A DNA stretch of 60,651 nucleotides, counting the filler, from Hausera hauseri (taxonomy: Eukaryota): NCBI GenBank assembly GCA_046269625.1. It is 11 parts of 11 records of this genome, joined end to end, with 100 filler letters (N's around TTAATTAATTAA, not from the genome) between each part and the next. Parts side by side here need not be neighbours in the genome. Positions count along the whole stretch, not along the records: positions 50,280 to 54,686 come from JBJURY010596222.1; 10 more parts are not named here. The stretch is one strand, 5' to 3'. Each line of letters opens with the position of its first letter. Positions within the stretch are counted from its first letter, which is position 1. The position numbers and the translations under genes were made by a program. Positions 1-60,651 of this stretch are shown piece after piece. The notes below the pieces were generated by a model. That model had not been told where the DNA came from, did not search any database, and saw only the letters and a program-made list of their open reading frames with translations.

Positions 1-2
1 AA

Positions 3-386
3 CGGCTTTCGGGTGAAAATTTGGATAAACTTTCTGATGCTCTACATCAATTAAACGTGGATTTAAAGTTGAACAAAACGACCGTGCAACAGCAATCTGT
101 CAATTTACTGGCGCAGAAAGCGAAATTGTTTGATTTTATCGGTTGCGAAATGTCTCATATGCCCGATGGCGATGATAGTGGTGGTTTAAAGTGTCGACTT
201 AACATTGAATTTCAAGGATACAAGGAAAAATCTGGTATCAGAAGCCCGATTTGGCGTGTAGCTGAAGCATATTTTAATTATCAATTAATTTTGATGTTGT
301 TGTTTTACCGTTCTTCTTTTTATTCTTCTTTCATCAGCCCAAATAACGAGTATAAATATACGTGTAATTTTAAAAAATTGGCTTAA
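3..386 (+). CDS. 5'-truncated ORF of unknown function
   Basis: Open from the window edge. LNVDLKLNKTTV...FDFIG weakly recalls the RT L.LN..KT...F.FLG motif, but no catalytic motif is visible. Confidence 0.25.
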   Translation, partial: RLSGENLDKLSDALHQLNVDLKLNKTTVQQQSVNLLAQKAKLFDFIGCEMSHMPDGDDSGGLKCRLNIEFQGYKEKSGIRSPIWRVAEAYFNYQLILMLLFYRSSFYSSFISPNNEYKYTCNFKKLA

Positions 387-404
387 GAATAATAATAATG
401 AATG

Positions 405-867
405 ATGAAAGATTATCATAACAAACGAAAGTGTCTTTTTACCGAGACGTATTACAGCAATCAGTGCAGGCTACAATGTGTTTTCCCATGTCAATACGAA
501 AATTTCGGACAGCACAATCAAATGCATAAAGACTGGGGTTCAATTGGCGATTCCACCGGGTTACTATGGCCAACTTTTATGGAAAAGCGGACTGGCAAAG
601 CTCGGACTGACGATTGTGGGTGGTGGCGGTGTCATTGATTCAGATTTTCGCGGTAAAATTAAGGTGTTGCTGGAAAACCGATCCGGGGAACCGTATGCTT
701 TTTCGAAAGGTAGTGCAATCGCACAATTCGTTTTTCTTCCCTGTGAAGAGGCGGAATTCAGTATAATGTCACCGGAACAATGGGGATTGTTTTGTTTCAA
801 TAAAGCAACACGAAATGAACGCAAAGAATTTGGGTTTGGTGATATAGACAAAACCACCTATGTTTAA
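405..867 (+). pseudogene. dut: Trimeric-type dUTPase, 1-nt frameshift near the start
   Basis: All five motifs present: LPRRITAISAGYNV (in frame upstream of ORF 478), KSGLA, GVIDSDFRGKIKV, AIAQFVF and ERKEFGFG. Confidence 0.9.
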
Positions 868-947
868 TTATTGTGATGATAATAATAATAATAGTTATTT
901 GTTTTGCTTGTGTTATAAACAAAAATTGATTTTGTACATGATAAGTA

Positions 948-1508
948 ATGGCGACAGGATTTATAGATATTGAAGCTTTCCAAGATGATAATGCCCGCTA
1001 CCTGATAAAGGAATTATGCATTATGGACGTCGGTAACATTTTCAAACCGCTTCTGTACATATTCAAGTCCGTTATTGTGTGGAAAGACCTGATGGAAAAA
1101 GCGAAAATTACAAACGGATTTCTCTTTCGACATCGTCATGGACTTTATTGGTATGAAGGCAACTTAATTTTCTGTGCTACGTGTATTATTGGAGACATTT
1201 GTGATCGTTTTGATATTGAAAATACCATATTTTACATTAAAGATCAAATTGACGTACAAAAGTTTACACAACTCCATTCACAGTTTCCCGAGTTGTGAAT
1301 GACGACGTATTCAACATCTACATCAAATAGCTCGCTGACGATGGTACCTGACGGTATTATATGTCCATATCGTGGTCATGGACCGCATTGTGCTTACAAA
1401 AATGTCTACGGCTTTGTATTGAATATATTTCAGGCAAATAAATATATACGTATTTCTCTGTTTCTTCTTTCTTTCTGTAAAATAGGTTCATATTGGTCAA
1501 TTGAATAG
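948..1508 (+). pseudogene. Polinton-associated accessory protein with a DxE exonuclease-like motif and a C-terminal C/H cluster
   Basis: FIDIEAF...IKELC...HGLYWYEG; in-frame TGA at 1296-1298 followed by CPYRGHGPHCAYKN. This pattern resembles a Maverick accessory ORF. Confidence 0.6.
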
Positions 1509-1652
1509 TTCAAAACTAGTGTATGTATCATTGTGATAAGACAATATATATCTGTTGTGATGAGAGAAACTTACAAAGTAAATGTCTGTTGTTTACAATG
1601 AAAACGAAAGTTGATATAAATATGGATGTCTTCATTTCACTTTGTCTCTGAA

Positions 1653-2173
1653 ATGTCTGCACAACAAAACAACATCTACAACAACGACAGTTTAGTTGTG
1701 CCAGGGTGCAGTAAGTCCATTTAATTTTTACTTTTTGTCCCTAATGTGTATTTAGAAAGCAACAGTGAGTACAAGTACGGCCCATATTCCCTCAGACAGT
1801 CCAGAGTGTATAACGGGTACAATCTACATTTCCTGCGAACCCCTATTCTAGCGCAATTATCAACACCGATCAAAATGAACCAGGTAAAATATGGCCTGTT
1901 GGCAAAGAAAATAGGTGACATTGACTTGGATGCATTGGAGGAAACGATGAAGAAAGTGGACAATGATTTGATGTTGTCCAATGATATTCAGGACACAACC
2001 TCGCTTTTCCTTAAAGGCAACATGGCGAAAATTGTACGTCAAGTGGACAAACATCAGTTTTGCCAACGGAAGGAGTAAAAGGACACCTGACAATGAAGTT
2101 GAAAGGATATAAGGAACTGTGTGGTATTAAATTGCCAATGTGGAAATTGGAGAAGTTTACCCTAATGAATTGA
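1653..2173 (+). pseudogene. Unknown element protein, possibly OB-fold/SSB-like
   Basis: ATG at 1653 is in frame with ORF 1746-2078 across one stop. A frameshift near 2060 continues into GVKGHLTMKLKGYKELCGIKLPMWKLEKF. Converges on PolB. Confidence 0.35.
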
Positions 2174-2480
2174 CTTTAGTTTTTTGGTGTTTTTAGTTTT
2201 TGATTTGTAATAAAATTTATTTGAGTTTTTGTGTTGTGTTGTGTTGTGAAAAGTATGAAATTTTGAGTAATGAGATTTTTTTTCGATAACCCAACTTAAG
2301 CCTCATTTCCTTGTTATAAAACAGAAGACAAAAACTAGTGTACAAATACGTTATTGATCTCATGTACAGCAGATAAATGTAAAACAAACAAAGACCACAA
2401 ATGCCAATGGTTTGGCTGGTATGAATTGCATCTTTGTACTGACTGAACTATTTTGTTACTGACTGAGTAATGAGCGTGTG

Positions 2481-5400
2481 TTACCTCAAACGCCAATGTC
2501 CATACGTCCAACTCTTATTTCGCCTCACCCACTTTCGCTTGCCACCGTTGCATGACAAAGCAACCTTTTTATTTGTGACGATATACAGCTGGTGCTCAAT
2601 CGATCGTATGGTCATTTAAGACAAAACAATCTCAGTCTTCTCCGTCTTTTTGTCCATCATAGACACGGCGATAATTACCGTGACATATTTCCATCTGTTT
2701 CAGCTGGATGCCTTTTGCCCGCATTTTCGGCCTACAGTCTCTCAGAAGACTGTAACACTTTGGGTGCAAAAATATCCATTCCCTCTATTAAATCCGGCCT
2801 TCACTTTCGTCCTTGAAGCAGCCGATTTTGTTTGTTATCGCGCTGTTTTACAGTGGATGGTCTGGTTGGTAGTTGGACGTGTCCACTTGTCCATCTGACA
2901 TAATTTGTCGGAGCAGCTGGTCTCAATTTGTTTTTCAGCTCAAGGAAGAAGCTGTCTGTGTCACCGGCAACGATACTGATCTCACAGACGCCGCCGCCAC
3001 CACCTAACATTTGCCGGTAACGTGTCAAGTCGCGATACTGGAGCTCGTACATCCGAAACTTGCTCAGGTCCAATACCACTTGTCCGATGTAGCTTGGCCG
3101 GTTCAGTACGATTTCTTCCCTGTTAAGAAGCACGGCGACCGATCCATCGGCAATATGCATTGACCGCCGAAACTGCGCATTGCTGGTGTACGTAACCAGT
3201 CGTTTTTCGTTGTTGCACAGGCGCGCGTTGAGCCGCTTCTTCAGATTTTCCACTGTTTTCCCGTACAGTGAATTGTTTTTGAACTTGTAATAGTCCTTTT
3301 TGAACTTTGTACAAGCTGCAGCTTGTTTCCCGGAATTTCCATTAATGTACGCCTTGCATATCGGCGCCTGATTGAAGCGGATTGCACGATGCAGCTGTGT
3401 GACGCGTATACCGAGCTGCATATAAAACTGCAGCAGACGCCAATAAACCACGTAATTCGATTTGGGTTCATGCGTCATGAGCAATTTCTTTACTGTGAGC
3501 CGCCGGGTAGACATTGACTAATTGGTGCGACAGGCAGTTCATCCAGAAAGTCATGCAGCTCATCCGGTACAACGAGATCAACTTCCATTAGGTAGCCGAC
3601 TGAGCTGCTTTCTGTCGTGTTTTCTGCTGGCAGACTATCCAGCAATGTATCCAGTTCTTGGTTGTCCATTGTCCATTCAAATGAACCGTACGGCAAAGGT
3701 TACGAAAGCGCCCAGCCGTACAGGTTATTAACATCGATGTACAGCATTGACGTTGTATTATCGTCACCACTGGTTACGTGATGCTTGTTGACAAATGTCA
3801 TGCCGCCACGAATGCCAACGTCAAAAACTCGGGTCTTGTAGCAGCTCAATGTCCCGATCCAGTGACATTAGTGCCGATGCTCAACTCATTCCCGGTATTG
3901 AGTAAAAGTTGAGCGGTTCCAACCTATATTCCTCCAACGCTTTAGCCCGAAATGTCTGAAACGCATCGGCTAATAGGTACACATCGAGCTTTAGATACTG
4001 AAGCATGTAGTTTAACATGTTTTTACAATCGAGCACCGTCCAAGATTCCTGTGGTCTCTGATATTCATCTTCTGTGATACCTGTTTATCGCGACGGTAAT
4101 TCATCTGTTGCCCGGAGTCGCTCATATGACACGGCAAAGTCATACGGGAATATGCCTTTGCTGCATGCAATATGTGTGGGGAACTGCGTCAGTGTTAGCG
4201 GTACATCAAACAAGGCATTTACGAGCTTTGCTAGCGACTCATTGAGGAACTGCAATGAGTGAATAAATCGTACCTGAAACCGGTTTATGCGTGCCGATAG
4301 GGACAGGTACTTCTCCATCGTTGTTGGGATTATGAATAACTCTCAGTGCGAAAATCCGTTTATGGCCCATTTTAGAATATGGTGACAGTCATAACCCGTG
4401 AAGTTATGAAATATCACCGGCAGGAATGGCCGCACCCGTCTTGCCAAATTACATGCGTTGCATGCATGCTGCCAAGTATCGAGCGGTAAAATGGTCGTGA
4501 TCCGGTACGAGCCGTTCCGGTAATATTTTGTGGTGGCACAGGTAACATTCATCGGTGACTGCAAACTTCAGGCGTTCATCTTCATTTGTCCAAATCAGGG
4601 GTTTTGTGCTGTAATTGCGATATCACGGCGCGATTTCCGTTTCTACTATTGTTTCCAAACGCTGCAGGAAATCACGCACATAGTTCCAGTCGTGAAAGGC
4701 GTAATACTGCGGCTGACCGATCGCTTTTATTGGGACAATCAATATACCAACGGCTATTGGAACGTGTTTTTGATTATAAACGTTGTGCCGTGGTAGAATT
4801 GCCTCAATATCGGCATATACCACATATGCCGGACTGTCTGTTTTTGACCAATCTGTAAACCTGAGTTCCTTTTTGACGGGCATGACATACATTGTGGTTC
4901 CCGATAAATTTTGTCTGAACAGAGTCACATGTTTCTCCCGTGATGTTTTTGACATGAATCCATGCAGACATACAGGATACCATTTACATTGTATACGCTT
5001 TTGGACAAACTGATGGTGAACCATGTTAAGTAGTCTGTCCAATTCGGTTACTGCAATGTAGTGAAATTTATCTACTTGCTCCAGTAATAACAAATTTACT
5101 ACTGAGTGACCATTTGAGTTCCGACTTCGATAGAGTATATCTACATGAGGGTTTTTGTAAATTTCTTCATCCGCCAGTATTTCTACGACTGTGTTGTACC
5201 GAAACACGTTGATTGCCAATGTCGGATTACGTCGTTCAAAAGCCGGAATGGATTTCAGTTTCATCGGCATCCTGCTTTCATCAAAATCCAATTCGGAAAA
5301 ATATTTCTGATACTGTTTTGGACGAGGTGCAATAAGTCTGTCCACTTCGTCATATTTCAATACCGCCAGAATACTGTAAAGAAAAGGGTATTTACCGTTG

Positions 5401-6032
5401 GTATTTTTTACATTCACTATCGCCAGAGACTGCTTCAGAGCTGCAGGTGTCGGCATGAATGATCGTCCAGACAAATATATCATATCACTCGACTTTATTA
5501 TGGTAAAGCCGAGAGTGAAAATTAGTATAATTCGCTATTCACTACCCTTTTTGGTGTAGTTGACGATTTTTTCCTCGATCTTTTCACCTACGTCGGCAAT
5601 AAAATCTTCAGAATATGGTACGGCTCAATGTGACAAATACCATTGTTTCCTGTCACCTTCCAAATTTTCAAATTCTACAAGTGCATTATATTGCACTTTG
5701 CAGTGGTGTTGGTTTTGTTGGAATTTGGCCACCTCCATTTCCAATTGGTTACGCACATGAGCAGGTACATCTTTCAGTTGCGTTGCTGTTTTCGCCGTCA
5801 TGTCCACCTAACATCTGTTCAGGTCGTACTTGACTGTAATGTTGGGAATATTGGCCTCCTGTTCTTTTTGTTGATGCTGTTCCTGCTACTTCTGCTGCTG
5901 CTGATATTGCTGGGTACTGTTTTTGATTAAGTCATCAAGACTTGTTGAGGCCTGACGTTTCCTACTGGTTGTTGTTGTTGTTATTTTTGAAGGGGTGATG
6001 CTGCTGCTGTTGCCGCTGTTGTTGTTGTCCAT
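2481..6032 (-). pseudogene. polB: Protein-primed DNA polymerase B, Polinton type, with Endonuclease-VII-like insert
   Basis: Motifs GRSFMPTP..AIVNVKN, VVYADIEA, CNACNL, PVIFHNFTGYDCH, KGIFPYD, KFKNNSLYGKTVEN, AGDTDS and C-terminal IRSIEHQLY..KVALS..KR..TYGHW. Many stops and frameshifts. Confidence 0.92.
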
Positions 6033-6054
6033 AAATATTTGTTTCTTCGACCGC

Positions 6055-6477
6055 TTAAACTTGGTTTAAGTGGTCCTTGTGCAAATTATAGAATTGTTCA
6101 TAGTTGATTTGATTATCATTATCAACTATAGGACAACAACCGGGACAAACATAGGCTCATTTACTGTGCAGCGTTGTGGTGATGACCTAGTACTGCTCCA
6201 TTGCAGTATGGCAACCATCAACGTTATGCACTTTACTAGTACAGTAGTGTGGATATGTGGGGCAATGCGCAAGCATTATATTCTTGGGCCGCGTAAACGG
6301 TCCGAGATGATGCTTGTGCATCTTGTAAAAGTCAGCGTACGGGCACTGCGTTGAAATACTGCATGTTGGACGCACATGCGTGTCCATACCCACAGCGTAA
6401 TACTTCGCTATCTGCTGATGGCACTGCTCATGATCTGTGTGTATGCGTGATACGCAACACACGGGATGATGTTTACA
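6055..6477 (-). pseudogene. Tandem pair of Cys/His-rich putative Zn-binding domains upstream of PolB
   Basis: One frame with 2 stops: CKHHPVCCVSRIH..C..IAKYY..HVRPTC..FYKMHKHHLGPFTRPK and CPTYPHYCTSKVH..C..MEQY..YVCPGC..FYNLHKDHL. Confidence 0.6.
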
Positions 6478-6956
6478 TTTTTGAATGAAAAATAAATTAA
6501 AGTAAGCATAAAATGCAATATATATGTTGAGTAATGGTGGTTACAATAAGGGGTGAATTNNNNNNNNNNAGAAGCAAATTAAAGTAAGCGTAAAAATATA
6601 TTAAATTATTAATATTTTAAATAAAATAAACACTACTTCTATGGTGGGTGGTGGTGGTAGTCTAAGGGCGACTATAAATATTCAGCACTCAATGTCACTC
6701 AAGTAAAACAGACAGATGGAAAAGTACATAGAAAGTAAGATTTAGAGATTGACCTGTGACATTTTAACTGGCCATGTGTTTGATGTTTAGTACCTATGTG
6801 AGCTGTCAAAAACACGAATAATGAGCAGGCGAGAATATATTGAATTTATAGTCAGATCTCTGTTCGTAAACTGTATTGAAAATGAAATGAGACGAAAACG
6901 ACAACAACAATGACGAATTAATTTCCTTATTGGATTTGTATTTACTGCTTCGATTT

Positions 6957-7056
6957 NNNNNNNNNNNNNNNNNNNNNNNNNNNNNNNNNNNNNNNNNNNN
7001 TTAATTAATTAANNNNNNNNNNNNNNNNNNNNNNNNNNNNNNNNNNNNNNNNNNNN
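6957..7056. other. Artificial scaffold linker (44N-TTAATTAATTAA-44N)
   Basis: The same 100-bp linker recurs at 11178-11277, 15574-15673, 20213-20312, 26281-26380, 34679-34778, 39157-39256, 45666-45765, 50180-50279 and 54687-54786. Confidence 0.98.
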
Positions 7057-9360
7057 GTAAACAAGGATCATAAAGGAGAGGGGAAAGTAATGGAGCAGCA
7101 AAAATAAATAATAAGCAAATTATTATTTATTTTTAATTTCTTTAAATATTGGAAAAATAATAAATACTTTTAAAAACTCTTTGGACTTATATTTGAATTA
7201 TGAGGAAAAGAAACAAGCGAACTCCAGGATTTCGATCCTCCGACTTTACCGAGCAAAGTCTTCTTTATTGGCGATCCAACCAGGACAATGGAACGAGGTC
7301 ATTCAAGTTCTCTGAACTATCACGAACACTTCCGGAAATACTACGACGTCTCCCTTCGGCAATTTGATGGATTATTTACTGATGAGGCCAAACGATGGTT
7401 GGAAAACATGATTCATGCTAACAAATTTTTCGACGGCCGTTTGTGGAGCTATGTGAATTCCTGTTAACAGAACAAACCAGAGTTCTGCGGACGGATTTCA
7501 AACAAAAGAAGGGAAACCAACCGTCGGACGAAAAAGCCATAATATGGTTTAAAACGACGCTCATGAGGAAGGTGAACCTTTTCGATGAGGTGGTCGAATT
7601 AACCAACATGTATCAGAAAGAAGGAGAAAAGTTTCTGACATTTGAAAGCAGAGTGCGCCAAGCAACTGGCAAAATTTTTGAGTTGAACAAAGAAAATTTT
7701 GTTCAAGAAGTGCTACAAAAACGAATCAGCTCAAAAGTGCTAAAAGAGCGATTTGTTTTCAAACCAAAAATGACAGTGGAAGAGATGAGGGAAGAGGCTA
7801 AAATTTCGGGAGATAGCCAAACCGTAAAAGAGTTCAGAAAAGTGGTACCAGTGAAGAAACCATTCCGGGATGCGATAAAGTCTCCCAATTAAAATTTCGG
7901 AAAGACAGAATAGGTGAAACCAAAAGAATATTATAGAAGACCGTTCATACACAACAGTGGAAGAGAATATTCAAAGAAAGAAAGGTTTGAAATAAGGTCG
8001 ATGAACAACAACATTGCTCAGGACCAGAAACCACATGCCAGTTTGATCGCAGATAGGCGAAGACAGACTCCAACTCACTCTGCGTATCACGAAGCCAGTA
8101 ATCTCTACTGCCGCGTGAAACACCTACCAGCACAGAAAGAGGAAGTGATATCTAAGGGTGATTGTTTTTGCTGTGGAAAACATGGACATATCAGAAGAAA
8201 CTGCACTTTAAACTACTTATGTTTAAAATATGGAAAAAGTGGACACGGATTTAAAAATTGTTTCATATTACAACAGGTAAACCCGATGTGTATGGAAGGC
8301 ATGTATGAAGACCATGGAGACCAAATTGTGCCCTATGAAGGCAACGTGCAGGAAACTTTAAACCCAGGAAACTCTGCTGTGAGCATTTCGTCAGTGGAGT
8401 TCGCGTAGAAAATGTGCAAAACCGAGATGCAACAATCGTAGTGGGAAAAGATGGACGGTGGTGGAGTAGAGTCAAGCTGAACAATTGTCGAATAGAAATG
8501 TCGTTGGATAGTAGAGCCACAATGTCAGTAATCAGTGAAAAGATTTGGAAAGCTATAGGGCAACCTAAGCTAACGAAGTGCGCTATAATATTGACTGGAG
8601 CCTTTTCGAAAAGTGATGGTTGTTTGGAAAAAGTAAAAATCAACGTGTAGTGGGATAAGGAAGTACATGAGATTGAATTGATAGTAGTAAAAACAGTCAG
8701 GCCGCAAGTTATTGGGGGAATAGATATTTTAAGGGCATTTGGTATGAAATTAATGAAAACTGGCTTTAGTGGACCTCGAACGAGAAAAATAGCAGGTGAC
8801 AACCATGAGAAAACCAGAAATCGCGGAAGGTCAATTAGTGGAAGTTGTAAAACGCTACGAGCAGGTGTTTATGGAACATGATTACAATTTAGGATTTACG
8901 GATCTGATAAAACATAGAATCGAAACGGAGGGTAAACCAATTTTTTTGAATCCTAGAAGACAATCAGTACATATGCAAGGTAGAATTGAAGAATTTTGGA
9001 GACTTGGAGAAAGCGGATATTATTCGGAAATGCAAAAGTGAATGGAATTCGCTTTTAGTGGTCGCTCAAAAGAAAGATCGGGAATCCGAATTTGTTTGAA
9101 TTTTAGGAAGTTAAATGAAATAGCAAAGAAAATTACTTTTACAATGCCGGAATGTCGGACGATATTTGATGAGTTAGGCGGTTCAAGAAAACACATCATC
9201 AAGTCGCGTTGGATGAAGACTCCCAAGAGAAAACTATATTACAGCAAATCACAATAATATTGCTTTAGCCGAGTACCATTTGACCTCTCAGTGGTCCCGG
9301 AAACTTTTCAGCGACTGATGAATACATTTTTCGAATACTTACTGTTTGCGGGTGTTGTCA
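7057..9360 (+). mobile_element. Ty3/Gypsy retrotransposon 5' half (LTR end, PBS, gag, protease, RT), decayed and truncated
   Basis: PBS, then gag with two CCHC knuckles (CFCCGKHGHIRRNC, CLKYGKSGHGFKNC), protease LDSRATMSVI, and RT KHRIET, IRICLNFRKLN. Confidence 0.88.
7269..7285 (+). promoter_or_regulatory. Primer-binding site, tRNA-Arg-like
   Basis: TGGCGATCCAACCAGGA resembles the tRNA-Arg(ACG) complement TGGCGAGCCAGCCAGGA; an ATG follows at 7288. Confidence 0.65.
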
Positions 9361-9362
9361 TA

Positions 9363-9716
9363 CAATGCTGGAAATTAGATTAGAACAATAATGAAAGAAT
9401 AAGTTTTTTTCCAACTAAATCCACATTTTATTAAATCAAACTAACTTTATGCATGAAAATCACACAGTAACATCAGGCAGATGTCCTAGGAGTCTCATTA
9501 ACACAGAAATCATGCTCAATATTTTGTTGGCCCACCTCTAGGACGAATCACAACTACCAGGCGTTCTGGCATTGATTTAATCAGTGACGCACAATACTCG
9601 GCAGTCACCTCTGTTTGCCACACGCGCTTCATTTTCTCATCCAGATCACTCAGAGATGTGTGTGGTGTGCCTACAGTACCTAGCCAAGACTTAAGCAACG
9701 TGACTGCAGCATGCAA
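9363..9716 (-). mobile_element. Tc1/mariner 3' end inserted into the Gypsy RT
   Basis: C-terminal Tc1 motif CASLIKSMPERLVVVIRPRGGPTKY; terminus TA|CAATGCTGG at 9361-9371. Confidence 0.8.
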
Positions 9717-9779
9717 GCCAACTTAACAAGACGCATGAACCAATAAGACTGAAGGTGAATGAGACAGTTGCAATGCATG

Positions 9780-11030
9780 GCAGCCCCTATAAATACGAAG
9801 AAGTTCAGAAAGTCTCAAGAGTCTGTTCGATATTGCTGGCTGTCAGTGTGAGGACTTGTCGGAATGTTCGTGTGAGAAAGACGTAAAAGTTCGATGGCGA
9901 GAACATGCTTTTTTGACTGATCAAACATCGACTCGTTTGATGCAGATTGGTGGAGTGAACATAAGGTGACTGCATTGATGGAAAGACGAAGATCACGATT
10001 GGAGAGGGTGGCAGCGTTAAGAGTGAAAGCAAAAAAAAACTAGAAATCGACCAAGATGTTTCATCCACTGGTGACGTCGAATCAAGCGAAGTGGAATCAG
10101 AGTCAGGAGACCAGCGAGTTCATGACTGGAAAGATGACAGCGATCACGAAGATAACACTAACGAGAGGAACTTCAGAATAAGTCAATCCGACAATCTCCA
10201 TCATCCGGTCAGCAACAAGTCAGTCAATTCCAACAGTCGCTCTAGAGGCCGATCGCTATGGAGTTTCCAACAGGGCTACTGCAGCCATCTGTACTGCTAC
10301 TCTGATCGATTTTGGAATCGTCACAGAATATGATCGAACAAACATAGATTATAATAATAAAATATGGAGGACACATCGGAAAGGGCGAAAGGATCTGAAA
10401 GAAGTGTCATTTGCAGACGAGATGAGCGTTGTATTTTTTGATAAAAGAAAAACCAGACTTTAGTGAAGAAGATTGACGACATATGGTATGGGACAAAGAA
10501 AGTCGAGGATCACTACGTTCTGGTCGGAGAACCTGGAGGTTACTATCTTAGCCATAGGACACTAGAACGAGGAAGTGGTACTGTCATTTCAGACGAACTT
10601 TACCACGCCACTGAAGAAATGGATATCATCAATAAAGTCGTCGCATTAGGTGCTGACAGCACGGCATAGAACAGGAGCCATTCGTTTAGTGGAATGTCGG
10701 CTTGGACGTCCTTTGCACTGGTTTGTCTGCAGTGTGCATTTAAATGAGCTCCCTTCCTGACACTTGTGCCAGAGACTTATTGGACCATCTCAAAGCCCAA
10801 GTCTATTGAAGGGTTCCATCGGCAAGTCGCTGTCTTCGTGTGAGCTTTTGCCAATGTCAAAAACAGGATTTCAAGCCATCAGAGGCGATATTACTCTACC
10901 AGACATCGACTACGATGACATCAGCTGTGATCAGGTCTACCTGTACAGAAAGATTTCAGCAATACGTAATGATGCCATCAGTAACGGTCTCTTACGTGAA
11001 AAGCCAGTGTTAGTAGATCGCGTATCTACC
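9780..11030 (+). mobile_element. hAT-superfamily (hATm-like) transposase remnant
   Basis: ADRYGVSNRATAAIC, FFDKRK, EDHYVLVGEPGGYYLSH, ALGADSTA, LGRPLHWFVCSVHLNELP, DDISCDQVYL across frameshifts. Confidence 0.75.
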
Positions 11031-11277
11031 ATTCCGACCTCAACGTCATTCGGTAATTGTAAGACTGAATTATTCATTAGAAATTTATTATAAAAGTTGA
11101 TATAACAATTATCTCCTTCACTCATTAAATGATTCTTCTTTTCATCCTTTTTTGAATTTCCTGATTTTATATTGGCTNNNNNNNNNNNNNNNNNNNNNNN
11201 NNNNNNNNNNNNNNNNNNNNNTTAATTAATTAANNNNNNNNNNNNNNNNNNNNNNNNNNNNNNNNNNNNNNNNNNNN

Positions 11278-24715: not shown

Positions 24716-26380
24716 GTGACTGTTTTGTTGATGAACATGGATGAGACAGAATGTACCCTCAGTAATGACTGAGGCTCTTCTGGAAGCATGGACAATCTAT
24801 GGGTTCATTTTACCAAATCATTCTAAAGTTTTTCTTCACTGATTGTGTGATCTAATGTAATAATTGCACTGATATATTTTGCATTGGTATGCATTTTGTT
24901 CTTTACTCAATCATTTCTGTGTAGTATGAGGGATCCAATTTTGAATTCAAAGTTTAAAGACAGTTCACACAAAGTTACTTGAATGTTGAACTTTCTAAGG
25001 ACAAAGTTGTTCTTGTATTTTATGTCATTTTTAGAAATTCCAGTGGTTTAAGAAAACATAGGATTTAGACAGTATAAATGTGACTTCATACATGCTGCAG
25101 AGGTTTTTATACTGCATACTGTGATTTTTTTATTTTTTTACCAGCCACAAATGGGTTTAGTGTGAAGAAGTTACTGCCTTGTAATAATATGCAAAATAAG
25201 TATGAATGTAGTAACTATTTTTTTTGGTGATTTGGTAAGAAGCATTTTAGTTTAGTGTTTAATTGTTGGTAAACTGTTTGCCTTTGCAGCAATTTCAAAT
25301 GTTCTAAATTGTGTCTACATAAATTGAGTACTACAGACGGTTGGTTCAGAATGGTTCAGATGTCAAAACAGATTTAAAACACTTGAGTAACCCTTTAATG
25401 CGTGTTGTAGTAAACCTATGCTAAGGGTTGGGGTCAAAAAGCCCCAAAAGAGCACTTTTTGGTTTTGTGCAATATATATCAGAAAGTAAAACTTGTGGTA
25501 GTTAGAGATTTTACAAAGACAAAAATTCTGCAGGAAGACTGTTTAAAATAAAAGTTTTTATTTTCTGAGATAGTTGTCATTTTGTATTTTTTAACTGAAT
25601 ATGTAGTAAATTGTGGAAAAAAAGTAGTAAATTAAATTCTAATCCACGTGTTGGTGTTACAATTTTGGCATCGCCGCAAAGGAGATAATCCCACAATAGT
25701 GCCGCCGCCTGTAGCAGGAAATACAGCCGAGAATACACAACTACGTTCTCTGGTAGACTGCACCATCATTCAAACAATCAGTAAACCAACATTTGAACCA
25801 TTTGAATGAAATTTCTATAAATGTAACAGTGTAGTGTTGTCACCGCAAACTATGTCGGCAGGTATAGCGTCCATCTGACACAGAAGCATTAAAGAACATA
25901 TTGTAGTTAAGTTGGCAGCACAACACAGTCAAAACCACAGCACATCCAATGTATCTCGAGCAAAAATTGCAGCCAGTGTTGCTCCAAGCATTCGACTCAA
26001 TAGCTGAATGACAAATCGGACTTCCTAGATGAGAAACCAGCACAAACGTAGTGTTTATTTTTGTGCAAATACGTACTTTTATTCCAACCGTCAACTTGCA
26101 CTGTGCCGAGTTCTGAACATCATATTAACAACTAACTAATGTTATCAAATGCAGGTTAGGTTTTTTTTCTAATTAGAGCCCTTGTTTGCCCTATGCCCAA
26201 TGATCTGACTGATGGTGATTATTATTAATGAAATAGTATCAGTGGTTGCTTCCAACTTAAAGTTGTGGATGTTAAACTTGNNNNNNNNNNNNNNNNNNNN
26301 NNNNNNNNNNNNNNNNNNNNNNNNTTAATTAATTAANNNNNNNNNNNNNNNNNNNNNNNNNNNNNNNNNNNNNNNNNNNN

Positions 26381-27045
26381 CGCTATTAGTTATGTAAGTA
26401 CTTTGAGAATAGCTAACGTAGCAAAAGCCAAAACAGTCGCAGAACGCAATGCTGCGGAAAAGGCGACTCTGCCAGATTTAGACGTCATGATGACAACTCA
26501 GTTAATAAATAGCATATGGTCAAAAGATCTAATTAAACAGTTAATTTTGGCCAGATCCGACAATTGTGAGAAAACGTTAAAATTAGCCCAAGACTTAGAG
26601 ATGGAATTGAAGAGATATGCCAAACAAGGTGATAAATATGGAAAAAATAATGACCGCAATAATCGAAATAGAAACGAGGACCAAGACAACAGATGATTTA
26701 ATGATAATAACCGAAGCCAAGGTTTTTATAATATGAACAGAAATCAAAAAGACAATAGAAATTTTAGTAATAAACGGAATACATTCAGCTCATATAATAA
26801 ACCGGGTTATAGTCCTGACAGGAATCAAGGCAGTTACCGACTAAATAATACATATACGGATAATCGGAATAATGAAAATAGATATGACGAAGATAACAGA
26901 CAAATATCACAAAACCAGAATAAAAATGTAAACAGATCAAAATCACCTTTGAATATAAATGGCCGACAAAGGATTGGCCGAAATGGGAATTTAATTTGCT
27001 TTACATGCGGTAAAGAAGGACATATTGCTAGATAATGCCCAAATT
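26381..27045 (+). pseudogene. gag: Gag C-terminus with N/R-rich linker and CCHC knuckle
   Basis: TLKLAQDLE; LICFTCGKEGHIAR*C; ORFs 26403, 26733 and 27084 share one frame. Confidence 0.85.
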
Positions 27046-29897
27046 TTAGAAGTGTCGCATTCACTGAACCAAACAAAACTAGTATGATTAAAAATAGCTT
27101 AGAAGCCATCAATGGTAAACGAGGTGATATAAGTATGATTATTGAAATGCAAGATTTGCGTAGGTCCGTAAGGAATCTAGGCGAAACTACTAATCCTGAA
27201 GTAATTAAGGCTAGAAAAGAATACGAAGAGAAATTACGGTTACTGGAAGTCTATCACGGACTAAGAGAACCACAAACCGAAGAAGAATATGCACTAGCAC
27301 AAAATAATACAAATATGGCGCGCAAAAAGTCTATTCCGCAACCAATAGCCCAGTCGGAGAAACAAACGGTATTTCAGATTGTAGATTTAGATGCAGAAGT
27401 CAAAAAATATAATCCAGACAAAACAACAGATGGAATTGAATGCAAATTTATTGGGCCTTCAGTTCTCAAAATAACGAAAAATAAGGGCAGAAGCCCATCG
27501 CCTAAGAGAAAATCTAAGACTCGCTCAAGATCTCCCATTAAAAAGGACGTGGAAGGAAAAGGAAACTTGTATACCGCTATCTTATTAGACTACTCGCCTT
27601 TAAATACGCCCGAAAGGACTTTAGAAACGTTGGAAACACCAGACATGATAAACATTAATAACGAAATCAATGAAATTTGTCCACTTCCCACTAGTGTGGA
27701 AGAAACGGAAGATGATAATAATATTGATGCAAAAAATGGAAAGTTCGACGTTCATGGAAGAATGCTGATGAACTAAAGAGAATAAGAATTAGACGTCACA
27801 ACCCGGAGGTACTCCGACACAATTTAGAAAGACTTAAACAGATCAGAAAACAAGCAGATATATCTGGTAAAGAGCAACAATTTGCGGAGAAATTATATAA
27901 AAATTTGAAATTATGCAGCGAAGGAAAGCTCGACGAAGCAATCGAATTAAGACAACCCGAAGAAGTGCCACGAGATACATTGATGAAATGAAACCATGAA
28001 TTAGAGTTATGAATTAAAAGTGGAATCAAATTTTCGGAAGGATGGAGTATAGACGAAGATAGTACCGATGTAAAAGCAGCTGAAGTTCAAACACTACTAC
28101 CGACCTTAGAAGCTAATCCAAAGTTGAAGAGAGTAGCCCGTAACTTAGAACGTAAGATGAATGAAACCCGTAATGCAATGATCAACCGGCTTAGAGAAAA
28201 ACTGGTTAGTATTCGAAAGGATACTGATTTAGAAATATTGGGTATATACCCGATAGATATTCCTCCCCTAATGGAGATGATAAAAATTGCCTTTACCGAA
28301 CCCTGACGGTATACGAATTTAGAGAATCGTATTAAAATGAAGAATGAAAGAAGGTCACAGATCAGCAGTTTGAGAAATCGAATTATGTTAGTGAATAATG
28401 AAGAAACCGGATATATAATAAAGGCATGCATCACAGAATTCGATGAATATAAGGATGAGTTCAACTATATTAGCCAGATAATAAATTTCATAAAGGGTCC
28501 AGATGACGAGCTAAAGAATGCATATAAGTTGCTAGACAAAGCAGTATTAGCAAAGCCAATAATAGCCAATCAATTGTCAGAATGGTCCGAACTAACAACG
28601 AAAGTAAGTAAATTAGTAGAAGACCGTAAGAAAGAATTTCCAGAAAGTGAACAGTCTGTAAAAAAGCAATTAGAAGAAAGTGCACGTAATTTAAATACTA
28701 TACAAACAGAGAAAATATCCAAACGCAATTTGAAGCCTTACGAAGGCTAAATTTTATGAAGAAGAAACAAGAAGAAATGATATTGGAAGATATATATATA
28801 AATGATCGAAGAAACAAACTTTACAGAAAAGCAAAATATGAGTTACAATTTTTACTCAAGATTAAGAAACATCCGACGGGAAGGATTCCAACATTTAACA
28901 GATAGACCTATTGACGAGATTTCAATCCAGGATATCGAAGCCTTAGATATTTGTCCAAAACATAGAGCAGCCCTAACAGAAGCAGTAAGGTTCTTACACA
29001 AACCACGAAAATGGATGGCCGGTACATATCAGAATTGTCATACCGAATTGACGAAAATAAGAAACAACCAACGTCTTAGTGTCGAAGAATCTAAGTTAGT
29101 AAAGAAATTGCTGGATGCAATGGATCCCGACTCAAAAGTTATAAATAAGATGTATGCGTTAGCCTACTTATTAGTAGAAATGGCGGCGATTAATTATGAG
29201 AATATGAGGCAATTGGTGCCCAAATTACAACAAGTTGAAGAAACGTGCATCAGAACGAAACAATGAGCAACAAGGTTAAATGAACTAGTAAAAGAGTTTG
29301 AAAGCTACAGGAACAAATACGCCTTTACGGAATCAGAAATTAAAGATAAGTTAATTTGTACAAAGATTGCAAAGGGATGTAGTTATGGAGCTAACCGATT
29401 ATCACCAAAAAGGATTCATCAATTCTAACGAGTTAGGCGAACTACTGAAAATGATTCAATATGCCTGTGGAAACGGAATAGGTTTCCGGACTACACAGAT
29501 GAAAGAAATACAACCAAGACTGAAAGAAATTTGAGAGAATGTACAGAGAACGAACGCAGCTTTATTAGACTACGGACTCCCAGAAATTTGGAATGAACCC
29601 CAATGGGATGCTTATTTAGAAGCAATAACGGCCGAAAATCCGTTAACTCCGGTACATCTAAACGAAAGAGAAATGTATCCGCAGAAGAGAAGATTCAATA
29701 TGGAAATGCTCCTGGACTCAGCGTTAACCGAAATATAATTGATTAAACTAATTAACGTAAAAAATTTTGAAAATAAGCTAAGACAACTTATTCCGACCTT
29801 CACTAAATTATCTAGTGAGAACACAATTTACAGCGCGGTGCCGAAACTTTTGATGAAGAAGTATGCGAACATCTTGGGGGCTAAGCCTAAGGTAACG

Positions 29898-30119
29898 ATG
29901 AAAGTAATGGTATCATCCGAGTGGATGGCAGAAAAGGAATGTAAGCTAACTACTTATTCCTACGTAAAGGACGTAAGAAAATGGTTATTATATAATGGCG
30001 GAACAAACGAGCTAAATTACAGATTTTACTTTAGAGAAAGAATACTCGACGATTTAGAACAGTTAATAGAGGTTGGAATTATTCCCGACGAAACAGATCG
30101 AACATTGGTAGTAATAGTC
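29898..30119 (+). other. Ubiquitin-like domain inside the retroelement polyprotein
   Basis: Gapless register with ubiquitin: M1, V23, V26, L30, G35, R42, F45, L50, D52, L56, I61, then TLVVIV. No terminal GG. Confidence 0.72.
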
Positions 30120-30298
30120 AATGAACAGAAAAAGGAAGAAGCCAAGCGTAAGGCTAAGACTGAACAATGTGTAGGGCAAATCATGAGAGTACGAGATGCT
30201 GCGATGTATTTTGAGTATTTACAAATGGATGAAGCAAGGAACAATACGATAAGAATTTAGTGCCATCGAGTGGAATAATGATTAATGTCCCAAGACCA

Positions 30299-30325
30299 AA
30301 ACGCCCAGTCGGTAGGCCTAGAAAA
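30299..30325 (+). other. AT-hook motif
   Basis: KRPVGRPRK. Confidence 0.55.
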
Positions 30326-30841
30326 GCCCGAGGAGAAGCGGACAACAACAGAGAATTGATTAGAGAATTGAGGCAAATGCCAATTTCCACTTTCAGTACG
30401 GATATTGAAGAATTAAATGAATTAATGAGAAATTTAATAGGAATCGTAAATTATTCGAGCCTTCGGGGAGACACATTAGATGAGAAAAAGAAAGCTATAT
30501 TTAACGCAGCTAGGACAATAAGAAGTTCACATTTCAAGTTATCCAAAAGTAACCCAACTGACGACGCAGTAGTTGAAAAAATTGTGGTGGAGAATACGAC
30601 AGAAGATCTAAGGAAAGTATTATTGTACTTGGCAATCAAGACAAATCCCAATCGAGAAAATGAATTCAATCGAGCTACAAGCTTGGCACGGAAAGCGGAT
30701 AGGAAGCTTTCCTGCAAAGTAAATTGCCCAAGATTATTTGGTAAGGAAGAAGAAAAAAGAACCAATAGCAACAGTAGGCTCGAAGACATCATACGTAACT
30801 TGACGACAACAGAAAATAACAACAGGAAAAATAAATCTAAT

Positions 30842-32944
30842 TGGTTAATTAGCTTACTCACCATAATGATGTTAATAAAACAGATGGGTGCTGTTACTTT
30901 CTACGACTGTGATAGATTTAAGCTTGGGCAAAAACATTCACTAATGGACTTAGAGGTATGTGAAGATAACAGATCACATAAATTGGAAACAAAGGAGAAG
31001 AGTTACTTCCTGTACCAACAACAAGAGTTGATATCTTTGAACGGCATGGAATGTATATTGAGACAATACCGTAGCATTTTCCATTGTGGATTAATGCATG
31101 TACGTTCCTCGATAATCAAACCGACGACTCCTCCAATTCCAATGAATTTGAAAAGATAACACTGCAAACAGGCTCGAGAGACCGAAAGACTAAAATGGAA
31201 TAGTATGGAACTAGAGATGCAGCCTGAAAAGATAATTAGAGCATATAAGATAGTAGTCGGCAGACTAGATATGCATAATGGGCAATGTAGCGGAGCAGAA
31301 TACGTCACCGGAAAAGGATTGGAAGAAAACGTAGTAGTAATAGACTTTTAAGAATCGGAAATGCGAGTCCAGAAAGTGATGTCCCATAGCGTAACTAAAT
31401 TATATACCGAGAATCAAAAATGTCACATACAGGACAGCACCTGTGATTTTGGAAGTTCTGTCGTAATATGGGAACCACCCGCTGGAAAAGGCTGTAACTT
31501 TATTAAGATTAAGGAACCGAAATTTACCGAGACTACCGGAAAACGATACATAGACAAATCCGATGTCAGTTCAAGACCACGTGAAGACGTACCAGAGCAT
31601 CATACACCTACGATATTAATCTCGGATCAACATGGGTTAAAATTCATAAAAAGGAAATGATTTTCCGTTGTAAAGTGGTAATGTCCACTACTAACTGTGA
31701 AGCGTTCATCGTCGCAGAAACGGAGATAAACGCAAAAACATACAACTTGGAAACGCAAGAAATTCGAATCGAAGATTATCTGAAAAACCAAGACGATTAT
31801 TTTTATTATAAAGGACAAGTCGGGATAGCCGAACTATACCACAACATGATAACTAATGATTGCAAATTGGATACGTAGATTATGAGGACAAAATTAGCTC
31901 TTATTTGTGCAAATCCTGAGCTAGCCTCACCGATTATTCCCATGAGAAAAGGAATCTTTGGTCGAGTTACTGGCGAAGTTCTACTGACATATGAGTGCGA
32001 GAAAAGAGACGTACCAATTAATGTCGAAGAAAAACGATGTATTCAAGAGCTTCCTATGATCTATGAGAATACTCCACGGTTAGCCATTCCCCTCAAGAGT
32101 ATTGCTAAACAACGCAACACAACCTACAATCTTAAAGGATTGTAAGACAAGTTTGGGTGAGCCAATGTTTAGACGTAGCCAAACAGATTGGATTAGCTTA
32201 CCAAATGGAGGTATCACGATCGTTCCTAAAAAACTGACTGGAACTAATTTAGCGAAAGGAATTACCCACGACAAGTTTCAGGATACGTCACAAAAGGGCA
32301 TTTGCAGACCCAAAGTAATCGAAGCTTTTAGACAATTTTTCGCTTTTCCACGGCAGCAAACACACGAATTAAACCGAGCAATAACATCAGTGGTAAATGA
32401 TACCCTTTATCAGGCTAAATGAGAATCTTTACTCGGTGCGAATCATTACCAACGGGTGACCACCGAAATACTCTACAAAATATGTGGAAGATTTTTAATT
32501 TTTGGACGAGCCGCATCTGGATTTTTAGCAATTTATTTCTTGATACAGTTAATAAAAGCAGTAATTCAGGCGGTTATAAATCGATATGAAATATTTACGC
32601 TAATTGGATTTTCTTGCAAGATTTTAACTACAATTATCACACCGTTCGGCAAAATTCTTAAAGCCTACGAAGAAAATGGGTGGAAAAATGACGTTGAAAG
32701 CCATGTCGGCTACCGTAATTACAAACGACGAGCAAGACCCACATTTCTATCGAAACGTAAGGATAACAAATTAACAACACAAAGAGATAAGTCCGATGAT
32801 GACGAGCCTAAGGGAGCAGAAGCAATCCTCAGACCAAATAGACAAAAAATGTATTCAGTAATTAAGTTACTTTTACCCACCATTCCGCAGACAGCTCCAA
32901 TATATGAAGACTGCGACAGAACATTTATGATGTCATACAAATAG
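30842..32944 (+). pseudogene. env: Chuvirus-like (class III, gB-related) envelope glycoprotein
   Basis: Signal WLISLLTIMMLIKQMGA|VTFYDC..SLMDLEVC..LYQ..C..RSIFHCG; GQCSG; VVIWEP..C; ELYHNMITNDC; GRVTGEVL..C..V.INVEEKRCIQELP; DCK..PMF..W; TM region FLIFGRAASGFLAIYFLIQLIKAVI..GFSCKIL. Confidence 0.85.
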
Positions 32945-33319
32945 GAAACTCATCGAAAACCCTTCAGCTATAAAGATCCTTGTGAAGGAACAAAACAATA
33001 CGGAGTATTAAAGAAAATGCAAATCACTAATCAGCGACGGGCGGAAGATGACCATAAAATATTGTACTCACCAAGAATAGCTCGTAATATAGAATCAAGA
33101 TCGACAGTTTGGGAAATATAAGGAAGGGAATCACTCCAAAACCCAATAATACAATAATCATTAATTAGAAACAACACAGGTAGCATAGAAATCAACAACT
33201 TATACCCTAACGAAGAAATAAAACAGTTGACCGAAAATATTATTTCATCACCCAAGATAACAATAAACGGACATAAGATTTCCTCAATTAAACGACCGAA
33301 GGACATATCGAGTTGTTAT

Positions 33320-33650
33320 GGAACAATTATGGAAGGAAGGCCCTTCACAAAAGTTACCATTGAGGACTGGGAAGTCTATGCCTTAATCGACACCGGATCA
33401 GAAAAATTGTTTAACAAATTAGAATCAATACCACAGACACTACGAAAACAACTGCAGCCGGCATCATCGTCAGATCCAAGCAGCATAGGAGCCTTCGGGC
33501 AAGAATCTAAACCGAAATTTAAGTAGAGTCCCTTATTTCAATTAAAGGGTCAAATCCTTCGACACGAGTTTGCCATAATGGGTCAAATAACCGATGATGT
33601 AGTGTTAGGTTGCGATATATTGAAACAGTTGCCCAATATCGCAATAAATT
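33320..33650 (+). pseudogene. Retropepsin aspartic protease
   Basis: RPFTKVTIEDWEVYALIDTGSE ... DDVVLGCDIL; same frame as the env C-terminus. Confidence 0.88.
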
Positions 33651-34049
33651 TACATACGGGAAAAGTGCTTGAACTCGGACCAGTGAAGGGGATTAAAACA
33701 ATGAAAGAAAGGAAACTAGGAGAAATATAGATCCCTGTCGACGAAAATATTCTGCCCAAAACCGAAATGCTAATTTATGTTTAAATCCGGGAAGAAGACG
33801 ACCAACCAGTATACTATGAGCCACAGGACGATGTTAACCCAAATATCATACTCAGTAACATTTTGACAAGAGTGGTGACCGGTCGAGTATTAATTAGGTT
33901 AGTGAATAATGCACAATCACCGTAAGGTTGTATGCCAATACTTCATTGGACCATACTTGTAAGGTATCGGCAATAACAATCGAAGAAAAACCATACAAAT
34001 ATGCTGAGTTTCCACCCCACGTTGAAACGAAGTTTTCACCAGAAGCATA

Positions 34050-34678
34050 TTGTCAATTTTATGAATTACTATGCAGATATAAATCGATTATTGCCCAAAG
34101 TGAACAGGATATAGGTAGAACAAAACCTTAAGGTTAACCATTCCATTAAAAAAGAAACCTGGTGCCAATGATGAAATTGATTTGGAAAAGCAAAAGATGC
34201 CTAAATGGCACCCATCGCCTCATTCACTAGGGCCCGAAATAACTAAATAGGTAGAACATATGTTTAAGACCGACATAATACGACCAAGTTACAGATTTTG
34301 GTACTCACGAATACTTATGGTCAAAAAGAAAGGCACCACTAAACGTAGATTCTGTATAGACTGTCGAGCTCTGAACACCCTTATGATGAAAGATTTATTC
34401 CCACTACCATCAGTAAAGGAAGCATTAGACAGATTATCAGGAGCAAAGTGGTTTACCGCGCTGGATTTACAATCAGAATACTGGCAGGTAGAAATCGGAG
34501 AAGACGATAGTTATAAAACAGCATTTAAAACGCACGGCGAAGTCTACAAATTTAAGATTATGCCATTCGGTATAACAACCGGCCCAGCTATCTTCACCAG
34601 AATGATGAATAAAATGTTAATTGGACTCGATCACGCGTTTGCCTATCTAGATGATGTAATGATAGCATCAAAAACAGA
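34050..34678 (+). pseudogene. pol: Gypsy reverse transcriptase, truncated by the linker
   Basis: DIGRT, IIRPS, RFCIDCRALN, FPLP, FTALDLQSEYWQV, KTAF, MPFG, AYLDDVMI. Confidence 0.93.
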
Positions 34679-34778
34679 NNNNNNNNNNNNNNNNNNNNNN
34701 NNNNNNNNNNNNNNNNNNNNNNTTAATTAATTAANNNNNNNNNNNNNNNNNNNNNNNNNNNNNNNNNNNNNNNNNNNN

Positions 34779-37700
34779 AGATGTTTCGTTGCCATTATAT
34801 TAACAACGGTTTGCAATCAATCTGTATAACAAAATAATGAGCTGTAAGTAAATGGGAAAAATGTCCTAAAGCAAGAACGATTGCCAGCAGTTCCCAATCG
34901 AAAGTTGAATATCTAGTTTCGGGTGGTATTAATTTTCGAGAAAAGAATTCTAGAGGCTGGTTTTCGCTTTTATACAACTGATGTAGTACGGCGCCTACTG
35001 CGATGTTTGATGCATCTGTGGTAAAAATTAGCTCAGCGTCAGGCGTAGAAAATGCTACTATTTCAACAGTCTTTAGTCCATCGCGTAGCCTATCAAACCT
35101 GTTAACCAGTTGTGGTATCCACTGGATTTTCTGGTGTTTTTTCCTCCGCTTAAGTGTGCAAAAGTGCCGTGAGTTCCAAACAATATGGGATATATTTGTG
35201 GAAGAAATGCAAGGTGTTAAAAAAGCTGCGCATTTCTGTGGTTGTCCTATGTAGTTGGACGTTTTCAAGAGTCTCAACTCGATCAGGCTGAGGTAAATGG
35301 CCGTATGATGAAATAATATGTCCAAGAAAATTAACGTTTTTGGAAGAAGTTACATTTTGCAAAATTGATCTGTAGGTTGAACTGATAAAGTCGTTTAAAG
35401 ATAGATCGTAGATGTTCTTCGTGTTGTTTAACAGAAGAAGAAGCAACCAAGATATCGTCAATATATGGGTGTGCAAAAGGGAAGTCTGAAAGGATTGAAT
35501 CGACGTATCACTGAAAAGTCTGCGCAGCATTTCGGAGACCGAAAGGCATGTACAAGTACTGATAAAGACCGAAAGGTGTGGTAACTGCAGTTTTCTCGAT
35601 GTCTTCCGATGCGACAGGAAGTTGGTAGTATGCTTTGGCTAAATCAATTGTTGAATAAACTGTAGTCCTTCTCGTATTCTATCGAATTTATTGACTAGTT
35701 GTGGTGTCCACACGATTTTCTGGTGTATTTTTTTCCTCCGCTTAAATGTACAAAAGGTGCCGCGAGTTCCAAACAATATGGAATATATTTGTGGACGAAA
35801 TGCAGGGTACAGAGAAAACTGCGCATTTCTGTTGTTGTCTTAGGTAGTTGGACATTTCTAAGAGTCTCGACTCGATCAGGCTGAGGTATATGGACGTTTG
35901 AAGAGATAATATGTCCGAGGAAATTAACGCGTTTCTAAAAGAAGTTACATTTCGCAAAATTGATCTGTAGATTGAACTGGTTAAGTCGTTTGAAGATAGA
36001 TCGTAGGTGTTCCTCGTGTTGTTTAACAGAAGTAGAGGCAACCAAGATATCGTCAATATATGGATGCGCAAAAGTGAAGTTTGAAAGGATTGAATCGATG
36101 TGTCGGTGAAAAATCTGCGCGGCATTATTGAGACCGAAAGGCATATACAAGTACTCATAAAGACCAAAAGGTGTGGTAACTGCAGTCATCTCTATGTCTT
36201 CCGGTGCGACAGGAATTTGGTTGTGAGCTTTAGCTAAATCAATTGTTGAATAAACTGAAGTAGTATCAAGCCGATGTAATATGCCTTTGATTAATGGTAG
36301 TGGATATGCATCCATTATGGTTAAAGTATTAAGCTGGCGGTAATCGCCGCAAGGTCGGAAGGATCCATCCTTTTTTTGGACAACATAGATAGGCGAAGAC
36401 CATGGGGATTTAGATCTAGGCGCAATACCTGATTTTTCGAGTTCGAAAAATTCGCCTCTACTGCATGCCTGCGACGAGGTGACAATGGATGAACCTTTTG
36501 TTGAATTGGTCTTTGATGTCATGTAATTATATGGTGGTAAATGTCGTTTACAGGGGTGAAGTCCCGATCTTTCTGAAGTATACAAGGATAAGAAGTATGG
36601 ATGAATTGTTGTAAACTTGCGGTTAGATGCTGGAATGTTGTTAGAGACAGTGAACCAAGGTTGCTAACAGTACTTGGTATAATGTGGTTGGTTGTTGATG
36701 AGGAATCGGGTGGGATTTGGAGTAGGATGGTCTGGTCCGGAACCCTATTTTAGTGGGTGTTGTTGTTCAATGATTTTATTGAAAATACCAGATCGTGGAT
36801 GTCGACATTGATCTGCGATTGGCTGTCGACATTGTTCTATGGAAGCTTACGATGTAAAACGTGATAGTTATTGGAATTATAATGAGGTACTGACTGTTTT
36901 AAAATAGATTATCTACTTACTGTTAACTGTGTTGTCGTTGGGGTGTTGTGTATTCCTGTGCTACGGTCTACAGGTGTATTCGATTTCAATAAGCGGCGGT
37001 TACAATCGACTAGCAAATTATAGTGCGAAAGGAAATCGGAGCCAAGTATTGCTGTCTGGACGTTAGTGACTGTAAACGTCCAATGGAATGAAGAGGAAAA
37101 TTTTGGTAGCGTGAAAAATAATTTGAAAATTCCCTCAATATGGAGAGGTTGACAGGAGGCGGTGTATAAAGGTTTTATTTTAGGTGAAGAATGCTGAACC
37201 GGAAAAGAAAGTGGTAGAAGGGAAAAATCGCTGCGCCAGTATCGATAAGAAAGTCTAAGGATTGAATGTTAGGATTAGAGATAGCAGCTTTTAGTGTAAA
37301 GACTGAAAATGACGTGTGTCGGCAAGACGAATTAAGTAAGTTGCCTTTGCCAGAATCTGCCGAGAATACTGGCGGCAAAATCAGTTTTTCGGATTGGTGA
37401 GTTAGAATGGTTATTGTTAGAGAAATTGGAACGTCTATCAGTGGTGTAGTTATTGTTAGTTTTGTAGTTACAGCCGGAAATACAATTCCGAGCATTAGAT
37501 CCAAATTTTGCATTATAGATGCAAACTATGTTATCCGAGTGTAGATTCGGCGAATAATATCTACACCCTAAACAGCATTTATTTGCTTTGTTATTAAATT
37601 TATTGTGATAATAACATAAATGCCCGCGCTGGTGACGGTGTTCGATTTCTGGAAAGAGAGGCGAGGAAGCATTCCGTCGATGTAAGGAAAGGTCATTCAG

Positions 37701-38704
37701 CTTATCATTGATGGTGTTGATTGTAAGTTGTAGTGCCGCATTTTCGGCGCGTAAATGGTTCAATTGGTGTTCGACAGATGTATGACGTTGATTGTCGTCA
37801 GTCGTGATTGCAGCTGATATGATGGGCTGTGATTGTATTTGTAAAACTTCATGTGCTTTATCGGTCAATTCAGCTAGCTTATCTAAGGCTGTAGAATCTT
37901 CAACTACGGTAAGTAAAGTTCTAATTTGAATGTGTAATGCGTTAAGGAAATATCGTCGAAGTAAATCAGGGTTGTGTTCCTTGGTCACTCCTAGAGTACG
38001 TAAGCCAACAAGGTACGTAAGAAATCACTAGGTTTTTGTGTCCCCATTGCATTTTCATTAAAGAAGCGTTGTATTATCGAATCAATTGATGGTTCTTTCA
38101 GTTTTAATACAGCATTGAGCAATTGAGTATAAAGGTCAGGGTGTTGAAAGATGTCCAATAAGTTATGGATTGGGGCCTTTATGGAGTTTGGCAGAAGGTA
38201 AAGTAGATTATGGGCTTTGGATAACGAGTCTGTAATACCGTTGGATTGTAATCAGCGTTGATGTAAGTGGAGCCAAGTTTTGCCAGAATTTTCATTCAGA
38301 GCAATGTGGAGTGTAATTGTGGAATTTTTGTGAAAAGAGTTAGATTCGGCTGATGTAGGTGGATGGTTTGATTTGGGATAGTAAAGAGTGAATTTGGGTT
38401 TTGTGGTCACCTTATCTGTGATGTCACTGGTTGGTGAGGAAATCATACCGCCGCGGATTCTAGGGTGAATGTGTATACAGAGGTAGTATTGTGAGGACAT
38501 GATGTATGGGAGGTCAGTTAAAATGAATCCATTGTGAGTCAAATAGAAGTCATTGAAGGCGGTAGCTTTATGAATGAGATCATATAATTGTATTGTATCG
38601 ATACATTGTGTTATATGAGCGGTATGTATTAATTTATTATTAACAAAAAGGTGGATGGAAAATGACGGTGATAAACAACAAGCTGGGTAGTGTGGTATAT
38701 CCAC
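34779..38704 (-). mobile_element. CsRn1-like Gypsy element (UBL-gag-protease-RT-RNase H) with an internal RT duplication
   Basis: Gag MGTQKPSDFLR, LDKLAELTDK; CHCC motifs CYYHNKF..ANKC..GC and CIYNAKF..ARNC..GC; FLIDTGA; RPCGDYRQLN, MPFGL, PYIDDIL; TTDASN, PLEFFSRKL. Confidence 0.9.
38447..38656 (-). other. Ubiquitin-like domain ending RIRGG, directly N-terminal to the Gag Met
   Basis: IHLFVNNKLIHTAHITQCIDTIQLYDLIHKATAFNDFYLTHNGFILTD...LCIHIHPRIRGG|MISS. Confidence 0.75.
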
Positions 38705-38794
38705 ATATTTTGTCTCGTGTCTTGTAGCTGTTGAGTGAGCCGTTGAAAACGTGGTTCTACCCCGACCGGTCCCAATTATCGAGACAAGTTTAAT

Positions 38795-39156
38795 TCAATC
38801 AGTGAACACGGCCACAGGTGTGGTAAGACCCAAAGCTTTCCTTTTTGCAATCAACTCCATTACTTTCACGTCAAGGAACTTTTTGTATGCATCTAAAATT
38901 TTATCGCCTTCATGATCAATAACTTCATCTGAATCTTTATTTTTATCGAAATTTTTAGAATTAAAACACCAGTCCTTGTGTATATGTGGATCATCACCAA
39001 ATAATGCCGAGCCAAATATTAGGTCGGCTTCATCAAGACCTCCATCAAGAGTTATTGCAGCTATCACTGCTTCAAAAGCATCTGATCTGGCATGGGTGAT
39101 TGTTGAGTCGTATGATAAATCAGTATTATGAGTGTAGAGTAAAAATTTATGTAAAC
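38795..39156 (-). pseudogene. drosha: Drosha-like RNase IIIa domain fragment
   Basis: LHKFLLYTHNTDLSYDSTITHARSDAFEAVIAAITLDGGLDEADLIFGSALFGDD parallels Drosha FMLYAHGPDL...RHAMANCFEALIGAVYLEGSLEEAKQLFGRLLF. Confidence 0.78.
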
Positions 39157-39256
39157 NNNNNNNNNNNNNNNNNNNNNNNNNNNNNNNNNNNNNNNNNNNN
39201 TTAATTAATTAANNNNNNNNNNNNNNNNNNNNNNNNNNNNNNNNNNNNNNNNNNNN

Positions 39257-40091
39257 TTTCGGTATTTTCTTATGGCGACGCCTTGCACAGCTAAGGTTTA
39301 TACAATTTTGTCTCATGTGCCCCTGCTGACCACATCCGTAGCATCTTATTGGTTATCTTTCGGGGCACTGCTTGTTTATATGTCCTTCTTTTCCGCATCC
39401 AAAGCATTTAATCAGCCCCCATGTGATGCAAGTTCTGTTCGTATTTCCTTCCTTCTGACGTCCAACACTTTAATCCACTATTTGGTGGTCTAGTTGCAGT
39501 CATGTTGGCTCTAAGAACAGGTTTCCTGATATTTCCAGTTCCCACTTCCTGGTAGCTTCTTCTACCGATCCCTTGATACTCTTTGACCGTGTTGATTTCT
39601 TCTGTCTTAATCTTTTCTTCGTGTATCCGTATTTTCTCCTTTATGGTTTGCGCGTCTTTTGTCACTGAGGCATATCTCTCTTCTCATCTTTTTACTGTTA
39701 CAACATTGGGACAATAGTTCCTCTTTTAGAGTCTCGCGTGAAAAATTGTGTTTCATAACTTTATCCAGCAGTTTTTCGATTGTCTCGAAGTCAGCCTCCG
39801 GGTCTGCTCCAATCATTTTGTACTCGAGTGCTTCTTACAGATCTTCGCACAGAGTTGGGGGTCTGGCGAAAGCTTTCGTAGTCGGTTTTGATATTCCGTT
39901 ATCTTCGCATCTACTGCCTCGTATCTTTGTTGTGCTTCTTCCACCAAGAGACATTCAACCATGATTTCCCTCTTTGCCGCTGGGGTGTTCACATATCTAA
40001 AGAATTTCTCACATCCCTTAGTAAACTTCTCCACGTCGTCGTCTTTCTTTGAACTTGTTGGGCAGAAATTGGTTAGTGAAAATATCCATTA
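39257..40091 (-). pseudogene. gag: Gypsy gag fragment
   Basis: VEKFTKGCEKFF...REIMVECLLVEEAQQRYE; frameshifted and rich in coiled coil. Confidence 0.55.
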
Positions 40092-40271
40092 TGGCGCAAG
40101 TTGCCATGTTAGCCGCGGGCGCGTCTACGCCGTCCACCTCGTCACCCAGCTTGGCTTGGGCTGAAAAATTCCTGCTCCTGTGTGTCAGCTAAAGCGGAAT
40201 TTGACCGTTTGCAATTACTCATTGAAAAGTTAACACCGGTTGTTGAAAATTTTATTATTGTCTTAAAATAC

Positions 40272-41015
40272 TCATTTCAAAACAAATTGGGCTGTTTTAA
40301 ACGTGAATCGTTTCCCGTATAGGTAATGGTTGAAATGTTGACAGAAATAATACATTGCCTGTAGTTCTTTCCGACTTATACAATATCCTTTTTCACGGTT
40401 GTTTATTGTGTGTGATCCGTACTTAATTACTCTCGCGCCACAAACTATCTTTCTGTGAGGATAATTTATCTGTAGAAATAAGGGAAACATAGTATTGGCG
40501 GTGTGATTAGAGCTCTTTTTATTGACTCCAAGGCCTCGTTACATTGCTCCGTCCATATTAGTTTCTTGTTATTCAGTCCGCATAGTTGCTGCAATGTCTT
40601 CGTCTTTGTTCCGTAACCTTGGATAAATCTTATGTAATAGTTGCAGATCCCTAAGAAACTTCTTAAATTCTTGACATATTTTGGTTTCTCAGAGGACTTA
40701 ATTGTTTCCTGCTTTGATGGGTCTGTCTGTTTCATCTTGTCATTCATTATATTTCCTAAAAATTTTACTTCTTTCTTGAGGATGTGACATTTCTCTGGGT
40801 TTACGCTGAGACCTGCTTCCCTGATCTGCTACAATACCTTCTCTAGTATCCTACAATGCTCTTATACAGCCTTAAAAATGATTAGTATATCATCTACGCA
40901 TACCACTGTTTGTTCAATGTCCCATAGTACTTTATTTATTAGTTCTTGGACGGTGCCCGCGGCTGCTGCTATACCAAATGGCATCCTTTTGAAAGAGAAC
41001 TGTCCTAATGTGGTG
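40272..41015 (-). pseudogene. pol: Gypsy RT-RNase H fragment
   Basis: FKRMPFG, AGLSVNPEKC, LRSFLGICNYY..FI, ITPPILCFP, REKGYCISRKELQA..FNHYLYGKRF. Confidence 0.88.
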
Positions 41016-41017
41016 CC

Positions 41018-43620
41018 CATAGCGTTGTACAAAAAAGAACTATACTTTTAGACCATGTGGTGACTACCGACAGTTGAAGAACTTGACCATCATGTATGCC
41101 TACTCCTTACCACTCATCAAGGCCATCCTACATCGCCTTAATTCAACTACCATATATTCGATTATCGATTTAGCCAAAGCATACCACCAAATACCGGTGG
41201 CACCCGAATACATAGAAAAAACCGCTGTCACTACTCCTTTTGGCCTCTATGAGTACCTGTTTATGCCACTCGGCTTGCGAAATGCCGCCCAGACTTTCCA
41301 GCAACATGTCGACTCAATTCTCTCAGATTTTCCATTTGCGCACTCTTACATTGATGACATTCTAATTGTTTCGTCTACGGTCAAAACACAAGGAACACCT
41401 TCGCGCAATATTCCAACGCCATCACCACCATAATCTCCAAGTCAATTTCGACAAATGCCATTTTTCAAAAAACGCATCAACTTTTTGGGCCACGTTGTTT
41501 CACCAGACGGCGACTCTTCGCAACCAGACCAAGTTGAAGCCCTTAAAAATATCCAGTTACCATATACGACCACCGAAATGCGCAGCTTCCTTGGAACACT
41601 ACACTATGTATGTATGTGCATAAATATGTACCATATTGCTCCGAATTGACAGCACAATTTGCACACTTAAGCGGTGGCAAAATATATTAGCCAATCCAGT
41701 GGACACCTGAGTTGGTAGACAAATTTGATAAGTTACGAGAAGGAATTAAGACCCAAGCCTGATGCAGAACTCATCCTTACTACAGACGCTTCAACCACTG
41801 CGGTAGGTGCTGTACTCTACCAGGTCTACAAAGGAGAATATCAACCGCTAGAATTTTTCGCTCGCAAGCTAGATACTCAACGTTCGATCGATAGTTATTG
41901 GTCATCGTTCTTGCTTTAAAGCATTTCTCCCACCTACTTGTCGCTCGCCATTTTACCATACAAACCGATCACAAACCCTTACTTAACATCATGACTATGA
42001 AACATCCTTCACACTCCAAAAACGACAGATATCATACTTTTTGACATTTAACTTCGACATAAAACATATTAGCGGGTTTAATAATTTAGTTGCTGATTTT
42101 TTATCTAGGTCGATTAGTTCGATTAATTTTTCACCGATTTTTACACAGGTTTAACTTCAACAGAATTAGCCACCTTAAGACATGTTTAATTCTTTCAAGT
42201 CTTGCACAATTGTTGATGGCGTGGCTTTAGACACTTCCAAACCAGGTCATCCCATAATAATTCTCGCACCATCATTGCAAAGGCAAGCATTTAGTAGTGT
42301 ACATTCGCTACACCACCCTGGTGCTAAAGCCACTTCTCGTTTACTCCATGGACAAGTAATATGGCCGACAATGCGTTCTGATGTGCAGGCATCGGTTAAG
42401 GAATGTGTGGCTCGCCAAAAATACAAAACAACTAAACATTTAAAGCCACAACTATTCCACTTCCCCTTCACATCGCGTTTCGAATCCGTGCATATCGACA
42501 TCGTTGACCCTGTTCCTCCAGACAACGGTCATCAATTCATTCGCACCATGATGGACCGTTCCTCGCGATGGCCAGAAGCCATCCCTCTGCGGAGCACGAA
42601 CACCGATACCATAGGTGACGTTTTCATTCGCACATGGATTAGCAGGTTTGGATCACCTCGCTTCATCATCACGGACCAGAGTCCACAGTTGGAATCCAAA
42701 CTGTTTAAATATCTTGTTAACCGATTAAGGATCCATCACATACATACTACGCTTTAACATCCCCAGTCGAATGGCCTCCCAGAACGCTTCCACCGAACAT
42801 TGAATATGTCACTAAGAATCGTTGCAGAGTCCAACACTAGTTGGACGAATCTTCTTCCGTTTGTTCTGCTTGGCTGGCGGGACACTCCGTCTACTTCTAC
42901 GGAATGCTCACCTACCGAAGCCTTATTCGGAGCTCCTGTACTATCATTGTTCGAACTAACTGCCCTAGCGACACACCTTCAGATGAAACGATACGGGCGG
43001 CGCAAAATCACTTCGGCACGGTCAGCAAAGATTTGTTCTGCAGGATACTTCACAAAGACAAAGCATATTTATCCGAAGACTTGTATTCGTCAAAATTCGT
43101 ATGGCTAAAAAATCAGACGCCCTGCGGTTTTCAGCCGCGGTATCTGTGGCCCTATAAACTGATACAGCTGCATTCACATAATGCTACTATCTCTAAAGAC
43201 GGCAAAAAATTTACGGTACATATTACCAACCTAAAGCCCGCCTTCTTCGTCGACGACACTGTACCAATCGACACGTCAAACCCTTTGCTCACTCCTAAAC
43301 TTCCTTCTATTCCTATTTCCATCGCTACACCTGTTCCACCTCCTCCTTCTGCTCCTAGTTCTGCTTTATCATCTTCCACGCCTTCTCCTTCTGTTCCTAT
43401 CCGCCTTCCTATCTCTACCATTACCTCTGTTTCATCTTCTACTTCTACTCTTCCGCCTAATACATTTCCAATTTCCACGACAACTTTCGTCGCCTCCTTC
43501 ATCCGCTACTTCACCTTTTGTCACTCCATTGTTTTCTAACACTCTCTTGAGTGCCTTTAACCATCCGTCTCCAACAATCTCTCTCCCTCCTTCACCTTCT
43601 TCTTCTCTTCATTCTGACTC
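41018..43620 (+). mobile_element. Gypsy pol (RT-RNase H-integrase) closely related to the 34779-38704 element, with an S/P/T-rich tail
   Basis: RPCGDYRQL, IDLAKAYHQIPV, YIDDIL, TTDAST, HSLHHPG, VHIDIV, DRSSRWPEAIPL, ITDQ, HPQSNGLPER, WPYKL. Confidence 0.92.
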
Positions 43621-46600
43621 GTCTTTACACGATACAACAATTACTACAAAATCTGACAAATTTTTCCCCAACTTTAACCTATGCTAGCAAATACCTCGCA
43701 TGCAGACAAACCACGCAGAGTCACATTTAGCATGTATAGCAGGGAAAAATCAGTAGAAGGCACCCAACGTCTTGTTCACACTAAGACCAGCTGACACAGA
43801 CGCTTTCCGTTTGGCGATTTTTTTTACCGTCTATTTTACCCTTCATAATTTCAACCTTGCTACGGGGGAATGATGTTGTGCCCACTGCGGCCGGTGCTTT
43901 TGGCCCATTTGGTTGGGCACGGCCGGGCATTCGCTGTTGCCGCGTCGGCTTAATAGTCGGGTCCAACTCTCCGCCTTATGAATTTAATCCGTCGAATTAG
44001 ACGATAAGATTATCCTTAAATCAGAACCAATACATACAATACTCATCTTTAAAGATGAAATCTATTCCACTCCATGATATAAACAGTAGCCGAGTAATTG
44101 ATGAGCCGTGCCTTTCAAATCACTGCATCATAAGACAGCGGCATAATCCCAGACAGAACGTTAATCCTTTGATGCCAACCCAAAATGATTCTGAAAGTGC
44201 TACGACAAATACAGATTTATTACAGACATACCTTCAAAATCTCATCACGAAACCTAATCGTCACAATGTTTCGAAAGACAATAAAATAACAACGCAACAA
44301 TTTAATTCAAAATCTTTCTCAAAGAAAGAAATAAGTCAGTTGATATATTTCCACAATTCTTCCCAACTGTATGAAAATGTAACAGTTCCAACATTAGAAA
44401 ATTTTGTTTTATCGATAAAGTATCAATGTTCTCTTTCCCGATGTGATATTTATTCATTTTGGTTGACCTTTCCACACCACTAAACAAATCATCGGATATA
44501 TCGATCGAGGAAAAATCATTTAAAAAGTCCACAACAGAATCCAATCCGAACTGAGTTCCGTTGAGCCGATTCAACGAACTTTATCCGCCGAAACTTTCCA
44601 ACAATTTCATCTTATTCTTTAACAACAACGTGGAAATTAATTGTTTAGTTTACTAATGACAGTGGTTTAAAGATGTCTTCAGTTTGTCATGTAGTGCTGA
44701 TAAAAACAGTCGTTGTCAAATATATAATTCTTGATCTTCGGTCGCAAGATTTTCGCAATTACTTTATCATCTATATCCTCAAAGTCAGACTCGAAGTGTT
44801 CGAATTTAAAATCATCCTCGTTAGGAAGCAACATCTACGGCGGTTTAGAAACTCGTTGGCAGTTCTCAGTCATTTCATTAAGACCCGATACCACAACCAG
44901 TTGTACTTTCTAGCCAATTCATCAAATAGCCATATTTATCGTTGTTCATTGGTGTTTAAAATGGTCGATCAGCATCCGTTGACATGAACAAATGGTAGAC
45001 AAATTTGATCTTCCTCGACAACACTCTTATTGTCACATTCCGATAGAGGCAGTGAAAAATATGTTTTCTCAGTGACGAATGGGCAATGTTCTTAGAAACA
45101 AAAAAATCCAAACATTTCAGATGTCGTTCCAAGTCCAAATTTCGGCTCAAGTTTTTCGTCTGATGATCAATAATAAAAACATGTGAGCCATAATAGTTTT
45201 CATACCGTCGATAAAATGTCTTCCAATCCACTCAAATGCCAACGAACAGAAGCCAGAAAACGTGGTCAAAGTGAAATAAAACGAGTCGTTGTGGTGTTGC
45301 CGGATTTGTTGACCCTTTTTGAGACATTTTTTAAAAGTGTACATAATGTTTTGTTTAAATAAAACACAATTTTGCATGTTCAATTTGATTTGACTTTAGC
45401 TTACGTCATATTTTTTTCTTCGAAGAAATCGTCTTTTGCTATTATCAATTATAACTGTCCATTTTTTAAGAATTTGTATCTCGATTGATTTTGCAACTTT
45501 TTTATACCAAATCGTTTATTGGATTTGGTCGATTTGTTGCGTACATATATAAGCATAACTATGAAAATTTTGAATTATTTATTCGAATACCATATTCAAT
45601 TTGATCAAATGATTTTAGTAACAGAATTCGAAATAGAAGGAAAATTTCTGTACGTTACCAGTTTANNNNNNNNNNNNNNNNNNNNNNNNNNNNNNNNNNN
45701 NNNNNNNNNTTAATTAATTAANNNNNNNNNNNNNNNNNNNNNNNNNNNNNNNNNNNNNNNNNNNNGTCAGCTGCTAGGTGTTGTAGTTCTTGCATAGGGC
45801 CTAAATTCATGATTTTACATTCACGCATGAAAGTTCTTCTTATTGTTTCTTGTGGTCTTCCTCTGTACTCGTCTGATCTAATATTCTCAAAGAAAATAGT
45901 GACTAAGTAACTCCTAAGGCGCCCTATCGAAACACTTTCCCCTCATGATAATTTTTAAACGCAGTACGCAAGTACACACCCGTTCGTCTGAACTTTGATC
46001 TGTCAGCATTTCTCAAGCCTGCTAACATATGATAAGCCGAATGCAGGCGGTTAATTTTCAAAAGAAACGCGTTCGGGAATGACCGATCATCACAACCATA
46101 CCTAACATTTATGTTAGCATGCTAACGTTGAGGAAATAGGCACTAACAGTATTGTCTAACGCTGCCTAACAGCGGTGTTTTTTTTCCTTTTGCAGTGGAG
46201 AGCTACTGGCCGTAAAATTCTCGTCGTTTACAAGATTTTTTAATTTCGTGTTTTAAATTTAACATTACATATTATATTCCTTTTATTTTTATATAATCCT
46301 TGTTTTTCTTTTTGTCAGCACTGCTAAATTTGTGAACATGGATGGCCGCCACTGGTTGCAGTCTATTTAGTATTATTTTAAGCATGACTTTGCTTGAGTG
46401 GTTGATGAGACTAATAGTGCGATAATTTTGGTACAGTTGCAGTAACGGGGTGATTATGCATTGAGTCCAATGTGTGGACCATTCTTTGGTATTTCATATT
46501 TTATTACAAATCTGTGTCAGGATTTCAATCATTGACTCTCCTCTAGCCTGAATACGTTCGGCTGGTATGTTGTCAGCTCAGCAATCTTTCCTTGTTTAAG

Positions 46601-46839
46601 TGATTTTACTGCCTTCACTACTTATTCTTTCAGGATGGAAAAATTCCCATCATCTGTTGGGTGGTTTTATGGTTATAGAGTTCAGTGAAGTAGTCTGTCC
46701 ATCTATTGATGATGTCTCGTTCCTCTGTGAGGCGTTTACCTGTACTATTCTGTACGGCGATAGTTCGGCCCCAGTTTACGGTTGTTAATTTTTTCACTGC
46801 CTGGTATTGATACCAGCCCTAAAGCAACATACAGTCCTA

Positions 46840-47215
46840 AGGCAGCTCCAAACAGTTACGGACCTATCAGCCTATTAAGCTGTGCAGGAAAACTCATGGA
46901 GCGAATGATAAACAACAGACTGATGTGGCACCTGGAAGACAAACACCTCCTAATGACCCAGCAAGCAGGCTTCAAACAACACAGATCCACTGAAGATCAG
47001 ATCACCCACATAGCACAGGAAATAGATGATGCCTTTCAAGGAAAAAAGCACACACTCACAGTATGGGTGGATCTTGAAAAAAAGCATTTGATAAAGTACA
47101 GAAGGATGGACTGAAAGTCAAACTCCTTAGAAACAAAGTGTGTGGGAAAATGTACAAATGGATCAGCCACTACCTAAAGAATAGGACTGCCAGAGTACCG
47201 GTGCAGGGTCAGACT
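46840..47215 (+). mobile_element. Non-LTR retrotransposon (LINE) RT fragment
   Basis: SYGPISLLSCAGKLMERMI..RL...QAGFKQHRSTEDQ..VWVDLEK/AFDKV..WISHYL. Confidence 0.9.
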
Positions 47216-47216
47216 A

Positions 47217-47536
47217 GGGGGCTCAGTGCTCTCGAGGTAAGACGCCCGCCTGAGAGCTAGAGGTACGAGGTTCAAATCCCGGTGGAACCACTTGGGATTT
47301 TTTCTCCTGGATCTTCTAGTTAAAAATTTCCCTGATCTCTGGGTAGTGAGATCGGACGTCCGTGTACATTGTCGTGCACGTTAAAAACCCCTTGGCAGTT
47401 GGAAATCGAAAAAGAATAGGCCTTATGGCCGCTGTGCGGGAAAATTCTAGGAAAAATCTACCCTCAGGGCAAAAATGTAAAAAGGCGATAGTGCCTATTT
47501 CTTTACCCTGACAAAATAAAGTTTCATTCATTCATT
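47217..47536 (+). mobile_element. tRNA-derived SINE
   Basis: tRNA-like head with B box GGTTCAAATCC (47269-47279) and a (TTCA)n tail; interrupts the LINE. Confidence 0.7.
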
Positions 47537-49312
47537 AATTTCAGAAAAGTTAGTCAGCCCACAAAAGATTCCATATATACAGCGACATGAAGCAACCCCA
47601 AAGCTGTCCAGTTAGTAATTTGCTAACCAGGACCGACTTCCTTATAAAAACAACCGGATTATTAAACATGAGTCAAATTTGGTACTACGACCATAAAAAA
47701 CATGTGATAATTGGATTAAAAAAATACTTCCTTCCGGATTTTCCTTCAAAAGTGCTTAACAAATAACACCGGAATGGATACCTATACTTATTACACATAT
47801 ATGCTTATGGCAGCTTCAAACATATTATCATACTCAGATGTTGACATGTATCTCTAATAACATTATGAAGTCCGAGATAGCGCTAATAAATAGTCATTAC
47901 TATCTCTGTTACCAAATTAAAACCTTTTAATATAAGAATATTTGTTACACATAATTAATTTACTATCATTACCATACTCAAATGAGAGCTGATGTAGTGG
48001 AGTAGTCAGTGCACGTGAGTAGTATACTGAGTCATTAATAGGTCGAATTTGCCTGCAGGGGCATTATATAAAATGTATACCCCTGCAGGGTCTGTAATGT
48101 ATAGCGCTAAGAAGAAAAAACCCGGAGCAGCCTGGTGCAGGGCGGTCACGGGGGTCATCGGGTCACCGGGCGGACTCGGGGTCACCGGGCGGGTTGCGTG
48201 GTCGGCAAGGGGCAGGGGTGCTATACACCGGCCTTTCTATAGCGCAAAGAATAAAAAAACGCTGGTGGCGTTTCTAAAGGGTTTTGGTGGCCAAAGCAGT
48301 GTCCATCACGCCTATTTGGAGCTAGCTGTAAACTACTGAGACTAATCAGTGTCCATAACAACTAGTGAGACTTTATAACCGGTCCCGCCTGGTTCCTTGA
48401 CCGAATCTGTATGAGTCCACCACCACTAGTGATCAAGACATTCGAGCTGTAGGGAGCAAGGGAGCTGTAAGCGATCAAGACCTTTCGATAAAGGGAACCT
48501 TGGCAGTGCCCGAAACATTCATTCAAGCCTTGTTTGCTCTGTGGAGCTATTGTAAGGCGAAAAAGAAAAAAAACCATCATCACTGCCGTCCTCGGCTTAG
48601 GCTGTATTTCATCACTTCGACACACATCCCCGTAGAGGAGCCGTCTCCGGGATTTTGCCGCCGCCCCCGCCGCCGCCAGGGGGAGCCACCGTTGCTTACT
48701 TTCAAGCCCTTCTGATTAGCATGGGCGTTAATATTGAGAAACTTTCCGAAACTGTAAGATGAGCGTTGGGTCATCACGAGCGAAATCTTCTTAGACTGTA
48801 TTTTATCAGCATCATAGCTGTGAAAGAGCTGGAACAAGAGAACTGTAAGCTTAGTAGTGCTCAAGACCTTCAGGCGAAAGACAAGCAGTGATCAAGCCCT
48901 TCTTAGAATGTAATTTATCATCATAGGCGAAAGAGACAAAACACTGAGCAAGATCGGCTTAGACTGCATTTCATTCTAGCAATAAACCTTTACGAGCACA
49001 TAACATTTTCGAGATCATAAACAACTGACTCATAGCAATTATGACAACGTATATAACAGAGCAATTTTGCATGCAGCTGTCACAATCCGAGGCCCAAGAA
49101 ACCAATAATTAAGCCCTATATTTACCGAAATGCAAGATTTGTAATAACGATATCATTTGACTGTCACCCACGTGAAGCAATCTCTGATTTTGGCGAACAA
49201 AAATCGATATGTGCTGTTATTAACTGAAGCAAAACTGTTAACCAAAAAACCACTCGATTTTTCTAATAAGAATTTTAACAGAGAAAGCTTCTTCCTTTTT
49301 CGTTTAATATGA

Positions 49313-49980
49313 GACTGACCGAATTCATCAACAGCACGCCTTGTATAAGCCTTTAGTGAACAACCACCATCATAATCCGGTTGCTGTATAGTGAACAAAT
49401 CCTGCCGATACTTTTAAGAGACAAATAGAGTCAATAAGCGTATAAACCTTTTATAACTTTTACTGACCGAAACCATCAACAACACGCCTTGTATAAGCCT
49501 TTAGTGAGTATCCATCATCATCATCATCAGGTGCCGTATAGTGAACGATTCCTGCCGAGCCTTTTAAGAGACAAATAGAGTCAATACGATTTTTAGGGTT
49601 ATTAGCAAACGAGAATTTCAGCTTCGGGTGGTAGGACTTTAGTGAGCATCGATCATCATCACAGTCGTGTAGTGATTGAGAACTTCCGACCAGGGGAGAA
49701 TGGGAGCAGAGGATGTTGGTGGGGACGTAAAGAAGAAAACAACAAGGGAACAAACGTGGACCAAGATGGCGGCGGTAAAGGGTAAGCAATGTAACGTCAC
49801 AAGCTTGTCACAAGCATTATGTGCCGTGGCGTTTAGTGAACGGGTATTTCCGATACTTTTAAGAGACAAATATAGAGTCAATAAGGCTTTTAGGACTATT
49901 AGTCACCAAGACTTTCATCATCAGGTGGTAAGACTTTAGGGAACAGCTATCATCAGCATATCCCGTATAGTGAACGAAAC
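49313..49980. repeat. Degenerate ~150-bp tandem/modular repeat
   Basis: CTGACCGAA..CATCAAC..CACGCCTTGTATAAGCCTTTAGTGA...CTTTTAAGAGACAAATAGAGTCAATA at about 49313 and 49462; partial copies at about 49627, 49833 and 49924. Confidence 0.75.
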
Positions 49981-50319
49981 CTTCCAAAACCTCCATCTTT
50001 GACCTGTGAGCCTAGTGGGACGATACAGGTCTCTTCTTAGGAACGGCAATAGAGTGTAGCGGATCATCATCATTAGTGCCCAAGACCTTTCAAGTCATCC
50101 TCTAGCTCGAACTAAACTACCTCCAATATCCTTAAGATATGCGACTTTAACAGAAAATTTACCCCTTCTATGACCAACTNNNNNNNNNNNNNNNNNNNNN
50201 NNNNNNNNNNNNNNNNNNNNNNNTTAATTAATTAANNNNNNNNNNNNNNNNNNNNNNNNNNNNNNNNNNNNNNNNNNNNATCATTGAGTTAAATCTCGAT
50301 TAATTTCATTTATATTTAG

Positions 50320-51602
50320 ATCTACCGGAATGTATGTTTTGCAGAGCCATTATCACTGAAGTGTACAGATTGACACCATGCCTACATATGGTCTGTTTAT
50401 TTTGTATAGAACAAGTTCGAATACGAGCCCATCCTACACCATACTGCCCTGTCTGCACATATGAAATTAAATACTGTATTCATCATAGTGCATACCCATC
50501 TGACGCTGACCAATCACTACTAGATGTCCCAACCTTCGATGTCATCGAACCTACAGATCATACTACCTATTACTACACCTGGAATATATCCACCCCTTTT
50601 TCTATTCCGAATTTTCAATTGCACATGTGTTGTTTATGTCAAAAACCTAATAGAATAACCTATCAATTTAGTTGTTGCAATGCCGAGTACTGTGCTCATT
50701 GCTATCAACTAGAATCCCATCATCGATACTTAATCTGCAGCATATGTAACTTTTGCCCCCAATTTATTTACGCATATTTCCACCACCCTAGAAGAGCTCT
50801 CCTTACCATTACTAACACACCAATTCCCCAAATACTTCCGACAAGATACTTCCGGTTAGAACAACAGGCATCAGTTAGAATAGAATTCCCAATTCATAAA
50901 TTTGACCCCTCTATAATAACCAGACTACCACCGATTGTTCTTCAAACACCTTTACCTCACATTAATGTTATGACTCTTTTACGACAACCATCTTCAATAC
51001 CACACCCACGCTATCATCCAGAACAAATTACTAGACCATTACCTGAATTGCCAGTACCAGTACCTACAATAATACCCACACCAGCTATTTCTTATAGCCC
51101 ACCATTACCAATATCTTTACAAGAAGATTGGTTTCCTGTCTACAGCAAATGTCCAATAGACCTTATTTCTGACCTAGCCCCTCCTGACTTATGGGCAACA
51201 CTACAATCTCACTACTATGACCAATTTCCCACCTACGAATGTACTATATGCCTTACCGAAAGAATAACAGTAGTTCAATTTCAATGCAACCACAAATTAT
51301 GTGCAACCTGTTTCAACAAACTTCGATCCCAATCTATCAAATCAATCGATCCGGAAGATGCTTTACAGATGACCTTTCAAAACGGCATTTCTTGTCCATA
51401 TTGCCAACAACCATCAGTATACTACCACTTCTATTACACCTACGACAACCGAACCCAAAGACTATGCCATTGGATGAACCCCGTGAACGATGCGACACTG
51501 ACAGTCAAACCCAGAAACCTCAGTTTCATTGATGCCAGTACTCAGAGTGATCCGGAGGACCGAATCCTTTTCAAAGGGGGGAGAAATGTTGAGACGCTTT
51601 AA
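50320..51602 (+). CDS. Intact triple RING-finger protein in the 3' accessory position of an LTR element
   Basis: RING1 ECMFC..CLHMVCLFC..CPVC, RING2 CCLC..CCNAEYCAHC..CSIC, RING3 CTIC..CNHKLCATC..CPYC. Pro-rich linker; no stops over 422+ codons; acceptor-like ttatatttag ends at 50319. Confidence 0.82.
51573..51586 (+). promoter_or_regulatory. Polypurine tract
   Basis: AAAGGGGGGAGAAA immediately followed by TGT, and preceded by GAGGAC....TTTT. Confidence 0.8.
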
Positions 51603-52653
51603 TTGTTAATTGACAGTGACACTTTAATCGAACTTTTCCTTTAATTGTTAATTGACAGTGACACTTTAATCGAACTTTTCCGACAACCTTTTGACAGTGT
51701 ATACTTTTATGATAAATGACAACAATTCACAACTTTGGAATACAAATATTTCGAAACATGTAAAGCCTCCCTGATAGGCGTTTTTATAAACTGTTGGGTA
51801 CGGATTATGTGTGAACCCTTTTTTCGTGTTACAAACTTAATTAAGAAAATACAAATTCGTATCTAATCGAGTCGACCTTTAAATTAAAATTGAGATTATC
51901 AACGCTTAGTCATACTAAAACGAATTTAATTTAAAAAATCGAAGTACAATCTGGTTAGAAGTCAAAGATCACACTTAGTCAAATTTACTAAAACAAACTT
52001 ACAAATCAAGGTACAACATCTTGGTCGGAGGCTGAAGTTCACCAGACCGACGTTGTTGTGTGAGCCTGAAGTAAATCCGAAAATTGAATTAAAAAAATTA
52101 AAGTTCGCCATTAAAGTTCGTCGAATTGACGTCATTGAATGAATTGGTAAATTAAATTGACGTCATTAAATGGATTTGTAAATTAGATTAACGTCATTGT
52201 ACAAATTCAAACCAAGTATAAATAGGCAAAGTATATCGATACCATAATTATAAACACAAAACAAAACTTTTTAAGTTACGATCTGCGATTGCATCGAGTA
52301 TTTACGAAATTATCCAACTTACGTAGGTAAGTTGTTAGACGTTTGGTTTGTTCATTTTTTCATCTATGTCTCAGTGATAAAGAAACTAGCCTCTACTGTA
52401 TCTAAAGTTCTGGTCAATATAAATTTCTGTCTTTGGACGATTCAAATTAGCATTATTGGGTTAAACAAAAACTATACACTTAGATATAATGGCCGAATCT
52501 CGTGGAAATGATACGATTAATGGACTAAGTAAGCAAATTTGCAATTATTTGTTTATTATTATTCGAATGTCACTGTAATATATTTTGCTATTGTAAACAT
52601 TGTTATACAATAAAAGTTATTTACTAATAAATATTGTTGTCCGGTCTCGATCA
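51587..52653 (+). mobile_element. Putative 3' LTR
   Basis: Starts TGTTGAGAC after the PPT. Contains a 42-bp tandem duplication (51597-51680), CRE repeats, TATAAATA at 52217 and AATAAA at about 52609 and 52626. The end GTCTCGATCA is an imperfect inverse of the start. Confidence 0.62.
52122..52224 (+). promoter_or_regulatory. Three 31-bp repeats with CRE cores, followed by TATA
   Basis: TGACGTCA at 52127 and 52158, TAACGTCA at 52189, TATAAATA at 52217. Confidence 0.7.
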
Positions 52654-55600
52654 GTGGACGTTACATACAGCAAACTTAACGAAATTTAGAAAGAAAGTCG
52701 ATTTACTGGTTGAATGTACACATACCTCGAATGACAGATGAACCGATAAACCGATGACGTCCTGCTGGTGAGAGATATATATATGATCTACTTTGAGTGG
52801 AACGGAGACCGATGGAAACGACCGAATAATGATCATGCATTTCGATGACGGATGATTCGATCAATGACGACGTCTTGCAGATGAAATATACAGATGATTT
52901 ATGATAAAGAATATTGAAGGAAACCCTTCAAGGTCTAATAGTTGATGTTATGGATGATAATGATTCATTAAAAGGGTTCAATAGGAAAATGAGCGTATAT
53001 GTGTGGATTAAGACATCAATTTATTTAACCAAAGGTTTTTTCCTTTTATTTGTTTTTGCGTATTTATTGAATCATAAGACGTTTGAGGATTGTCGTTGAC
53101 AAAGATTCCTTCTCCCTGATGTAATCTGAATCTAAAATTGAAAAGGCGTTGTGGTTGAAGGTTTCGACGATTAGCTGATTAATTGAGTAATCAATGGGCG
53201 TATACCCTGACACTATTGTCCCCATGATAGATTTTTATCTTATATATCAAACAAAACCTTCATGCAAACTTTTAGCAACACGATTTAAGGGTTTGAATAT
53301 ATAATCAGATAACCCCACGATAATGGTTCAATATATAAAAATTTTGAATATTTGTCTTATGAGGTGCTGACTGTCTAATTGTGCACTATATGGATTGATA
53401 CATGGATGTATAAAGAAGGTCAAGGAAAGTATAGCATTTGTTGAGAGTATACCGTGGAACATCGAAATTATGTGTTTAAAGTGATAACGGAATTAGTTTG
53501 TTGTTTGAGACTTGTGTTATGACAGGTAGATTTGGGGTTAAAATCTACGACCCATATGTATGTTTATATGAGAAACGGAGGATTGTCGATCATAATGCTT
53601 TTAACGAAATTAGAGGAAAGTGTAATTTTTCCTTGAATGATTTCATTTATAAAAATAATATCCGTTGAATAACTTAATTTCATTTGACAAGTAATAGTTT
53701 CACCGAATAATTTAATACTGCTTCAAACGATAAATGTAATTTTCTTTGAATGATTCGATTTCATTTAATAATTTAATTCCTTTTGATAAAATGTTAGCTT
53801 CCCTGAATAATTGATTTAACATCATAAAATAATGATTTCACTTATAATTATAAACTATATAAAAATGAATAGTATCAGCTGCTTGTGAATTCCATGTTTT
53901 ATTTAATATAAGATTTTATTTATAGTTGTATGCAAGATTATAATATCATTAAAATACCTTATATCTCTGTATGCGAAATAAAATTGAAGAAAGGTACTAA
54001 TAGTATCAAAGAGATTGATGACGAACAATTAATGGAGAAGTATGGATACGATCATCACAAGGAATTATAGATTGAGAATACCCTATATATTATTTATTAT
54101 TATTAATAACATAAGCTAATCATCGTTGACTTGAAAGCTAAAATATAAAACCAATTTTATCATTATGGACAATATTGAGTCTAACTAATTTCGGGCCAAG
54201 CTTGGTAGAGATATTAACCCTACGTTGGTTTGGTGGATATAGAAGGAATAATATACAGACAGACCCGTCATGAAAGGAGGATATATTGATCATACTCACG
54301 CACCTTTCAGAAGAATGAGACGTAATCTGGGTGTAGATAATTTAGAAGTCGCTAGAATTCAGAAACAAAAAAACAGGATTTCCCAAATAAGGAATGATTC
54401 TATATGTTAGGTATCATTTAAGGTTGACCTTAACAACTTCTATACCATTAACAGACCCAACAATCTAGTACCGACCTCACCACTATTTCTTCGTCTTGTG
54501 AGTTCATCACCGCTAACAATACCAACTTGCTAAAAGTATCCACCATTACTAATAGGTACCTGAAACCCTTTTTCGATGGTAAAAAATGTGCGATATTCAT
54601 GACTATCTAATGAAAAAGCTTGATTTCTTCTCGGGGTAGAAATGTTTCTTTAGTTGCTGTTGTATCTGCCTTCCTTTTTCTGCAAANNNNNNNNNNNNNN
54701 NNNNNNNNNNNNNNNNNNNNNNNNNNNNNNTTAATTAATTAANNNNNNNNNNNNNNNNNNNNNNNNNNNNNNNNNNNNNNNNNNNNTGGCGTCCCTACTC
54801 ACAAAGCCGTACGCCTAGAAATGTGAAGGCACTATCACTTCACACCCACACGGTCTGCAAAGGTTATGGGACTTTACCAGTTACGTTTGTCAGTAACTGT
54901 GTTTACTTCTTCAGCCGTAGCCTGCGTGGTCACATGTTTTTCGTCCACTCTGATCCTGTATTCGCAGGGTATTAAGGAATTACTCCAGGACAGTTTAAAG
55001 GCATAATGTGAAGGACCGAGTACTCAAGTGATGGCTCAGAGGCATAGCTGTTGGGAAGCAAGGTGTTAGGTCTATATTGTTTGTCTTTCAATAAAGAAAA
55101 GGGATAAGATCAGACATTTCTTTGCGCGTTAAGTATAAAATTGAAGTTAGAACTTGACAATCATCACTATGGTCGACTATACCAGTTCTGTTGTAACGGA
55201 TAATTCGTCTAGTACGCCCGGGATGATGCTCATTCCTGACCAGGCTATATATCTTCACCCCGAGCTCTAGCATTCTGGAGTTTAATGCTGAATCTCACTT
55301 GCCAAGGTTCTCGAACCATCTATCTCTCTTGTGTGCATTGACTGAATTAGCTTCATATATATTTGTCCGTCTGAAAGCAACGCTGTTGTGAGAAAAGGGA
55401 CATTTTGTTGAGGATGGTCTTCTAATAAATGGATCTGAAATCAAGTACACGCAGCCAATAGAAGACGGTACGTCAGTGGCGGAGAAATAAGAAGTTGTGA
55501 CTGCGGTCTGTTCTTGATGCAGATAATAAAGCAGTCAGTTAAAGGGGTCTGTACAGTAGTTTCCCACGCATTTTCTTGAAAGTCACAGAAGCAAAACCCC

Positions 55601-56005
55601 TCAAATGTGTTAGCCAGATTCTCTACTCCATCACTCACCCACGCTGAGAAGATATAATACCGCGAATGTGGAGCGACATTTGTGCATAATCAACACTAAG
55701 AAAAATGTAATTCAATATGATCAACAAAAAAGAGAGACGAAAGATTACATTAAAGTCTGACTGCTTGTTGTGTTGTCTTGTATCGGCATTTCCATGGAAA
55801 TGTTAGCGGTAACTTCGTTTCATGTTTATATTTTTGACTGAAAACAGAATGTAACCTATTTAGAACACTATTGTGTGAATATGAGTGTGTGTGTGTTATT
55901 AATCAAATTGTTGTAAAAATAATAATAGAAAAATCTAACTTTATGAGTGGAAATGAATTATAACTAGGATTGAAATTAGAATTATCTAGAAGCTTTTGTT
56001 TAAAC

Positions 56006-56459
56006 TGTTCAATAACGAAATGTGTTTAGCCTTGACTCTGATTGGCTGAAGTCAATTAGTATCATGTATATAAACTGACACTAAAATGACTAAAATTTGA
56101 AATTTTGCCTAACGCCAAGAACAATTCATTACCTACTGACAAGTGTAGCTGTCTAAGACCAGCCTAATAATATTTACAGCCTACTGGCTAGTTGATTTGA
56201 AGTTAATATACACAGCTTACAGGCTAGTTACTTAGAAGTCTTAAATACAAAATACAGCCATATGGTTAGTTTTAAGGAGACAATTTCACTTCTTTCTATT
56301 CTCGATAAAGTTGGATTTTTGTTTGCGCTGATTTACGTTTTCATCCTATTAGTTGTTCTGAACCTATTTGTATTGTTGTATCCAATAAAGTTCTGTTTAG
56401 ATAATTTGGTCTATTTGTGTCAACCCTCAGAATCATTCTAATATTTGGCACCTGAATGA
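56006..56459 (+). mobile_element. Putative 5' LTR plus degenerate tRNA-Lys PBS
   Basis: TGTT start, ATTGG box, TATATAAA, three ACAGC..A..GG.TAGTT repeats, AATAAA near 56384, then TGGCACCTGAATG (compare TGGCGCCCGAACAG). Confidence 0.55.
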
Positions 56460-56749
56460 ATTTAGGAAGGAGGAGTATAATAGTAAACAAATCGATATCA
56501 CAAATCTGGATTTAATTAAATCAGTTCTCGGGCATTTCAGACCGAAGAAATAATATTTCATTCATTTACCAGAATATACTTTTGGTTTCGAAAAGAAACG
56601 AGTCTACGACAAATCAATTTCAGGTCTCGCCTAAAAACAGAAACAAATCATACGTTTATTAACAACACTCGAAATTACTCCAAAAGACTAAATTGTAATT
56701 TGTGTAATAGAAAAATTATAAAAAACGATTTCACACCATACACTATCAT

Positions 56750-59700
56750 AATGTTAATATTGAAAAATTTTATGGATGTCCCGAAAAATTATTTTTATTC
56801 TTTAAAAGTTATAAATTCCGAAGTTCAGCAAATGGTCTAGATGAGAAAGAAATGATTAGATGATTATTGTTGTCCCTAACAGACAGCCGTTGATGCTTAT
56901 AATGATTTAACTGAAGATGAAAAAAGCAAAGCTTTTATCGGTAGATTTACCCTACGTTGTCTCCGCATCAAAAATTAATTAAATTACAAATCCGATACCA
57001 GCAATTCGAAGAAAGTGCAACATAATATGCATATGCTTTAAGATAAATCGTGGCTCAAAATGCTGAAATCGTGTGACTAGATGCAGTAAAGAGAAATATA
57101 GAATTTGGTGAAAAGAAATTAATCACTGATATCCTGTTGCTTACACAATTTTTAAATGCATTAAGCTCTGACTTAAGATATAAAGTGCAGGCAAAATTAC
57201 CTAGCGACTTTGTTGACGCATTGAAAGCAGCACAAATGATAAAGTCATTCAACCCACCAAAGCGACAAAGAAACAGATAGATTTCCCGAAAATGATTCTC
57301 GCAGAAATGATAACCAACGAAGTGATCGCCTAGAAAATGATTACAGATCTTCAGATTCCCGTAGAAATGAGAACAGGCAGAATGACCGAACGGATCAGAA
57401 AAATCGAAAACATATCAATGTAGATTATGATCGAGAGGATTATAAAAACGATACAATAAACCAGATCAAAGAAACTTCCCCGATGTTCAAACCCAAACAC
57501 CAGTAAAGCAAGAAAGTGTAATACAATATGAAAAGAGTAGTTCGCCTCGATTTGAACAGTGTTTGATTCACTCCTGAGACTCAATACCAAAAAGATGGTA
57601 GATAGGATCTGATTAAATGTGGGGTAAATAATCAATTGCTACCGATGAAATAAAACAGGACATTATGCTGGTTCATGTCAAACTCCAGCATACGAATTGC
57701 CAAAACCAACCGAAAAGAAAACAAGTGCTGCAATGTACAAAAATTCAAAACATATGATACTTCAGAAGACTTTTTGAAACAAATTTCTTAATTTGATACA
57801 AGTTATAATTTACATATGTATCAAGGAATTTTTGATGATCTTAATGAAAATGAACCTATAGCGGAACCAACAGAGGCTAAACTTATTACCGCATGAGTAA
57901 TCATTGAAGCTAGAAAGGAAGCTAAAAACAGGCTTTTTCTTGGCAAACCACTATCAGAACTTGATTAGTTTATGCTCGAATGTTTTGCACTTGATCCACA
58001 AGTTGCAGTATGTACGCGTGCGAAAAAGGATTCTGACAAAGAAAAAGCAACGCCACCTAAAGAAGAGAATAAATTCTCAAGTTATAAAATACCGAAAAAG
58101 AATATTGCAATTATTGAAACCTGTCGCTTTAGAAAAGAAGAAAGTTATAATCGAAATGCGTATTAAACTCAGCGAAATAATGGTAACTTATTTATTCAAA
58201 GTTTTAGAAACTAAGTTTTTATGCAAAATATTACTTCGGTTTTCAGTCATAAACCACATATAGTATATCTCGAAGGTAGAATTAATCACTCGTCGATAAA
58301 TTGAGAGATCTCGGTATAAAAAGTACTGAAGAAAACGAAAAGGAGTTAAGAAAAATCCTCAATGAAAGTTATGATATATATCAATGTGTATCCAACGATA
58401 CAGATTTGGACGAGGAATCACACCAAATAGAAGAAGGATTAACTTCAATCTTTAGGAAATACATTGAAAAAGAAATGAATGACGATGAGTATCCTCCTAT
58501 GATACCCCCATTAACCATTGATAAAGCCATAGGAGTAATTACATCTGACGATCGGTTAAGACAACTAAAAGGAATAAAACTGTCACCAGATTGTCCAAAA
58601 GTTGGTAAATAAAGTAAGAAATTAAGAAAATGCTTAATTAATTACTCAGAAGTTATCGAACATGGAAAAACTGAAGTGACTAAAGATATACCCAAAATAA
58701 TCACAACGAAACCAACAATAGTACAAACGATACTACACGGACCGACAAATATGAGAAAAGAAATGACTCGAGTACCAGTAGAGGTTGTTCAAGATACTAT
58801 CAATGATACAACGCATTATGAGACGCAACACAGTCTTTATGAGATGCGAGACAGTTTCGGCGACGACATTAATATCAGGGATTTTAAAGAATATAACTGG
58901 GATATCATCCATCTTGATAAATTGAAAGATAAAGAGATAAAGGAGGACAAAGAGATAAAAAAACCAACTCTACTCGAAAGAATGGTAGCTGTACAATAAT
59001 TCCCAGAAATGATAGACGACTTGTTAATGTCTTATCTTCACAAAGAAGGCAATATCTTAGAGATCAAGGAAGCAGCAAAAGAATTAGCCAAAAAGTAGCA
59101 GACAAATGGACATATAGTGGTACTCCTCGAACATTACTGAAATTATTTGGAAAATATTACTGAAATAATATCGGATTTCTAAACCGAAAAATAATAGTAC
59201 GATCTTGGTTTGAGGACGCCTTCTTCTCTAATCTAGAAGTTGATCTTGACAGTCAAGTCGCCGATATCGAAAAATCAATTAAATCTCAAACGCACAAGCC
59301 TATGACGAACCTTAGAATATTATATTAGGATAGAATTCTGGATTCTGAAGAATTATTAATAAATGTAGAAATGCTTCCGTATACTATACGTTAAGTCGGT
59401 ACATGACCATCAAATGAATTGACGCAAAAAGAAGCCAAACAAAGGATACAAAATGGAGAGAATATAATGACTGTACACCTACTGACCTCTCTGACAGTAT
59501 CATAGAATAGAGAGACTTCCATAATCGTGATGATAAATACATCAAAGGAATGAATTGAGAATTTGATGTTATAGTAGAAGTACGAAAAAAAGAATAATTA
59601 AAGAAATCAAACTCAGTAATCGGGAACCAACAATCAATCGCAAAATAACAAACCATGATCAATTAGAAGAACCGAATTGTGAAGTACTGGATTTGGAAGA

Positions 59701-60520
59701 TTTAACACGTAAAGCAAAGACAAACAATACCTTAAAAAGAAAGAGTGAAATGGATATGCAAACCGAGGAATTGGACAACAATGAAATAATGAAACAATTA
59801 TTGAGCTCTCTTTTTAAAGGGAAAAGACTGAAAATTTGGGTCAATGAGATTATGTTAATAACTATGGCAAATAGGATCTCGGTACCCATCGTCATAGATG
59901 AAGTATTACATGAGAGAACAGTGACAACTCATCAAGAAATTAAATAACGACAGATACATAATTGGGAGTCGACTTGATCGGAAATCATAGCCATTCAATA
60001 TACTAAATTGAAGGATAAGAAGATCCACCTGTTGCCATACAAAGAAATGACGAATATCCCAAAGCTTCGGATCGAAATAAATACTGATAAATTGCCTCAA
60101 TTCAAAGGATTCCTGGTCAACTCTAATCAGGTCATACGGGATATCACAGTGAAAAGTAGTGCATTAAAATTTTCAGTACTTATAGTAATATTAAAAGGTC
60201 AAACAACCTGGATACCAATAAAGGTAACAATCACGGAAGATTCCGTAGAATTGTTAGCTCAGTTATGGATGGATTATCAGTATGATCACCACTTTGTGAA
60301 ATCGCAAAACGTACTAAAGCCTAGAAAACGGGTCTTTAACAAAAGAGTAAAGCAGTTGGAACCGAATTCAGTGGAAAAAATACTCAAAAGAATAAAAGAA
60401 AAGCTACAACAAATAAACGAGAACCCAGCAACTGAAGACGAGAAGACGATGACAAGGGCCCGATTAACCGATACAACTAATGACGATGTGGATACTGATG
60501 ATGTGGATCTGGACGGTTGA
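56750..60520 (+). mobile_element. Decayed Gypsy-like gag followed by about 2.8 kb of unknown coding sequence
   Basis: IEKFYG..AVDAYNDL, LTQFLNAL, knuckle INCYR*NKTGHYAGSC at 57637-57678; then K/E-rich ORF fragments with no protease motif. Confidence 0.65.
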
Positions 60521-60651
60521 TAACCTAACTAAATATGATCGACTTTTGATTACTCTTGACATTCTGCTTATGTGATTATTATTGCTATATTCATCTTCTC
60601 CTTAATGTATTTCTGTCTTATTATTTACCCAGACGCGTTTATAAACTCATT

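Follow-up and report, generated by a model that had tools for sequence, protein, structure and literature searches.

A decayed Gypsy-type element of Hausera hauseri with a gB-type envelope glycoprotein between Gag and protease

Layout and state of the element

The window, a stretch of 60,651 nucleotides of Hausera hauseri DNA (GCA_046269625.1) joined from 11 parts, contains at positions 26381-34678 a single contig (JBJURY010696548.1), the 5' end of which lies inside Gag and the 3' end inside a reverse transcriptase (RT). The domain order along the contig is Gag knuckle, spacer, signal-like stretch, gB-type envelope glycoprotein (env), transmembrane (TM) region, protease and RT, and the Ty3/Gypsy trait of a CCHC-bearing gag located 5' of protease and RT is present. 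No LTRs are visible on the contig, both ends of the element being absent, and no internal repeats of at least 40 nt are found within it. The features are as follows.

26381..27044, plus strand: C-terminal part of Gag, start lost at the contig end, with an Asn-rich region and one CCHC knuckle (PF00098); two isolated stops
27045..30841, plus strand: lineage-specific spacer of ~1,265 codons with few stops in its open frames; the frame switches three times, and stops cluster at one place
27728..27776, plus strand: first frame switch, of -1 sense; a slippery-type heptamer lies in frame here, and the switch reflects either decay or a programmed frameshift
29883..30149, plus strand: likely ubiquitin/SUMO-like domain, common to relatives (profile and Atlas matches)
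30842..30892, plus strand: internal signal-like hydrophobic stretch (hydropathy) with a small-residue site at its end, followed by YDC, the conserved start of env
30893..32509, plus strand: class III fusion glycoprotein ectodomain of Monjiviricetes/chuvirus/gB type (PF24664, Cys); two frame switches and four stops
32510..32660, plus strand: env membrane anchor region (hydropathy), main peak 32510-32554, weaker from 32591
32661..33331, plus strand: linker between the env tail and the protease, all in one frame, with three stops
33332..33631, plus strand: retroviral-type aspartic protease (PF00077), DTG at 33389
33632..34118, plus strand: protease-RT linker, matching that of relatives, where Burro has a dUTPase-like domain
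34119..34678, plus strand: N-terminal half of RT (PF00078), ending just past YLDD at the contig end

The copy has suffered considerable decay, with 24 stops and 7 frame switches (at ~27750, 29350-29425, 30245, 31630, 32100, 33915 and 34125) across 2,830 codons followed in eight pieces, and with a stop cluster at 28748-28801. The other two plus-strand frames of the same pieces hold 526 stops, a contrast which is partly circular since the pieces were picked as the most open frames; the Pfam matches are free of this circularity. The ORFs at 32102, 32456 and 33227, placed in one frame by the earlier note, do share it and the env tail is in frame with the protease, but the reading of the tail into the protease is interrupted by stops at 32942, 33119 and 33155. 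Given the seven switches, the stop cluster and these three stops, a single ORF is unreadable from this copy alone, and the copy itself is unable to encode a product.

The CCHC knuckle suspected near 27000 was recovered at 26997-27044 (PF00098, E 3.5e-6), with one stop within it, and the coding stretch of ~3.8 kb said to follow it corresponds to a knuckle-to-signal distance of 3,797 nt with few stops. No Pfam family reaches its cut-off in the spacer, and the late-domain motifs PT/SAP, PPxY and YPxL are absent from the six pieces scanned. Judged from sequence comparison, positions 29883..30149 likely specify a ubiquitin/SUMO-like domain, which is likely an accessory module. The segment matches the pre-env region of the relative P0054 (iE 9.5e-7 among 11 sequences), its ESM Atlas neighbours are ubiquitin and Rad60-SLD (0.87-0.90), and the best PDB matches of a profile of such segments (A4) are ISG15, ubiquilin and SUMO1, with E from 0.001. 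The segments were chosen by eye and the scores are modest: in a search with a profile from four relatives' segments the present segment ranked best, yet with an iE of only 0.25, while it gave no ubiquitin-family Pfam match alone and the ORF no phmmer match in the PDB. A single-sequence AlphaFold model of this ORF (pLDDT 33.8) was given no weight. Another relative, P0014, has a weak Bcl-2 match (E 0.00096); for a BCL2-like domain in the present element a three-sequence profile gave no match and the Atlas no named match.

Of all 11-residue stretches in the six pieces scanned, that from 30845 is the most hydrophobic (Kyte-Doolittle 2.82), followed by that from 32522 (2.50), in agreement with the internal signal (30842-30892) and the TM region (~32490-32660) noted earlier, the latter with a peak at 32510-32554 and a weaker one from 32591. 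That the signal has no separate gene start is not strictly established, as three Met codons lie within the hydrophobic stretch. Between signal and anchor, the Monjiviricetes fusion glycoprotein family PF24664 is matched by three successive frame pieces at profile positions 6-227, 248-407 and 416-602 of 653 (E 5.5e-15, 1.8e-14 and 4.9e-17), so that the profile runs on uninterrupted over two frame switches. The Cys pattern of the ectodomain is likewise retained: all nine Cys in the first piece and four of the six in the second align with Cys of P0007, P0008 and the protein of the metagenome locus L001. In an env model of P0014 (mean pLDDT 77.6) all top PDB matches are herpes gB (E from 5.8e-14), with TM-scores of only ~0.3, and a relative's env model is closest to the glycoproteins of Tacheng tick virus 4 and chu-like viruses; together with PF24664, this bears out the chuvirus/gB-like assignment made before. 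No furin-like site is found within the ectodomain. Env identity to the nearest database relatives is 22-38%, and the element is one further, divergent family in a published, little-studied group with a class III fusogen inside the Gag-Pol frame.

The protease DTG at 33389 (PF00077, E 4e-4; 21.0 bits against a cut-off of 20.7), where it had been reported, and the YLDD of RT, near 34644 (PF00078, E 1.8e-22), are both confirmed. The linker between them matches that of P0020 (iE 2.3e-10) and, weakly, the equivalent linker of P0007 and P0008, and has no dUTPase match in Pfam. RT identity is 45-51% to relatives with env in frame versus 30-44% to nine other Gypsy RTs. An RT search also returned seven ordinary Gypsy proteins lacking env, which served as controls in a tree of 17 rows, built free of Bel-Pao, Copia or named references, where the grouping with env-in-frame relatives has weak support (50/67).

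Relatives and other copies

Relatives were collected by a full HMMER search with the env tail and protease as query, a query that favours fused proteins; env and protease occur in one stop-free protein in 12 of the 36 env-bearing database relatives and in 11 of the best 13. Queried with the env-tail/protease piece, a word index of longer proteins gave no match. The relatives are collinear with the element from signal through RT, and a signal-like stretch precedes YDC in all ten polyprotein relatives covering the env start. Gag or CCHC is also part of the env-protease protein in P0008, P0015, P0016 and P0018, and is absent from the called protein of five long relatives (P0007, P0011, P0012, P0051 and P0054). 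The locus L001, found with alignment A2 among at least 593 pattern matches, has one frame of 3,426 codons from spacer through env to integrase, with its 5' end cut off and no LTR-like repeat; the A2 search in viral contigs gave no match. The order RT-RNase H-integrase is seen in P0007, P0008, P0051 and P0054, beyond the point inside RT at which the present contig stops. Stand-alone glycoproteins also exist (P0026, P0036 and P0038; 659-709 aa) and have their own N-terminal signal.

Contigs of run X1, 10,281 in number, cover the element in each of 30 bins; X1 may be the source of the window itself, and the longest contigs listed are 219-295 nt, none spanning the element. Over the spacer, too, every one of 30 bins has contigs from other copies. 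Copies lacking the env block would have spoken against the arrangement, and among the 15 joints listed, of 17 in these contigs, none skips env. As read from 40 of 232 rows, the stops at 32942, 33119 and 33155 falling outside these 40, the copies vary in length at six of the seven frame switches, each time in a way compatible with an unbroken frame, and the breaks therefore look copy-specific; among those listed, no length difference is found at the switch near 32100. Nine of the ten places with listed length differences coincide with breaks of the present copy, and at four of the six isolated spacer stops at least 98% of contig depth reads otherwise. At several switches, contigs that differ in length contribute less than half of the depth: ~20% at an env-internal switch and least at the Gag/spacer switch (two contigs, ~4%).

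One polyprotein and its alternatives

Taken together, these data probably reflect a decayed and truncated copy of a multi-copy Ty3/Gypsy element in which Gag is followed by the spacer, a gB-type env, protease and RT, and the intact form of which likely makes all of them as one polyprotein, as in Burro. A common polyprotein for Gag, env and protease-RT, as previously proposed, is the most likely reading in view of the stop-free relatives and of breaks that are not common to all copies. The case for one frame running from gag through env into protease draws on the frame common to env tail and protease, on breaks that differ between copies and on the stop-free relatives, and is weakest at the Gag/spacer switch. 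It is here that a different form of expression deserves some, if little, credit: Gag may end near 27776, with a programmed -1 ribosomal frameshift giving a minor Gag-spacer-env-Pol fusion and setting the Gag:Env:Pol ratio. The switch has the -1 sense and an in-frame slippery-type heptamer within a 16-codon overlap, only ~4% of depth varies in length there, and the called env-Pol proteins of five relatives are without Gag. However, with heptamers of this type at 14 of 2,806 codon places, the chance of meeting one in a stretch of that size is ~8%, RNA structure downstream is absent (z 0.11), two contigs of other copies do vary in length at the switch, and Gag and env share one frame in four relatives.

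Less probable still is a single DNA frame from which env, with Pol joined to it, is mainly produced by a spliced or internally started message beginning at or near the signal, so that env is never cut from Gag by signal peptidase. Spliced env messages are known from gypsy-type elements of Drosophila, and the three Met codons of the signal-like stretch would suit an internal start, but four relatives hold Gag, spacer and signal in one stop-free frame, a continuity for which an env expressed on its own would have no use. That env came to lie between gag and pol pieces of separate origin, through two elements placed side by side or one inside the other or through an assembly error, is very improbable, even though the source assembly is repeat-rich and fragmented and the contig, devoid of LTRs, is not spanned by any single record. 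The absence of repeats of at least 40 nt, the coverage of all bins and the lack of listed env-skipping joints all argue against such an origin, as do the identical order in 12 stop-free relatives, the indication of the same relatives by env and RT, and the module which the spacer has in common with them. On these grounds a nested insertion was rejected; the reading of env as the 3' tail of an element lying upstream was rejected too.

Described elements and a possible membrane-threaded polyprotein

The element at 26381-34678 is a decayed further member of an already described element type. Sacco and co-workers are said to have described, in 2022, nematode-restricted elements (NERVs) with a continuous gag-env-pro-pol ORF. 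Env 5' of pol, as in the present element, is a property of these non-canonical nematode ERVs also as cited in PMC13524379. The architecture, regarded as possibly undescribed in the earlier note, is confirmed but not new, as PMC6431247 and PMC13524379 have the layout in published form. According to the former (Arkhipova and Yushenova 2019), Burro/GYPSM1 are giant gypsy-like LTR retrotransposons of planarians whose env, a homologue of the fusion glycoproteins of mononegaviruses, lies between gag and pol in the same frame, termed the first such case. Judged from this published description, the similarities extend to a CCHC Gag, a long spacer with a Ubi2/SUMO-like domain, a mononegavirus-type env in frame, protease, RT and a multi-copy state, and in Dugesia japonica, too, some copies are said to have decayed through stops and frameshifts (PMC6431247). 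Unlike Burro, which has two or three knuckles, one knuckle is seen here. MATH, BIR and ankyrin domains, which are variable among Burro elements (PMC6431247), have no Pfam match on 26381-34678, where the 3' half of the element is absent, and a BCL2-like domain, in Burro placed immediately 5' of env, is not detected either.

A second set is found in PMC13524379 (Chary and Hayashi, eLife), with GAG-ENV-POL Ty3/gypsy 'errantiviruses' of HSV/gB type in Nematoda, Bryozoa and Platyhelminthes; for one Schmidtea element, the copy number given there reaches 215. Gene order, gB-type env between signal and anchor, and multiple copies are shared with the present element (PMC13524379), whereas the set was selected for intact ORFs and its elements are intact, unlike this decayed copy with its broken frame. 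The PF24664 family is also that of chuvirus and of chuvirus-type env in BEL/Pao elements (PMC13524379), but these stand-alone glycoproteins have their own N-terminal signal, while env is here embedded in the Gag-Pol frame. Chuvirus-like glycoproteins adjoin gypsy pol in 114 arthropod elements (PMC13524379), and chuvirus-type captures are thus not mainly a Bel-Pao matter, contrary to what had been held before. In the available part of PMC13524379, gag, env and pol are handled as ORFs and a membrane-threaded single polyprotein is not discussed.

In such a polyprotein, Gag and spacer would be made in the cytosol, and the internal hydrophobic stretch, to judge from its sequence, may act as a signal cut by signal peptidase, which would free the YDC N-terminus of env in the ER lumen. 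The env anchor would then stop transfer and leave env tail, protease and RT on the cytosolic side, where the element's own protease could free the enzymes and trim Gag. Gag would at first be tethered to the ER membrane via the signal remnant and Pol via the env anchor, and both tethers may gather capsid, enzymes and fusogen at one membrane for budding. Decayed and truncated, the present copy is a poor subject for the threading, cutting and dosing of a polyprotein of this kind and changes nothing alone. More speculatively, and with low probability, these elements might be flavivirus-like infectious enveloped retroelements, with a polyprotein that passes through the ER membrane several times and is processed by signal peptidase together with the element's protease, and with a gB-type fusogen ahead of the protease and a post-integrase type I attachment partner as a two-glycoprotein entry set. 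In a limited search of the literature on such elements, as far as it was available, no mention of a second membrane protein past the integrase was found. Signal-like and anchor-like stretches ~240-350 residues apart follow the integrase in P0007, P0008, P0051 and P0054, all four of the relatives reaching so far, in a region beyond the end of the present contig. Judged by eye, stretches of this kind are also present after the integrase in L001.

Domain order, decay and copies of the focal element

The window is made up of 11 short contigs with spacers of the form N44-TTAATTAATTAA-N44 between them, and the focal Gypsy-type element occupies one contig (26381-34678), both ends being cut off. When the frames of this contig were read singly, with stops written as X, and searched against Pfam, the following domains were found in order:

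26997-27044, CCHC knuckle
Three consecutive pieces, Monjiviricetes fusion glycoprotein (profile positions 6-227, 248-407 and 416-602 of 653)
Thereafter, retroviral protease, then reverse transcriptase (RT)

The top two hydrophobic stretches in the six pieces scanned are located ahead of env (30845) and at its end (32522), and the protease lies in the same frame as the env tail, three stops separating the two. An env placed between Gag and protease-RT, with its tail in the protease frame, had been proposed in the earlier note, and is borne out by the Pfam matches, the hydrophobicity and the frame reading. The focal copy is dead. It contains seven frame switches and one stop cluster, and its pieces, selected for openness, hold 24 stops in 2,830 codons, compared with 526 when the plus strand is read in its other two frames.

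Between Gag and env, a spacer segment (~29883-30149) matches a module common to the database relatives P0008, P0016 and P0054 and to L001, a metagenome locus, in which it is placed before env. In the ESM Atlas the segment falls near ubiquitin and Rad60-SLD clusters (0.87-0.90), two unnamed clusters ranking higher (0.91), and a five-row profile of the module retrieves ubiquitin-like chains from the PDB, ISG15 and ubiquilin first (E from 0.001). The segment has no match above any Pfam cut-off. A BCL2-like match occurs in the relative P0014, and such a domain was sought in the window and not found.

Other copies are represented by contigs of sequencing run X1, possibly the window's own source, which contains 24% of the sampled words. 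In total 10,281 contigs map to the stretch, covering 30 of 30 bins, with identities of at least 99% (660), 95-99% (2,350) and 90-95% (7,271), and transitions make up 171 of 232 difference places. The listed pieces are shorter than 300 nt, none spanning the element, and among the 15 joints listed (of 17) none skips env, the longest skip being 441 nt. As the contigs extend across all bins with graded divergence, the element as a whole, with its env, forms a family of many diverged copies.

Relatives and the class of env

A HMMER search of 1.84 billion representative proteins, with a query biased towards fused proteins, gave 37 matches, all domain-scanned, of which 36 carry the fusion glycoprotein family (PF24664). 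The protease lies within the same stop-free protein in 12 of these 36 (11 of the best 13), P0015 being counted on a sub-cut-off protease match and a DTG motif. Three such proteins (P0007, P0008, P0009) extend into RT, and Gag or CCHC is found at the start of P0008, P0015, P0016 and P0018. The cluster members P0051 (4,844 aa) and P0054 (3,003 aa) run from env through integrase, as does L001 in one 3,426-codon frame. A signal-like stretch directly precedes YDC, the conserved env start, in 10 of 10 polyprotein relatives that include it. The focal RT shares 45-51% identity with env-in-frame relatives, compared with 30-44% for nine Gypsy RTs that lack env, and the env-in-frame rows group on one side of a branch in the RT tree (support just 50/67).

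The env cysteines align with those of three intact relatives in the first (9/9) and second (4/6) pieces, and P0014 aligns across the entire focal env (E 7.8e-61). The structural evidence for the class of env comes from the model of this relative rather than of the focal protein (mean pLDDT 77.6, pTM 0.45); every top match of the model in the PDB is a herpesvirus gB (E from 5.8e-14, with TM-scores of ~0.3), and among viral models it comes closest to glycoproteins of chuvirus type (E from 5.7e-38).

A continuous gag-env-pro-pol ORF was reportedly described by Sacco et al. in 2022. The layout of the focal element is already known: in planarian Burro/GYPSM1 elements env is placed, in frame, between gag and pol (PMC6431247). 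The focal element is another member of this known kind. It works like a Burro-type element and may belong to Burro proper. PMC13524379 describes Ty3/gypsy elements of gB type with GAG-ENV-POL order in Nematoda, Bryozoa and Platyhelminthes as non-monophyletic, citing Sacco et al. 2022. The ankyrin matches of P0051, which also has C2H2 matches, are reminiscent of the ankyrin repeats of Burro, the planarian giant gypsy-like elements. DTG-type motifs of repeated protease-like domains occur at five (P0016), six (P0051), three (P0007) and two (P0018) places. The database entry of the Gag-env-Pol polyprotein P0008 (HBK71150.1) reads hypothetical protein and assigns it to a Flavobacteriaceae MAG, which probably reflects eukaryotic contamination.

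Reading frame and predicted topology

Both env-internal switches must be decay, because the Pfam profile and intact relatives cross them uninterrupted. At six of the seven switches other X1 copies have a different length, every time consistent with an unbroken frame, and nine of the ten places with listed length differences coincide with breaks of the focal copy. At four of six isolated spacer stops at least 98% of depth has another reading, among the 40 of 653 rows listed, which take in these stops and not the three ahead of the protease. Counting against a single frame, few of the other copies differ in length at certain switches, the share being ~4% (two contigs) at the Gag/spacer switch as opposed to ~20% at a switch inside env. 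The low Gag/spacer share, the -1 sense of that switch and its slippery-type heptamer would fit a programmed -1 frameshift after Gag, a live but rather improbable rival, as such heptamers are frequent in the element (14 of 2,806 places) and no downstream RNA structure folds after the switch (z 0.11). Production of env-pol from a separate message is likewise live, though about half as probable, and a chimera is very unlikely.

With domain order, families, copy number and one-frame relatives established, the topology of a single polyprotein would leave Gag-spacer in the cytosol, the internal signal would be cleaved by signal peptidase, the gB-type ectodomain would enter the lumen, followed by its anchor, and protease-RT would be cytosolic, freed by the element's own protease.

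In L001 (8870-10279, +) and at the C-termini of P0007, P0008, P0051 and P0054, the frame runs on after integrase. This tail, in which 240-350 residues separate a signal-like stretch from an anchor-like one, is predicted to be another membrane protein of type I. The tails of P0054 and L001 are clearly homologous; the region has no relative in the PDB, and in Pfam weak membrane-segment matches alone. These post-integrase frames of relatives, lying beyond the end of the focal contig, underlie a bolder and rather improbable reading, in which the polyprotein would be multiply threaded with two glycoproteins. A separate 496-aa ORF 3' of the polyprotein (L001:10617-12107, +) matches exonucleases of RNase T type (E 1.4e-5) and is possibly an accessory gene of the element.

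Other contigs of the window

The remaining contigs carry fragments of Gypsy, Polinton-type and eukaryotic genes. Together with a CpG o/e close to 1, these make an invertebrate animal the likely host. Another Gypsy family is present in two copies (34779-39156, -, with an internal duplication of ~590 nt; 39257-45665, +), whose RTs are 65% identical to each other and far from the focal RT. Polinton/adintovirus-like fragments of dUTPase and protein-primed-type DNA polymerase B lie at 409-867 (+), 2801-3517 (-) and 11409-11981 (-). Intron-poor host-type coding sequence at 15674-19634 (+) comprises DUF4457 (KATNIP-like, E 1e-35) with a dDENN-domain gene close behind, both interrupted by frame switches and stops; they may stem from processed copies, gene capture or faulty assembly. 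In an unbroken 432-codon frame (50304-51602, +) there are several zinc fingers of RING type, and its middle is rich in Pro. A long, A-rich, decayed coding region (54787-60651, +) has Gag-like and, by eye, ubiquitin-like stretches; in a tblastn comparison with a threshold of E 1e-3, nothing in it matched the focal contig. The contig at 20313-26280 has a CpG o/e of 0.39, versus 0.77-1.18 in the other ten, and may derive from another compartment or organism.

Follow-up and report, generated by a model that had tools for sequence, protein, structure and literature searches.

A probable ubiquitin-fold domain and an AT-hook-like motif in the Gag-Env spacer of a decayed Ty3/Gypsy element of Hausera hauseri

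A retroelement resident in the genome of Hausera hauseri probably encodes, ahead of its envelope, a ubiquitin-fold domain devoid of the terminal Gly-Gly. The element is a decayed, high-copy member of the Ty3/Gypsy group with a gB-type envelope. The domain lies in the spacer between Gag and Env, and is followed by a basic motif, KRPVGRPRK, which is AT-hook-like and plausibly doubles as a nuclear localisation signal. The estimate for the fold rests on sequence tests, plus published precedent: a ubiquitin-like module in this position has already been described in the planarian Burro elements (2019, PMC6431247), and the hook in the Gag-Env spacer may be the only part not yet reported. According to the reading that we favour, a ubiquitin-like docking or adaptor domain and a basic motif are built into a single gag-spacer-env-pol polyprotein; taken as a whole chain this is a tentative proposal, somewhat short of an even chance.

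Structure and decay of the element

The window, that is the whole stretch of DNA analysed (60,651 nucleotides of assembly GCA_046269625.1), is made of 11 short contigs (4-8 kb) joined by N-runs carrying a TTAATTAATTAA spacer, and contigs adjacent in it are not to be taken as genomic neighbours. One junction lies at 6957-7056, and nine more like it are found in the window. The element resides in the contig at 26381-34678 (JBJURY010696548.1). According to Pfam profile searches all its parts are on the + strand, in the order gag, spacer, env, PR and RT, with zf-CCHC, PF24664, RVP and RVT_1 met consecutively on that strand. The sequence is almost certainly that of a Ty3/Gypsy element of gag-spacer-env-pol architecture. 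Its features are as follows.

26382-27041, + strand: 3' part of gag, ending in one CCHC zinc knuckle split by a stop (zf-CCHC, PF00098)
27042-30844, + strand: Gag-Env spacer, about 1,268 codons (three-frame reading)
29898-30119, + strand: probable beta-grasp domain of the integral ubiquitin-like kind, lacking a C-terminal GG (pattern tests, ESM Atlas, Pfam hint, AlphaFold)
30120-30298, + strand: charged linker, predicted helical, containing the frame break near 30234
30299-30325, + strand: KRPVGRPRK, AT-hook-like or NLS-like basic motif (GRP core; V takes the place of the R of HMGA hooks)
30344-30844, + strand: 167 codons without family assignment, between the hook and the Env signal
30845-30901, + strand: internal hydrophobic segment, likely Env signal sequence (Kyte-Doolittle 1.75; the PF24664 match starts right after)
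30890-32680, + strand: gB-type (Monjiviricetes/chuvirus-like) envelope glycoprotein (PF24664 in three pieces)
33332-33631, + strand: retroviral-type aspartic protease (DTGS), split by a stop (RVP PF00077, E 4e-4, 21.1 bits)
34251-34676, + strand: reverse transcriptase, truncated by the contig end (RVT_1, E 1.8e-22)

The contig limits, deduced from the N-linkers, fall inside the element. The contig begins within gag, and the LTR, the PBS and the capsid N-terminus are all absent; RNase H, integrase, LTRs and PBS are missing here because they lie beyond the contig ends. The zinc knuckle scores 27.3 bits (E 3.5e-6, stops read as X). The envelope matches Monjiviricetes_fusion (PF24664) in three pieces, each above the cut-off (E 1.3e-15, 3.2e-13 and 1e-16), which cover in order positions 6-602 of the 653 of the profile. 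Hydrophobic segments are located at both ends of the envelope, and three overlapping ones follow it at 32492-32647. Among solved structures, the best named relative of the RT is the Ty3-G Gag-Pol protein (E 1.7e-23).

Nine frame breaks were identified by three-frame reading. Five interrupt the spacer, along with stops (near 27770, 28712, 28799, 29384 and 30234), two interrupt the envelope, also along with stops (near 31650 and 32095), and two lie further downstream (near 33913 and 34122). In-frame stops number at least 18, a count which leaves out one 29-codon piece. Stops and frame breaks together rule out a functional gene in the present copy.

Two intervals could not be assigned to families. 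In the region 30344-30844 no Pfam family reached threshold, and no match to Bcl-2 was found at E up to 10; no usable ESM Atlas match was obtained, and PDB sequence matches were weak (best E 0.032). An NCBIfam search gave nothing at threshold. Some 217 codons of no recognised family (32681-33331) separate the membrane segments of the envelope from the protease. The sequence IPQTAPIY, found in this interval at about 32882-32905, loosely resembles a P[TS]AP late domain.

The spacer and its reading frames

The spacer is open predominantly in one frame around the domain, as stops per frame over 29385-30233 number 2, 34 and 20. No transmembrane segment was found in it (hydropathy maximum 1.2), and a hydropathy scan revealed no hydrophobic segment between Gag and 30845. 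Neither a second ubiquitin-like stretch nor an internal duplication was found in the spacer. Its first part (27042-27770), immediately behind the zinc knuckle, holds a strongly basic Ser/Arg-rich stretch, GRSPSPKRKSKTRSRSP, with a net charge of +11 in 30 residues, and then an acidic stretch. Upstream of the knuckle there is a low-complexity tract rich in Asn, Arg and Asp.

In the present copy the way from the Gag zinc knuckle to the domain is interrupted by several stops and by the frame breaks near 27770 and near 29384. We infer that the two were nonetheless parts of one polyprotein in the intact element, which is likely, and that the domain was thus carried on Gag, as the earlier sequence-only reading of this DNA had assumed.

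The stretch was found in one public run, which contains 24% of the sampled words; this run may be the source of the assembly or a near relative, and is hence not independent. As many as 19,436 of its contigs fall on the element, 9157 of them less than 90% alike, and cover all 30 bins in which the element was divided, domain included. As an example, one 383-letter contig spans 29621-30003 gap-free, crossing the stop at 29736 into the domain. These contigs are short, and an intact copy cannot show in them. Six of the nine frame breaks coincide with length differences listed in the run, and that at 30234, between domain and hook, does so in 11 contigs, which makes it probably damage sustained by this copy or branch. 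No length difference is listed for the other three (near 27770, 29384 and 31650) among the best 12 of 13 rows. That near 31650 is damage beyond doubt, as the match to the envelope profile runs on past it.

The near-fixed differences bear indirectly on constraint. At least 40 were found (40 of 2001 differing places), and they fall 14, 24 and 2 times on codon positions 1, 2 and 3 (p 2e-5 versus one third), with positions taken in the frames assigned here and with a dependence on the row ranking of the tool. All nine of these places that lie in the spacer are on codon positions 1-2; the domain holds one of the 40. In our reading the other copies agree with one another at positions 1-2 and vary at position 3, a pattern indicative of purifying selection, spacer included, and suggesting that the spacer is constrained coding sequence.

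The ubiquitin-like domain

The domain is contained in a 173-aa ORF (29739-30260). A 74-codon stretch starting at 29898 aligns gap-free to a natural viral ubiquitin, taken from 117 domains drawn from 121 fetched loci, and the best gap-free ubiquitin register of the ORF starts exactly there. The sequence-only reading had described a gap-free match of about 74 residues, supported by nine core positions. Eight of the nine are indeed identical to ubiquitin (V26, G35, R42, F45, L50, D52, L56 and I61), and at position 30 the element has L, ubiquitin I. Yet the match is satisfactory without gaps to about position 61 only, as the last strand can be aligned only by inserting three residues, and overall identity amounts to 11 of 74 residues. 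The missing C-terminal GG, noted in the same reading, was fully borne out: positions 75-76 read N-E, and the frame runs on beyond. A conjugatable ubiquitin is consequently ruled out, the Gly-Gly being absent. Changes also affect the residues which we take to form the hydrophobic patch whereby ubiquitin binds its partners (L8, I44, G47, H68 and V70). L8 is replaced by E, I44 by Y and G47 by E in the gap-free register, H68 by V and V70 by I in the gapped alignment.

Whether so divergent a stretch is a ubiquitin fold was assessed in different ways. Scored by BLOSUM, the register at 29898 ranks first among the 7395 stop-free stretches that the window contains, and 46 out of 2000 shuffled versions of the ORF scored as high. 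A core/surface pattern, hand-picked after the alignment was viewed, is matched at 14 of 16 core and 18 of 20 surface positions; none of 5000 shuffles reached both values, and 90 of 5000 reached that of the core alone. A pattern derived from 23 aligned ubiquitins is matched at 44 of 60 columns, the top value among 7218 stretches. As good a match was scored by 44 of 5000 shuffles; in natural retroelement proteins it was found for seven stretches out of 70025. When an insertion is allowed, the score rises to 45 and the register is tied with one other stretch. All in all, p is about 0.01-0.02 in the two pattern tests that were not hand-picked, and the register is top, or tied top, in three; the likeness exceeds chance, though by a modest margin.

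In the ESM Atlas all five named cluster sets among the matches listed are ubiquitin-fold (among which PF00240 at 0.91, Rad60-SLD at 0.88 and TUG-UBL1 at 0.87), though 23 of the 30 matches, the top one included, are unnamed small proteins. The best named match has 149 of 256 features in common, below the 170 typical of same-family matches, and first matches of 0.9 occur for 4-10 per 100 shuffled proteins. In Pfam, the best-fitting hint for the isolated domain is UBX (PF00789), with 13 bits against a cut-off of 21 (E 0.12); an unrelated prenyltransferase family scores alike. A UBX domain was rejected, as the score is below the cut-off and the FPR loop, the signature of UBX domains, is absent. 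No PF00240 or PF11976 row was obtained, and the Pfam check proposed for ORF 29739-30260 turned out negative, since no ubiquitin family reached threshold. A PDB sequence search returned no ubiquitin-family chain among its matches; the designed PPR proteins that it returned were discarded as relatives of the domain, being artefacts of summed repeats.

The outcome of structure prediction was mixed. AlphaFold, run on the domain without an alignment, places strand, strand, helix and strand at ubiquitin-like places, so that the first four elements are arranged as in ubiquitin, but pLDDT is 46, the last strand is unformed, and the beta-grasp is not confidently modelled. The model of the 173-aa ORF (pLDDT 34) is unusable. 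Searches by Foldseek and VIA-align, which started from the weak model (pLDDT 46), returned nothing at E 0.001 or at Z 5, and are uninformative. Profile methods were negative. A ubiquitin HMM scored -0.6 bits, with 2221 of 3000 shuffles equal or better; hhalign gave a probability of 0.2; the glocal alignment score was under the shuffle mean, 1671 of 2000 shuffles being as good. The HMM had been built from 23 of the 117 viral domains, chosen below 90% identity, and its failure is weak evidence because the profile is narrow. A non-conjugatable ubiquitin-fold domain, in line with the non-cleavable one advanced in the sequence-only reading, is thus likely in the light of the pattern tests, the Atlas and the UBX hint, though a confident beta-grasp model did not emerge.

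Relatives of the 173-aa ORF were searched. None was found among 25 and 426 candidates, nor, at E 0.001, among 1.84 billion representatives; a pattern search gave 8 viral and 389 metagenome matches, none of which proved to be a relative. Viral matches were nil also for the hook-Env ORF (0/19) and the RT (0/7). None of 81 loci from the RT alignment (one viral plus the best 80 of 467 metagenome loci) matches any spacer or env piece by tblastn. A genome scan for ubiquitin relatives returned near-canonical ubiquitins only, which were left out of the HMM profile. Bacterial and archaeal assemblies (loci L122-L201) gave near-canonical eukaryote-type ubiquitin genes, 87-97% identical to a viral ubiquitin. 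Many of these reside on contigs shorter than 1 kb, and are likely contamination; some are found on long contigs, as L145 and L169.

The AT-hook-like motif

KRPVGRPRK (30299-30325) is the sole match to GRP[RK][KR] in the six frames of the window. What defines an AT-hook is a GRP core with basic residues and prolines as its flanks, and the RGR core of HMGA hooks inserts in the DNA minor groove (PMC11354804). The core and its basic and proline flanks are present here, in the context PRPKRPVGRPRKAR at 30290-30331. The AT-hook called in the sequence-only reading is therefore retained for the GRP core and the basic flanks; it is weakened by VGR, which replaces the RGR core, and by a score of 11.5 bits with the Pfam family AT_hook (PF02178), the cut-off of which is 17.4. 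Two basic residues, GRP and two further basic residues were found in four of 5000 shuffles of the 2723 residues of the element, a looser pattern in 85 of 5000, both patterns having been chosen after the motif was seen. The spacing from the domain, given as about 60 codons in the sequence-only reading, comes to 59.7 codons: in the present copy the hook lies in ORF 30233-31159 and the domain in another frame, a difference on which that reading is silent, the break near 30234 falling between them. The hook is 173 codons upstream of the Env signal, and no membrane segment lies in between.

Some AT-hooks have been shown to bind RNA (PMC11354804; PMC4615771). The motif has in common with the hooks of HMGA and LEDGF/p75 the GRP core flanked by K/R and P; it differs in having V for the first R of RGR, in being present in a single copy, and in remaining under the Pfam cut-off (PMC11354804). 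A literature search by title and abstract turned up no such hook in the Gag or the Env leader of a Gypsy element, though other papers on Burro-type elements, their supplements or the Repbase entry may mention further domains, a hook included.

Known elements of similar layout

Planarians harbour the giant LTR retrotransposons Burro and GYPSM1, which are Gypsy-like (Arkhipova and Yushenova 2019, PMC6431247). In a single ORF they encode gag, then cargo modules (a Ubi2/SUMO-like domain, PF11976, is one of them, Bcl-2 another), an env which continues the frame and is reminiscent of mononegavirus fusion glycoproteins, and pol. The authors propose interference with host ubiquitination (PMC6431247). 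The claim that these are not standard Gypsy domains thus holds for ordinary Gypsy elements, but not across the group, a Ubi2/SUMO-like domain between gag and env having been published for Burro. The element described here shares with Burro a gag CCHC knuckle, then cargo with a probable ubiquitin/SUMO-like domain, an env of the mononegavirus fusion type and PR-RT, as well as a very high copy number and decayed copies with stops and frameshifts (for Burro, in Dugesia japonica). In contrast to Burro, in which two or three knuckles occur, one was seen here. Pfam revealed no BIR, ankyrin, MATH, RING or Bcl-2 domain in a spacer of about 1,270 codons, and no dUTPase between PR and RT (E up to 10), though decay and divergence may hide both. 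The term AT-hook, in turn, has no occurrence in the article text of PMC6431247. The element works like a compact Burro-type element, yet it is not classified as Burro, these cargo domains and the dUTPase having gone undetected.

GAG-ENV-POL errantiviruses with HSV/gB-type Env are on record in Nematoda, Bryozoa and Platyhelminthes (Chary and Hayashi, eLife 2026, PMC13524379). The gag-env-pol order, the PF24664 envelope and the Ty3/gypsy RT are in common. That article covers intact elements, whereas the present copy is broken and its ends are cut by the contig; "ubiquitin" and "AT-hook" do not occur in the main text. Further afield, the domain resembles the integral ubiquitin-like domains of Rad23/Dsk2 shuttle factors, UBX proteins and Rad60 (SUMO-like) in being a probable beta-grasp within a longer chain that lacks GG. 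It differs from them in that no family threshold is reached and no UBA domain or FPR loop was recognised here, and from ubiquitin in the surface used to bind partners.

Proposed role and alternatives

Given a ubiquitin fold, an adaptor role is an evenly balanced proposition, made by analogy. The domain cannot be conjugated, having no GG, and would thus work like the integral ubiquitin-like domains of shuttle factors. Domains of this kind usually dock on proteasome receptors or p97. According to this reading gag, spacer, env and pol would be translated as one polyprotein, with Gag and spacer in the cytosol, the envelope in the lumen, and Pol in the cytosol again. Gag and spacer would stay cytosolic because no transmembrane segment precedes the Env signal (30845). 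The latter would tether the Gag-spacer piece to the ER until signal peptidase and the element protease cut. Meanwhile the domain would bind host proteasome or p97 partners, and binding would determine how the piece tethered to the membrane is turned over, extracted or released. The basic motif would most likely be the nuclear-import and nucleic-acid-binding signal of the released piece.

That the likeness to ubiquitin arose by chance, or reflects another small alpha/beta fold, the spacer being ordinary divergent accessory sequence, is unlikely. Identity is low, the HMM, hhalign and glocal tests are not significant, the unbiased pattern has its p of 0.01-0.02 for one ORF, while a reader scans many, and the rate of high Atlas matches among shuffled proteins points the same way. 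Against chance, three tests of different construction all place one register first (with a tie in the insertion version), every named Atlas set is ubiquitin-fold, and the location fits that of the published Ubi2/SUMO-like domain in elements of like gene order. Still less probable is a separate accessory or Env-leader gene outside Gag, whose product would act on host pathways apart from the capsid. The frame shift near 27770 directly follows the stop of the Gag frame (27774-27776), no length difference is listed there, and a Dugesia tigrina relative has the Burro domain in a separate accessory ORF (PMC6431247). Yet the silence of the table means little, since the env break near 31650, a certain one, is also unlisted; six of the nine breaks do match listed length differences, and Burro-type elements are single polyproteins (PMC6431247).

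Two further alternatives concern what the domain does. Fused ubiquitin can substitute for retroviral late domains, and the domain might be a built-in ubiquitin mimic which draws in ESCRT and so does the work of a late domain in budding, an improbable option that takes up the budding idea of the sequence-only reading. P[TS]AP, PPxY and YPxL motifs are absent from the main frames of the present copy, and the domain would be cytosolic and membrane-tethered. However, late motifs may have been lost by decay, there is no sign that the family buds, and the hydrophobic patch read by the ubiquitin-binding domains of ESCRT is changed. Domain and hook may alternatively form a regulator of the Rem/CERV kind, in which the pre-Env piece, freed by signal peptidase and extracted from the ER by p97, would enter the nucleus by means of the basic motif, bind the element RNA and export it. 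The position of the hook, well ahead of the Env signal and with no membrane segment between, would suit such a product. Moreover, p97 extracts the MMTV signal peptide (PMC5371415), Cer1 of C. elegans encodes its own export factor, CERV (PMC10309623), and RNA is a known ligand of some AT-hooks (PMC11354804; PMC4615771). The boldest version of this scenario sees the whole front of Env as a giant Rem-like leader made of captured parts, a ubiquitin-like handle for p97 and a hook for the nucleus. The ubiquitin-fold handle would allow p97 to extract the signal-anchored piece from the ER, and the AT-hook-like motif would bring it to the nucleus, there to bind element RNA or to tether element DNA to AT-rich chromatin. 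If so, a self-releasing nuclear regulator would be encoded within a Gag-Env-Pol polyprotein. Both versions proceed by analogy and are doubtful, the odds being well against either: neither a nuclear export signal nor an oligomerisation domain was identified, and the UBX match is below threshold and without the FPR loop.

If the fold is true, the Burro pattern, ubiquitin-system modules set between capsid and envelope, extends to a family without a detectable sequence relative in the collections searched. Retention of such a module would then seem to be a recurrent trait of gag-env-pol elements, one that answers some need of a polyprotein threaded, unusually, through the membrane. Both the domain (74 residues) and the motif (9 residues) are small and stop-free, and bear on the remark on host ubiquitination made in PMC6431247.

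Other sequences in the window

Two more Gypsy-type elements lie at 34779-45665, with no sign of a PF24664-type envelope. A tandem duplication of about 590 bp is found in pol at 35062-36229, and the segments 35422-35666 and 41146-41390 are 74% complementary. The fragments at 409-867, 2801-3517 and 11409-11981 encode dUTPase and protein-primed DNA polymerase B, one of them with an endonuclease VII-like zinc domain, and are probably Polinton/Maverick remains. At 15956-20190 a single contig hosts two ORFs with overlapping matches to the DUF4457 profile (KATNIP-type) and an ORF with a dDENN domain, then further long ORFs. These pieces of host genes have no evident introns, and may be captured or retrocopied mRNA. 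Finally, an uninterrupted ORF of 432 aa at 50304-51602 carries a C3HC4 RING finger (E 7e-6), and a perfect 42-bp tandem duplication (51597-51680) is located behind it.

Follow-up and report, generated by a model that had tools for sequence, protein, structure and literature searches.

A highly repeated element of Hausera hauseri, likely an LTR retrotransposon of the Ty3/Gypsy type, carries an intact open reading frame (the RING ORF) that is under purifying selection and ends inside a terminal repeat. On balance, we favor the reading of this frame as a spliced, non-env accessory gene that would provide a Gypsy-like element with an E3 ubiquitin ligase of its own.

The DNA that we analyzed (the window; 60,651 nucleotides, filler included) consists of 11 contigs of H. 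hauseri joined by N-TTAATTAATTAA-N spacers. Because the contigs were joined artificially, adjacency across a spacer is not to be assumed. The RING ORF sits on contig 50280-54686 (JBJURY010596222.1), which begins 24 nt 5' of the ORF. Family searches of the other contigs revealed decayed Gypsy-type pol, a viral fusion glycoprotein, a dUTPase and a piece of a DENN-domain gene, as expected for a eukaryote rich in repeats.

A long open frame ends within a terminal repeat

The RING ORF occupies positions 50304-51602 on the plus strand and comprises 432 stop-free codons. It was the longest of 28 window ORFs of at least 150 aa (runner-up, 308 aa), and the other two plus-strand frames over the same interval contained 21 and 25 stops, versus none in the ORF frame. 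When the contig was shuffled 300 times, the longest open frame was 178 aa. Thus, the original prediction that this is the longest uninterrupted frame of the window was borne out. An in-frame TAA (50301-50303) lies directly 5' of the frame. At its 3' end, the frame runs through a polypurine tract (51573-51586, +) that is followed by TG at 51587, and the conserved head of the 3' terminal repeat (TGTT-N8-TTAA, 51587-51602, +) provides the stop codon, which ends at 51602. The passage of the frame through the tract and its stop 16 nt inside the LTR were therefore as predicted. In the window, 51573-51586 was the sole purine tract with a G-run followed by TG, and a looser pattern was present at two sites.

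We identified the relatives P0002 and P0003 among 678 candidates, and P0002, P0006 and P0007 as all three matches among 1.84 billion representatives, where no host-like relative was found. The cluster members P0004, P0005 and P0008 were added to the family, and all of these relatives are ENA proteins. Identity to the window protein over the aligned part was 65-66% for P0002 and P0005, 59% for P0003 and 57% for P0006 and P0008, and P0007 shared only the last 50 residues. No long relative was detected among the 1.84 billion representatives by a search free of a length limit, and no shorter relative by a search covering 30-74 aa. All five proteins whose C-terminus reaches the tract-TG junction encode it at their end, in two frames. 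P0002, P0005 and P0003 terminate right after the TGT codon of the TG head, and the window copy and P0007 proceed four codons further in another frame and stop at an identical place. Because the last residues of all five proteins are encoded by the purine tract and the TG head, the RING ORF is fixed to this junction throughout the family.

The frame is repeated and selected

Ten runs (ten studies) contain part of the RING-ORF stretch, none of which is recorded as RNA, and the best four of the ten were compared (X1-X4). In X1, which may be the window's own source, 7,374 contigs aligned to the 4.4-kb RING-ORF contig, mostly at 90-99% likeness. The summed contig depth in X1, which is a sum over overlapping contigs and not a copy number, was 13,325-45,572 over the RING ORF, 35-144 over 51603-52631 and 14-58 over the flank. 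In X2-X4, which represent three more organisms, the RING ORF was covered, the LTR body was absent at 85% likeness, and the flank was present at most in traces. Given the several-hundred-fold step in depth between the ORF and the flank, the RING ORF is not a single-copy exon. The depth, together with the relatives that end at a shared junction, excludes a single-copy host exon, and the proposed tie of the ORF to a repeated element is upheld by the junction, which is common to all five C-termini and all four runs.

The 30 listed differences within the RING ORF (415 further rows stand in the same table) included 21 synonymous ones, versus 9.2 expected for the same substitution types, and none of 100,000 simulations reached 21. 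Thus, the RING ORF is under purifying selection. The indels among those listed for 50280-51602 were located at 50290, 5' of the frame, and at 51567, at its very end (12 further rows). This selection operated during the multiplication of the family, so that the element itself is the likely beneficiary.

The flank of the window copy showed features of its own. The interval 52926-54395 occurred in X1 in two versions, with depths near 13 and 6 and ~13% apart in one stretch; the 2:1 depth ratio could indicate a triploid or hybrid animal. Further downstream, a 32-base TGTTAGG...TTAACA unit (54405-54436, +), similar to the LTR head, adjoins a minus-strand integrase fragment. The high-depth stretch 54453-54686 was rejected as part of the RING element; it is an integrase fragment, on the minus strand, of another high-copy element.

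Copies share the head of the repeat

The original prediction held that the LTR from 51587 onward is repeated and linked to the ORF. This was found for the short head but not for the 1-kb body, which is low-copy and is not the common LTR of the family. Loose ends from 51590, four bases into the repeat, were present in 49, 8, 1 and 1 contigs of X1-X4, respectively, and their mutual agreement was low (0.52 in X1). Therefore, what most copies have in common is the tract plus a short head, beyond which they continue into other sequence. One X1 contig linked the junction to 51755, and others matched the LTR body at ~93%, so that a few copies share the 1-kb body. There was no second copy of 51587-52653 within the window. 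The copies that share ~16 bases of LTR head may have LTR bodies that can be exchanged, or their LTRs may be very short. By eye, four loose-end rows retain TTAA at the window's distance from the junction, and in two of them four bases of the head recur in inverted orientation, which suggests a repeat that closes at base 22.

The LTR-like body of the window copy (51603-52653, +) has promoter-like parts and an imperfect inverted end. Its features include a 42-nt tandem duplication (51597-51680), two TGACGTCA sequences at 52127 and 52158, TATA at 52217, AATAAA at 52609 and 52626, donor-like sites at 52327 and 52529, and an ATG at 52489. The inverted repeat at the right end (52653) matches eight of nine head letters only when one gap is allowed, and this end was not among the five best ungapped inverted-repeat candidates.

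Variation at the 5' end of the frame points to splicing

The interval 50280-50319 (+) is likely the 3' end of an intron. It contains branch-like TTAAT (50300-50304, which includes the TAA at 50301-50303) and a pyrimidine-rich tract followed by AG at 50318-50319, which agrees with the acceptor originally described. The accessory-protein coding exon would then extend over 50320-51602 (+), with phase-1 entry if spliced at 50320; the frame is open from 50304. The first cysteine of RING 1 (TGT, Cys10, 50331-50333) lies just upstream of the ATG (50334-50336), again as described.

In the acceptor region (50280-50430), contigs of the four runs carried 18 substitutions at a frequency of at least 3%. 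The sole listed substitution 5' of the AG was at the -3 base, which is T or C, with YAG retained. The AG, the TAA at 50301 and the ATG at 50334 were free of listed differences. A 1-nt indel at 50290 was present in all four runs, and loose ends occurred before 50299. Three differences were listed between the AG and the ATG. All three are synonymous in the ORF frame (P = 0.045 under random transitions), one of them falling on the third position of the Cys10 codon, compared with one and none in the other two frames. Further, 12 of 17 listed differences in the first 80 coding bases were synonymous (5.6 expected, P = 0.001). The retained YAG and the exclusively synonymous variation from AG to ATG are as in a phase-1 coding exon and support the splice acceptor. 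Expression of the RING ORF therefore likely involves a start exon further upstream that is joined by splicing to the AG at 50319.

The LTR body offers a start exon in phase with this acceptor (ATG 52489, 13 codons, donor 52529), and 10% of 20,000 shuffles equaled it. Because of this fraction, and because most copies are without this LTR body, the LTR start exon is a lead only. By analogy with CERV of Caenorhabditis elegans Cer1, a gag-leader donor would be at least as likely a source of the start exon.

The encoded protein has two RING domains and a third cysteine cluster

Clusters were called as RINGs using the Pfam zf-C3HC4 cut-off of 21 bits. RING 1 (C3HC4, aa 10-51; 50331-50456, +), whose first Cys is one codon 5' of the ATG, scored 23.6 bits, and RING 3 (C3HC4 with a long loop, aa 313-367; 51240-51404, +) scored 26.4 bits. 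For the middle cysteine cluster (cluster 2, aa 109-151; 50628-50756, +), there was no match to a RING family in Pfam or to a RING sequence in PDB. Thus, clusters 1 and 3 of the three RING-like clusters originally proposed passed the cut-off, and cluster 2 is only weakly RING-like; the "triple RING" is two established RINGs plus one likely RING. The zinc ligands of the protein were kept in each of four lineages wherever covered, including all ten Cys of cluster 2.

Cluster 2 has the spacing C-x2-C-x11-CC-x4-C-x2-C-x11-C-x2-C and two further invariant Cys. We take this spacing to be reminiscent of C4C4 RINGs, and the cluster is likely a RING variant of that type. Its profile match to RING 3 was equaled by one of 150 column shuffles, and by eight of 150 with Cys fixed (P ~0.05). 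Structure models were too poor for use (mean pLDDT 27 for the full-length protein and 57 for cluster 2), and fold searches gave nothing above background. In the RBR check, cluster 2 was without an IBR match, cluster 3 scored as an ordinary C3HC4, and the His near the IBR-like position fell at either of two adjacent sites, neither of which is invariant.

We examined the E2-contact residue and linchpin positions as defined in the available part of PMC13061254. RING 3 has Ile before the second Cys in all four proteins and Pro before the last pair, and its linchpin after the last Cys is Arg in all three relatives and Gln in the window copy. At the E2-contact position of RING 1, the window copy has Phe and three relatives (P0002, P0004 and P0005) have Glu; its linchpin position is Lys in four of six relatives and Thr in the window copy. 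RING 3 would therefore be the best candidate for the catalytic RING of the predicted ligase. When the family profile was compared with PDB, the top sequence matches were RING domains, mostly E3 ligases, although weak (best E = 0.0097). There was no PHROG or Rfam match. We consider it fairly probable that the RING protein is active as an E3 ubiquitin ligase.

Between the middle cluster and RING 3, a proline-rich linker (aa 201-282; 50904-51149, +) showed the lowest conservation within the protein. Near the C-terminus, a D-x-S-T-Q-[T/S]-[D/E] motif (aa 410-416; 51531-51551, +) is present in all five proteins that reach it, as TQT in four and TQS in the window copy. This candidate LC8/DYNLL site agrees with the LC8 motif, as given in part of PMC3078936, save for the basic residue at -3. 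Many TQT peptides fail to bind LC8 (PMC6607443, in the section available). Some RING ligases require dimerization (PMC13061254, same part as above), and a Drosophila transposon-silencing complex is dimerized by LC8 (PMC7861614, in excerpt); a connection of the latter to the RING protein would be a lead and no more. Binding of LC8 and dimerization through the candidate motif is conceivable, although rather doubtful.

The element that carries the frame

The features that suggest a Ty3/Gypsy-type carrier are the polypurine tract that abuts a TG-headed repeat and the many diverged copies. Further, the strand of the RING ORF is C-rich and G-poor (C 0.267, G 0.131), as is that of the Gypsy pol on contig 7 (C 0.253, G 0.145); apart from the pol of contigs 7 and 8, this composition is unlike that of the other coding stretches measured. 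We infer that gag-pol probably lies upstream of the RING ORF, which would thus occupy the env slot. In JGI metagenomes and IMG/VR, no locus related to the RING ORF, by protein or by junction motif, was detected, and none for the closest pol either. None of eight relatives of the contig-8 integrase was matched to the contig of a RING relative, in a comparison in which the match is indirect and the query family is perhaps the wrong one.

An envelope protein was considered for this slot and rejected. None of three proteins has a TM segment or a furin site (R-x-K/R-R), their highest 19-residue hydropathy was 1.33-1.34, and there was no match to a fusogen family.

Other contigs of the window contained additional mobile-element sequences. 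On contig 6, 29739-30260 and 30233-32944 (+) encode a broken Monjiviricetes-type fusion glycoprotein (PF24664, 26 and 51 bits). It lies upstream of an RT piece at 34251 and is preceded by an ORF that appears SUMO/ubiquitin-like by eye, and this env-before-pol order is reminiscent of Burro elements. At 38252-38794 (-), an 80-residue stretch upstream of and in frame with a Gypsy gag ends in RIRGG and is followed by Met; it resembles a ubiquitin-like domain with a cleavage motif and is without a Pfam match. If the RING ORF belonged to the family of this Gypsy gag, splicing could fuse the ubiquitin-like domain to the RINGs. Within 40800-45665 (+), a Gypsy pol has a long Pro/Ser tail, with its end near 43793; the contig continues 3' of this point for 1.9 kb, with a 160-codon ORF matching no family and without a purine tract. 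A long piece of a DENN-domain gene (17535-19634, +; dDENN match) is frameshifted and apparently without introns, and is possibly a retrocopy. A dUTPase and fragments that by eye resemble a Maverick/Polinton-type protein-primed DNA polymerase were located at 409-867 (+), 2801-5534 (-) and 11409-11981 (-), and degenerate repeats with ~148-nt spacing at 49300-49960.

Discussion

In the explanation that we prefer, the element would have an accessory gene at its 3' end, with the RING ORF as the final coding exon, and an upstream start exon spliced to the AG at 50319 would give rise to the RING protein. RING 3 would most likely bind the E2, and RING 1 and the middle cluster could serve as additional modules for E2, dimer or substrate. 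Partners may be bound by the proline-rich linker and the conserved tail, and the TQT-type motif would perhaps dimerize the protein via LC8. The predicted ligase may then remove or modify a host factor that limits expression or transposition of the element. That this target is a host silencing or restriction factor, as the original prediction had it, is a tentative proposal that we hold to be possible rather than probable. Herpesvirus ICP0-type RINGs degrade restriction factors. Taken with every component, that is, a Gypsy-type family with its own multi-RING ligase in the env slot, spliced from an LTR or gag-leader exon, dimerized by LC8 and destroying a host silencing or restriction factor, the scheme is unlikely to be correct throughout.

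The main rival retains the spliced accessory exon and makes its product a zinc-finger regulator without ligase activity, either CERV/Rev-like and acting on the element's RNA (its export or the balance of its splicing) or a scaffold for chromatin or proteins. Among the proteins of this slot, CERV has been studied best, and it is a cysteine-rich factor for RNA export that is made by splicing (PMC10309623, in part); further, RING 1 is without a constant E2-contact residue, the middle cluster fits no RING family, and many predicted RING E3s are unconfirmed (PMC13061254, in part). Nevertheless, we regard a non-ligase as unlikely, because two domains score above the C3HC4 cut-off, RING 3 retains the Ile before the second Cys, the Pro before the last pair and, in all three relatives, the Arg after it, and the top PDB matches of the family profile, although weak (E = 0.0097), are RING domains, mostly of E3s. 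A different rival concerns the carrier, which could be a non-autonomous LTR element that has the RING gene as its sole cargo, is without gag-pol of its own and is mobilized by a Gypsy partner, so that there would be no env slot. The searches of JGI metagenomes and IMG/VR and the matching of integrase relatives, which gave no link to pol, would fit such an element, as would contig 8, on which a Gypsy pol is followed by at least 1.9 kb without RING similarity. However, third ORFs are usually laid out in this way, with a conserved acceptor just ahead of a 3'-terminal frame that stops at the terminal repeat, and the strand composition is like that of Gypsy pol; on these points, which are indirect, we consider this rival somewhat less likely still.

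We consider two further alternatives less likely again. Since no difference is listed at the ATG (50334), an unspliced start there is possible, with a first finger of seven ligands, and three relatives are called from the equivalent Met; frameshifting or read-through from upstream would also avoid splicing. The synonymous differences between AG and ATG speak against the first version, since all three are synonymous in the ORF frame only and one preserves Cys10, and the in-frame TAA at 50301, at which no difference is listed, and the indel at 50290 in all four runs speak against read-through, so that expression without splicing appears improbable. A host RING gene exon, or a recent retrocopy, could lie beside the LTR by chance, and this is the least credible of the readings and largely refuted; it conflicts with the several-hundred-fold depth, the shared tract-TG junction at which five proteins end, and the 1.84 billion representatives, among which the three matches were all of the RING family and none was host-like. 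We retain a spliced accessory E3 ligase that serves the element as the preferred reading.

The likeness between CERV and the RING ORF is in layout, that is, a spliced non-env ORF in the 3' slot. CERV has one candidate C4 finger and acts in RNA export, whereas two C3HC4 RINGs and one more cluster are present in the RING protein, and the position behind pol is shown for CERV but is inferred for the RING ORF (PMC10309623, as far as its available part describes CERV). There was no similarity to CERV among the 1.84 billion representatives, in which the three matches all belong to the RING family. The ORF3s of Juno and Vesta elements in bdelloid rotifers are captured non-env third ORFs with typically spliced messages, as proposed here for the RING ORF; however, in the part of PMC5408684 available they encode DEDDy exonuclease, GDSL esterase, coiled-coil or transmembrane proteins rather than RINGs, and the word "RING" is absent from its main text. 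According to an excerpt of PMC6431247, the planarian Burro/GYPSM1 elements are Gypsy-like, have thousands of copies and contain an AIR1 RING-type finger, MATH and SUMO-like domains, and these ubiquitin-related domains were proposed to interfere with host ubiquitination. The same excerpt places the Burro domains in or upstream of a 4,900-aa ORF1 polyprotein, whereas the RINGs described here have an ORF of their own at the 3' end, which runs across the polypurine tract. Membership of Burro/GYPSM1 was rejected, since the RING ORF stands alone at the tract-LTR junction and has an upstream stop. Orchid Gypsy elements with a captured demethylase indicate that such ORFs can be active enzymes (PMC9289625, in part).

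The C3HC4 pattern of its two domains makes the protein similar to RING-HC E3s. The nearest PDB sequences were Arkadia, MEX3C, TRAF6 and an equine herpesvirus RING (E 0.01-0.2), and the Atlas leads were C3HC4 clusters, many of them from giant viruses and all below 0.9. The protein differs from RING-HC E3s in its three zinc clusters per chain, its proline-rich spacer and the lack of a relative outside the family. In the open-access literature (a scope outside which Repbase, supplements and subscription journals lie), we found no stand-alone multi-RING third ORF at this position. Third ORFs of the spliced, non-env kind are known, and so, separately, are ubiquitin-related domains in Gypsy elements of flatworms; their combination as a stand-alone multi-RING ORF is, on that literature, apparently new.

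Accessory genes of animal retrotransposons that act against host control have mostly been inferred, rarely with an enzyme class. A RING protein that is selected and family-wide gives a direct handle on whichever host factor restrains this very successful element. If the scheme with every component were true, LTR bodies would be swapped freely behind a fixed 16-base head, and the RING protein would be a transposon counterpart of viral counter-defense RINGs, which would account for the very large expansion of the family.
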